Shown piece after piece: positions 1-64,000 of a stretch of 64,000 nt of DNA. The notes below the pieces were generated by a model. It ran no database searches. It was given only the letters and a program-made list of their open reading frames with translations, and was not told where the DNA came from. How positions within the stretch are numbered: position 1 is the first letter of the stretch; every line of letters starts with the position of its first letter. The translations under genes and the position numbers were made by a program. The stretch is from the human T2T-CHM13v2.0 reference genome, Homo sapiens. The stretch lies in the NCBI RefSeq assembly GCF_009914755.1, contig NC_060933.1; one strand, 5' to 3'.

Positions 1-1500
1 TCAACCCGAGTGCAATGGAATGGAGAGGAATGGAATGGAATGGAATGGAAACTACACGAATGGAATGGAATGTAATGGAGTGTAAGGGAATTGAATAGAA
101 TGAATCCGAATGGAATGGAATGGAAAGGAATGGAATGGAATGGAATGGAATGGAATGGAATGCAATGCCATGGAATCAACCCGAGTGCAATCGAATGGAA
201 TCGAATGGAATGGAATGCAATGGAATTGATTCAACTTGAATGGAATGGAAAGAATGGAATCAACACGAGTGGAACGGCATGGATTGGAATGGAATGGAAT
301 GGAATCAACCCGAGTACAGGGGAATGGAATGGAATGGAATGCAATGGAATGGAATCATCCGTAATGGAATGGAAAGGAATGGAATGGAATGGAATGGAAT
401 GGAATGGAATGGAATGGAATGGAATCAACTCGATTGCAATCGAATGGAATGGAATGGAATTAACCCGAATAGAATGGAATGGAATGGAACGGAACGGAAC
501 GGAACGGAATGGAATGGAATGGAATGGAATGGAATGGAACGGAAAGGAATGGAATGGAACGGAATGGAATGGAATGGAATGGAATGGAATCAACGCGAGT
601 GCAGGGTAATGGAATGTAATGGAATGCAATGGAATGGAATCTTCCGGAATGGAATGGAATGGAATGGAATGGAATCAACCCGAGTGCAATGGAATGGAGT
701 GGAATGGAATGGAATGGAATGGAAGAACCCGAATGGAATGGAATGTAATGGAGAGTAAGGGAGTTGAATAGAATCATTCCGAATGTAATGGAATGGAATG
801 GAACGGAATGGAATTGAAAGGAATGGAATGGAATGCAATGGAATGGAATCAACCCGAGTGCAATGGAATGGAGAGGAATGGAATGGAATGGAATGGAAAC
901 TACCCGAATGGAATGTAATGTAATGGAGTGTAAGGGAATTGAATAGAATCAATCCGAATGTAATGGAATGGAATGGAACGGAATGGAATGGAATGGAATG
1001 GAATGGAATGGAATGGAATGAACCCGAGTGCAATCGAATGGAATCGAATGGAATGCAATGCAATGGAATGGATTCAACTTGAATGGAATGGAAAGAATGG
1101 AATCAACACGAGTGGAATGGCATGGATTGGAATGGAATGGAATGGAATCAACCCGAGTACAGGGGAATGGAATGGAATGGAATGCAATGGAATGGAGTCA
1201 CCCGTAATGGAATGGAAAGGAATGGAATGGAATGGAATGGAATGGAATGGAATGGAATGGAATGGAATCAACTCGATTGCAATCCAATGGAATGGAATGG
1301 AATTAACCCAAATAGAATGGAATGGAATGGAATGGAACGGAACGGAATGGAATGGAATGGAATGGAATGGATTGGAATGGAATGGAACGGAACGGAACGG
1401 AATGGAATGGAATGGAATGGAATGGAATGGAATCAACGCGAGTGCAGGGGAATGGAATGGAATGGAATGCAATGGAATGGAATCTTCCGGAATGGAATGG
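1..1500 (+). repeat. Direct repeat, copy 1 (~4.2-kb period; partner ~4210-5700)
   Basis: Rare variants shared at ~4.2-kb offset: ACTACACGAA (51/4260), TGCAATGCCA (161/4370), GCAGGGTAATGGAATGTAAT (601/4795). Spurious ORFs 52..234 and 4261..4443 differ at one residue. Confidence 0.85.
636..650. promoter_or_regulatory. Perfect 3-unit heat-shock element (representative of ~30 copies)
   Basis: gGAAt-cTTCc-gGAAt matches nGAAnnTTCnnGAAn. Also at 1479, 1584, 4830, 5663, 5887 and 8371, and as attccggaagattcc in the inverted block. Motif match only; binding not shown. Confidence 0.55.
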
Positions 1501-4209
1501 AATGGAATGGAATGGAATCAAATGGAATGGAATGGAATCAACGCGAGTGCAGGGGAATGGAATGGAATGGAATGCAATTGAATGGAATCTTCCGGAATGG
1601 AATGGGATGGAATGGAATGGAATGGAATGGAATGGAATCAACCCGAGTGCAATGGAATGGAGTGGAATGGAATGGAATGGAATGGAACAACCCGAATGGA
1701 ACGGAATGTAATGGAGAGTAAGGGAGTTGAATAGAATCAATCCGAATGTAATGGAATGGAATGGAACGGAATGGAATGGAATGGAATGGAATGGAATGCA
1801 ATGGAATGGAATCAACCCGAGTTCAATGGAATGGAGAGGAATGGAATGGAATGGAATGGAAACTACCCGAATGGAATGGAATGTAATGGAGTGTAAGGGA
1901 ATTGAATAGAATCAATCCGAATGTAATGGAATGGAATGGAACGGAATGGAATGGAATGGAATGCAATGGAATGGAATCAACCCGAGTGCAATCGAATGGA
2001 ATCGAATGGAATGGAATGCAATGGAATGGATTCAACTTGAATGGAATGGAAAGAATGGAATCAACACGAGTGGAATGGCATGGATTGGAATGGAATGGAT
2101 TGGAATCAACCCGAGTACAGGGGAATGGAATGGAATGGAATGGAATGGAATGGAATGGAATGGAATTGAATGGAATGGAATGCCTTCAAACCGAATGGAA
2201 TGGAAAGGAATGGAATCAACACGAGTGGAAAGGAATGGAATGGAAAGGAATGGTACGGAATAGAATGGAATGGAACGAACTGGAATGGAATGGAATGGAA
2301 TGGAATGGAATGGAATGGAATGGAATGGAATCGTTCCGAGTGGAATAGCTGGGAATGTATTCGAGTGGAATGGAAAGGAATGGAATCAACCAGAGTGGAA
2401 TGGAAGGGAATGGAATGGAATGGAAACTAATAGAATGGAATCAACCCGAGTGGAATGGAATGGAAAGGACTGGAGTGGAATGGAATGGAATGGAATGGAA
2501 TGGAATCAACTCGATTGTAAAGGAATGTATTGGAATGGAATGGAATGGAATGGAATGGAATGGAATTGACCCGAATACAATGGAATGGAATGGAATGGAA
2601 AGGAATGGAGTGGAATGGAATGGAATCAACCCGAGTGCAGGGGAATGGAATGGAATGGAATGCAATGGAATGGAATCATCCGGAATGGAATGGAATGGAA
2701 TGGAATGCAAAGCAATGGAATCAACTCGATTGCAATGGAATGGAATGGAATAGAATGGAATAGAATGGAATCAACCCGAGTGTAATGGAATGGAAAGGAC
2801 TGGAATGTAGTGGAATGGAATGGAATGGAATGGAATCAACTCGATTGGAATGGAATGGAATGGAATGGAATGGAATGGAATTAACCTGAATAGAATGGAA
2901 TGGAATGGAATGGAATGGAACGGAATGGAATGCAGTGGAATGGAATGGAATGGAATGGAATGGAATGGAATGGAATCAACCCGACTGCAGGGGAATGGAA
3001 TGGAATGGAATGGAATCATCCGGAACGGAATGGAATGGAATGGAATGGAATCAACTCGATGGCAATGGAATGGAATGGAATGGAATGGAATGGAATGGAA
3101 TCGAATGGAATGGAATGGAATTAACCGGAATAGAATGCAATGGAATGGAATGGAACGGAATGGAATGGAATGGAATGGAATGGAATCGAATGGAATCAAC
3201 CCGAGTGCAGGGGAATGGAATGGAATGGAATCCAATGGAATGGAATCATCCGGAATGGAATGGAATGGAATGGAATGCAATCAACCTGATGCAATGGAAT
3301 GGAGTGGAATGGAATGGAATGGAATGGAAACATCCCGAATGGAATGGAATGTAATGGAGTGTAAGGGAATTGAATAGAATCAATCCGAATGTAATGGAAT
3401 GGAATGGAATGGAATGGAATGGAATGGAATGGAATGGAATCAACCCGAGTGCAATGGAATGGATTCGAATGGATTGGAATGGAATGGATTCAATAAGAAT
3501 GGAATGGAAAGGAATGGAATCAACCCGAGTGTAATGGCATGGAATGGAACAGAATGGAATGGGATGGAATGGAATGGTACGGAATAGAATGGAATGGAAT
3601 GAAATGGAATGGAATGGAATGGAACGGAATGGAATGGAATGGAATGGAATGAACCCGTGTGCAATGGAATGGAATGGAATGGAATGGAATGGATTCAACT
3701 CGAATGGAATCAACTCGATTGCAATGGAATGGAATGGAATTGAAAGGAATAGAATGGAATCAACCCGAGTGGAATGGAATGGAAAGGACTGGAATGGAGT
3801 GGAATGGAATGGAATGGAATTAACCCGAATAGAATGAAATGGGACGGAATGGAATGGAATGTAATGGAATGGAATGGAATGGAATCAACCTGAGTGCAGG
3901 GGAATGGAATGGAATGGAATGCAATGGAATGGAATCATCCGGAATGGAATGGAATGGAATGGAATGGAATGGAATGGAATGGAATCAACTCGATTTCAAT
4001 GGAATGGAATGGAATAGAATGGAATGGAATTAACACGAATAGAATGGAATGGAATGGAATTGAATGGAACAGAAAGGAATGGAATGGAATGGAATGGAAT
4101 CAACCTAAGTGCAGGAGAATGGAATGGAATGGAATTCAATGGAATGGAATCATCCGGAATGGAATGGAATGGAATGGAATGGAATGGAATGGAATGGAAT
4201 TGAATGGAA

Positions 4210-5700
4210 TCAACCCGAGTGCAATGGAATGGAGAGGAATGGAATGGAATGGAATGGAAACTACACGAATGGAATGGAATGTAATGGAGTGTAAGGGAAT
4301 TGAATAGAATGAATCCGAATGGAATGGAATGGAAAGGAATGGAATGGAATGGAATGGAATGGAATGGAATGCAATGCCATGGAATCAACCCGAGTGCAAT
4401 CGAATGGAATCGAATGGAATGGAATGCAATGGAATGGATTCAACTTGAATGGAATGGAAAGAATGGAATCAACACGAGTGGAATGGCATGGATTGGAATG
4501 GAATGGAATAGAATCAACCCGAGTACAGGGGAATGGAATGGAATGGAATGCAATGGCATGGAATCATCCGTAATGGAATGGAAAGGAATGGAATGGAATG
4601 GAATGGAATGGAATGGAATGGAATGGAATCAATTCGATTGCAATCGAATGGAATGGAATGGAATTAACCCGAATAGAATGGAATGGAATGGAACGGAACG
4701 GAACGGAACGGAATGGAATGGAATGGAATGAAACGGAAAGGAATGGAATGGAACGGAATGGAATGGAATGGAATGGAATGGAATCAAAGCGAGTGCAGGG
4801 TAATGGAATGTAATGGAATGCAATGGAATGGAATCTTCCGGAATGGAATGGAATGGAATGGAATGGAATCAACCCGAGTGCAATGGAATGGAGTGGAATG
4901 GAATGGAATGGAATGGAACAACCCGAATGGAATGGAATGTAATGGAGAGTTAGGGAGTTGAATAGAATCAATCCGAATGTAATGGAATGGAATGGAATTG
5001 AATGGAATGCAATGGAATGCAATGGAATGGCATCAACCCGAGTGCAATGGAATGGAGAGGAATGGAATGGAATGGAATGGAAACTACCCGAATGGAATGG
5101 AATGTAATGGAGTGTAAGGGAATTGAATAGAATCAATCCGAATGTAATGGAATGGAATGGAACGGAATGGAATGGAATGGAATGGAATGGAATGGAATGG
5201 AATGCAATGGAATGGAATCAACCCGAGTGCAATCGAATGGAATCGAATGGAATGGAATGCAATGGAATGGATTCAACTTGAATGGAATGGAAAGAATGGA
5301 ATCAACACGAGTGGAATGGCATGGATTGGAATGGAGTGGAATGGAATCAACCCGAGTACAGGGGAATGGAATGGAATGGAATGCAATGGAATGGCATCAT
5401 CCGTAATGGAATGGAAAGGAATGCAATGGAATGGAATGGAATGGAATGGAATGGAATGGAATGGAATCAACTCGATTGCAATCGAATGGAATGGAATGGA
5501 ATTAACCCGAATAGAATGGAATGGAATGGAATGGAACGGAACGGAATGGAATGGAATGGAATGGAATGGAATGGAACGGAACGGAATGGAATGGAATGGA
5601 ATGGAATGAAATGGAATCAACGCGAGTGCAGCGGAATGGAATGGAATGGAATGCAATGGAATGGAATCTTCCGGAATGGAATGGAATTGAATGGGATGGA
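4210..5700 (+). repeat. Direct repeat, copy 2 of 1-1500
   Basis: Same word order and rare variants as 1-1500; offset drifts between ~4194 and 4209 through pentamer-count changes. Confidence 0.85.
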
Positions 5701-6494
5701 ATGGAATGGTAGGGAATAAACCCGAGTGCAATGGAATGGAGTGGAATGGAATGGAATGGAATGGAACAACCCGAATGGAAAGGAATGTAATGGAGACTAA
5801 GGGAGTTGAATAGAATCAATACGAATGTAATGGAATGGAATGGAACGGAATGGAATTGAATGAAATGGAATGGAATACAATGGAATGGAAACTTCCGGAA
5901 TGGAATGGAATGGAATGGAATGGAATGATATGCAATGGATTCAACTCGATTGCAATGGAATGGAATAGAACGGAATGGAATGGCATGGAATGGAATTAAT
6001 CCGAATAGAATGGAATTGAATGGAATGGGATTAACCTGAATAGAATGGAATGGAATGGAATGGAACGGAATGGAATGGAATGGAATGGAATGCAATGGAA
6101 TGGAATGGAACGGAATGGAATGGTATGGAATGGAATGGAATGGTACGGAGTAGAATGGAATGGAACGAATTGTAATGGAATGGAATTGAATGGAATGGAA
6201 TGGAATGGAATGGAATCAACGCGAGCGCAGGGGAATGTAATGGAACGGAATGCAATGGAATGGAATCATCCGGAATGGAATGGAATGGAATGGAATAGAA
6301 TGGAATGGAATGGAATCAACCCGAGTGCAATGGAATGGAGTGGAATGGAATGGAATGGAATGGAACAACCCGAATGGAATGGAATGTAATGGAGAGTAAG
6401 GGAGTTGAATAGAATCAATCGGAATGTAATGGAATGGAATGCAACGGAATGGAATGGAATGGAATGCAATGGAATGGAATGGAATGCAAAGGAA

Positions 6495-7888
6495 TGGAAT
6501 CAACCTGAGTGGAATGGCATGGAATGGAATGCAATGGAATGGAATGGAAAGAAATCAACTCGAGTGGAAAGGAATGGAATGGAATGGAAAGGAATGGAAT
6601 GAAATCAACTCGAGTGGAATGGAATGGAATGGATTGGAATGGATTGCAATGGAATGAAATGGAATGGAATGGAATGGAATCAATCATTCCGAGTGGAATG
6701 GAAGGGAATGTAATGGAGTGGAAAGAAGGGAATGGAATCAACCCGATTGGAATGCAAGGCAATGGAATGCAATGGAATGGAACGGAATGGAATGGAATAG
6801 AAGGTAATGGAATCAACACGAGTGCAGGGGAATGGAATGGAATGGAATGCAATGGAATGGAATCATCCAGAATGAAATGGAATGGAATGGAATCAACTCC
6901 ATTGCAATGGAATGGAATGGAGTGGAATGGAATGGAATAGAATGGAATGGAATTAACCCGTATAGAATGGAATGCAATAGAATGGAATGGAACGGAACCG
7001 AATGGATTGGAATGGAATGGAATGGAATCAACCTGAGTGCAGGGGAATGGAATGGAATGGAATGCAATGGAATGGAATCATCCGGAATGGAATGGAATGG
7101 AATGGAATGGAATCAAACCCAGTGCAATGGAATGGAGTGAAATGGAATGGAATGGAATGGAAACAACCAGAATGGATTGGAATATAATGGAGTGTTAGGG
7201 AATTGAATAGAATCAATCTGAATGTAATGAAATGGAGTGGAACGGAATGGAATGGAATGGAATGGAATCGAATGGAATGGAATGGAATGGAATGAACCTG
7301 AGTGGAATGGCATGGAATGGAATGCAATGGAATGGAATGGAATGGAATGGAATAGTTCGGAATAGAATGGATTGGAACAAAATGGAATGGAATGGAATGG
7401 AATGGAATGGAATGGAATGGAATAGAATGGAATGGAATGGAATCAAGTCGATTGCAGTGGAATAGAATGGAGTGGAATGGAATGGATTGCAATGGAATGG
7501 AATGGAATGGAATGGAATTAAATGGAATGGAAAGGAATGGAATCAACCCGAGTGCAGGGGAAAGGAATGGAATGGAATGCAATGGAATAGAATGGAATGG
7601 AATGGAATGGAATCAACCCGAGTGGAATGGCATGGAATGGAATGCAAAGGAATGGAATGGAACGGAATCAACTAGAGTGGAAAGGAATGGAATGGAATGG
7701 AAAGGAATGGAATGAAATCAACTCGAGTGGAATGGAATATAATGGAATGGATTGGAATGGATTGCAATGGAATGAAATGGAATGGAATGGAATGGAATCA
7801 ATCATTCCGAGTGGAATGGAAGGGAATGTAATGGAGTGGAAAGAAGGGAATGGAATCAACCCGAGTGGAATGCAAGGCAATGGAATGG
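6495..7888 (+). repeat. Dispersed ~280-bp duplication of a divergent module (6495-6770 and 7608-7888)
   Basis: Both contain CAATCATTCCGAGTGGAATGGAAGGGAATGTAATGGAGTGGAAAGAAGGGAATGG and GAATGCAAGGCAATGG; offset ~1113-1118. Confidence 0.85.
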
Positions 7889-8745
7889 AATGGAAAGGAA
7901 TGGAATGGAATCAACTCGATTGCAATCGCATGGAATGGAATGGAATGGAATGGAAAGGAATGGAATGGAATGAAATGGGATGGAATGGAATGCAATGGAA
8001 TGGAATCAACCCGAGTGCAATCGAATGGAATCGAATGGAATGGAATGCAATGGAATGGATTCAACTTGAATGGAATGGAAAGAATGGAATCAACACGAGT
8101 GGAATGGCATGGATTGGAATGGAATGGAATGGAATCAACCCGAGTACAGGGGAATGGAATGGAATGGAATGCAATGGAATGGAATCATCCGTAATGGAAA
8201 GGAAAGGAATGGAATGGAATGGAATGGAATGGAATGGAGTGGAATCAACTCGATTGCAATCGAATGGAATGGAATGGAATTAACCCGAATAGAATGGAAT
8301 GGAATGGAATGGAACGGAACGGAACGGAATGGAATGGAATGGAATGGAATGGAATGGAATGGAATGGAATGGAATCTTCCGGAATGGAATGGAATGGAAT
8401 GGAATCAACTCGAGTGCAATGGAGTGGAGTGGAATGGAATGGAATGGAATGGAACAACCTGAATGGAATCGAATGTAATGGAGAGTAAGGGAGTTGAATA
8501 GAATCAATCCAAATGTAATGGAATGGAATGGAACGGAATGGAATTGAATGGAATGGAATGGAATGCAATGGAATGGAATCAACCCGAGTGCAATGGAATG
8601 GAGAGGAGGGGAATGGAATGGAGTGGAAACTACCCGAATGGAATGGAATGTAATGGAGTGTAAGGGAATTGAATAGAATCAATCCGAATGTAATGGAATG
8701 GAATGGAACGGAATGGAATGGAATGGAATGGAATGGAAAGAAGGG

Positions 8746-8773
8746 AATGGAATCAACCCGAGTTGATTCCATT
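8746..8773. other. Satellite inversion breakpoint forming a 28-bp quasi-palindrome
   Basis: AATGGAATCAAC-CCGA-GTTGATTCCATT: 12-bp arms are exact reverse complements, centred on CG at 8759/8760, with one mismatched pair (8758/8761). GGAAT runs lie to the left and ATTCC runs to the right. Confidence 0.95.
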
Positions 8774-11232
8774 GCTTTGCATTCCGTTCCATTCCATTCC
8801 TTTTCATTGTATTCGGGTTAATTCCATTGCATTCCATTCCATTCCTTTCCATTCCATTCCATTCCATTACAATGGAGTTGATTCCATTCCATTCCATTCC
8901 ATTCCATTCCATTCCATTCTAGTCCTTTCCATTCCATTCCACTCGGGTTGATTCCATTCTATTAGTTTCCATTCCATTCCATTCCTTTCCATTGCACTCT
9001 GGTTGATTCCATTCCTTTCCATTTCACTCGAATACATTCCCTCCTATTCCACTCGGAACGATTCCATTCCATTCCATTCCATTCCATTCCATTCCATTCC
9101 AGTCCATTCCATTTCGTTCCATTCCATTCTATTCCGTACCATTCCATTCCATTCCATTCCATTGCATTCGATTCCATTCCACTCGTGTTGATTACATTCC
9201 TTTCCATTCCATTCAGTTTGAAGGCATTCCATTCCATTCAATTCCATTCCATTCCATTCCATTCCATTCCATTCCATTCCATTCCATTCCATTCCATTGT
9301 ACTCGGGTTGATTCCATTCCATTGCATTCTATTCCATTCCATTCCATTCCATTCCATTCCATTCAATTCCATTCCATTCCGGATGATTCCATTCCATTGC
9401 ATTCCATTCCATTCCATTCCCCTGCACTCGGGTTGATTACATTCCATTCCCTTCCCTTCCATTCCTTTCCATTCCATTCCATTCCATTCTATTCGGGTGA
9501 ATTCCATTCCATTCCATTCCATTCCATTCCATTCCATTGCAATCGAGTTGATTCCATTACATTCCATTCCATTCCGTTCCGGATGATTCCATTCCATTGC
9601 ATTCCATTCCATTCCATTCCCCTGCACTCGGGTTGATTCCATTCCATTCCATTCCATTCCATTCCATTCTATTCCATTCCGTTCCATTCCATTCCATTCC
9701 ATTCTATTCGGGTTAATTCCATTCCATTCCTTTCCATTCCATTCCAATCGAGTTAATTCCATTCCATTGCATTCCATTCCACTCCATTCCAGTCCTTTCC
9801 ATTCCATTCCACTCGGGTTGATTCCATTCTATTCCTTTCCATTCCATTCCATTGCAATCGAGTTGATTCCATTGCATTGCATTCCATTCCATTCCATTCC
9901 ATTCCGGATGATTCCATTCCATTGCATTCCATTCCATTCCATTCCCCTGCACTCGGGTTGATTCCATTCCATTCCACTCCATTCCGTTCCATTGCATTCC
10001 ATTCCATTGTATTCGGGTTAATTCCATTCCATTCCATTCCATTCCATTCCATTCCATTCCATTCCATTCCATTCCATTCCATTACAATCGAGTTGATTCC
10101 ATTCCATTCCATTCCATTCCATTATATTCCATTCCATTCCATTACATTCCATTCCATTCCTTTCCATTCCATTCCACTCGGGTTGATTCCATTCTATTAG
10201 TTTCCATTCCATTCCATTCCCTTCCATTCCACTCTGGTTGATTCCATTCCTTTCCATTCCACTCGAATACATTCCCTCCTATTCCCTCGGAACAATTCCA
10301 TTCCATTCCATTGCATTCTATTCCATTCCATTCCGTTCCATTCCATTCTATTCCATACCATTCCATTCCATTCCATTCCATTCCATTCCATTCCATTCCA
10401 TTCCACTCGTGTTGATTCCATTCCTTTCCATTCCATTCGGTTTGAAGCCATTCCATCCCATTCAATTCCATTCCATTCCTTTCCATTCCATTTCGGATCA
10501 TGCCATTCCATTGCTTTCCATTCCATTCCATTCCCCTGTACTCAGGTTTATTCCATTCCATTCCATTGCAATCTATGGCATTCCACTCGTGTTGATTCCA
10601 TTCTTTCCATTCCATTCTAGTTGAATCCATTCCATTGCATTCCATTCCATTCGATTCCATTCGATTGCACTCGGGTTGATTCCATTCCATTCCATTCCAT
10701 TCCATTCCATTCCATTCCATTCCGTTCCATTCCATTCCATTACTTTCGGATTGATTCTTTTTAACTCCCTTACTCTCCATTACATTCCATTCCATTCGGG
10801 TTCTTCCATTCCATTCCATTCCATTCCACTCCATTCCATTGCACTCGGGTTGATTCCATTCCATTGCATTCCATTCCATTCCATTCCATTCCATTCCATT
10901 CCGGATGATTCCATTCCATTGCATTCCGTTCTATTACATTCCCCTGCAATCGCGTTGATTCCATTCCATTCCATTCCATTCCATTCGATTCCATTCCATT
11001 CCAATTCGTTCCATTCCATTCTATTCCGTACCATTCCATTCCATTCCATAGCATTCCATTCCATTCCATTCCATTCCATTCCTTTCCATTCCGTTCTATT
11101 CCGTTCCATTCGATTCCATTCCATTCCATTCTATTAGGGTTAAATCCATTCCATTCCATTCCATTCCATTCTATTCCATTCCATTGCAATCGAGTTGAAT
11201 CCATTGCATTCCATTCCATTCCATTCCATTCC

Positions 11233-11247
11233 ATTCCGGAAGATTCC
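11233..11247. promoter_or_regulatory. Perfect 3-unit heat-shock element, inverted-block form
   Basis: aTTCc-gGAAg-aTTCc; recurs at e.g. 12291, 16706, 24386, 27646, 35223, 40342, 53421, 61783, 63521 and 63781. Confidence 0.55.
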
Positions 11248-14200
11248 ATTCCATTGCATTCCATTCCATTCCATTCCATTCCATTCCCCTGCACTCGCGT
11301 TGATTCCATTCCATTCAATTCCATTCCATGCCATTCCATTCCGTTCCGTTCCGTTCCATTCCATTCCATTCCATTCCATTCCGTTCCGTTCCATTCCATT
11401 CCATTCCATTCTATTCGGGTTAATTCCATTCCATTCCATTCGATTGCAATCGAGTTCATTCCATTCCATTCCATTCCATTCCATTCCATTCCATTCCTTT
11501 CCATTCCATTACTAATGATTCCATTCCATTGCATTCCATTCCATTCCATTCTCCTGTACTCGGGTTGATTCCATTCCATTCCATTCCATTCCATGCCATT
11601 CCACTCGTGTTGATTCCATTCTTTCCATTCCATTCAAGTTGAATCCATTCCATTGCATTCCATTCCATTCGATTCCATTCGATTGCACTCGGGTTGATTC
11701 CATTATATTGCATTCCATTCCATTCCATTCCATTCCATTCCATTGTACTCGGGTTGATTCCATTCCATTGCATTCCATTCCATTCCATTCCGTTCCATTC
11801 CATTCCATTACATTCGGGTTGATTCTATTCAACTCCCTTACTCTCCATTACGTTCCATTCCATTCGTGCTGTTCCATTCCATTCCATTCCATTCCACTCC
11901 ATTGCATTGCACTCGGGTTGATTCCAATCCATTCCATTCCATTCCATTCCATTCCGGATGATTCCATTCCATTGCATTCCGTTCCATTAAATTCGCCTGC
12001 ACTCGGGTTGATTCCATTCCATTCCATTCCATTCCATATCATTCCATTCGATTCCATTCCATTCCAATTCTTTCCATTCCATTCTATTCCGTACCATTCC
12101 ATTCCATTCCATACAATTCCATTCCATTCCTTTCCATTCCATTCCATTCCGTTCCGTTCCGTTCCGTTCCGTTCCATTCCATTCCATTCCATTCTATTCG
12201 GGTTAAATCCATTCCATTCCATTCCATTCTATTCCACTCCATTGCAATCGAGTTGAATCCATTGCATTCCATTCCATTCCATTCCAATCCATTCCGGAAG
12301 ATTCCATTCCATTGCATTCCATTCCATTCCATTCCCCTGCACTCGCGTTGAATCCATTCCATTCCATTCCATTCCATTCCATTCCATTCCATTCCATTCC
12401 TTTCCGTTCCATTGCATTCCATTCCATTCCATTCCCTTCCATTCCGTTCCGTTCCATTCCATTCCATTCCATTCTATTGGGGTTAATTCCATTCCATTCC
12501 ATTTGATTACAATCGAGTTGATTCCAATCCATTCCAATCCATTCCATTCCATTCCATTCCTTTCCATTCCATTACGGATGATTCCATTCCATTGCATTCC
12601 ATTCCATTCCATTCCCCTGTACTTGGGTTGATTCCATTCCATTCCATTCCAATCCATGCCATTCCACTCGTGTTGATTCCATTCTTTCCATTCCATTCAA
12701 GTTGAATCCATTCCATTGCATTCCATTCCATTCGATTCCATTCGATTGCACTCGGGTTGATTACATTCCATTGCATTCCATTCCATTCCATTCCATTCCA
12801 TTCCATTCTATTCCGTTCCATTCCATTCCATTACATTCGGATTGATTCTTTTCAACTCCCTTACTCTCCATTACATTCCATTCCATTCGGGTTGTTCCAT
12901 TCCATTCCATTGCATTCCACTCCATTCCATTGCACTCGGGTTGATTCCATTCCATTCCATTCCATTCCATTCCATTCCATTCCATTCCATTCCCCTGCAC
13001 TCGCGTTGATTCCATTCCATTCCATTCCATTCCATTCCATTCCTTTCCGTTCCATTCCATTCCATTCCATTCAATTCCGTTCCGTTCCATTCCATTCCAT
13101 TCCATTCTATTCGGGTTAATTCCATTCCATTCCATTCGATTGCAATCGAGTTGATTCCATTCTATTCCATTCTATTCCATTCCATTCCATTCCATTCCAT
13201 TCCATTCCTTTCCATTCCATTCCGGATGATTCCATTCCATTGCATTCCGTTCCATTACATTCCCCTGCACTCGGGTTGATTCCATTCCATTCCATTCCAT
13301 TCCATTCCATTCCATTCCATTCCATTCCAATTCTTTCCTTTCCATTCTATTCCGTACCATTCCATTCCATTCCATTCCATTCCATTTCATTCCATTCCAT
13401 TCTATTCCGTACCATTCCATTCCATCCCATTCCATTCCATTCCATTCCATGCCATTACACTCGGGTTCATTCCATTCCTTTCCATTCCATTCTTGTTGAA
13501 TCCATTCCATTCCATTCCATTCGATTCCATTCCATTGCACTCCGGTTGATTCCATTCCATTCCATTCCATTCGATTTCATTCCATACCATTCCATTACAT
13601 TCGGATTGATTCTATTCAATTCCCTTACACTCCATTACATTCCATTCCATTCGGGATGTTTCCATTCCATTCCACTCTATTCCATTGCATCGGGTTGATT
13701 CCATTCCATTCCATTCCATTCCATTCAATTCCATTCCATTCCATTCCATTCGATTCCGGATGATTCCATTCCATTGCATTCCATTCCATTCCATTCCCCT
13801 GCACTCGGGTTGATTACTTTCCATTCCCTCCCCTTCCATTCCTTTCCATTCCATTCCATTCCATTCTATTCGGGTGAATTCCATTCCATTCCATTCCATT
13901 CCATTCCATTCCATTCCATTCCATTCCATTTCATTCCATTCCATTCCATTGCAATCGAGTTGATTCAATTCCATTCCATTCCATTCCGTTCCAGATGATT
14001 CTATTCCATTGCATTCCATTCCATTCCATTCCCCTGCACTCGGGTTGATTCCTTTCCATTCCATTCCATTCCATTCCATTCTATTCCATTCCGTTCCATT
14101 CCATTCCATTTCATTCTATTTGGGTTAATTCCATTCCATTCCATTCCATTCCATTCCAATCGAGTTGATTCCATTCCATTCCATTCCATTCCACTCCATT

Positions 14201-14989
14201 CCAGTCCTTTCCATTCCATTCCACTCGGGTTGATTCCATTCTATTCCTTTCCATTCCATTCCATTGCAATCGAGTTGATTCCATTGCATTGCATTCCATT
14301 CCATTCCATTCCATTCCGGATGATTCCATTCCATTGCATTCCATTCCTTTCCATTCCCCTGCACTCGGGTTGATTCCATTCCATTCCACTCCATTCCGTT
14401 CCATTCCATTCCATTCCATTGTATTCGGGTTAATTCCATTCCATTCCATTCCATTCCATTCCATTCCATTACAATCGAGTTGATTCCATTCCATTCCATT
14501 CCATTCCATTCCATTCAATTCCTTTGCATTCCATTCCACTCGGGTTGATTCCATTCTATTAGTTTCCATTCCATTCCATTCCCTTCCATTCCACTCTGGT
14601 TGATTCCACTCCTTTCCATTCCACTCGAATACATTCCCTCTTAATCCACTCGGAACAATTCCATTCCATTCCATTCCATTCCATTCCATTTCGTTCCATT
14701 CCATTCTATTCCGTACCATTCCATTCCATTCCATTCCATTCCATTTCATTCCATTGTACTCGGGTTGATTCCATTCCATTGCATTCCATTCCATTCCATT
14801 CAATTCCATTCCGTTCCATTCCATTCCATTACATTCGGATTGATTCTATTCAACTCCCTTACTTTCAATTACATTCCATTCCATTCGGATTGATTGTATT
14901 CAACTCCCTTACTCTCCATTACATTCCATTCCATTCGGGTTGTTCCATTCCTTTCCATTCCTTTCCACTCCATTCCACTGCACTCGGGT

Positions 14990-15955
14990 TGATTCCATTC
15001 CATTCCATTCCATTCCATTCCATTCTGGATGATTCCATTCCATTGCATTCCGTTCTATTACATTTCCCTGCACTCGCGTTGATTCCATTCCATTCCATTC
15101 CATTCGATTCCATTCCATTCCAATTCGTTCCATTCCATTCTATTCCGTACCATTCCATTAAATTCCATGCCATTCCATTCCATTCCATTCTATTCCATTC
15201 CATTCCATTCCGTTCTATTCCGTTCCATTCCATTCCATTCCATTCTATTAGGGTTAATTCCATTCCATTCCATTCCATTCCATTCTATACCATTCCATTG
15301 CAATCGAGTTGAATCCATTGCATTCCATTCCATTCCATTCCATTCCATTCCATTACGGAAGATTCCATTCCATTGCATTCCATTCCATTCCATTCCATTC
15401 CCCTGCACTCGCGTTGATTCCATTCCATTCCATTCCATTCCATTCCATTCCATTCAATTCCATTCCATTCCATTCCATTCGATTCCGGATGATTCCATTC
15501 CATTCCATTCCATTCCATTCCATTCCATTCTGGATGATTCCATTCCATTGCATTCCGTTCCATTACATTTCCCTGCACTCGCGTTGATTCCATTCCATTC
15601 CATTCCATTCCATTCCATTCCATTCCAATTCGTTCCATTCCATTCTATTCCGTACCATTCCATTAAATTCCATGCCATTCCTTTCCATTCCATTCTATTC
15701 CATTCCATTCCATTCCGTTCTATTCCGTTCCATTCCATTCCATTCCATTCTATTAGGGTTAATTCCATTCCATTCCATTCCATTCCATTCTATACCATTC
15801 CATTGCAATCGAGTTGAATCCATTGCATTCCATTCCATTCCATTCCATTCCATTCCATTCCGGAAGATTCCATTCCATTGCATTCCATTCCATTCCATTC
15901 CCCTGCACTCGCGTTGATTCCATTCCATTCCATTCCATTCCATTCCATTCCATTC
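14990..15955 (-). repeat. ~505-bp tandem duplication nested in block X (also in X' at ~23520-24485)
   Basis: TCTGGATG, CATTTCCCTG, CATTAAATTCCATGCC, CTATTAGGGTTAA and CTATACC each recur at +505. Confidence 0.9.
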
Positions 15956-17792
15956 CGTTCCGTTCCGTTCCGTTCCGTTCCATTCCATTCCATTCCATTC
16001 CATGCCATTCCGTTCCGTTCCATTCCATTCAATTCCATTCTATTCGGATTAATTCCATTCCATTCCATTTGATTGCAATCGAGTTGATTCCATTCCATTC
16101 CATTCCATTCCATTCCTTTCCATTCCATTACTAATGATTCCATTCCACTGCATTCCATTCCATTCCATTGCATTCCATTCCATTCCATTCCGTTCCATTC
16201 CATTCCATTACATTCGGGTTGATTGTATTCAACTCCCTTACTCTCCATTACATTCCCTTCCATTCGTGTTGTTCCATTCCATTCCATTCCATTCCACTCC
16301 ATTGCATTGCACTCGGGTTGATTCCATTCCATTCCATTCGATTCCATTCCATTCCATTCCATTCCGGATGATTCCATTCCATTGCATTCCGTTCCATTAC
16401 ATTCCCCTGCACTCGGGTTGATTCCATTCCATTCCATTCCATTCCATACCATTCCATTCGATTCCATTCCATTCCAATTCTTTCCATTCCATTCTATTCC
16501 GTACCATTCCATTCCATTCCATACAATTCCATTCCATTCCGTTCCATTCCATTCCGTTCCGTTCCGTTCCGTTCCGTTCCGTTCCATTCCATTCCATTCC
16601 ACTCTATTCGGGTTAATTCCATTCCATTCCATTCCATTCCATTCTATTACATTCCATTGCAATCGAGTTGAATCCATTTCATTCCATTCCATTCCATTCC
16701 ATTCCATTCCGGAAGATTCCATTCCATTGCATTCCATTCCATTCCATTCCCCTGCACTCGCGTTGATTCCATTCCATTCCATTCCATTCCATTCCATTCC
16801 TTTCCGTTTCATTCCATTCCATTCTATTCCATTCCATTCCATTCCGTTCCGTTCTGTTCCATTCCATTCCATTCCATTCTATTCGGGTTAATTCCATTCC
16901 ATTCCATTCCATTCGATTACAATCGAGTTGATTCCATTCCATTCCATTCCATTCCTTTCCATTCCATTACGGATGATTCAATTCCATTGCATTCCATTCC
17001 ATTCCATTCCCCTGTACTCGGGTTGATTCCATTCCATTCCATTCCAATCCATGCCATTCCACTCGTGTTGATTCCATTCTTTCCATTCCATTCAAGTTGA
17101 ATCCATTCCATTGCATTCCATTCCATTCGATTCCATTCGATTGCACTCGGGTTGATTCCATGGCATTGCATTCCATTCCATTCCATTCCATTCCATTCCA
17201 TTCCATTCCATTCCATTCCATTCGGATTCATTCTATTCAATTCCCTTACACTCCATTACATTCCATTCCATTCGGGTAGTTTCCATTCCATTCCATTCCA
17301 TTCCTCTCCATTCCATTGCACTCGGGTTGATTCCATTCCATTCCATTCCATTCCATTCCATTCCATTCCGGATGATTCCATTCCATGGAATTCCATTCCA
17401 TTCCATTCCCCTGCACTTGGGTTGATTCCATTCCATTCCATTCCATTCCTTTCTGTTCCATTCTATTCCATTCCATTCCATTCTATTCTTGTTAATTCCA
17501 TTCCATTCTATTCCATTCCATTCCATTGAAATCGAGTTGATTCCATCCCATTCCATTCCATTCCATTCCATTCCATTCCATTCCATTCTGGATGATTCCA
17601 TTCCATTGCATTCCATTCCATTCCATTCCCCTACACTCGGGTTGATTCCATTCCATTCCATTCCATTACATTCCGTTCCATTCCGTTCCATTCCATTCTA
17701 TTCGGGTTAATTCCATTCCATTCCATTCCACTCCATTCCAGTCCTTTCCATTCCATTCCATTCTATACCATTCCATTGCAATCGAGTTGAAT

Positions 17793-20700
17793 CCATTCCA
17801 TTCCATTCCATTCCATTCCATTCCATTCCATTCCATTGTACTCGGGTTGATTCCATTCCATTGCATTCTATTCCATTCCATTCCATTCCATTCCATTCCA
17901 TTCAATTCCATTCCATTCCGGATGATTCCATTCCATTGCATTCCATTCCATTCCATTCCCCTGCACTCGGGTTGATTACATTCCATTCCCTTCCCTTCCA
18001 TTCCTTTCCATTCCATTCCATTCCATTCTATTCGGGTGAATTCCATTCCATTCCATTCCATTCCATTCCATTCCATTGCAATCGAGTTGATTCCATTACA
18101 TTCCATTCCATTCCGTTCCGGATGATTCCATTCCATTGCATTCCATTCCATTCCATTCCCCTGCACTCGGGTTGATTCCATTCCATTCCATTCCATTCCA
18201 TTCCATTCTATTCCATTCCGTTCCATTCCATTCCATTCCATTCTATTCGGGTTAATTCCATTCCATTCCTTTCCATTCCATTCCAATCGAGTTAATTCCA
18301 TTCCATTGCATTCCATTCCACTCCATTCCAGTCCTTTCCATTCCATTCCACTCGGGTTGATTCCATTCTATTCCTTTCCATTCCATTCCATTGCAATCGA
18401 GTTGATTCCATTGCATTGCATTCCATTCCATTCCATTCCATTCCGGATGATTCCATTCCATTGCATTCCATTCCATTCCATTCCCCTGCACTCGGGTTGA
18501 TTCCATTCCATTCCACTCCATTCCGTTCCATTGCATTCCATTCCATTGTATTCGGGTTAATTCCATTCCATTCCATTCCATTCCATTCCATTCCATTCCA
18601 TTCCATTCCATTACAATCGAGTTGATTCCATTCCATTCCATTCCATTCCATTATATTCCATTCCATTCCATTACATTCCATTCCATTCCTTTCCATTCCA
18701 TTCCACTCGGGTTGATTCCATTCTATTAGTTTCCATTCCATTCCATTCCCTTCCATTCCACTCTGGTTGATTCCATTCCTTTCCATTCCACTCGAATACA
18801 TTCCCTCCTATTCCCTCGGAACAATTCCATTCCATTCCATTGCATTCTATTCCATTCCATTCCGTTCCATTCCATTCTATTCCATACCATTCCATTCCAT
18901 TCCATTCCATTCCATTCCATTCCATTCCATTCCACTCGTGTTGATTCCATTCCTTTCCATTCCATTCGGTTTGAAGCCATTCCATCCCATTCAATTCCAT
19001 TCCATTCCTTTCCATTCCATTTCGGATCATGCCATTCCATTGCTTTCCATTCCATTCCATTCCCCTGTACTCAGGTTTATTCCATTCCATTCCATTGCAA
19101 TCTATGGCATTCCACTCGTGTTGATTCCATTCTTTCCATTCCATTCTAGTTGAATCCATTCCATTGCATTCCATTCCATTCGATTCCATTCGATTGCACT
19201 CGGGTTGATTCCATTCCATTCCATTCCATTCCATTCCATTCCATTCCATTCCGTTCCATTCCATTCCATTACTTTCGGATTGATTCTTTTTAACTCCCTT
19301 ACTCTCCATTACATTCCATTCCATTCGGGTTCTTCCATTCCATTCCATTCCATTCCACTCCATTCCATTGCACTCGGGTTGATTCCATTCCATTGCATTC
19401 CATTCCATTCCATTCCATTCCATTCCATTCCGGATGATTCCATTCCATTGCATTCCGTTCTATTACATTCCCCTGCAATCGCGTTGATTCCATTCCATTC
19501 CATTCCATTCCATTCGATTCCATTCCATTCCAATTCGTTCCATTCCATTCTATTCCGTACCATTCCATTCCATTCCATAGCATTCCATTCCATTCCATTC
19601 CATTCCATTCCTTTCCATTCCGTTCTATTCCGTTCCATTCGATTCCATTCCATTCCATTCTATTAGGGTTAAATCCATTCCATTCCATTCCATTCCATTC
19701 TATTCCATTCCATTGCAATCGAGTTGAATCCATTGCATTCCATTCCATTCCATTCCATTCCATTCCGGAAGATTCCATTCCATTGCATTCCATTCCATTC
19801 CATTCCATTCCATTCCCCTGCACTCGCGTTGATTCCATTCCATTCAATTCCATTCCATGCCATTCCATTCCGTTCCGTTCCGTTCCATTCCATTCCATTC
19901 CATTCCATTCCGTTCCGTTCCATTCCATTCCATTCCATTCTATTCGGGTTAATTCCATTCCATTCCATTCGATTGCAATCGAGTTCATTCCATTCCATTC
20001 CATTCCATTCCATTCCATTCCATTCCTTTCCATTCCATTACTAATGATTCCATTCCATTGCATTCCATTCCATTCCATTCTCCTGTACTCGGGTTGATTC
20101 CATTCCATTCCATTCCATTCCATGCCATTCCACTCGTGTTGATTCCATTCTTTCCATTCCATTCAAGTTGAATCCATTCCATTGCATTCCATTCCATTCG
20201 ATTCCATTCGATTGCACTCGGGTTGATTCCATTATATTGCATTCCATTCCATTCCATTCCATTCCATTCCATTGTACTCGGGTTGATTCCATTCCATTGC
20301 ATTCCATTCCATTCCATTCCGTTCCATTCCATTCCATTACATTCGGGTTGATTCTATTCAACTCCCTTACTCTCCATTACGTTCCATTCCATTCGTGCTG
20401 TTCCATTCCATTCCATTCCATTCCACTCCATTGCATTGCACTCGGGTTGATTCCAATCCATTCCATTCCATTCCATTCCATTCCGGATGATTCCATTCCA
20501 TTGCATTCCGTTCCATTAAATTCGCCTGCACTCGGGTTGATTCCATTCCATTCCATTCCATTCCATATCATTCCATTCGATTCCATTCCATTCCAATTCT
20601 TTCCATTCCATTCTATTCCGTACCATTCCATTCCATTCCATACAATTCCATTCCATTCCTTTCCATTCCATTCCATTCCGTTCCGTTCCGTTCCGTTCCA

Positions 20701-23700
20701 TTCCATTCCATTCCATTCTATTCGGGTTAAATCCATTCCATTCCATTCCATTCTATTCCACTCCATTGCAATCGAGTTGAATCCATTGCATTCCATTCCA
20801 TTCCATTCCAATCCATTCCGGAAGATTCCATTCCATTGCATTCCATTCCATTCCATTCCCCTGCACTCGCGTTGAATCCATTCCATTCCATTCCATTCCA
20901 TTCCATTCCATTCCATTCCATTCCTTTCCGTTCCATTGCATTCCATTCCATTCCATTCCCTTCCATTCCGTTCCGTTCCATTCCATTCCATTCCATTCTA
21001 TTGGGGTTAATTCCATTCCATTCCATTTGATTACAATCGAGTTGATTCCAATCCATTCCAATCCATTCCATTCCATTCCATTCCTTTCCATTCCATTACG
21101 GATGATTCCATTCCATTGCATTCCATTCCATTCCATTCCCCTGTACTTGGGTTGATTCCATTCCATTCCATTCCAATCCATGCCATTCCACTCGTGTTGA
21201 TTCCATTCTTTCCATTCCATTCAAGTTGAATCCATTCCATTGCATTCCATTCCATTCGATTCCATTCGATTGCACTCGGGTTGATTACATTCCATTGCAT
21301 TCCATTCCATTCCATTCCATTCCATTCCATTCTATTCCGTTCCATTCCATTCCATTACATTCGGATTGATTCTTTTCAACTCCCTTACTCTCCATTACAT
21401 TCCATTCCATTCGGGTTGTTCCATTCCATTCCATTGCATTCCACTCCATTCCATTGCACTCGGGTTGATTCCATTCCATTCCATTCCATTCCATTCCATT
21501 CCATTCCATTCCATTCCCCTGCACTCGCGTTGATTCCATTCCATTCCATTCCATTCCATTCCATTCCTTTCCGTTCCATTCCATTCCATTCCATTCAATT
21601 CCGTTCCGTTCCATTCCATTCCATTCCATTCTATTCGGGTTAATTCCATTCCATTCCATTCGATTGCAATCGAGTTGATTCCATTCTATTCCATTCTATT
21701 CCATTCCATTCCATTCCATTCCATTCCATTCCTTTCCATTCCATTCCGGATGATTCCATTCCATTTCATTCCGTTCCATTACATTCCCCTGCACTCGGGT
21801 TGATTCCATTCCATTCCATTCCATTCCATTCCATTCCATTCCATTCCATTCCATTCCAATTCTTTCCTTTCCATTCTATTCCGTACCATTCCATTCCATT
21901 CCATTCCATTCCATTTCATTCCATTCCATTCTATTCCGTACCATTCCATTCCATCCCATTCCATTCCATTCCATTCCATGCCATTACACTCGGGTTAATT
22001 CCATTCCTTTCCATTCCATTCTTGTTGAATCCATTCCATTCCATTCCATTCGATTCCATTCCATTGCACTCCGGTTGATTCCATTCCATTCCATTCCATT
22101 CGATTTCATTCCATACCATTCCATTACATTCGGATTGATTCTATTCAATTCCCTTACACTCCATTACATTCCATTCCATTCGGGATGTTTCCATTCCATT
22201 CCACTCTATTCCATTGCATCGGGTTGATTCCATTCCATTCCATTCCATTCCATTCAATTCCATTCCATTCCATTCCATTCGATTCCGGATGATTCCATTC
22301 CATTGCATTCCATTCCATTCCATTCCCCTGCACTCGGGTTGATTACTTTCCATTCCCTCCCCTTCCATTCCTTTCCATTCCATTCCATTCCATTCTATTC
22401 GGGTGAATTCCATTCCATTCCATTCCATTCCATTCCATTCCATTCCATTCCATTCCATTTCATTCCATTCCATTCCATTGCAATCGAGTTGATTCAATTC
22501 CATTCCATTCCATTCCGTTCCAGATGATTCTATTCCATTGTATTCCATTCCATTCCATTCCCCTGCACTCGGGTTGATTCCTTTCCATTCCATTCCATTC
22601 CATTCCATTCTATTCCATTCCGTTCCATTCCATTCCATTTCATTCTATTCGGGTTAATTCCATTCCATTCCATTCCATTCCATTCCAATCGAGTTGATTC
22701 CATTCCATTCCATTCCATTCCACTCCATTCCAGTCCTTTCCATTCCATTCCACTCGGGTTGATTCCATTCTATTCCTTTCCATTCCATTCCATTGCAATC
22801 GAGTTGATTCCATTGCATTGCATTCCATTCCATTCCATTCCATTCCGGATGATTCCATTCCATTGCATTCCATTCCTTTCCATTCCCCTGCACTCGGGTT
22901 GATTCCATTCCATTCCACTCCATTCCGTTCCATTCCATTCCATTGTATTCGGGTTAATTCCATTCCATTCCATTCCATTCCATTCCATTCCATTACAATC
23001 GAGTTGATTCCATTGCATTCCATTCCATTCCATTCCATTCCATTCAATTCCTTTGCATTCCATTCCACTCGGGTTGATTCCATTCTATTAGTTTCCATTC
23101 CATTCCATTCCCTTCCATTCCACTCTGGTTGATTCCACTCCTTTCCATTCCACTCGAATACATTCCCTCTTAATCCACTCGGAACAATTCCATTCCATTC
23201 CATTCCATTCCATTCCATTTCGTTCCATTCCATTCTATTCCGTACCATTCCATTCCATTCCATTCCATTCCATTTCATTCCATTGTACTCGGGTTGATTC
23301 CATTCCATTGCATTCCATTCCATTCCATTCAATTCCATTCCGTTCCATTCCATTCCATTACATTCGGATTGATTCTATTCAACTCCCTTACTTTCAATTA
23401 CATTCCATTCCATTCGGATTGATTGTATTCAACTCCCTTACTCTCCATTACATTCCATTCCATTCGGGTTGTTCCATTCCTTTCCATTCCTTTCCACTCC
23501 ATTCCACTGCACTCGGGTTGATTCCATTCCATTCCATTCCATTCCATTCCATTCTGGATGATTCCATTCCATTGCATTCCGTTCTATTACATTTCCCTGC
23601 ACTCGCGTTGATTCCATTCCATTCCATTCCATTCGATTCCATTCCATTCCAATTCGTTCCATTCCATTCTATTCCGTACCATTCCATTAAATTCCATGCC

Positions 23701-25177
23701 ATTCCATTCCATTCCATTCTATTCCATTCCATTCCATTCCGTTCTATTCCGTTCCATTCCATTCCATTCCATTCTATTAGGGTTAATTCCATTCCATTCC
23801 ATTCCATTCCATTCTATACCATTCCATTGCAATCGAGTTGAATCCATTGCATTCCATTCCATTCCATTCCATTCCATTCCATTACGGAAGATTCCATTCC
23901 ATTGCATTCCATTCCATTCCATTCCATTCCCCTGCACTCGCGTTGATTCCATTCCATTCCATTCCATTCCATTCCATTCCATTCAATTCCATTCCATTCC
24001 ATTCCATTCGATTCCGGATGATTCCATTCCATTCCATTCCATTCCATTCCATTCCATTCTGGATGATTCCATTCCATTGCATTCCGTTCCATTACATTTC
24101 CCTGCACTCGCGTTGATTCCATTCCATTCCATTCCATTCCATTCCGTTCCATTCCAATTCGTTCCATTCCATTCTATTCCGTACCATTCCATTAAATTCC
24201 ATGCCATTCCTTTCCATTCCATTCTATTCCATTCCATTCCATTCCGTTCTATTCCGTTCCATTCCATTCCATTCCATTCTATTAGGGTTAATTCCATTCC
24301 ATTCCATTCCATTCCATTCTATACCATTCCATTGCAATCGAGTTGAATCCATTGCATTCCATTCCATTCCATTCCATTCCATTCCATTCCGGAAGATTCC
24401 ATTCCATTGCATTCCATTCCATTCCATTCCCCTGCACTCGCGTTGATTCCATTCCATTCCATTCCATTCCATTCCATTCCATTCCGTTCCGTTCCGTTCC
24501 GTTCCGTTCCATTCCATTCCATTCCATTCCATGCCATTCCGTTCCGTTCCATTCCATTCAATTCCATTCTATTCGGATTAATTCCATTCCATTCCATTTG
24601 ATTGCAATCGAGTTGATTCCATTCCATTCCATTCCATTCCATTCCTTTCCATTCCATTACTAATGATTCCATTCCACTGCATTCCATTCCATTCCATTGC
24701 ATTCCATTCCATTCCATTCCGTTCCATTCCATTCCATTACATTCGGGTTGATTCTATTCAACTCCCTTACTCTCCATTACATTCCCTTCCATTCGTGTTG
24801 TTCCATTCCATTCCATTCCATTCCACTCCATTGCATTGCACTCGGGTTGATTCCATTCCATTCCATTCGATTCCATTCCATTCCATTCCATTCCGGATGA
24901 TTCCATTCCATTGCATTCCGTTCCATTACATTCCCCTGCACTCGGGTTGATTCCATTCCATTCCATTCCATTCCATACCATTCCATTCGATTCCATTCCA
25001 TTCCAATTCTTTCCATTCCATTCTATTCCGTACCATTCCATTCCATTCCATACAATTCCATTCCATTCCGTTCCATTCCATTCCGTTCCGTTCCGTTCCG
25101 TTCCGTTCCGTTCCATTCCATTCCATTCCACTCTATTCGGGTTAATTCCATTCCATTCCATTCCATTCCATTCTATT
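17793..25177 (-). repeat. ~7.4-kb segmental block X' (copy 2)
   Basis: Differs from X mainly by whole-pentamer indels and a handful of substitutions. Similarity ends at ...CATTCTATT (16648/25177). Confidence 0.95.
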
Positions 25178-26730
25178 CCCTACCATACCATTCCATCCCA
25201 TTCCATTCCGTTCCATTCCATTCCATTACACTCGGGTTGATTCCATTCCTTTCCATTCCATTCTTGTTGAATGCATTCTATTCCATTCCATTCCATTCGA
25301 ATCCATTCCATTGCACTCGGGTTGATTCCATTCCATTCCATTCCATTCCATTTCATTCCATTCCATTCCATTACATTCGGATTGATTCTATTCAATTCCC
25401 TTACACTCCATTCCATTCCATTCCATTTGGGATGTTTCCATTCCATTCTATTCCATTCCACTCCATTCCATTGCATCAGGTTGATTGCATTCCTTTCCAT
25501 TCCATTCCATTCCGGATGATTCCATTACATTGCATTCTATTCCATTCCATTCCCCTGCACTCGGGTTGATTCCATTCCATTCCATTCCATTCCATTCCAT
25601 TCCATTCCGTTCCGTTCCGTTCCATTCCATTCCATTGCATTCTATTCCGGTTAATTCCATTCCATTCCATTCGATTCCATTCCATTCCATTCCATTCAAT
25701 TGCAATCGAGTTGATTCCATTCCATTCCATTCCATTCCGTTCCGGATGATTCCATTCCATTCCATTCCATTCCATTCCATTCCCCTGCAGTCGGGTTGAT
25801 TCCATTCCATTCGATTCCATTCCGTTCCATTCCATTCCATTCCATTCTATTCGGGTTAATTACATTGCATTCCATTCCATTCCTTTCCATTCCATTGCAT
25901 TCCAATCGAGTTGATTCCATTCCATTCCATTCCATTCCATTCCACTCCATTCCAGTCCTTTCCATTCCATTCCACTCGGGTTGATTCCATTCTATTCCTT
26001 TCCATTCCATTCCATCCCATTGCAATCGAGTTGATTCCATTGCTTTGCATTCCATTCCATTCCATTCCATTCTGGATGATTCCATTCCATTGCATTCCAT
26101 TCCATTCCATTCCCCTGCACTCGGGTTGATTCCATTCCATTCCACTCCATTCCGTTCCATTCCATTCCATTCCATTGCATTTTATTCGGGTTAATTCCAC
26201 TCCATTCCATTCCATTCCATTCCATTCCATTCCATTACAATCGAGATGATTCCATTCCATTCCATTCCATTCCATTCCATTCCATTCTATTCCAGTCCTT
26301 TCCATTCCATTCCACTCGGGTTGATTCCATTCTATTAGTCTCCATTCCATTCCATTCCCTTCCATTCCACTCTGGTTGATTCCATTCCTTTCCATTCCAC
26401 TCGAATACATTCCCTCCTATTCCACTCGGAACGATTCCATTCCATTCCATTCCATTCCATTTCATTCCATTCCATTCCAATTCGTTCCATTCCATTCTAT
26501 TCCGTACCATTCCATTCCATTCCATTACTTTCCATTCCATTCCATTCCACTCGTGTTGATTCCATTCCTTTCCATTCCATTCGGTTTGAAGGCATTCCAT
26601 TCCATTCAATTCCATTCCATTCCATTGCATTCTATTCCATCCCATTCCATTCCATTGTACTCGGGTTGATTCCATTCCATTGCATTCCATTCCATTCCAT
26701 TCCATTCCATTCCATTCCATTCCGTTGCAT

Positions 26731-27440
26731 TCCATTCCATTACATTCGGATTGATTCTATTCAACTCCCTTACTCTCCATTACATTCCATTCCATTCGGG
26801 TTGTTCCATTCCATTCCATTCCATTCCATTCCATTCCATTCCATTCCATTGCACTCGGGTTGATTCCATTCCACTCCATTCCATTCCATTCCATTCCAGA
26901 TGATTCCATTCCATTGCATTCCGTTCCATTACATTCCCCTGCACTCGCGTTGATTCCATTCCATTCCATTCCATTCCATTCAATTCCATTCCATTAAAAT
27001 TCGTTCCATTCCATTCTATTCCGTACCATTCCATTCCATTCCATACAATTCCATTCCATTCCATTCCATTCCATTCCGTTCCATTCCATTCCATTACATT
27101 CGGATTGATTCTATTCAACTCCCTTACTCTCCATTACATTCCATTCCATTCGGGTTGTTCCATTCCATTCCATTCCATTCCATTCCATTCCATTCCATTG
27201 CACTCGGGTTGATTCCATTCCACTCCATTCCATTCCATTCCATTCCGGATGATTCCATTCCATTGCATTCCGTTCCATTACATTCCCCTGCACTCGCGTT
27301 GATTCCATTCCATTCCATTCCATTCCATTCAATTCCATTCCATTACAATTCGTTCCATTCCATTCTATTCCGTACCATTCCATTCCATTCCATACAATTC
27401 CATTCCATTCCATTCCATTCCATTCCATTCCATTCCATTC
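26731..27440 (-). repeat. ~350-bp tandem duplication
   Basis: TACATTCGGATTGATTCTATTCAACTCCCTTACTCTCC at 26741 and 27095, each followed by the same word series through CATACAATTCC. Confidence 0.85.
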
Positions 27441-29939
27441 CATTCAATTCCATTCCATTCCATTCCATTCCATTCCATTCCATTCCATTCCATTCCTTTC
27501 CATTCCATTCCATTACATTCGGATTGATTCTATTCAACTCCCTTACTCTCCATTACATTTCATTCTATTCGGGTTGTTCCATTCCATTCCATTCCATTGC
27601 ACTCCATTCCATTGCACTCGGGTTGATTCCATTCCATTCCATTCCATTCCGGAAGATTCCATTCCATTGCATTCCATTCCCTTCCATTCCCCTGCCCTCG
27701 CGTTGATTCCATTCCATTCCATTCCATTGCATTCCATTGCATTCCATTCCTTTCCGTTCCATTCCATTCCATTCCATTCCATTCCATTCCGTTCCGTTCC
27801 TTTCCGTTCCATTCCATTCCATTCCATTCTATTCGGGTTAATTCCATTCCATTCCATTCGATTGCAATCGAGTTGATTCCATTCCATTCCATTGCATTCC
27901 ATCCGATTACATTCCATTCCTTTCCATTCCATTATGGATGATTCCATTCCATTGCATTCCATTCCATTCCATTCCCCTGTACTCGGGTTGATTCCATTCC
28001 ATTCCATTCCAATCCATGCCATTCCACTCGTGTTGATTCCATTCTTTCCATTCCATTCAAGTTGAATCCATTCCATTGCATTCCATTCCATTCGATTCCA
28101 TTCGATTTCACTCGGGTTGATTCCATGGCATTGCATTCCATTCCATTCCATTCCATTCCATTCCATTCCATTCCATTCCATTCCTTTCCATTCCATTCCA
28201 TTCCATTCGGATTCATTCTAATCAATTCCCTTACACTCCATTACATTCCATTCCATTCGTGTAGTTTCCATTCCATTCCATTCCATTCCTCTCCATTCCA
28301 TTGCACACGGGTTGATTCCATTCCATTCTACTCCATTCCAATCCATTCCATTCCATTCCATTCCGGATGATTCCATTCCATTGAATTCCATTCCATTCCA
28401 TTCCCCTGCACTTGGGTTGATTCCATTCCATTCCATTCCTTTCTGTTCCATTCCATTCCATTCCATTCTATTCGTGTTAATTCCATTCCATTCTATTCCA
28501 TTCCATTCCATTGAAATCGAGTTGATTCCCTTCCATTCCATTCCATTCCATTCCATTCCATTCAATTCCATTCCATTCCGGATGATTCCATTCGATTGCA
28601 TTCCATTCCATTCCATTCCCCTGCACTCGGGTTGATTCCATTCCATTCCATTCCATTCCATTCCGTTCCATTCTGTTCCATTCCATTCTATTCGGGTTAA
28701 TTCCATTCCATTCCATTCCATTCCATTCCAGTCCTTTCCATTCCATTCCACTCGGGTTGATTCCATTCTATTCCTTTCCATTCCTTTCCATTCCATTGCA
28801 ATCGAGTTGATTCCATTCGAGTTGAATCCATTCCATTCCATTCCATTCCATTCCATTCCATTGCACACGGGTTCATTCCATTCCATTCCATTCCATTCCA
28901 TTCCATTGCATTCCATTCCATTTCATTCCATTCCATACCATTCCATGCCATCCCATTCCATTCCGTTCCATTCCATGCCATTACACTCGGGTTGATTCCA
29001 TTCCTTTCCATTCCATTGTTGTTGAATCCATTCCATTCCATTCCATTCCATTCGAATCCATCCCATTGCACTCTGGTTGATTCCATTCCATTCCATTCCA
29101 TTCCATTCCATTCCATTCCATTCCAATCGAGTTGATTCCATTCCATTCCATTCCATTCCATTCCACTCCATTCCAGTCCTTTCCATTCCATTACACTCGG
29201 GTTGATTCCGTTCTATTCCTTTCCATTCCATTCCATTCCATTGCAATCGAGTTGATTCCATTGCTTTGCATTCCATTCCATTCCATTCCATTCCGGATGA
29301 TTCCATTCAATTGCATTCCATTCCATTCCATTCCATTCCCCTGCACTCGGGTTGATTCCATTCCATTCCACTCCATTCCGTTCCATTCCATTCCATTCCA
29401 TTGTATTCGGGTTAATTCCATTCCATTCCATTCCATTCCATTCCATTCCATTCCATTCCATTACAATTGAGTTGATTCCATTCCATTCCATTCCATTCCA
29501 TTCCAGTCCTTTCCATTCCATTCCACTCGGTTTGATTCCATTCTGTTAGTTTCCATTCCATTCCATTCCCTTCCATTCCACTCTGGTTGATTCCATTCCT
29601 TTCCATTCCACTCGAATACATTCCCTCCTATTCCACTCGGAACGATTCCATTCCATTCCATTCCATTCCATTCCATTCCATTCCATTCCATTGCATTCCA
29701 TTCCATTTCGTTCCATTCCATTCTATTCCGTACCATTCCATTCCATTCCATTCCTTTCCATTCCATTCCATTCCACTCGTGTTGATTCCATTGCTTTCCA
29801 TTCCATTCGGTTTGAAGGCATTCCATTCCATTCAATTCCATTCCATTCCATTCCATTCCCTTGTACTCTGGTTGATTCCATTCCATTTCATTCCATTCCA
29901 TTCCATTCCATTCCATTCCATTGCATTCCATTCAATTCC

Positions 29940-32900
29940 ATTCCATTCCGGAAGATTCCATTCCATTGCATTCCATTCCATTCCATTCCCCTGCACTCGC
30001 GTTGATTCCATTCCATTCCATTCCATTCCATTCCATGCCGTTCCGTTCCATTCCATTCCATTCCATTCCATTCCATTCCGTTCCGTTCCATTCCATTCCA
30101 TTCCATTCTATTCGGGTTAATTCCATTCCATTCCATTCGATTGCAATCGAGTTGATTCCATTCCATTCCATTCCATTCCATTCCTTTCCATTCCATTCCA
30201 TTCCTTTCCATTCCATTACGGATGATTCCATTCCATTGCATTCCATTCCATTCCATTCCCCTGTACTCGGGTTGATTCCATTCCATTCCATTCCAATCCA
30301 TGCCATTCCACTCGTGTTGATTCCATTCTTTCCATTCCATTCAAGTTGAATCCATTCCATTGCATTCCATTCCATTCCATTCCCCTGCAGTCGGGTTGAT
30401 TCCATTCCATTCCATTCCATTCCATTCCATTCCAATCAAGTTGATTCCATTCCATTCCATTCCATTGCATTCCATTCCATTCCACTCCATTCCAGTCCTT
30501 TCCATTGCATTCCACTCGGGTTGATTCCAATGTATTCCTTTCCATTCCATTCCATTCCATTGCAATCGAGTTGATTCCATTGCTTTGCATTCCATTCCAT
30601 TCGATTCCATTTCGGATGATTCCATTCCATTGCATTCCATTCCATTCCATTCCCCTGCAATCGGGTTGATTCCATTCCATTCCACTCCATTCCATTCCAT
30701 TCCATTCCATTCCATTGTATTCGGGTTCATTCCATTCCATTCCATTCCATTCCATTCCATTCCATTCCATTACAATCGAGTTGATTCCATTCCATTCCAT
30801 TCCATTCCAGTCCTTTCCATTCCATTCCACTCGGGTTGATTCCATTCTATTAGTTTCCATTCCATTCCATTCCCTTCCATTGTATTCTGGTTAATTCCAT
30901 TCCATTCCATTCCATTCCAATCCATTCCATTCCATTACAAACGAGTTGATTCCATTCCATTCCATTCCATTCCAGTCCTTTCCATTCCATTCCACTCGGG
31001 TTGATTCCATTCTATTAGTTTCCATTCCATTCCATTCCCTTCCATTCCACTCTGGTTGATTCCATTCCTTTCCATTCCACTCGAATACTTTCCCTCCTAT
31101 TCCACTCGGAACGATTCCATTCCATTCCATTCCATTCCTTTCCATTCAATTCCATTTCGTTCCATTCCATTCTATTCCGTATCATTCCATTCCATTCCAT
31201 TCCATTCCATTCCATTCCATTCCATTCCATTCCATTGTACTCGGGTTGATTCCATTCCATTGCATTCCATTCCATTCCATTCCATTCCATTCCGTTGCAT
31301 TCCATTCCATTACATTCGGATTGATTCTATTCAACTCCCTTACTCTCCATTACATTCCATTCCATTCGGGTTATTCCATTCCATTCCATTCCATTCCACT
31401 CCATTCCATTGCACTCGGGTTGATTCCATTCCATTCCATTCCATTCCATTCCATTCCGGATGATTCCATTCCATTACATTCCGTTCCATTACATTCCCCT
31501 GCACTCGCATTGATTCCATTCCATTCCATTCCATTCCATTCAATTCCATTCTATTACAATTCGTTCCATTCCATTCTGTTCCGTACCATTCCATTCCATT
31601 CCATACCTTTCCATTCCATTCCATTCCATTCCATTCCGTTCCATTCCGTTCCATTCCATTCCATTCCATTCTATTCGGATTAATTGCATTCCATTCCATT
31701 TCATTCCATTCTATTCCATTCCATTGCAATCGAGTTGAATCCATTGCATTTCATTCCATTCCATTCCATTCTATTCGGATTAATTGCATTCCATTCCATT
31801 TCATTCCATTCTATTCCATTCCATTGCAATCGAGTTGAATCCATTGCATTTCATTCCATTCCATTCCATTCCATTCCATTCCGGAATTTTCCATTCCATT
31901 GCATTCCATTCCATTCCATTCCCCTGCACTCGCGTTGATTCCATTCCATTCCATTCCATTCCGTTCCGTTCCATTCCATTCCATTCCATTCCGTTCCGTT
32001 CCATTCCATTCCATTCCATTCTATTCGGGTTAATTCCATTCCATTCCATTCGATTGCAATCGAGTTGATTCCATTCCATTCCATTACGGATGATTCCATT
32101 CCAATGCATTCCATTCCATTCCATTCCCCTGTACTCGGGTTGATTCCATTCCATTCCATTCCAATCCATGCCATTCCACTCGTGTTGATTCCATTCTTTC
32201 CATTCCATTCAAGTTGAATCCATTCCATTGCATTCCATTCCATTCCATTCCCCTGCAGTCGGGTTGATTCCATTCCATTCCATTCCATTCCATTCCATTC
32301 CATTCCATTCCAATCAAGTTTATTCCATTCCATTCCATTCCATTGCATTCCATTCCATTCCACTCCATTCCAGTCCTCTCCATTCCATTCCACTCGGGTT
32401 GATTCCAATGTATTCCTTTCCATTCCATTCCATTCCATTGCAATCGAGTTGATTCCATTGCTTTGCATTCCATTCCATTCCATTCCATTCCGGATGATTC
32501 CATTCCATTGCATTCCATTCCATTCCATTCCCCTGCACTCGGGTTGATTCCATTCCATTCCACTCCATTCCATTCCATTCCATTCCATTCCATTGTATTC
32601 GGGTTAATTCCATTCCATTCCATTCCATTCCATTCCATTCCATTACATTCGAGTTGATTCCATTCCATTCCATTCCATTCCAGTCCTTTCCATTCCATTC
32701 CACTCGGGTTGATTCCATTCTATTAGTTTCCATTCCATTCCATTCCCTTCCATTCCACTCTGGTTGATTCCATTTCTTTCCATTCCACTCGAATACATTC
32801 CCTCCTATTCCACTCGGAACGATTCCATTCCATTCCATTCCATTCCATTCCATTCCATTTCGTTCCATTCCATTCTATTCCGTATCATTCCATTCCATTC

Positions 32901-34690
32901 CATTCCATTCCATTCCATTCCATTCCATTGTACTCGGGTTGATTCCATTCCATTGCATTCCATTCCATTCCATTCCATTCCATTCAGTTGCATTCCATTC
33001 CATTACGTTCGGATTGATTCTATTCAACTCCCTTACTCTCCATTACATTCCATTCCATTCGGGTTGTTCCATTCCATTCCATTCCATTCCACTCCATTCC
33101 ATTGCACTCGGGTTGATTCCATTCCATTCCATTCCATTCCATTCCATTCCGTATGATTCCATTCCATTGCATTCCGTTCCATTACATTCCCCTGCACTCA
33201 CGTTGATTCCATTCCATTCCATTCCATTCCATTCCATTCAATTCCATTCCATTACAATTCGTTCCATTCCATTCTATTCCGTACCATTCCATTCCATTCC
33301 ATACCATTCCATTCCATTCCTTTCCATTCCGTTCCATTCCATTCCTTTCCGTTCCATTCCATTCCATTCCATTCCATTCCATTCTATTCGGATTAATTCC
33401 ATTCCATTCCATTCCATTCCATTCTATTCCATTCCATTGCAATCGAGTTGAATCCATTGCATTTCATTCCATTCCATTCCATTCCATTCCGGAAGTTTCC
33501 ATTCCATTGCATTCCATTCCATTCCATTCCATTCAATTCCATTCCGTTCCATTCCATTCCATTACATTCGGATTGATTCTATTCAACTCCCTTAGTCTCC
33601 ATTACATTCCATTCCATTCGGGTTGTTCCATTCCATTCCATTCCATTCCACTCCATTCCATTGCACTCGGGTTTATTCCATACCATTCCATTCCATTCCA
33701 TTCAATTCCATTCCATTCCGGAAGATTCCATTCTATTGCATTCCATTCCATTCCATTCCCCTGCACTCGCGTTGATTCCATTCCATTCCATTCCATTCCA
33801 TTCCATGCCGTTCCGTTCCATTCCATTCCATTCCATTCCATTCCATTCCATTCCGTTCCGTTCCATTCCATTCCATTCCATTCTATTCGGGTTAATTCCA
33901 TTCCATTCCATTCGATTGCAATCGAGTTGATTCCATTCCATTCCATTCCATTCCATTCCTTTCCATTCCATTCCATTCCTTTCCATTCCATTACGGATGA
34001 TTCCATTCCATTGCATTCCATTCCATTCCATTCCCCTGTACTCGGGTTGATTCCATTCCATTCCATTCCAATCCATGCCATTCCACTCGTGTTGATTCCA
34101 TTCTTTCCATTCCATTCAAGTTGAATCCATTCCATTGCATTCCATTCCATTCCATTCCCCTGCAGTCGGGTTGATTCCATTCCATTCCATTCCATTCCAT
34201 TCCATTCCATTCCATTCCAATCAAGTTGATTCCATTCCATTCCATTCCATTGCATTCCATTCCATTCCACTCCATTCCAGTCCTTTCCATTCCATTCCAC
34301 TCGGGTTGATTCCAATGTATTCCTTTCCATTCCATTCCATTCCATTGCAATCGTGTTGATTCCATTGCTTTGCATTCCATTCCATTCGATTCCATTTCGG
34401 ATGATTCCATTCCATTGCATTCCATTCCATTCCATTCCCCTGCACTCGGGTTGATTCCATTCCATTCCACTCCATTCCATTCCATTCCATTCCATTCCAT
34501 TGTATTCGGGTTCATTCCATTCCATTCCATTCCATTCCATTCCATTCCATTCCATTCCATTACAATCGAGGTGATTCCATTCCATTCCATTCCATTCCAG
34601 TCCTTTCCATTCCATTCCACTCGGGTTGATTCCATTCTATTAGTTTCCATTCCATTCCATTCCCTTCCATTGTATTCTGGTTAATTCCAT
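29940..34690 (-). repeat. ~1.9-kb monomers in A-B-A order (~3.78-kb dimer period)
   Basis: TCCAATCAAGTT at ~30431, ~32309 and ~34216. CATTCGATTCCATTTCGGATG, GGGTTCATT and CCATTGTATTCTGGTTAA occur only in the first and third units (offset 3775-3790). Confidence 0.8.
31671..31870 (-). repeat. Exact 100-bp tandem duplication
   Basis: 31671-31770 is identical to 31771-31870 (CTATTCGGATTAATTGCATT...). Confidence 0.95.
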
Positions 34691-36125
34691 TCCATTCCAT
34701 TCCATTCCATTCCTTTCCGTTGCATTCCATTCCATTACATTCGGATTGATTCTATTCAACTACCTTAATCTCCATTACATTCCATTCCATTCGGGTTGTT
34801 CCATTCCATTCCATTCCATTCCATTCCATTCCATTCCATTCCATTCCATTGCACTCGGGTTGATTCCATTCCATTCCATTCCATTCCATTCCATTCCGTA
34901 TGATTCCATTCCATTGCATTCCGTTCCATTACATTCCCCTGCACTCGCGTTGATTCCATTCCATTCCATTCCATTCCATTCAATTCCATTCCATAACAAT
35001 TCGTTCCATTCCATTCTATTCCGTACCATTCCATTCCATTCCATACAATTCCATTCCATTCCATTCCATTCCATTCCATTCCGTTCCATTCCGTTCCATT
35101 CCATTCCATTCCATTCTATTCGGGTTAATTCCATTCCATTCCATTCCATTCCATTCTATTCCATTCCATTGCAATCGAGTTGAATCCATTGCATTTCATT
35201 CCATTCCATTCCATTCCATTCCATTCCGGAAGATTCCATTCCATTGCATTCCATTCCATTCCATTCCCCTGCACTCGCATTCATTCCATTCCATTCCATT
35301 CCATTCCATTCCATTCCATTCCATTCCATTCCGTTCCGTTCCGTTCCATTCCATTCCATTCCATTCCATTCCATTCCATTCCATTCCATTCCATTCCGTT
35401 CCGTTCCATTCCATTCCATTCCATTCTATTTGGGTTAATTCCATTCCATTCCTTTCGATTGCAATCGAGTTGATTCCATTCCATTCCATTCCATTCCCTT
35501 CCATTCCATTCAATTCAATTCCATTCCGTTCCATTGCATTCCATTACATTCGGATTGATTCTATTCAACTCCCTTACTCTCCATTACATTCCATTCTATT
35601 CGGGTTTTTCCATTCCATTCCATTCCATTCCACTCCATTCCATTGCACTCGGGTTGATTCCATTCCATTCCATTCCATTCCGGAAGATTCCATTCCATTG
35701 CATTCCATTCCATTCCATTCCCCTGCACTCGCGTTGATTCCATTCCATTCCATTCCATTCCATTCCATTCCATTCCTTTCCGTTCCATTCCATTCCATTC
35801 CATTCTATTCGGGTTAATTCCATTCCATTCCATTCGATTGCAATCGAGTTGATTCCATTCCATTCCATTGCATTCCATTGCATTCCATTCCATTCCTTTC
35901 CATTCCATTACGGATGATTCCATTCCATTGCATTCCATTCCATTCCATTCCCCTGTACTCGGGTTGATTCCATTCCATTCCATTCCAATCCATGCCATTC
36001 CACTCGTGTTGATTCCATTCTTTCCATTCCATTCAAGTTTAATCCATTCCATTGCATTCCATTCCATTCGATTCCATTCGATTGCACTCGGGTTGATTCC
36101 ATTCCATTCCATTCCATTCCATTCC

Positions 36126-36290
36126 ATTCCATTCCATTCCATTCCTTTCCATTCCATTCCGTTCCATTCGGATTCATTCTAATCAATTCCCTTACACTCC
36201 ATTATATTCCATTCCATTCCATTCCTTTCCATTCCATTCCATTCCATTCGGATTCATTCTAATCATTTCCCTTACACTCCATTACATTCC
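36126..36290 (-). repeat. 80-bp tandem duplication
   Basis: GATTCATTCTAATCA(A/T)TTCCCTTACACTCC at 36171 and 36251; about 3 mismatches. Confidence 0.9.
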
Positions 36291-39200
36291 ATTCCATTCG
36301 GGTAGTTTCTATTCCATTCCATTCCATTCCTCTCCATTCCATTGCACACGGGTTGATTCCATTCCATTCCACTCCATTCCATTCCATTCCATTCCATTCC
36401 ATTCCGGATGATTCCATTCCATTGAATTCCATTCAATTCCATTCCCCTGCACTTGGGTTGCTTCCATTCCATTCCATTCCTTTCTGTTCCATTCCATTCC
36501 ATTCCATTCCATTCTATTCGTGTTAATTCGATTCCATTCTATTACATTCCATTCCATTGAAATCGAGTTGATTCCATTCCATTCCATTCCATTCCATTCC
36601 ATTCCATTCCATTCCATTCCATTCCGGATGATTCCATTCCATTGCATTCCATTCCATTCCATTCCCCTGCACTCGGGTTGATTCCATTCCATTCCATTCC
36701 ATTCCATTCCGTTCCATTCTGTTCTATTCCATTCTATTCGGGTTAATTCCATTCCATTCCATTCCATTCCATTCCATTCCTTTCCATTCCATTACGGATG
36801 ATTCCATTCCATTGCATTCCATTCCATTCCATTCCCCTGTACTCGGGTTGATTCCATTCCATTCCATTCCAATCCATGCCATTCCACTCGTGTTGATTCC
36901 ATTCTTTCCATTTCATTCAAGTTGAATCCATTCCTTTGCATTCCATGCGATTCCATTCCCCTGCAGTCGGGTTGTTTCCATTCCATTCCATTCCATTCCC
37001 CTGCTGTCGGGTTGTTTCCATTCCATTCCATTCCATTCCATTCCATTCCGTTCCGTTCCATTCCATTCCATTCCTTTCAATTCGGGTTAATTCCATTCCA
37101 TTCCATTCCATTCCATTCCATTCCATTCCATTCCATTCCAATCGAGTTGATTCCATTCCATTCCATTCCATTCCATTCCACTCCATTCCAGTCCTATCCA
37201 TTCCATTCCACTCGGGTTGATTCCAATGTATTCCTTTCCATTCCATTCCATTCCATTGCAATCGAGTTGATTTCATTGCTTTGCATTCCATTCCATTCCA
37301 TTCCATTCCGGATGATTCCTTTCCATTGCATTCCATTCCATTCCATTCCCCTGCACTCGGGTTGATTCCATTCCATTCCACTCCATTCCGTTCCATTCCA
37401 TTCCATTGCATTGTATTCGGGTTAATTCCATTCCATTCCATTCCTTTCCATTCCATTCCATTCCATTACAATCGAGTTGATTCCATTCCATTGCATTCCA
37501 TTCCAGTCCTTTCCATTCCATTCCACTCGGGTTGATTCCATTCTATTAGTTTCCATTCCATTCCATTCCCTTCCATTCCACTCTGGTTGATTCCATTCCT
37601 TTCCATTCCACTCGAATACATTCCCTCCTATTCCACTCGGAACGATTCCATTCCATTCCATTCCATTCCATTCCATTCCATTGCATTCCATTCCATTTCG
37701 TTCCATTCCATTCTATTCCGTATCATTCCATTCCATTCCATTCCATTCCCCTGCAGTCGGGTTGTTTCCATTCCATTCCATTCCTTTCCATTCCATTCCA
37801 TTCCATTCCATTCCGTTCCGTTCCATTCCATTCCATTCCATTCTCTTCGGGTTAATTCCATTCCATTCCATTCCATTCCATTCCATTCCATTCCATTCCA
37901 TTCCAATCGAGTTGTTTCCATTCCATTCCATTCCATTCCATTCCACTCCATTCCAGTCCTTTCCATTCCATTCCACTCGGGTTGATTCCAATGTATTCCT
38001 TTCCATTCCATTCCATTCCATTGCAATCGAGTTGATTCCATTGCTTTGCATTCCATTCCATTCCATTCCATTCCGGATGATTCCATTCCATTGCATTCCA
38101 TTCCATTCCATTCCCCTGCACTCGGGTTGATTCCATTCCACTCCACTCGATTCCGTTCCATTCCATTACATTACATTCCATTCCGTTCCATTGTACTCGG
38201 GTTGATTCCATTCCATTGCATTCCATTCCATTCCATTCCATTCCATTCCATTCCATTCCATTCCATTTCGTTCCATTCCATTACATTCGGATTGATTCTA
38301 TTCAACTCCCTTACTCTCCATTCCATTCCATTCCATTCGGGTTGTTCCATTCCATTCCATTCCATTCCACTCCATTCCATTGCGCTCGGGTTGATTCCAT
38401 TCCATTCCATTCCATTCCATTCCATTCCATTCCATTCCGGATGATTCCATTCCATTGCATTCCGTTCAATTACATTCCCCTGCACTCGGGTTGATTCCAT
38501 TCCATTCCATTCCATTGCATTCGATACCATTCCATTCCAATTCTTTCCATTCCATTCTATTCCGTACCATTCCATTCCATTCCATACAATTCCATTCCAT
38601 TCCATTCCACTCCGTTCCGTTCCGTTCCGTTCTGTTCCGTTCCATACCATTCCATTCCATTCTATTCGGTTTAATTCCATTCCATTCCATTCCATTCCAT
38701 TCCATTCCATTCTATTCCATTCCATTGCAATCGAGTTGAATCCATTGCATTCCATTCCATTCCATTCCATTCCATTCCATTCCGGAAGATTCCATTCCAT
38801 TGCATTCCATTCCATTCCATTCCATTCCATTCCATTCCATTCCATTCCATTCCATTCCATTCCATTGTACTCGGGTTGATTCCATTCCATTGCATTCCAT
38901 TCCATTCCATTCCATTCCGTTCCATTCCATTCCATTACATTCGGATTGATTCTTTTCAACTCCCTTACTCTCCATTACATTCCATTCCATTCGGGTTGTT
39001 CCATTCCATTCCATTCCATTCCACTCCATTCCATTGCACTCGGGTTGATTCCATTCCATTCCATTCCGGATGATTCCATTCCATTGCATTCCGTTCCATT
39101 ACATTCCCTTGCACTCGGGTTGATTCCATTCCATTCCGTTCCGTTCCATTCCATTCCATTCCATTCTATTCGGGTTAATTCCATTCCATTCCATTCCATT

Positions 39201-42200
39201 CCATTCCAGTCGGGTTGATTCCATTCCATTTCATTCCATTCCATTCCACTCCATTCCAGTCCTTTCCATTCCATTCCACTCGGGTTGATTCAAATGTACT
39301 CCTTTCCATTCCATTCCATTCCATTCCATTGCAATCGAGTTGTTTCCATTGCTTTGCATTCCATTCCATTCCATTCCATTCCGGATGATTCCATTCCATT
39401 GCATTCCATTCCATTCCATTCCCCTGCACTCGGGTTGATTCCATTCCATTCCAGTCCATTCCGTTCCATTCCATTCCATTCCATTTTATTCGGGTTAATT
39501 CCATTCCATTCCATTCCATTCCATTCCATTCCATTCCATTACAATCGAGTTGATTCCATTCCATTCCATTCCATTCCAGTCCTTTCCATTCCATTCCACT
39601 CGGGTTGATTCCATTCTATTAGTTTCCATTCCATTCCATTCCCTTCCATTCCACTCTGGTTGATACCATTCCTTTCCATTCCACTCGAATACATTCCCTT
39701 CTATTCCACTCGGAACGATTCCATTCCATTCCATTCCATTCCATTTCGTTCCATTCCATTCTATTCCGTATCATTCCATTCCATTCCATTCCATTCCATT
39801 CCATTCCATTCCATTGTACTCGGGTTTATTCAATTCCATTGCATTCCATTCCATTCCATTCCATTCCATTCCGTTGCATTCCATTCCATTACATTCGGAT
39901 TGATTCTATTCAACTCCCTTACTTTCCATTACATTCCATTCCATTCGGGTTGTTCCATTCCATTCCATTCCATTCCACTCCATTCCATTGCACTCGGGTT
40001 GATTCCATTCCATTCCATTCCATTCCATTCCATTCCGCATGATTCCATTCCATTGCATTCCTTTCCATTACATTCCCCTGCACTCGCGTTGATTCCATTC
40101 CATTCCATTCCATTCCATTCCAATTCGTTCCATTCCATACTATTCCGTTCCATTCCATTCCATTCCATACCATTCCATTCCATTCCATTCCATTCCATTC
40201 CATTCCGTTCCATTCCATTCCATTCCATTCTATTCGGATTAATTCCATTCCATTCCATTCCATTCCATTCCATTCTATTCCATTCCATTGCAATCGAGTT
40301 GAATCCATTGCATTTCATTCCATTCCATTCCATTCCATTCCATTCCGGAAGATTCCATTCCATTGCATTCCATTCCATTCCATTCCCCTGCACTCGCGTT
40401 GATTCCATTCCATTCCATTCCATTCCATTCCATTCCGTTCCGTTCCATTCCATTCCATTCCATTCCATTCCATTCCGTTCCGTTCCATTCCGTTCCATTC
40501 CATTCCATTCCATTCTATTCGGGTTAATTCCATTCCATTCCATTCGAATGCAATCGAGTTGATTCCATTCCATTCCATTCCATTCCATTCCATTCCATTC
40601 CATTCCATTCCGTTCCATTCCATTCCATTACTTTCGCATTGATTCTTTTCAACTCCCTTACTCTCCATTACATTCCATTCCATTCGGGTTGTTCCATTCC
40701 ATTCCATTCCATTCCTCTCCATTCAATTGCACTCGGGTTGATTCCATTCCATTCCATTCCATTCCATTCCGGATGATTCCATTCCATTGCATTCCGTTCC
40801 ATTATATTCCCCTGTACTCGGGTTCATTCCATTCCATTCCATTCCATTCCATTCCATTCCCCTGCACTCGCGTTGATTCCATTCCATTCCATTCCATTCC
40901 ATTCCATTCCATTCCATTCCATTCCTTTCCGTTCCATTCCATTCCATTCCATTGCATTCCGTTCCGTTCCGTTCCATTCCATTCCATTCCATTCTATTCG
41001 GGTTAATTCCATTCCATTCCATTCCATTGCAATCGAGTTGATTCCATTCCATTCCATTGCATTCCATTCCATTCCATTCCATTCCATTCATTTCCATTCC
41101 ATTACGGATGATTCCATTCTATTGCATTCTATTCCATTCCATTCCCCTGTACTCGGGTTAATTCCATTCCATTCCATTCCATTCCATTCCGTTCCGTTCC
41201 GTTCCGTTCCATTCCATTCCATTCTATTCGAGTTAATTCCATTCCATTCCATTCCATTCCATTCCAATCGAGTTGATTCCATTCCATTCCATTCCATTCC
41301 ACTCCATTCCAGTCCTTTCCATTCCATTCCACTCAGGTTGATTCCATTGTATTCCTTTCCATTCCATTCCATTCCATTTCAATCGAGTTCATTCCATTGC
41401 TTTGCATTCCATTCCATTCCATTCCATTCCGGATGATTCCATTCCATTGCATTCCATTACATTCCATTCCCCTGCACTCGGGTTGATTCCATTCCATTCC
41501 ACTCCATTCCGTTCCATTCCATTCCATTCCATTGTATTCTGGTTAATTCCATTCCATTCCATTCCATTCCATTCCATTCCATTCCAATCCTTTACAATCG
41601 AGTTGATTCCATTCCATTCCATGCAATTCCATTCCAGTCCTTTGCATTCCATTCCACTCAGGTTGATTCCATTCTATTAGTTTCCATTCCTTTCCATTCC
41701 CTTCCATTCCACTCTGGTTGATTCCATTCCTTTCCATTCCACTCGAATACATTCCCTCCTATTCCACTCGGAACGATTCCATTCCATTCCATTCCATTCA
41801 ATTCCATTCCGTTCTATTCCATTCCATTCCATTCCATTTCGTTCCATTCCATTCTATTCCGTACCATTCCATTGCATTCCATTCCATTCCATTCCATTCC
41901 ATTCCATTCCACTCGTGTTGATTCCATTCCTTTCCATTCCATTCGGTATGAAGGCATTCCACTCCATTCAATTCCATTCCATTCCATTCCATTCCATTCC
42001 ATTCCATTCCATTCCATTCCATTGTACTCGGGTTGATTCCATTCCATTGCATTCCATTCCATTCCATTCCGTTGCATTCCATTCCATTACATTCGGATTG
42101 ATTCTATTCAACTCCCTTACTCTCCATTACATTCCATTCCATTCGGGTTGTTCCATTGCATTCCATTCCATTCCACTCCATTCCATTGCACTCGGGTTGA

Positions 42201-43938
42201 TTCCATTCCATTCCATTCCATTCCATTCCATTCCATTCCATTCCGGATATTTCCATTCCATTGCATTCCGTTCCATTACATTGCCATGCACTCGCGTTGA
42301 TTCCATTCCATTCCATTCCATTCCATTCAATTCCATTCCATTACAATTCCTTCCATTCCATTCTATTCCGTACCATTCCATTCCATTCCATACCATTCCA
42401 TTCCATTCCATTCCATTCCATTCCGTTCCATTCCGTTCCATTCCATTCCATTCCATTCCATTCTATTCGGGTTAATTCCATTCCATTCCATTCCATTCCA
42501 TTCTATTCCATTCCATTTCAGTCGAGTTGAATCCATTGCATTTCATTCCATTCCATTCCATTCCATTGCATTCCATTCCATTCCATTCCATTCCATTCCA
42601 TTCCATTCCATTCCTTTCCGTTCCATTCCATTCCATTCCATTCCATTCTGTTCCGTTCCGTTCCGTTCCGTTCCATTCCATTCCATTCCATTCTATTCGG
42701 GTTATTTCCATTCCATTCCATTCGATTGGAACCGAGTTGATTCCATTCCATTCTATTCCATTCCATTCCATTCCATTCCATTCCATTCATTTCCATTCCA
42801 TTACGGATGATTCCATTCCATTGCATTCCATTCCATTCCATTCCCCTGTACTCGGGTTAATTCCATTCCATTCCATTCCATTCCATTCCATTCCGTTCCG
42901 TTCCGTTCCGTTCCATTCCATTCCATTCTATTCGAGTTAATTCCATTCCATTCCATTCCATTCCATTCCGATCGAGGTGATTCCATTCCATTCCATTCCA
43001 TTCCACTCCACTCCATTCCAGTCCTTTCCATTCCATTCCACTCGGGTTGATTGCATTGTATTCCTTTCCATTCCATTCCATTCCATTTCAATCGAGTTCA
43101 TTCCATTGCTTTGCATTCCATTCCATTCCATTCCATTCCGGATGATTCCATTCCATTGCATTCCATTACATTCCATTCCCCTGCACTCGGGTTGATTCCA
43201 TTCCATTCCACTCCATTCCGTTCCATTCCATTCCATTCCATTCCATTGTATTCCGGTTAATTCCATTCCATTCCATTCCATTCCATTCCATTCCATTCCA
43301 ATCCATTACAATCGAGTTGATTCCATTCCATTCCATGCAATTCCATTCCAGTCCTTTGCATTCCATTCCACTCATGTTGATTCCATTCTATTAGTTTCCA
43401 TTCCTTTCCATTCCCTTCCATTCCACTCTGGTTGATTCCATTCCTTTCCATTCCACTCGAATACATTCCCTCGTATTCCACTCGGAACGATTCCATTGCA
43501 TTCCATTCCATTCAATTCCATTCCGTTCTATTCCATTCCATTCCATTCCATTTCGTTCCATTCCATTCTATTCCGTACCATTCCATTGCATTCCATTCCA
43601 TTCCATTCCATTCCATTCCACTCGTGTTGATTCCATTCCTTTCCATTCCATTCGGTATGAAGGCATTCCATTCCATTCCATTCCATTCCATTCCATTCCA
43701 TTCCATTCCATTCCATTACATTCCATTCCATTCCATTGTACTCGGGTTGATTCCATTCCATTGCATTCCATTCCATTCCATTCCGTTGCATTCCATTCAA
43801 TTACATTCGGATTGATTCTATTCAACTCCCTTACTCTCCATTACATTCCATTCCATTCGGGTTGTTCCATTGCATTCCATTCCATTCCACTCCATTCCAT
43901 TGCACTCGGGTTGATTCCATTCCATTCCATTCCATTCC

Positions 43939-43949
43939 GGATGTTTCCA
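43939..43949 (-). promoter_or_regulatory. TonE-like (NFAT5/TonEBP) site, representative
   Basis: GGATGTTTCCA is TGGAAACATCC on the minus strand and fits TGGAAANNYNY. Equivalent sites at 42245, 46696, 48726 and 49889. Motif match only. Confidence 0.35.
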
Positions 43950-45181
43950 TTCCATTGCATTCCGTTCCATTACATTGCCATGCACTCGCGTTGATTCCAT
44001 TCCATTCCATTCCATTCCATTCAATTCCATTCCATTACAATTCCTTCCATTCCATTCTATTCCGTACCATTCCATTCCATTCCATACCATTCCATTCCAT
44101 TCCATTCCATTCCATTCCGTTCCATTCCGTTCCATTTCATTCCATTCCATTCCATTCTATTCGGATTAATTCCATTCCATTCCATTCCATTCCATTCTAT
44201 TCCATTCCATTTCAATCCAGTTGAATCCATTGCATATCATTCCATTCCATTCCATTCCATTCCATTGCATTCCATTCCATTCCATTCCATTCCATTCCAT
44301 TCCATTCCATTCCTTTCCGTTCCATTCCATTCCATTCCATTCCATTCCATTCCGTTCCGTTCCGTTCCGTTCCATTCCATTCCATTCCATTCTATTCGGG
44401 TTATTTCCATTCCATTCCATTCGATTGGAACCGAGTTGTTTCCATTCCATTCCATTCCATTCCATTCCATTCCATTCCTTTCCATTCCATTACGGATGAT
44501 TCCATTCCATTGCATTCCATTCCATTCCATTCCCCTGTACTCGGGTTGATTCCATTCCATTCCATTCCATTCCATGCGATTTCACTCGTGTTGATTCCAT
44601 TCTTTCCATTCCATTCAAGTTGAATCCATTCCATTGCATTCCATTCCATTCGATTCCATTCCATTGCACTCGGGTTTTTTCCATTCCATTGCATTCCATT
44701 CCATTCCATTCCATTCCATTCCATTCCATTCCGTTCCATTCCATTCCATTACATTCGGATTGATTCTATTCAATTCCCTTACACTCCATTACATTCCATT
44801 CCATTCGGGTAGTTTCCATTCCATTCCATTCCATTACTCTCCATTCCATTGCACTCGGGTTGATTCCACTCCATTCCATTCCATTCCATTCCATTCCATT
44901 CCATTCCATTCCGTTCCATTCCATTCCATTACTTTCGGATTGATTCTTTTCAACTCCCTTACTCTCCATTACATTCCATTCCATTCGGGTTGTTCCATTC
45001 CATTCCATTCCATTCCACTCCATTCCATTGCTGTCGGGTTGATTCCATTCCATTCCATTCCATTCCGGATGATTCCATTCCATTGCATTCCGTTCCATTA
45101 CATTCCCCTGCACTCGGGTTGATTCCATTCCATTCCATTCCATTCCATTCGATTCCATTCCATTCCCCTGCACTCGCGTTG

Positions 45182-45500
45182 ATTCCATTCCATTCCATTC
45201 CATTCCATTCCATTCCATTCCATTCCATTCCATTCCACTCCTTTCCGTTCCATTCCATTCCATTCCATTGCATTCCGTTCCGTTCCGTTCCATTCCATTC
45301 CATTCCATTCTATTCGGGTTAATTCCATTCCATTAAATTCGATTGCAATCGAGTTGATTCCATTCCATTCCATTCCATTCCATTCCATTCCATTCCATTC
45401 CATTCCATTCCATTCCACTCCTTTCCGTTCCATTCCATTCCATTCCATTGCATTCCGTTCCGTTCCGTTCCATTCCATTCCATTCCATTCTATTCGGGTT
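45182..45500 (-). repeat. 180-bp-offset local duplication
   Basis: 45182-45320 equals 45362-45500 (…CACTCCTTTCCGTTC…CTATTCGGGTT). Confidence 0.9.
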
Positions 45501-48500
45501 GATTCCATTCCATTCCATTCCATTCCATTCCATTCCATTCATTTCCATTCCATTACGGATGATTCCATTCCATTGCATTCCATTCCATTCCATTCCCCTC
45601 TACTCGTGTTAATTCCATTCCATTCCATTCCATTCCATTCCATTCCGTTCCGTTCCGTTCCATTCCATTCTATTCGAGTTAATTCCATTCCATTCCATTC
45701 CATTCCATTCCATTCCATTCCGATCGAGTTGATTCCATTCCATTCCATTCCATTCCACTCCACTCCATTCCAGTCCTTTCCATTCCATTCCACTCGGGTT
45801 GATTGCATTTTATTCCTTTCCATTCCATTCCATTCCATTTCAATCGAGTTCATTGCATTGCTTTGCATTCCATTCCATTCCATTCCATTCCGGATGATTC
45901 CATTCCATTGCATTCCATTACATTCCATTCCCCTGCACTCGGGTTGATTCCATTCCATTCCACTCCATTCCGTTCCATTCCATTCCATTCCATTCCATTG
46001 TATTCCGGTTAATTCCATTCCATTCCATTCCATTCCATTCCATTCCAATCCATTACAATCGAGTTGATTCCATTCCATTCCATGCAATTCCATTCCAGTC
46101 CTTTGCATTCCATTCCACTCAGGTTGATTCCATTCTATTAGTTTCCATTCCTTTCCATTCCCTTCCATTCCACTCTGGTTGATTCCATTGCTTTCCATTC
46201 CACTCGAATACATTCCCTCCTATTCCATTCGGAACGATTCCATTCCATTCCATTCCATTCAATTGCATTCCGTTCTATTCCATTCCATTCCATTCCATTT
46301 CGTTCCATTCCATTCTATTCCGTACCATTCCATTGCATTCCATTCCATTCCATTCCATTCCATTCCATTCCACTCGTGTTGATTCCATTCCTTTCCATTC
46401 CATTCGGTATGAAGGCATTCCATTCCATTCAATTCCATTCCATTCCATTCCATTCCATTCCATTCCATTCCATTCCATTCCATTGTACTCGGGTTGATTC
46501 CATTCCATTGCATTCCATTCCATTCCAATCCGTTGCATTCCATTCCATTACATTCGGATTGATTCTATTCAACTCCCTTACTCTCCATTACATTCCATTC
46601 CATTCGGGTTGTTCCATTGCATTCCATTCCATTCCACTCCATTCCATTGCACTCGGGTTGATTCCATTCCATTCCATTCCATTCCATTCCATTCCGGATG
46701 TTTCCATTCCATTGCATTCCGTTCCATTACATTGCCATGCACTCGCGTTGATTCCATTCCATTCCATTCCATTCCATTCAATTCCATTCCATTACAATTC
46801 CTTCCATTCCATTCTATTCCGTACCATTCCTTCCATTCCATACCATTCCATTCCATTCCATTCCATTCCATTCCGTTCCATTCCGTTCCATTTCATTCCA
46901 TTCCATTCCATTCTATTCGGGTTAATTCCATTCCGTTCCATTCCATTCCATTCTATTCCATTCCATTTCAATCGAGTTGAATCCATTGCATTTCATTCCA
47001 TTCCATTCCATTCCATTCCATTGCATTCCATTCCATTCCATTCCATTCCATTCCATTCCATTCCATTCCTTTCCGTTCCATTCCATTCCATTCCATTCCA
47101 TTCCATTCCATTCCGTTCCGTTCCGTTCCGTGCCATTCCATTCCATTCCATTCTATTCGGGTTATTTCCATTCCATTCCATTCGATTGGAACCGAGTTGA
47201 TTCCATTCCATTCCATTCCATTCCATTCCATTCCATTCCATTCCATTCCTTTCCATTCCATTACGGATGATTCCATTCCATTGCATTCCATTCCATTCCA
47301 TTCCCCTGTACTCGGGTTGATTCCATTCCATTCCATTACATGCGATTCCACTCGTGTTGATTCCATTCTTTCCATTCCATTCAAGTTGAATCCATTCCAT
47401 TGCATTCCATTGCATTCGATTCCATTCCATTGCACTCGGGTTTATTCCATTCCATTGCATTCCATTCCATTCCATTCCATTCCATTCCATTCCATTCCAT
47501 TCCGTTCCATTCCATTCCATTACATTCGGATTGATTCTATTCAATTCCCTTACACTCCATTACATTCCATTCCATTCGGTAGTTTACATTCCATTCCATT
47601 CCATTCCTCTCCATTCCATTGCACTCGGGTTGATTCCATTCCATTCCATTCCATTCCATTCCGTTCCATTCCATTCCATTACTTTCGGATTGATTCTTTT
47701 CAACTCCCTTACTCTCCATTACATTCCATTCCATTCGGGTTGTTCCATTCCATTCCATTCCATTCCACTCCATTCCATTGCACTCGGGTTGATTCCATTC
47801 CATTCCATTCCATTCCATTCCGGATGATTCCATTCCATTGCATTCCGTTCCATTATATTCCCCTGCACTCGGGTTGATTCCATTCCATTCCATTCCATTC
47901 CATTCGATTCCATTCCATTCCCCTGCACTCGCGTTGATTCCATTCCATTCCATTCCATTCCATTCCATTCCATTCCATTCCACTCCTTTCCGTTCCATTC
48001 CATTCCATTCCATTCCATTGTATTCCGGTTAATTCCATTCCATTCCATTCCATTCCATTCCATTCCAATCCATTACAATCGAGTTGATTCCATTCCATTC
48101 CATGCAATTCCATTCCAGTCCTTTGCATTCCATTCCACTCATGTTGATTCCATTCTATTAGTTTCCATTCCTTTCCATTCCCTTCCATTCCACTCTGGTT
48201 GATTCCATTCCTTTCCATTCCACTCGAATACATTCCCTCGTATTCCACTCGGAACGATTCCATTCCATTCCATTCCATTCAATTCCATTCCGTTCTATTC
48301 CATTCCATTCCATTCCATTTCGTTCCATTCCATTCTATTCCGTACCATTCCATTGCATTCCATTCCATTCCATTCCATTCCATTCCACTCGTGTTGATTC
48401 CATTCCTTTCCATTCCATTCGGTATGAAGGCATTGCATTCCATTCCATTCCATTCCATTCCATTCCATTCCATTCCATTCCATTCCATTCCATTCCATTG

Positions 48501-51019
48501 TACTCGGGTTGATTCCATTCCATTGCATTCCATTCCATTCCATTCCGTTGCATTCCATTCCATTACATTCGGATTGATTCTATTCAACTCCCTTACTCTC
48601 CATTACATTCCATTCCATTCGGGTTGTTCCATTGCATTCCATTCCATTCCACTCCATTCCATTGCACTCGGGTTGATTCCATTCCATTCCATTCCATTCC
48701 ATTCCATTCCATTCCATTCCATTCCGGATGTTTCCATTCCATTGCATTCCGTTCCATTACATTGCCATGCACTCGCGTTGATTCCATTCCATTCCATTCC
48801 ATTCCATTCAATTCCATTCCATTACAATTCCTTCCATTCCATTCTATTCCGTACCATTCCATTCCATTCCATACCATTCCATTCCATTCCATTCCATTCC
48901 ATTCCGTTCCATTCCGTTCCATTTCATTCCATTCCATTCCATTCTATTCGGGTTAATTCCATTCCGTTCCATTCCATTCCATTCTATTCCATTCCATTTC
49001 AATCGAGTTGAATCCATTGCATTTCATTCCATTCCATTCCATTCCATTCCATTGCATTCCATTCCATTCCATTCCATTCCATTCCATTCCATTCCATTCC
49101 TTTCCGTTCCATTCCATTCCATTCCATTCCATTCCATTCCGTTCCGTTCCGTTCCGTGCCATTCCATTCCATTCCGTTCTATTCGGGTTATTTCCATTCC
49201 ATTCCATTCGATTGGAACCGAGTTGATTCCATTCCATTCCATTCCATTCCATTCCATTCCATTCCATTCCATTCCATTCCATTCCTTTCCATTCCATTAC
49301 GGATGATTCCATTCCATTGCATTCCATTCCATTCCATTCCCCTGTACTCGGGTTGATTCCATTCCATTCCATTCCATTCCATGCGATTCCACTCGTGTTG
49401 ATTCCATTCTTTCCATTCCATTCAAGTTGAATCCATTCCATTGCATTCCATTCCATTCCTCTCCATTCCATTGCACTCGGGTTTATTCCATTCCATTGCA
49501 TTCCATTCCATTCCATTCCATTCCATTCCATTCCATTCCGTTCCATTCCATTCCATTCCATTCGGATTGATTCTATTCAATTCCCTTACACTCCATTACA
49601 TTCCATTCCATTCGGGTAGTTTCCATTCCATTCCATTCCATTGCTCTCCATTCCATTGCACTCGGGTTGATTCCATTCCATTCCATTCCATTCCATTCCA
49701 TTCCATTCCATTCCATTCCATTCCGTTCCATTCCATTCCATTACTTTCGGATTGATTCTTTTCAACTCCCTTACTCTCCATTACATTCCATTGCATTCGG
49801 GTTGTTCCATTGCATTCCATTCCATTCCACTCCATTCCATTGCACTCGGGTTGATTCCATTCCATTCCATTCCATTCCATTCCATTCCGAATGTTTCCAT
49901 TCCATTGCATTCCGTTCCATTACATTGCCATGCACTCGCGTTGATTCCATTCCATTCCATTCCATTCCATTCAATTCCATTCCATTACAATTCCTTCCAT
50001 TCCATTCTATTCCGTACCATTCCATTCCATTCCATACCATTCCATTCCATTCCATTCCGTTCCATTCCGTTCCATTCCATTACATTCCATTCCATTCTAT
50101 TCGGGTTAATTCCATTCCATTCCATTCCATTCCATTCCATTCTATTCCATTCCATTTCAATCGAGTTAAATCCATTGCATTTCATTCCATTCCATTCCAT
50201 TCCATTCCATTGCATTCCATTCCATTCCATTCCATTCCATTCCATTCCATTCCATTCCTTTCCGTTCTGTTCCGTTCCGTTCCTTTCCATTCCATTCCAT
50301 TCTATTCGGGTTATTTCCATTCCATTCCATTCGATTGGAACCGAGTTGATTCCATTCCATTCCATTCCATTCCATTCCATTCCATTCCATTCCTTTCCAT
50401 TCCATTACGGATGATTCCATTCCATTGCATTCCATTCCATTCCATTCCCCTGTACTCGGGTTGATTCCATTCCATTCCATTCCAATCCATGCCATTCCAC
50501 TCGTGTTGATTCCATTCTTTCCATTCCATTCAAGTTGAATCCATTCCTTTGCATTCCATTCCATTCCATTCCCCTGCAGTCGGGTTGATTCCATTCCATT
50601 CCATTCCATTCCATTCCGTTCCATTCCGTTCCGTTCCGTTCCGTTCCATTCCATTCCATTCCATTCTATTCGGGTTAATTCCATTCCATTCCATTCGATT
50701 GCAATCGAGTTGATTCCATTCCATTCCATTCCATTCCATTCCTTTCCATTCCATTCCTTTCCATTCCATTACGGATGATTCCATTCCATTGCATTCCATT
50801 CCATTCCATTCCCCTGTACTCGGGTTGATTCCATTCAATTCCATTCCAATCCATGCCATTCCACTCGTGTTGATTCCATTCTTTCCATTCCATTCAAGTT
50901 GAATCCATTACATTGCATTCCATTCCATTCGATTCCATTCGATTGCACTCGGGTTGATTCCATTCCATTGCATTCCATTCCATTCCATTCCATTCCATTC
51001 CATTCCATTCCGTTCCATT

Positions 51020-52990
51020 CCATTTCATTACATTCAGATTGATTCTATTCAATTCACTTACACTCCATTATATTCCAATCCATTCTGGTTGTTTCCATTC
51101 CATTCCATTCCATTTCACTCCATTCCATTGTACTCGGGTTGATTCCATTCCATTCCATTCCATTGCATTCCATTCCATTCCATTCCGGATGATTCCCTTC
51201 CGTTGCATTCCATTCCATTCCATTCCCCTGCACTCGCGTTAATTCCATTCCATTCCATTCTTTACATTCCGTTCCATTCCATTCCATTCCATTTGGATTG
51301 ATTCTATTCAATTCCCTTACACTCCATTACATTCCATTCCATTCGGGTAGTTTCCATTCCATTCCATTCCATTCCTCTCCATTCCATTGCACTCGGGTTG
51401 ATTCCATTCCATTCTTTCCATTCCATTCCATTCCATTCCATTCCATTCCATTCCATTCCATTGTACTCGGGTTGATTCTCTTCCACTGCATTCCATTCCA
51501 TTCCATTCCATTCCATTCCATTCCATTCCATTCCGTTCCATTCCATTACATTCGGATTGTTTTTATTCAACTCCCTTACTCTCCATTACATTCCATTCCA
51601 TTCGCGTTGTTCCATTCCATTCCATTCCATTCCACTCCATTCCATTGCACTCGTGTTGATTCCATTCCATTCCAGTCCCTTCCATTCCATTCCAATCCAT
51701 TGTACTCGGTTTGATTCCATTCCGTTGCATTCCATTCCATTCCATTCCATTCCTTTCCATTTCTTTCCATTACATTCGGATTGATTCTATTCAACTCCCT
51801 TACTCTCCATTACATTACATTCCATTCGGGTAGTTCCATTCCATTCCATTCCATTCCATTCCATTCCACTCCATTCCATTGCACTCGTGTTGATTCCATT
51901 CCATTCCATTGCATTCCGTTCCGCATGATTCCATTCCATTGCATTCCATTCCATTCCATTCCCCTGCAGTTGGGTTGATTCCATTCCATTCCATTCAATT
52001 CCATTCCATTCCATTCCGTTCCGTTCCATTGCATTCCATTCCATTCCGTTCCATTCCATTCCTTTCCGTTCCATTCCATTCCATTCCATTCCATTCCGTT
52101 CCGTTCCGTTCCGTTCCATTCCATTCCATTCCATTCTATTCGGGTTAATTCCATTCCATTCCATTCGATTGCAATCGAGTTGATTCCATTCCATTCCATT
52201 CCATTCCATTCCATTCCATTCCATTCCATTCCATTCCTTTCCATTCCATTACGGATGATTCCATTCCATTGCATTCCATTCCATTCCATTCCCTTGTACT
52301 CGGGTTGATTCCATTCCATTGCATTCCATTCCATTCCATTCCATTCCATTCCATTGCATTCCATTCCGTTCCATTCCATTTCATTACATTCAGATTGATT
52401 CTATTCAATTCCCTTACTCTCCATTATATTCCAATCCATTCTGGTTGTTTCCATTCCATTCCATTCCATTTCACTCCATTCCATTGCACTCGGGTTGATT
52501 CCATTCCATTCCATTCCATTGCATTCCATTCCATTCCATTCCGGATGATTCCATTCCATTGCATTCCATTCCATTCCATTCCCCTGCACTCGGGTTGATT
52601 CCATTCCATTCCATTCCATTGCATTCCGTTCCATTCCATTCCATTCCATTCGGATTGATAGTATTCAATTCCCTTACACTCCATTACATTCCATTCCATT
52701 CGGGTAGTTTCCATTCCATTCCATTCCTCTCCATTCCATTGCACTCGGGTTGATTCCATTCCATTCTTTCCATTCCATTCCATACCATTCCATTCCATTC
52801 CATTGTACTCGGGTTGATTCCATTCCATTGCATTCCATTCCATTCCATTCCATTCCATTCCATTCCGTTCCATTCCGTTACATTCGGATTGTTTCTATTC
52901 AACTCCCTTACTCTCCATTACATTCCATTCCATTCGGGTTGTTCCATTCCATTCCATTCCATTCCACTCCATTCCATTGCACTCCGGTTG
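51020..52990 (-). repeat. ~630-bp divergent module duplicated at ~1.35-kb offset
   Basis: CAGATTGATT…CATTATATTCCAATCCATTCTGGTTGTTTCC at 51035 and 52391, followed by shared CATTCTTTCC and CGGATTGTTT variants. Confidence 0.8.
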
Positions 52991-54611
52991 ATTCCATTCC
53001 ATTCCATTCCATTCCATTCCATTCCATTCCAATCCCTTCCATTCCATTCCGGATGATTCCATTCCATTGCATTGCTTTCCATTACATTCCCCTACACTCG
53101 GGTTGATTCCATTCCATTCCATTCCATTCCATTCGTTTCCATTCCATTCCAATTCTTTCCATTCCATTCTATTCCGTACCATTCCATTCCATTCCATACA
53201 ATTCCATTCCATTCCATTCCATTCCATTCCATTCCATTCCATTCCGTTCCGTTCCGTTCCATTCCGTTCCGTTCCGTTCCGTTCCATTCCGTTCCATTCC
53301 ATTCTATTCGGGTTAATTCCATTCCATTCCACTCCATTCCATTCTATTCCATTCCATTGCAATCGAGTTGAATCCATTGCATTCCATTCCATTCCATTCC
53401 ATTCCATTCCATTCCATTCCATTCCGGAAGATTCCATTCCTTTGCATTCCATTCCATTCCATTCCCCTGCACTCGGGTTTATTCTTTTCAGTTCCATTCC
53501 ATTCCATTCCATTCCATTCCGTTCCGTTCCGTTCCGTTCTGTTCCATTCCATTCCATTACATTCCATTCCATTCCATTCCGTTCCGTTCCATTCCATTCC
53601 ATTCCATTCTATTCGGTTTAATTCCATTCCATTCCATTCGATTGCAATCGAGTTGATTCCATTCCATTCTATTCCATTCCATTCCATTCCATTCCATTCC
53701 TTTCCATTCCATTACGGATGATTCCATTCCATTGCATTCCATTCCATTCCATTCCCCTCTACTCGGGTTGATTCCATTCCATTCCATTCCAATCCATGCC
53801 ATTCAACTCGTGTTGATTCCATTCATTCCATTCCATTCAAGTTGAATCCATTCCATTGCATTCCATTCCATTCGATTCCATTCGATTGCACTCGGGTTGA
53901 TTCCAATCCATTGCATTCCATTCCATTCCATTCCATTCCATTCCATTCCATTCCGTTCCATTCCATTCCATTACATTCGGATTGATTCTATTCAATTCCC
54001 TTACACTCCATTACATTCCATTCCATTCGGGTAGTTTCCATTCCATTCCATTCCATTCCTCTCCATTCCATTGCACTCGGGTTGATTCCATTCCATTCCA
54101 TACCATTCAATTCCATTCCTTTCCATTCCATTCCATTACATTCGGATTGATTCTATTCAACTCCCTTACTCTCCATTACATTCCATTCCATTCGGGTTGT
54201 TCCATTTCATTCCATTCCATTCCACTCCATTCCATTGCACTCGGGTTTATTCCATTCCATTCCATTCCATTCCATTGCATTCCATTCCATTCCGGAAGAT
54301 TCCATTCCATTGCATTCCATTCCATTCCATTCCCCTGCACTCGCGTTGATTCCATTCCATTCCATTCCATTCCATTCCATTCCATTCCATTCCTTTCCGT
54401 TCCATTCCATTCCATTCCATTCCAATCCATTCCATTCCGTTCCGTTCCGTTCCATTCCATTCCATTCCATTCTATTCGGGTTAATTCCATTGCATTCCAT
54501 TCGATTGCAATCGAGTTGATTCCATTCCATTCCATTCCATTCCATTCCATTCCATTCCTTTCCATTCCATTACGGATGATTCCATTCCATTGCATTCCAT
54601 TCCATTCCATT

Positions 54612-54850
54612 CCCCTGTACTCGGGTTGATTCCATTCAATTCCATTCCAATCCATGCCATTCCACTCGTGTTGATTCCATTCTTTCCATTCCATTCAAGT
54701 TGAATCCAATCCATTGCATTCCATTCCATTCCATTCCCCTGTACTCGGGTTGATTCCATTCCATTGCATTCCAATCCATGCCCTTCCACTCGTGTTGATT
54801 CCATTCTTTCCATTCCATTCAAGTTGAATCCATTCCATTGCATTCCATTC
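54612..54850 (-). repeat. 124-bp tandem duplication
   Basis: The CCCCTGTACTCGGG…CACTCGTGTTG…CAAGTTGAATCC module occurs at 54612 and 54736. Confidence 0.85.
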
Positions 54851-57800
54851 CATTCGATTCCATTCGATTGCACTCGGGTTGATTCCATTCCATTGCATTC
54901 CATTCCATTCCATTCCATTCCATTCCATTCCATTCCGTTCCGTTCCATTCCATTCCATTACATTCGGATTGATTCTATTCAATTGCCTTACACTCCATTA
55001 CATTCCATTCCATTCGGGTAGTTTCCATTCCATTCCATTCCATTCCTCTCCATTCCATTGCACTCGGGTTGATTCCATTCCATTGCATTCCATTCCATTC
55101 CATTCAATTCCATTCCTTTCCATTCCATTCCATTACATTCGGATTGATTCTATTCAACTCCCTTACTCTCCATTACATTCCATTCCATTCGGGTTGTTCC
55201 ATTCCATTCCATTCCATTCCACTCCATTCCATTGCACTCGGGTTTATTCCGTTCCATTCCATTCCATTCCATTCCATTCCGTTCCATTCCATTCCTTTCC
55301 GGAAGATTCCATTCCATTGCATTCCATTCCATTCCATTCCCCTGCACTCGCGTTGATTCCATTCCATTCCATTCCATTCCATTCCATTCCATTCCATTCC
55401 ATTCCTTTCTGTTCCATTCCATTCCATTCCATTCCATTCCATTCCGTTCCGTTCCGTTCCATTCCATTCCATTCCATTCTATTCGGGTTAATTCCATTCC
55501 ATTCCATTCGATTGCAATCGAGTTGATTCCATTCCATTCCATTCCATTCCATTCCATTCCATTCCATTCCTTTCCATTCCATTGCGGATGATTCCATTCC
55601 ATTGCATTCCATTCCATTCTATTCCCCTGTACTCGGGTTCATTCCATTCCATTCCATTCCAATCCATGCCATTCCACTCGTGTTGATTCCATTCTTTCCA
55701 TTGCATTCAAGTTGAATGCATTCCATTGCATTCCATTCCATTCCATTCCCCTGCAGTCGGGTTGATTCCATTCCATTCCATTCCATTCCATTCCATTCCA
55801 TTCCATTCCGTTCCGTTCCGTTCCGTTCCATTCCATTCCATTCCATTGTATTCGGGTTAATTCCATTCCATTCCATTCCATTCCAATCGAGTTGATTCCA
55901 TTCCATTCCATTCCATTCCATTCCACTCCATTCCAGTCCTTTCCATTCCATTCCACTCGGGTTGATTCCAATGTATTCCTTTCCATTCCATTCCATTCCA
56001 TTGCAATCGAGTTGATTCCATTGCTTTGCATTCCATTCCATTCCATTCCATTCCGGATGATTCCATTCCATTGCATTCCATTCCATTCCATTCCCCTGCA
56101 ATCGGGTTGATTCCATTCCATTCCACTCCATTCCGTTCCATTCCATTCCATTCCATTGTATTCGGGTTAATTCCATTCCATTCCATTCCATTCCATTAAA
56201 ATCGAGTTGATTCCATTCCATTCCATTCCATTCCATTCCATTCCATACCAGTCCTTTCCATTCCATTCCACTCGGGTTGATTCCATTCTATTAGTTTCCA
56301 TTCCATTCCATTCCCTTCCATTCCACTCTCGTTGATTCCATTCCTTTCCATTCCACTCGAATACATTCCCTCCTATTCCACAAGGAACAATTCCATTCCA
56401 TTCCATTCCATTCCATTCCATTCCATTCCATTCCATTCCATTTCGTTCCATTCCATTCTATTCCGTATAATTCCATTCCATTCCATTCCATTCCATTCCA
56501 TTCCATTCCATTCCATTCCATTCCACTCGTGTTAATTCCATTCCTTTCCATTCCATTCGTTTTGAAGGCATTCCATTCCATTCCATTCCATTCCATTCCA
56601 TTCCTTTCCATTGCATTCCATTGTACTTGGGTTGATTCCATTCCATTGCATTCCATTCCATTCCATTCCATTCCATTCCATTCCATTCCGTTGCATTCCT
56701 TTCCATTACCTTCGGATTGATTCTATTCAACTCCCTTACTCTCCATTACATTCCGTTCCATTCGGGTTGTTCCATTCCATTCCATTCCATTCCACTCCCT
56801 TCCATTGCGCTCGGGTTGATTCCATTCCATTCCATTCCATTCCATTCCATTCCATTCCGGATGATTCCATTCCATTGCATTCCGTTCCATTACATTCCCC
56901 TGCACTTGCGTTGATTCCATTCCTTTCCATTCCATTCCATTCCATTCAATTCCATTCCATTACAATTCGTTCCATTCCATTCTATTCCGTACCATTCCAT
57001 TCCATTCCATACCATTCCATTCCATTCCATTCGGTTCCATACCGTTCCATTCCATTCCATTCCATTCTATTCGGGTTAATTCCATTCCATTCCATTCCAT
57101 TCTATTCCAATCCATTGCAATCGAGTTGAATCCATTGCATTTCATTCCATTCCATTCCATTCCATTCCATTCCTGAAGATTCCATTCCATTGCATTCCAT
57201 TCCATTCTATTCCCCTGCACTCGCGTTGATTCCATTCCATTCCATTCCATTCCATTCCATTCCATTACAATCGAGTTGATTCCATTCCATTCCATTCCAT
57301 TCCAGTCCTTTCCATTCCATTCCACTCGTGTTGATTCCATTCTATTAATTTCCATTCCATTCCATTCCCTTCCATTCCACTCTGGTTGATTCCATTCCTT
57401 TCCATTCCACTCGAATACATTCCCTCCTATTCAACTCGGAACGATTCCATTCCATTCCATTCCATTCCATTCCATTCCATTCCATTCCATTCCATTCCAT
57501 TCCATTTCGTTCCATTCCATTCTATTCCGTATCATTCCATTTCATTCCATTCCATTCCATTCCATTCCATTCCATTCCATTCCATTCCATTCCATTGTAC
57601 TCGGGTTGATTCCATTCCATTGCATTCCATTCCATTCCATTCCATTCCATTCCGTTGCATTCCATTCCATTACATTCGGATTGATTCTATTCAACTCCCT
57701 TACTCTCCATTACATTCCATTCCATTCGGGTTGTTCCATTCCATTCCATTCCATTCCATTCCACTCCATTCCATTGCAGTCGGGTTGATTCCATTCCATT

Positions 57801-60800
57801 CCATTCCATACCATTCCATTCCATTCCATTCCATTCCATTCCTTTCCATTCCATTCTGTTCCATTCCATTCCATTCCATTCTATTCGGGTTAATTCCATT
57901 CCATTCCATTCGTTTCCATTCCATTACGGATGATTCCATTCCATTGCATTCCATTCCATTCCATTCCCCTCTACTCGGGTTGATTCCATTCCATTCCATT
58001 CCATTCCATTCCATTCCATTCCATTCCATTCCATTCTGTTCTGTTCCGTTCCATTCCATTCCATTCTATTCGGGTTAATACCATTCCATTCCATTCCATT
58101 CCATTCCATTCCATTCCAATCGAGTTGATTCCATTCCATTCCATTCCATTCCATTCCATTCCATTCCATTCCTGTCCTTTCCATTCCATTCCACTCGGGT
58201 TGGTTCCAATGTATTCCTTTCCATTCCATTCCATTCCATTGCAATCGAGTTGATTCCATTGCTTTGCTTTCCATTCCATTCCATTCCATTCCGGATGATT
58301 CCATTCCATTGCATTCCATTCCATTCCATTCCCCTGCACTCGGGTTGATTCCATTCCATTCCACTCCATTCCGTTCCATTCCATTCCATTCCATTGTATT
58401 CGGGTTAATTCCATTCCGTTCCATTCCATTCCATTCCATTCCATTCCATTCCATTCCATTACAATCGAGTTGATTCCATTCCATTCCATTCCATTAAATT
58501 CCATTCCATTCCAGTCCTTTCCATTCCATTCCATTCCATTCCATTGTACTCGGGTTGATTCCATTCCATTGCATTCCATTCCATTCCATTCCATTCCATT
58601 CCATTCCATTCCATTCCATTCCGTTGCATTCCATTCCATTACATTCGGATTGATTCTATTCAACTCCCTTACTCTCCATTACATTACATTCCATTCGGGT
58701 TGTTCCATTCCATTCCATTCCATTCCAATCCATTCCATTGCACTCGGGTTGATTCCATTCCATTCCATTCCATTCCATTCCGGATGATTCCATTCCATTG
58801 CATTCCGTTCCATTACATTCCCCTGCACTTGCGTTGATTCCATTCCATTCCATTCCATTCCATTCAATTCCATTCCATTACAATTCGTTCTTTTCCATTC
58901 TATTCCGTACCATTCCATTCCATTCCATACCATTCCATTCCATTCCATTCGGTTCCATTCCGTTCGATTCCATTCCATTCCATTCTATTCGGGTTAATTC
59001 CATTCCATTCCATTCCATTCCATTCCATTCTATTCCATTCCATTGCAATCGAGTTGAATCCATTGCATTTCATTCCATTCCATTCCATTCCATTCCATTC
59101 CGGAAGATTCCATTCCATTGCATTCCATTCCATTCCATTACCCTGCACTCGCTTTGATTCCATTCCATTCCATTCCATTCCATTCCATTCCATTCCATTC
59201 CATTCCATTCCGTTCCGTTCCGTTCCGTTCCATTCCATTCCATTCCTTTCCGTTCCGTTCCGTTCCGTTCCGTTCCGTTCCATTCCATTCCATTCCATTC
59301 TATGCAGGTTAATTCCATTCCATTCCATTCGATTGCAATCGAGTTGATTCCATGCCATTCCATTCCATTCCATTCCATTCCTTTCCATTCCATTACGGAT
59401 GATTCCATTCCATTGCATTCCGTTCCATTCCATTCCCCTGTACTCGGGTTGATTCCATTCCATTCCATTCCAATCCATGCCATTCCACTCGTGTTGATTC
59501 CATTCTTTCCATTCCATTCAAGTTGAATCCATTCCATTGCATTCCATTGCATTCCATTCCCCTGCAGTCGGGTTGATTCCATTCCATTCCATTCCATTCC
59601 ATTCCATTCCATTCCATTCCGTTCCGTTCCATTCCATTCCATTCCATTCTATTCGGGTTAATTCCATTCCATTCCATTCCATTCCATTCCATTCCATTCC
59701 ATTCCAATCGAGTTGATTCCATTCAATTCCATTCCATTCCATTCCAGTCCATTCCAGTCCTTTCCCTTCCATTCCAGTCGGGTTGATTCCAATGTATTCC
59801 TTTCCATTCCATTCCATTCCATTGCAATCTTGTTGTTTCCATTGCTTTGCATTCCATTCCATTCCATTCCATTCCGGACGATTCCATTCCATTGCATTCC
59901 ATTCCATTCTAATCTCCTGCACTCGGGTTTATTCCATTCCATTCCACTCCATTCCGTTCCATTCCATTCCATTCCATTGTATTCGGGTTAATTCCATTCC
60001 ATTCCATTCCTTTCCATTCCATTCCATTCCATTCCATTACAATCGAGTTGATTCCATTCCATTCCATTCCATTCCAGTCCTTTCCATTCCATTCCACTTG
60101 GGTTGATTCCATACTATTAGTTTCCATTCCATTCCATTCCCTTCCATTCCACTCTGGTTGATTCCATTCCTTTCCATTCCACTCGAATATATTCCCTCCT
60201 ATTCCACTCGGAACGATTCCATTCCATTCCATTACAATCCATTCCATTCTATTCCATTCCATTTCGTTACATTCCATTCTATTCCGTATCATTCCATTCC
60301 ATTCCATTCCATTCCATTCCATTCCATTCCATTCCATTCCATTCCATTCCATTGTACTCGGGTTGATTCCATTCCATTGCATTCCAATCCATTCCATTCC
60401 ATTCCATTCCATTCCGTTGCATTCCATTCCATTACATTCGGATTGATTCTATTCAACTCCCTTACTCTCCATTACATTCCATTCCATTCGGATTGTTCCA
60501 TTCGATTCCATTCCATTCCACTCCATTCCATTGCACTCGGGTTGATTCCATTCCATTCCATTCCATTCCATTCCATTCCGGATGATTCCAATCCATTGCA
60601 TTCCGTTCCATTACATTCCCCTGCACTCGCGTTGATTCCATTCCATTCCATTCCATTCCATTCCATTCCATTCAATTCCATTCCATTACAATTCTTTCCA
60701 TTCCATTCTATTCCGTACCATTCCATTCCATTGCATACCATTGCATTCCATTCCATTCCATTCCATTCCATTCCATTCCATTCCGTTCTGTTCCGTTCCA

Positions 60801-63800
60801 TTCCATTCCATTCCATTCTATTCGGGTTAATTCCTTTCCATTCCATTCCATTCCATTCTATTCCATTCCATTGCAATCGAGTTGAATCCATTGCATTTCA
60901 GTCCATTCCATTCCATTCCATTCCATTCCATTCCGGAAGATTCCATTCCATTGCATTCCATTCCATTCCATTCCCCTGCACTCGCGTTGATTCCATTCCA
61001 TTCCATTCCATTCCATTCCATTCCGTTCCGTTCCGTTCCGTTCCATTCCATTCCATTCCATTCCGTTCTGTTCCATTCCATTCCATTCCATTCTATTCGG
61101 GTTAATTCCATTCCATTCCATTCGATTGCAATCGTGTTGATTCCATTTCATTCCATTCCATTCCATTCCATTCCATTCCTTTCCATTCCATTACGGATGA
61201 TTCCATTCCATTGCATTCCATTCCATTCCATTCCCCTGTACTCGGGTTGATTCCATTCCATTCCATTCCAATCCATGACCTTCCACTCGTGTTGATTCCA
61301 TTCTTTCCATTCCATTCAAGTTGAATCCATTCCATTGCATTCCATTCCATTCGATTCCATTTGATTGCACTCCGGTTGATTCCATTCCATTGCATTCCAT
61401 TCCATTCCATTCCATTCCATTCCATTCCATTCCGTTCCATTCCATTCCATTACATTCGGATTGATTCTATTCAATTCCCTTACACTCCATTACATTCCAT
61501 TCCATTCGGGTAGTTTCCATTGCATTCCATTCCATTCCTCTCCATTCCATTGCACTCGGGTTGATTCCATTCCATTGCATTCCATTCCATTCCATTCCAT
61601 TCAATTCCTTTCCGTTCCATTCCATTCCATTACATTCGGATTGATTCTATTCAACTCCCTTAGTCTCCATTACATTCCATTCCATTCGGGTTGTTCCATT
61701 CCATTCCATTCCATTCCACTCCATTCCATTGCACTCGGGTTTATTCCATTCCATTCCATTCCATTCCATTCCATTCCATTCCATTCCGGAAGATTCCATT
61801 CCATTGCATTCCATTCCATTCCATTCCCCTGCACTCGCGTTGATTCCATTCCATTCCATTCCATTCCATTCCTCTCCGTTCCATTCCATTCCATTCCATT
61901 CCATTCCATTCCGTTCCGTTCCATTCCATTCCATTCCATTCTATTCGGGTTAATTCCATTCCATTCCATTCGATTGCAATCGAGTTGATTCCATTCCATT
62001 CCATTCCATTCCATTCCATTCCATTCCATTCCTTTCCCTTCCATTACGGATGATTCCATTCCATTGCATTCCATTCCATTCCATTCCCCTGTACTCGGGT
62101 TGATTCCATTCCATTCCATTCCAATCCATGCCATTCCACTCGTGTTGATTCCATTCTTTCCATTCCATTCAAGTTGAATCCATTCCATTGCATTCCATTC
62201 CATTCCATTCCCCTGCAGTCTGGTTGATTCCATTCCATTCCATTCCATTCCATTCCATTCCATTCCATTCCATTCCGTTCCGTTCCATTCCATTCCATTC
62301 CATTCTATTCGGGTTAATTCCATTCCATTCCATTCCATTCCATTCCATTCCATTCCAATCGAGTTGATTCCATTCCATTCCATTCCATTCCATTCCACTC
62401 CATTCCAGTCCTTTCCATTCCATTCCACTCGGGTTGATTCCAATGTATTCCTTTCCATTCCATTCCATTCCATTGCAATCGAGTTGATTCCATTACTTTG
62501 CATTCCATTCCATTCCATTCCATTCCGGATGATTCCATTCCATTGCATTCCATTCCATTCCATTCCCCTGCACTCGGGTTGATTCCATTCCATTCCACTC
62601 CATTCCGTTCCATTCCATTCCATTCCATTTTATTCGGGTTAATTCCATTCCATTCCATTCCATTCCATTCCATTCCATTCCATTCCATTCCACTACAATC
62701 GAGTTGATTCCATTCCATTCCATTCCATTCCAGTCCTTTCCATTCCATTCCACTCGGGTTGATTCCATTCTATTAGTTTCCATTCCATTCCATTCCCTTC
62801 CATTCCACTCTGGTTGATTCCATTCCTTTCCATTCCACTCGAATACATTCCCTCGTATTCCACTCGGAACGATTCCATTCCATTCCATTCCATTCCATTC
62901 CATTCCATTCCATTCCATTCCATTTCGTTCCATTCCATTCTATTCCGTATCATTCCATTCCATTCCATTCCATTCCATTCCATTCCATTCCATTCCATTC
63001 CATTCCATTGTACTCGGGTTGATTCCATTCCATTGCATTCCATTCCATTCCATTCCGTTGCATTCCATTCCATTACATTCGGATTGATTCTATTCAACTC
63101 CCTTACTCTCCATTACATTCCATTCCATTCGGGTTGTTCCATTCCATTCCATTCCATTCCACTCCATTCCATTGCACTCGGGTTGATTCCATTCCATTCC
63201 ATTCCGGATGATTCGATTCCATTGCATTCCGTTCCATTACATTCCCCTGCACTCGCGTTGATTCCATTCCATTCCATTCCATTCAATTAAATTCCATTAC
63301 AATTCGTTCCATTCCATTCTATTCCGTACCACTCCATTCCATTCCATACCATTCCATTCCATTCCATTCCATTCCATTCCGTTCCATTCCGTTCCATTCC
63401 ATTCCATTCCACTCTATTCGGATTAATTCCATTCCATTCCATTCCATTCGATTCTATTCCATTCCATTGCAATCGAGTTGAATCCATTGCATTTCATTCC
63501 ATTCCATTCCATTCCATTCCATTCCGGAAGATTCCATTCCATTGCATTCCATTCCATTCCATTCCCCTGCACTCGCGTTGATTCCATTCCATTCCATTCC
63601 ATTCCATTCCATTCCATTCCGTTCCGTTCCGTTCCATTCCATTCCATTCCATTCCATTCCATTCCATTCCGTTCCGTTCCATTCCATTCCATTCCATTCT
63701 ATTCGGGTTAATTCCTTTCCATTCCATTCGATTGCAATCGAGTTGATTCCATTCCATTCCATACCATTCCTTTCCATTCAATTCCGGAAGATTCCATTCC

Positions 63801-64000
63801 ATTGCATTCCATTCCATTCCATTCCCCTTCACTCGCGTTGATTCCATTCCATTCCATTCCATTCCATTCCATTCCATTCCGTTCCATTCCATTCCATTCC
63901 TTTTCGTTCCATTCCATTCCATTCCGTTCCGTTCCATTCCATTCCATTCCATTCTATTCGGGTTAATTCAATTCCATTCCATTCCATTGCAATCGAGTTG

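What the first reader, a model, noticed from the sequence alone, without database searches (positions are those of the whole stretch)
8746..8773. Inversion breakpoint joins two different satellite words through a CGAGT microhomology and creates a palindrome
Seen: the left side ends in the word CAACC-CGAGT(G) and the right side begins as the inverted word (CAAT)-CGAGT-TGATTCC. They overlap in CGAGT (8759-8763) with no inserted bases, giving a 28-bp stem with a single mismatched pair. Inference: pure GGAAT has no inverted homology, so the CG-centred variant words are among the few places where opposite strands can pair and may be built-in inversion hotspots. Established: inversions occur inside HSat3 arrays, notably on chr9.
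Basis: partly seen in the sequence, partly recalled or inferred. Interest (0 to 1): 0.8.

Follow-up and report, generated by a model that had tools for sequence, protein, structure and literature searches.

The report
Amplified inversion scar in chr9 satellite
This is a real head-to-head strand switch in the giant chromosome 9 satellite, made once through a five-base overlap between two repeat words and then copied about fifty times as the array grew, so it is an old scar and not a recurrent hotspot.

Summary
At 8746-8773 the HSat3B5 array flips from GGAAT to ATTCC through a 28-nt near-palindrome with one mismatched pair (8758 C / 8761 A). It is the only switch in the 64 kb. An overlap of 5 nt or more arises in 0.15% of simulated random joins. 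The palindrome itself is ordinary, arising in 10.5% of such joins.

The junction is not a private event. Its 22-mer occurs 44 times exactly and 9 times with one mismatch, in both orientations, only on chr9 (51.07-75.68 Mb). All 51 copies read share a core around it, with median 98.4% identity over +/-150 bp. Four junction sequences (D1 82, A 53, B 28, D2 11) make up 174 of the 184 chr9 strand switches I identified, and at least 213 must exist.

Collapsed to 11 founder families, breaks show more microhomology than chance. They show no clear preference for CG words (6-7 of 22 sides against a 17% baseline). No second mirrored CAAC junction (words 5-20 nt apart) exists genome-wide.

Verdict: one ancient microhomology-mediated join, later amplified and flipped. 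The hotspot idea is not supported.

The parts
1..8763 (+). HSat3B5 block in GGAAT orientation. It is the right-hand 8.7 kb of a block 49.8 kb long that begins at a D1 divergent junction outside the window (chr9:71,568,953).
   Evidence: 583 GGAATGGAAT and 0 ATTCCATTCC in 1-8745. The HSat3B5 24-mer is on the bottom strand at 9 places, 57-8635.
8754..8763 (+). End of the left arm: the word CAACCCGAGT. In uninverted paralogues it continues GGAATGCAAGG.
   Evidence: Eight of the 11 uninverted paralogues of the 18-nt context (the 12th non-exact copy is a one-mismatch junction copy) agree with the junction through CAACCCGAGT and then read G where the junction reads T.
8759..8763 (.). CGAGT, the 5-nt stretch that both parental words can claim (microhomology).
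   Evidence: The chance of an overlap of 5 nt or more in random joins is 0.146%.
8759..8770 (-). Start of the right arm: the reverse complement of GGAATCAACTCG. In uninverted paralogues it continues ATTGCAATGG.
   Evidence: Nineteen of 21 paralogues of the 24-nt context continue TCGATTG.
8746..8773 (.). 28-nt near-palindrome. The arms AATGGAATCAAC / GTTGATTCCATT are the shared 5' part of both words. The single mismatch, 8758 C opposite 8761 A, records the difference between the words CAACC and CAACT.
8725..8826 (.). Minimal core shared by every copy of this junction family that was read: 35 nt on the GGAAT side and 67 nt on the ATTCC side of the centre.
   Evidence: 51 of 53 copies. Half of them share at least 400 nt on both sides.
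8759..64000 (-). HSat3B5 block in ATTCC orientation. It is the first 55 kb of an 87.3-kb block that ends at a D1 junction at chr9:71,706,094.
   Evidence: 0 GGAATGGAAT and 4043 ATTCCATTCC in 8775-64000. The HSat3B5 24-mer occurs 41 times on the top strand. D1 position.

Best explanation
The site is one copy of an old founder junction, here called family A, inside the chr9 HSat3B5 array. It is a structural scar with no function of its own.

Founding event. Two paralogous words in opposite orientation were joined head to head at the 5 nt they share when inverted (CGAGT / ACTCG). One word was ...GGAATCAACCCGAGT|GG.... The other was the reverse complement of ...GGAATCAACTCG|ATTG.... No base was added. 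Both words begin AATGGAATCAAC and were cut at the same relative place, so the join is automatically a near-palindrome. Its one mismatch is the C/T difference between the two words.

Mechanism of the join. It was microhomology-mediated. I lean, at about 55:45, to a non-reciprocal replicative template switch over two-break end joining, because no reciprocal junction can be found.

Later history. The junction rode along as the array expanded by duplications of up to roughly 8.7 and 10.6 Mb. Blocks that contain it were also turned over, most simply by recombination between oppositely oriented blocks. The result is 53 copies in both orientations.

What is shown and what is inferred. Shown: the anatomy, the overlap, the single origin, the copy number, and the order mutation-then-duplication. 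Inferred: the repair pathway and the flipping mechanism.
For: Anatomy and overlap:
- An overlap this long is rare by chance: 0.146% of 200,000 simulated joins.
- It uses a top-ranked inverted 5-mer pair of the array.

Single origin:
- The 22-mer occurs 44 times exactly (27 forward, 17 reverse) and 9 times with one mismatch. All hits are on chr9.
- Fifty-one of the 53 copies were read. Their identity to the consensus over +/-150 bp has median 0.984, lower quartile 0.954 and minimum 0.81.
- Every copy shares at least 35 nt on one side and 67 nt on the other, and half share at least 400 nt on both sides.
- Flanks of the same word elsewhere in the array are only 0.80 alike, with a maximum of 0.90 over 60 pairs.

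Amplification:
- The spacing patterns of junctions repeat at offsets of about 10.6 Mb and 8.7-8.8 Mb.
- Eight of the 9 one-mismatch variants form 4 pairs at exactly those offsets. Those four mutations therefore predate the duplications.

Not a fold-back or a chimeric-read artefact:
- The arms are not mirror images beyond 14 nt.
- The right flank has no above-background inverted match in the left block (score 421 against a background of 355-448).

Context:
- Four junction sequences give 174 of the 184 identified chr9 switches.
- The literature reports 'over 200 inversion breakpoints' in this array.
- It also reports switch numbers that scale with array length, r = 0.90.
Against: - The reciprocal junction expected from a balanced inversion was not found. 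The pattern GCCTTGCATTCC-N(0-20)-GCAATGGAAT gave 0 hits. The motif TTCCACTCGATTGCAAT gave 97 hits, but 6 of 6 chr9 hits and 1 chrY hit that I read are ordinary words inside one orientation. The type of founding event therefore stays open.
- Some copies keep only 35-100 nt of common flank. Neighbouring junction types and distances are scrambled. The history is therefore more complex than plain duplication.
- The parental words are inferred from paralogues, not from an uninverted ancestral allele.
- Two of the 53 copies were not read.
- No read-level or second-genome evidence could be consulted.
Confidence: 0.75

Rival explanations
1. Recurrent hotspot. CG-centred CAAC words are preferred sites at which inverted strands pair, so junctions like this one form again and again.
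For: - Pure GGAAT has at most 2 nt of inverted homology.
- CG-containing 5-mers carry 25.7% of inverted pairings against 10.2% of positions.
- Six to 7 of 22 break sides in 11 families lie within 3 nt of a CpG, against 17.2% expected.
Against: - All 51 copies read share flanks well beyond the words.
- No other GGAATCAAC...GTTGATTCC junction with a 5-20 nt gap exists in the assembly.
- The CpG enrichment is not significant (p = 0.16 to 0.07).
- Nine of 22 sides lie in pure pentamers, as expected by chance.
- Families E, F, D3 and D4 join pure pentamers with 0-2 nt of overlap.
Confidence: 0.06
2. Assembly or sequencing artefact, such as a fold-back chimeric read or a mis-join.
For: No reads could be inspected here. 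Satellite arrays are hard to assemble.
Against: - The same junction with the same flanks sits at 53 places spread over 24.6 Mb, in both orientations.
- Some copies carry private point mutations that were themselves duplicated.
- A fold-back chimera would give exact mirror arms, which are absent.
- Independent studies report hundreds of strand switches in this array in many assemblies.
Confidence: 0.02
3. The microhomology is only apparent. The join was blunt or used 2 nt, for example between two copies of the same CAACCCGAGT word or at CAAC|ACGG. Later mutation or my choice of paralogues makes it look like 5 nt.
For: - A blunt model with breaks at CCCGA^GTGCAATGG and at GGAATCAAC^ACGGAATGG reproduces both the A and D1 junction strings on paper. 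This is my own inference.
- CpG sites mutate fast.
- Two A copies carry CCTGAG.
Against: - The specific 24-nt context of the right arm continues TCGATTG in 19 of 21 paralogues and never ACGG.
- The arms of D1 show only background similarity, 0.77-0.80, to the flanks of A.
- None of the 53 copies carries a perfect-palindrome form.
Confidence: 0.08
4. Balanced two-break inversion repaired by microhomology-mediated end joining, with the partner junction lost, diverged or among the still unidentified divergent junctions. This is a variant of the best explanation, not of its single-origin part.
For: - A 5-nt overlap without filler fits end joining, as I recall from general knowledge of alt-EJ.
- Twenty-nine map intervals still hide at least one junction each. 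Six of them lie between two A copies (seven, one solved).
Against: - The predicted partner pattern gave 0 hits.
- The one interval between two A copies that I read through (72.185-72.322 Mb) holds a blunt pure-pentamer junction, D4, with none of the predicted words.
Confidence: 0.3

Closest known systems
Strand switches ('inversion breakpoints') of the chr9 HSat3B5 array in T2T-CHM13 and pangenome assemblies
   Same: It is one of them. Altemose et al. (bioRxiv 10.1101/2021.07.12.452052, section 7 read) report over 200 in this array. A 2026 preprint (10.64898/2026.07.22.740206, passages) reports hundreds per assembly, with r = 0.90 against array length. Another (10.64898/2026.09.03.749043, passages) reports about 129 per haplotype.
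   Different: In the text I could read, those papers count switches and give no base-level junctions. Here the switches resolve into a few junction sequences, each present in many copies. That explains the scaling with length as co-amplification and not as fresh events.
Microhomology-mediated junctions of non-recurrent structural variants (alt-EJ/MMEJ, FoSTeS/MMBIR); recalled from general knowledge
   Same: A short overlap (5 nt), no filler, and no long homology at the join.
   Different: The substrate is a satellite in which inverted microhomology exists almost only in variant words. The junction was afterwards multiplied about 50-fold.
Fold-back inversions and origin-dependent inverted-repeat amplification (ODIRA; PMC10766183, seen only in a search listing)
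   Same: A head-to-head junction with a small palindromic centre, linked to amplification.
   Different: The defining long mirror-image arms are absent.
Flip-flop inversion between inverted repeats, as in chloroplast inverted repeats or Y-chromosome palindromes; recalled from general knowledge
   Same: Blocks on the two sides of a switch are inverted repeats of each other. The junctions occur in both orientations (A 27/17, D1 47/35, B 17/11, D2 7/4) with scrambled neighbours.
   Different: The arms are only about 80% alike. No flip event was observed directly, so this step is an inference.

Membership tests
HSat3 subfamily B5 (chr9 pericentromeric satellite) | GGAAT/ATTCC-derived repeat that carries the subfamily-enriched 24-mer listed in Table 1 of Altemose 2014 (PMC4022460), and a chr9 location | tested here: met
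   The 24-mer occurs 41 times on the top strand (the ten places printed lie right of the junction) and 9 times on the bottom strand (all left of it). The window lies on chr9 inside the array.
Inversion or strand-switch junction | Abrupt and complete change of repeat polarity | tested here: met
   Left block 583/0 and right block 0/4043 for GGAATGGAAT/ATTCCATTCC. It is the single switch in 64 kb.
Microhomology-mediated junction | Both parental sequences can be read across a short shared stretch with no inserted bases, more often than chance allows | tested here: met
   CGAGT overlap from paralogue continuations. P(overlap of 5 nt or more) = 0.146% in random joins. The parents are inferred from paralogues, not observed.
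Balanced (reciprocal) inversion | A second junction built from the two complementary remainders of the broken words | tested here: not met
   0 hits for the predicted partner pattern. The 7 hits of the related motif that I read, out of 97, are ordinary words. D1, D2, D3 and D4 do not carry the predicted continuations. A partner altered by a deletion would escape this test.
Fold-back inversion / palindromic inverted duplication | Arms are reverse complements of each other over hundreds of bases or more | tested here: not met
   Mirror identity is 0.67 at 30 nt and 0.45 at 100 nt. There is no above-background inverted match of the flank.
NAHR-mediated inversion (for the founding join) | Long, highly similar inverted repeats at the breakpoint | tested here: not met
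   Homology at the join is 5 nt. The flanks differ right beyond the 14-nt arms.
Recurrent breakpoint hotspot | Independent events, on different flanks, at the same words | tested here: not met
   The 51 copies read, of 53, share their flanks. There are 0 other mirrored CAAC junctions with a 5-20 nt gap genome-wide. Only one genome was examined.
Genuine sequence and not an assembly error | Single long reads span the junction | not testable with these tools
   No reads are available here. The indirect support is 53 concordant copies with duplicated private mutations.

The most novel reading that the evidence does not exclude
Almost all of the more than 200 strand switches of the chr9 HSat3 block descend from about a dozen founding junctions, and four sequences give 174 of the 184 identified. 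The number of switches in a haplotype would then measure how far the array was amplified and flipped. It would not count how many inversions happened. The junction k-mers and their private mutations would be ready-made lineage barcodes. With them the growth of the 9q12 block could be reconstructed and compared across human haplotypes, straight from reads. The founding joins were microhomology-mediated.
Probability: 0.7. Interest if true: 0.6.

Novelty: new member of a known kind. Interest (0 to 1): 0.45.

Why it matters
The chr9 HSat3 block is the largest satellite array in the human genome, and its hundreds of strand switches have so far been reported only as counts.

If those switches are a handful of founder scars multiplied by array growth, three things follow:
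- The apparent inversion rate of this satellite drops by more than tenfold.
- The reported correlation of switch number with array length is explained.

The result also gives about a dozen short diagnostic sequences. These could be counted in any long-read or short-read data set to track the history and polymorphism of 9q12.

For the single junction in the window, the message is modest. It is real and neatly microhomology-mediated, but it is old, inert and not special among its 53 copies.

Tried and rejected
- BLAST of the inverted left flank against the right block timed out. I replaced it with k-mer diagonals and mirror identity.
- Long-arm fold-back: rejected.
- D1 as the exact reciprocal partner of A. 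A blunt model fits both strings on paper. However, the paralogue continuations and the background-level similarity of the arms (0.77-0.80) speak against it. The segments D1-to-A (12,681 bp) and D1-to-B (3,373 bp) are only 81.8% alike.
- D1 as a fold-back with a spacer. Its arms score slightly above background (about 1170 against 955-996) but are only 80% identical. I left this open.
- Predicted reciprocal motifs: 97 hits that turned out to be a native word in the 7 hits I read, and 0 hits for the stricter pattern.
- Generic searches for strand switches with pure 10-mer anchors. Only one search was listed in full. The others were cut at 100 rows, so families beyond chr9:54 Mb and on later chromosomes could be missed. 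D4 was missed for this reason.
- A large palindrome between an A+ and an A- copy: rejected. The switch between them lies 36 kb from one copy and 100 kb from the other.
- Literature searches for a base-level description of HSat3 junctions found none in the texts searched. The supplements of the bioRxiv papers are closed and could hold such tables.

Full report
**What is there.** The window is HSat3B5 satellite on chr9. The subfamily 24-mer of Altemose 2014 occurs 50 times. Up to about 8760 the repeat runs as GGAAT, and after that as ATTCC. The left block holds 583 GGAATGGAAT and no ATTCCATTCC. The right block holds none and 4043 (coarser profile). The switch is therefore sharp and is the only one in 64 kb. 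At the switch, 8746-8773 reads AATGGAATCAACCCGAGTTGATTCCATT.

**Which words were joined.** I asked what follows the flanking context of each arm in uninverted paralogues, using a pool of the window plus fetched chr9 loci.
- The last 24 nt of the right arm, read in GGAAT orientation and ending ...GGAATCAAC, occur 24 times. Three are copies of the junction. Of the other 21, 19 continue TCGATTG, one ACGATTG and one TCGTTTG.
- The last 24 nt of the left arm, ending ...CAACCCGA, occur 10 times. Four are junction copies. The other six continue GTGG (4) or TTGG (2), followed by AATGCAAGG.
- So the left parent was ...CAACCCGAGT|GG and the right parent was the reverse complement of ...CAACTCG|ATTG. Both can claim CGAGT (8759-8763).
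- The mismatch in the palindrome is the C/T difference between the two words.

**Is it more than chance?** I simulated two-break head-to-head joins between random positions of the 55-kb right block.
- Overlap of 0, 1, 2, 3, 4 and 5 or more nt occurred in 64.6, 21.6, 11.4, 1.7, 0.5 and 0.146% of 200,000 joins. The overlap is therefore unusual.
- A palindrome with arms of at least 14 nt and at most one mismatch arose in 10.5% of 50,000 joins. Any two in-phase pieces of this repeat mirror each other, so the palindrome is a by-product.
- Beyond 14 nt the arms are not mirror images: identity is 0.67 at 30 nt and 0.45 at 100 nt.
- The right flank has no above-background inverted match in the left block. 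This is not a long-armed fold-back, and it lacks the exact mirror arms of a chimeric fold-back read.
- As single-stranded DNA the site can form a 12-bp hairpin at -12.7 kcal/mol.

**The junction is not unique.** Its 22-mer GGAATCAACCCGAGTTGATTCC occurs 44 times in the assembly, 27 forward and 17 reverse. All hits are on chr9 between 51.07 and 75.68 Mb. Nine further sites differ by one base, again all on chr9, and none is a perfect palindrome.

I read 51 of these 53 copies.
- Identity to their consensus over +/-150 bp has median 0.984, lower quartile 0.954 and minimum 0.81.
- Each copy shares at least 35 nt on the GGAAT side and 67 nt on the ATTCC side, and half share at least 400 nt on both sides.
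- Flanks of the same word elsewhere in the array are 0.80 alike, with a maximum of 0.90 over 60 pairs.

The copies therefore descend from one event. Spacing patterns repeat at offsets of about 10.6 Mb and 8.7-8.8 Mb. Eight of the nine one-mismatch variants form four pairs at those offsets. Those four mutations arose on the junction before the megabase duplications.

**The rest of the array.** Generic searches for strand switches and exact counts gave the following families, all confined to chr9.
- Divergent junction D1 (CCATTGCACACGGAATGG): 82 copies, 47/35.
- Second convergent junction B (CAACCCGAGTGCATTCCATTGC): 28 copies, 17/11.
- Divergent junction D2: 11 copies, 7/4.
- Rare families E, F, G and H: 2, 2, 1 and 1 copies.

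On the map, convergent and divergent junctions alternate, as they must. One hundred and eighty were placed, and 33 intervals needed at least one more. Reading through four such intervals gave four further families, C1, C2, D3 and D4. The result is 184 identified and at least 213 in all, which fits the 'over 200 inversion breakpoints' of Altemose et al.. Four sequences make up 174 of the 184.

Our copy sits between two D1 junctions, 49.8 kb to the left and 87.3 kb to the right. Neighbour types, orientations and distances around A and B copies are scrambled, apart from a few conserved modules such as D1 then 12,681 bp then A, seen three times.

**The hotspot idea.** The premise is sound. Pure GGAAT shares at most 2 nt with its own complement. 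In this array CGAGT/ACTCG provides 7.8% of all inverted 5-mer pairings. CG-containing 5-mers provide 25.7% of pairings against 10.2% of positions. However, TGCA and TGCAAT/ATTGCA words offer as much, and B used TGCA.

After collapsing copies into 11 founder families (H is a derivative of B), the inferred overlaps are:
- A: 5 nt
- B: 4 nt
- D2: 3-5 nt
- D1: 2 nt
- D3: 2 nt
- G: 1-3 nt
- C1: 0-2 nt
- C2: 1 nt
- E: 1 nt
- F: 0 nt
- D4: 0 nt

Several are ambiguous, and D1 depends on which paralogous word is taken as its parent. Five to seven of 11 families have at least 2 nt (p = 0.011 to 0.0002 against the null). Two to three have at least 4 nt (p = 0.002 to 0.00005). Microhomology use is therefore general.

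Break position is not clearly biased. Six to 7 of 22 sides lie within 3 nt of a CpG, against a 17.2% baseline (p = 0.16 to 0.07). Nine of 22 lie in pure pentamers, against 35.8%. No other junction with GGAATCAAC and GTTGATTCC 5-20 nt apart exists anywhere in the assembly (0 hits). The data show one lucky use of a good microhomology, not a hotspot.

**Mechanism.** The join is microhomology-mediated. A balanced inversion should have left a partner junction made of the two remainders (...GCCTTGCATTCC... joined to ...GCAATGGAAT...). That pattern has 0 hits.

A shorter motif had 97 hits. The seven that I read are a native word of the array that contains an 18-nt perfect palindrome, not a switch. 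D1, D2, D3 and D4 do not carry the predicted continuations.

I therefore lean slightly (55:45) to a non-reciprocal replicative template switch. In that model a nascent 3' end ...CGAGT anneals to ACTCG on a strand of the same polarity. The alternative is two-break end joining. A partner altered by a deletion or hidden in the 29 unresolved intervals cannot be excluded.

The later spread rests on segmental duplication, which is shown. The turning-over of blocks is shown by the presence of both orientations. Its mechanism, recombination between oppositely oriented blocks, is inferred.

**Comparison with print.** These are the texts I read:
- Section 7 and passages of Altemose et al. 2021.
- Passages of Altemose 2014.
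- Passages of two 2026 preprints.

They report counts of strand switches, their correlation with array length (r = 0.90), and the view that switches are random by-products of expansion. None gives junction sequences or families. Four searches found no such description.

**Verdict.** The site is one of 53 copies of an old scar. The wider point, that the array's switches reduce to a few amplified founder junctions, is the more interesting result and can be tested directly in existing pangenome data.

Noticed in passing
window 9253-16648 and 17782-25177: A local tandem duplication with an offset of 8,529 bp (also 8,524 and 8,539) lies inside the ATTCC block. It starts about 500 bp right of the junction and does not include it.
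   Followed up: partly
window 8800-64000 (about 20 copies); L020-L025 around position 1001: The array has a native word, CAACTCGATTGCAATCGA(A/G)TGG, that carries a perfect 14-nt palindrome, TCGATTGCAATCGA. One variant carries an 18-nt palindrome, ACTCGATTGCAATCGAGT. The motif TTCCACTCGATTGCAAT has 97 genomic hits, 94 on chr9 and 3 on chrY. None of the 7 hits I read is a strand switch.
   Followed up: partly
chr9 52.3-54.6 vs 61.0-63.4 Mb, and 54.6-61.3 vs 65.2-71.8 Mb (outside the window): The order, orientation and spacing of junctions repeat at offsets of about 8.7-8.8 Mb and about 10.6 Mb. This indicates multi-megabase duplications inside the HSat3 array. The window lies in the second copy of the 10.6-Mb pair.
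   Followed up: partly
chr9:52,339,073-76,360,095 (82 sites; L009, L011-L014, L034): One divergent junction sequence, D1 (CCATTGCACACGGAATGG), accounts for 82 strand switches. The five copies shown share flanks for about 100 nt, except one left flank that differs after about 25 nt.
   Followed up: partly
chr9:52,936,686-76,390,057 (28 sites; L011): A second amplified convergent junction, B, joins CAACCCGAGTGCA to TGCATTCC through the palindromic TGCA. It differs from the A 22-mer at only 2 positions but has different flanks. One copy, H at chr9:75,367,557, lacks the 10 nt CAACCCGAGT.
   Followed up: partly
chr7:58,725,954-59,037,567 (outside the window): The chr7 GGAAT/ATTCC satellite has its own small set of switches. 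The convergent form GGAATCAATTCC / GGAATTGATTCC occurs at 4 sites. The divergent form ATTCCAATGGAAT / ATTCCATTGGAAT occurs at 3 sites. They look like copies of one pair in both orientations.
   Followed up: no
window 6723, 7841, 8738: The rare 24-nt context that precedes the junction recurs on the same strand 897 and 1,118 bp upstream. This points to a local period of about 1 kb in the GGAAT block.
   Followed up: no
chr9:72,221,166-72,221,178 (L122): Divergent junction D4...ATTCCATTCC|GAATGGAATGG..., is a blunt join of pure pentamers that creates a new CpG. I found it by bisecting the interval between an A+ and an A- copy. Its copy number was not determined.
   Followed up: partly

What the first reader, a model, noticed from the sequence alone, without database searches (positions are those of the whole stretch)
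9254..25177. Recent 7.4-kb duplication that is not a simple tandem: X-Y-X'-Z with Y and Z originally adjacent
Seen: X (9254-16648) and X' (17793-25177) are near-identical and separated by 1.14 kb (Y). The distal part of Y (~16900-17760) is the inverted homolog of ~3770-4650. Z (from ~25170) resumes as the inverted homolog of ~3590 down to ~2150 (rare marker CAATCAACCTGATGC at 3278 vs GCATCAGGTTGATTG at 25473). Inference: X' was copied into a previously continuous Y-Z unit with loss of ~180 bp, i.e. copy-back-and-return synthesis or conversion rather than a single unequal crossover.
Basis: partly seen in the sequence, partly recalled or inferred. Interest (0 to 1): 0.7.

Follow-up and report, generated by a model that had tools for sequence, protein, structure and literature searches.

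The report
Copy-and-return repair scar in satellite DNA
A 7.4-kilobase stretch of satellite DNA on human chromosome 9 is present twice, 1.1 kilobases apart, and the second copy was likely pasted into a small gap by a repair polymerase that jumped back, copied and returned, a known kind of repair scar that can be read here to the base.

Summary
Observation confirmed. The window is chr9 HSat3 (ATTCC)n. X (9253-16648) and X' (17792-25177) differ by 6 substitutions and 5 pentamer indels in 7.39 kb. Y-G-Z is an ancestral module: 29 of 35 Z-start copies examined carry the Y end a median 177 bp upstream, so about 180 bp (G) was lost. W|X and X|Y are old joins; the joins at Y's end and at X'|Z each occur once in the genome. 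Corrections: the 'rare' marker has 449 genomic hits, and the left junction is not a plain Y|X' join. It holds a 52-bp piece (17746-17797) identical to a rare motif inside X, 2.0-2.5 kb away. Best reading (0.72): one template-switching repair event (copy and return), with 15-, 6-to-38- and 19-bp microhomologies. Rival (0.22): tandem duplication, then a deletion ending by chance within 190 bp of its end. False duplication is unlikely (0.03). No pre-event allele was found in CHM13 and no other haplotype could be read. It is a new member of a known kind (bridge of templated insertions; complex tandem duplication in Arabidopsis centromeres), with no gene nearby.

The parts
1..8753 (-). HSat3 (GGAAT)n arm, opposite orientation to the rest of the window
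2073..4890 (-). P: older inverted paralog carrying the intact Y-G-Z module (Y 4890-3771, G about 3769-3583, Z 3582-2073)
   Evidence: 187 bp from Y end to Z start
8744..8770 (.). Inversion junction joined through a shared CGAGT; the same 27-mer is at 42 places on chr9
8766..9252 (+). W: ancestral left neighbour of X
   Evidence: W|X spanned by 6 of 11 in-window paralogs tested and by 5 of 6 fetched distant copies at about 98%
9253..16648 (+). X: donor copy, 7.39 kb; starts in a pure ATTCC tract
15268..15319 (+). Candidate donor 1 of the junction piece T (first unit of a 505-bp tandem repeat inside X)
   Evidence: 52/52 identical to 17746-17797
15773..15824 (+). Candidate donor 2 of T, 1,973 bp from the junction
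   Evidence: 52/52 identical to 17746-17797
16649..17760 (+). Y: single-copy spacer, ancestral continuation of X
   Evidence: X|Y spanned by 7 of 7 in-window paralogs tested, one only briefly
17746..17797 (+). T: 52-bp templated piece at the left junction; 15-bp overlap with Y; 6-bp overlap with X', or 31-36 bp if a G-like ATTCC tract is the bridge
17792..25177 (+). X': inserted copy of X
25159..25177 (+). 19-bp microhomology between the X end and the end of the lost G segment
   Evidence: 26 of 35 paralogous Z starts share exactly these 19 bp; join unique
25178..26702 (+). Z: resumption of the ancestral Y-G-Z module; two private substitutions within 10 bp of the junction

Best explanation
This is a real 7.4-kb copy (X') inside the chr9 HSat3 array that replaced about 180 bp of an older Y-G-Z unit, and it likely arose in one repair event in which a broken or stalled end paired out of register through short ATTCC-rich homology, copied X and returned to the far side of the gap. 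Shown: the copy, the lost segment, the old and new joins, the microhomologies and the 52-bp junction piece identical to sequence inside X. Inferred: that the joins formed together by template switching (synthesis-dependent strand annealing or microhomology-mediated BIR on the sister chromatid). Read from the Y side: Y end, jump back 2.0-2.5 kb, copy about 50 nt, jump back a further 6.0-6.5 kb, copy 7.39 kb, anneal to Z by 19 bp. The mirror path from the Z side fits equally. I put about 55:45 on the 52-bp piece belonging to the same event rather than being an earlier short gene conversion; in the latter case X' replaced only about 60-110 bp. No function is implied.
For: Two copies at 99.9%. Y-end motif, G motifs and Z start in order in 20 of 28 chr9 loci picked only by the Z marker, Y-end motif in 23 of 28, X-end motif in 0 of 28; 29 of 35 Z starts have the Y end upstream, median 177 bp. 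Old joins W|X and X|Y; in the first 30 of 113 X-end marker hits an AATCGA motif follows as in Y, and none is followed by the Z start (read by eye). New joins unique: 1 hit each. The T motif has 34 genomic hits, 4 in X/X' and 1 at the junction. Isolated rare-motif patches like T number 12 others in about 57 kb, so one falling at either junction by chance is about 3-6% (threshold set after viewing). The two-step route needs a deletion end within 190 bp of the duplication end; from chain lengths I estimate 0.5-2% for that (my arithmetic). Only 3 of 354 paralogous chains in the window are tandem. Same class seen de novo in Arabidopsis centromeres.
Against: No pre-event allele or intermediate was seen: two distant copies followed for 10 kb lose collinearity about 1 kb into X, and the DNA searches scored only 40 of over 4,000 candidates. 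No excess of derived changes in X' (3 in X', 2 in X, 1 ambiguous), so there is no BIR hypermutation signal along the tract. Whether Y and Z come from the same module copy is not shown: similarity to paralogs was uncorrelated (rho 0.03, n 29), although the four lowest Z divergences are loci also close for Y. T plus an X-start-like motif exists as a natural neighbour at 20 other places, and a G-like tract also matches 17785-17822, so T may be an independent patch. The array rearranges densely, which makes multi-step histories cheap.
Confidence: 0.72

Rival explanations
1. Two or more simple events: an 8.5-kb tandem duplication of X-Y by out-of-register exchange or BIR restart in the pure ATTCC tract, then a deletion of Y' and G (about 1.3 kb, or more if Z belongs to a downstream module copy) through the 19-bp homology; T is a separate small conversion.
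For: Both event types are common in satellites (kb-scale de novo gains and losses). Homology blocks in this window are short, at most 2.5 kb at 1-2% divergence. The Y-G-Z module is common, so Z need not be Y's own partner. A 31-36 bp ATTCC homology is available for a simple crossover.
Against: Needs the deletion to end within 190 bp of the unmarked end of the duplicated unit, and T to sit at the junction by chance. No indel over 10 bp has arisen inside X or X' since the copy. P is collinear with Y and Z over about 2.8 kb.
Confidence: 0.22
2. False duplication or mis-walk of the assembly graph in CHM13.
For: The chr9 HSat3 array was one of the hard parts of the assembly graph (PMC9186530 passages). 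Reads could not be checked here.
Against: The copies differ at 11 places spread over 7.4 kb, with derived alleles in both. CHM13 is nearly homozygous. The longest exact repeat is 2.1 kb, far shorter than HiFi reads (read length from my own knowledge). An assembler would not create a 52-bp templated piece or two unique microhomology joins.
Confidence: 0.03
3. Reverse polarity: X' is the old copy and X was inserted upstream.
For: X starts only about 490 bp after an inversion junction.
Against: W|X and X|Y are spanned by paralogs; the joins around X' are unique.
Confidence: 0.02

Closest known systems
Bridge of templated insertions / local n-jump (PCAWG, PMC7025897; passages read)
   Same: Copied templates strung together, returning to the host and leaving a gap; all templates local; low copy gain; clustered breakpoints; read by the authors as one copy-and-paste event.
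   Different: Defined for somatic cancer genomes in unique DNA with a matched normal. Here it is presumably germline, inside a simple satellite, with no matched ancestral allele and no inverted join.
Complex tandem duplications and non-allelic gene conversion in Arabidopsis CEN178 arrays (10.1101/2025.06.02.657473; passages read)
   Same: Kb-scale insertions made of mosaics of nearby units, keeping repeat phase; conversion tracts averaging 58.5 bp from donors a median 16 units away, close to T (52 bp, 2.0-2.5 kb).
   Different: 178-bp monomers, insertions of 1-31 units seen de novo. Here a 5-bp-based human satellite and a 7.4-kb copy inferred from paralogs.
FoSTeS / MMBIR interspersed duplications in human germline CNVs (PMC6258378; passages read)
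   Same: Interspersed duplication, microhomology at joins, small templated insertion, possible new SNVs beside a join.
   Different: Those are patient rearrangements of far larger scale in genic DNA; microhomology there is mostly 2-6 bp, here 6-38 bp and partly built into the satellite.
HSat3B5 array of 9q12 (10.1101/2021.07.12.452052; 10.64898/2026.09.03.749043; passages read)
   Same: (ATTCC)n on chr9 with many strand switches (over 200 with the beta satellite arrays; about 129 per haplotype in the pangenome preprint).
   Different: The passages read describe inversions and array-scale variation, not base-level junctions of kb-scale copies.

Membership tests
Bridge of templated insertions / local n-jump | Copy-number gain of the template segment | tested here: met
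   X present twice; no third near-identical copy among 40 scored candidates
Bridge of templated insertions / local n-jump | Path returns to the host and leaves a gap | tested here: met
   Y and Z flank the insert; about 177-187 bp of G missing by comparison with paralogs. That this Z is Y's own partner is inferred (inconclusive).
Bridge of templated insertions / local n-jump | Novel joins phased on one molecule, with microhomology or templated pieces | tested here: met
   Unique joins; 15, 6-38 and 19 bp overlaps and a 52-bp templated piece; phase taken from the assembly
Bridge of templated insertions / local n-jump | All joins arose in a single event | not testable with these tools
   Needs other haplotypes or a pedigree; supported only by coincidence arguments
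Simple tandem duplication | Copies head to tail, one new join, no loss | tested here: not met
   1.1-kb single-copy spacer, at least two new joins, G lost
BIR / MMBIR product | Excess new mutations in the copied tract or beside joins | tested here: inconclusive
   Derived SNVs 3 in X', 2 in X, 1 ambiguous; two private SNVs within 10 bp of the Z join, about 3-4% by chance at 3% divergence (my arithmetic)
HSat3 (subfamily 3B5) | Diverged (CATTC)n array at chr9 9q12 with internal strand switches | tested here: met
   subfamily name taken by location, not by a k-mer classifier

The most novel reading that the evidence does not exclude
The chr9 HSat3 array is built mainly by multi-switch copy-and-return repair, which scatters 50-bp to 7-kb templated pieces, and not by unequal crossover; this locus is a fresh, base-resolved fossil of a three-switch event, and the array's many inversions are largely a few ancient junctions carried along by the same copying (one 27-bp junction at 42 sites).
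Probability: 0.3. Interest if true: 0.55.

Novelty: new member of a known kind. Interest (0 to 1): 0.33.

Why it matters
How large satellite arrays turn over (unequal exchange, gene conversion or break-induced replication) is an open question (PMC8997354 passages). A young event with readable joins in a human simple satellite gives a direct test: pangenome haplotypes should hold either the unbroken W-X-Y-G-Z allele or this one, and not the full tandem. The locus itself has no gene and no sign of function, and the event class is already described in plants and in cancer genomes, so the value is as a worked example and as a method for parsing HSat3.

Tried and rejected
Self-BLAST timed out on the repeat; k-mer and exact-match scripts replaced it. 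The marker as proof of one-to-one orthology: rejected, 449 hits. A loss of only 60-110 bp (my first reading): holds only if T is an earlier patch; otherwise 168-202 bp. T made from G by edits: needs three 15-bp deletions and a substitution, against an exact donor in X. T from the start of Y: 2-3 mismatches. A pre-event allele in the multi-megabase 9qh+ duplication: 6 of 42 inversion-junction sites fetched, 2 extended by 10 kb; none stays collinear with X beyond about 1 kb. Hypermutation of X': not seen. Shared lineage of Y and Z: inconclusive. Literature: ten searches showed no listing describing this locus or templated insertions in chr9 HSat3; for the gnomAD class name dDUP-iDEL (recalled) found nothing, so it is not cited. 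Most subscription papers are not searched and no supplement was opened; SV tables in the pangenome preprints could bear on this. Earlier scan findings were not available.

Full report
Setting. The whole window is a diverged pentamer satellite: AATGG from 14 to 8753 and ATTCC from 8766 to 63988, with GC skew flipping at the same place. By position it lies in the large chr9 HSat3 array, named HSat3B5 in the Altemose preprint (passages). No gene is annotated.

The duplication. X/X' gives the four strongest self-match diagonals and exact runs of 2,140, 1,130, 1,090 and 821 bp; the next best pair in the window reaches 389 bp. The copies differ by 6 substitutions and 5 indels of one or two pentamers. 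Against paralogs, three substitutions are derived in X' (one weakly), two in X, and one is ambiguous, so both copies have aged alike. Six changes over 7.39 kb give about 35,000, 8,200 or 1,050 generations at 1.17e-8, 4.94e-8 or 3.86e-7 per base per generation (genome-wide, centromeric and Yq12 rates from PMC12240836 passages). The rate for this array is unknown. A DNA search with an internal part of X found only these two near-identical copies among 40 of 4,121 candidates scored.

Were Y and Z adjacent? In the inverted paralog P, Y (16650-17759 against 4890-3771) runs through a segment G into Z (25144-26702 against 3616-2073). That makes it a sampling tool. In the first 28 chr9 loci it brought in, the Y-end motif lies upstream in 23, the main G motif in 27, all four motifs in order in 20, and the X-end motif in none. 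Over all sequence held, 29 of 35 distinct Z starts have the Y end within 300 bp, at 137-212 bp, median 177. So Y-G-Z is an old, common module and about 180 bp is missing here. Because the module is common, I tested whether this Y and this Z share a lineage. Similarity scores to 29 paralogs were uncorrelated (rho 0.03), though the four lowest Z divergences (L032, L034, L038, P) are loci also close for Y. This point stays open.

Which joins are new? X|Y is spanned by 7 of 7 in-window paralogs tested (one only briefly) and W|X clearly by 6 of 11. In the first 30 of 113 genomic hits of the X-end marker, an AATCGA motif follows as in Y, and none is followed by the Z start (read by eye). The X'|Z pattern has one hit in the genome, with 19 bp shared between the X end and the end of G in 26 of 35 paralogs. 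The pattern at Y's end also has one hit. X is therefore the donor and X' the insert.

A third piece. Y matches P exactly up to 17760 and X' matches X exactly from 17792. The bases between are not G. 17746-17797 is a 52-of-52 match to 15268-15319 and 15773-15824 inside X. Its core 27-mer has 34 hits in the genome: four in X/X', one at this junction, six 57-156 kb upstream of the window, the rest megabases away. The overlap with Y is 15 bp and with X' 6 bp. A G-like tract also matches 17785-17822 exactly, which would give a 31-36 bp bridge if T was an earlier conversion inside G. A similar motif followed by the X-start motif occurs at 20 other places, all with a G that this junction lacks. To gauge chance, I listed rare-motif exact matches of 40-110 bp with X' masked: 45 pairs, 14 with poorly matching flanks, two of them T. 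Twelve others in about 57 kb put the chance of one lying at either junction at roughly 3-6%; the threshold was chosen after viewing the list. Z also starts with two substitutions within 10 bp of the join that are private to this locus, which is weak evidence.

Mechanism. One exchange cannot do this: the left switch moves back 8.5 kb and the right one forward about 1.3 kb. The simplest reading is one repair event. An end at Y (or at Z) invades out of register through ATTCC-rich homology, possibly after a short false start that left T, copies X, is displaced and anneals across the gap, losing G. The alternative is a tandem duplication and a later deletion. Homology chains in this window are short (354 chains of 300 bp or more; longest 955 bp below 1% divergence and 2,478 bp at 1-2%; only 3 tandem), so rearrangement is frequent. 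Even so, at 0.08% divergence I estimate 0.5-2% for a breakpoint in a given 190 bp, and no indel above 10 bp has arisen in either copy. I give 0.72 to one event, 0.22 to two or more, 0.03 to assembly error and 0.02 to reverse polarity. Assembly error is unlikely because CHM13 is nearly homozygous (PMC9186530 passages), the copies are distinguishable at 11 places, and the joins carry biological signatures. Reads were not available.

Search for the pre-event allele. The inversion junction just upstream has 42 exact copies on chr9. I fetched six. All six share the junction flanks; five match W and the first 0.9-1.0 kb of X at about 98%. Two were followed for 10 kb more and lose collinearity with X; one shows the Y-G-Z motifs twice without T. 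No pre-event allele was found in CHM13 by these limited looks.

Comparison. The structure meets the descriptive definition of a bridge of templated insertions or local n-jump (PMC7025897 passages), except that single-event origin cannot be tested here. Arabidopsis mutation-accumulation lines show mosaic 'complex tandem duplications' and 58.5-bp conversion tracts from nearby units in centromeric satellite, and BIR with out-of-register restart is a standing model for satellites (PMC8997354 passages). Ten searches of the held library listed no paper on this locus or on templated insertions in chr9 HSat3; I read passages of eight papers, saw the rest as listings only, and opened no supplements.

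Verdict. It is a new member of a known kind with no functional consequence in sight. Interest 0.33.

Noticed in passing
window 8744-8770; G000:C9 51.07-75.68 Mb: The inversion junction 27-mer occurs at 42 places, all on chr9. Six of six fetched copies share both flanks at 92-100%, so these are one old inversion junction amplified by later copying. Many of the array's strand switches may not be independent events.
   Followed up: partly
window 29965-30919 and 33735-34709: Second-youngest copy in the window: 955 bp, 0.42% substitutions, 3.77 kb apart, also not tandem.
   Followed up: no
window 14992-15955 and 26728-27426: Two small true tandem duplications (505-bp and about 350-bp units); the first lies inside X and was copied into X'.
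   Followed up: no
window 41300-49900: Cluster of overlapping 1.3-2.5 kb copies at about 1% divergence, offsets 1.7, 2.0, 2.75, 4.46, 4.77 and 6.48 kb.
   Followed up: no
window, 12 pairs such as 13526/52968, 34665/41527, 53701/57913: Short (42-106 bp) isolated exact matches sharing a rare motif, which look like gene-conversion patches, about one per 5 kb.
   Followed up: partly
window 13379-13660 (and 21908-22190): X itself contains a Z-like module start with the same 19-bp homology block.
   Followed up: no
G000:C9, paired hits at offsets about 8.7 Mb and 10.6 Mb: Pattern and DNA hits fall in pairs at these offsets, in line with the multi-megabase 9qh+ duplication of CHM13; no near-identical partner of this window was found.
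   Followed up: partly
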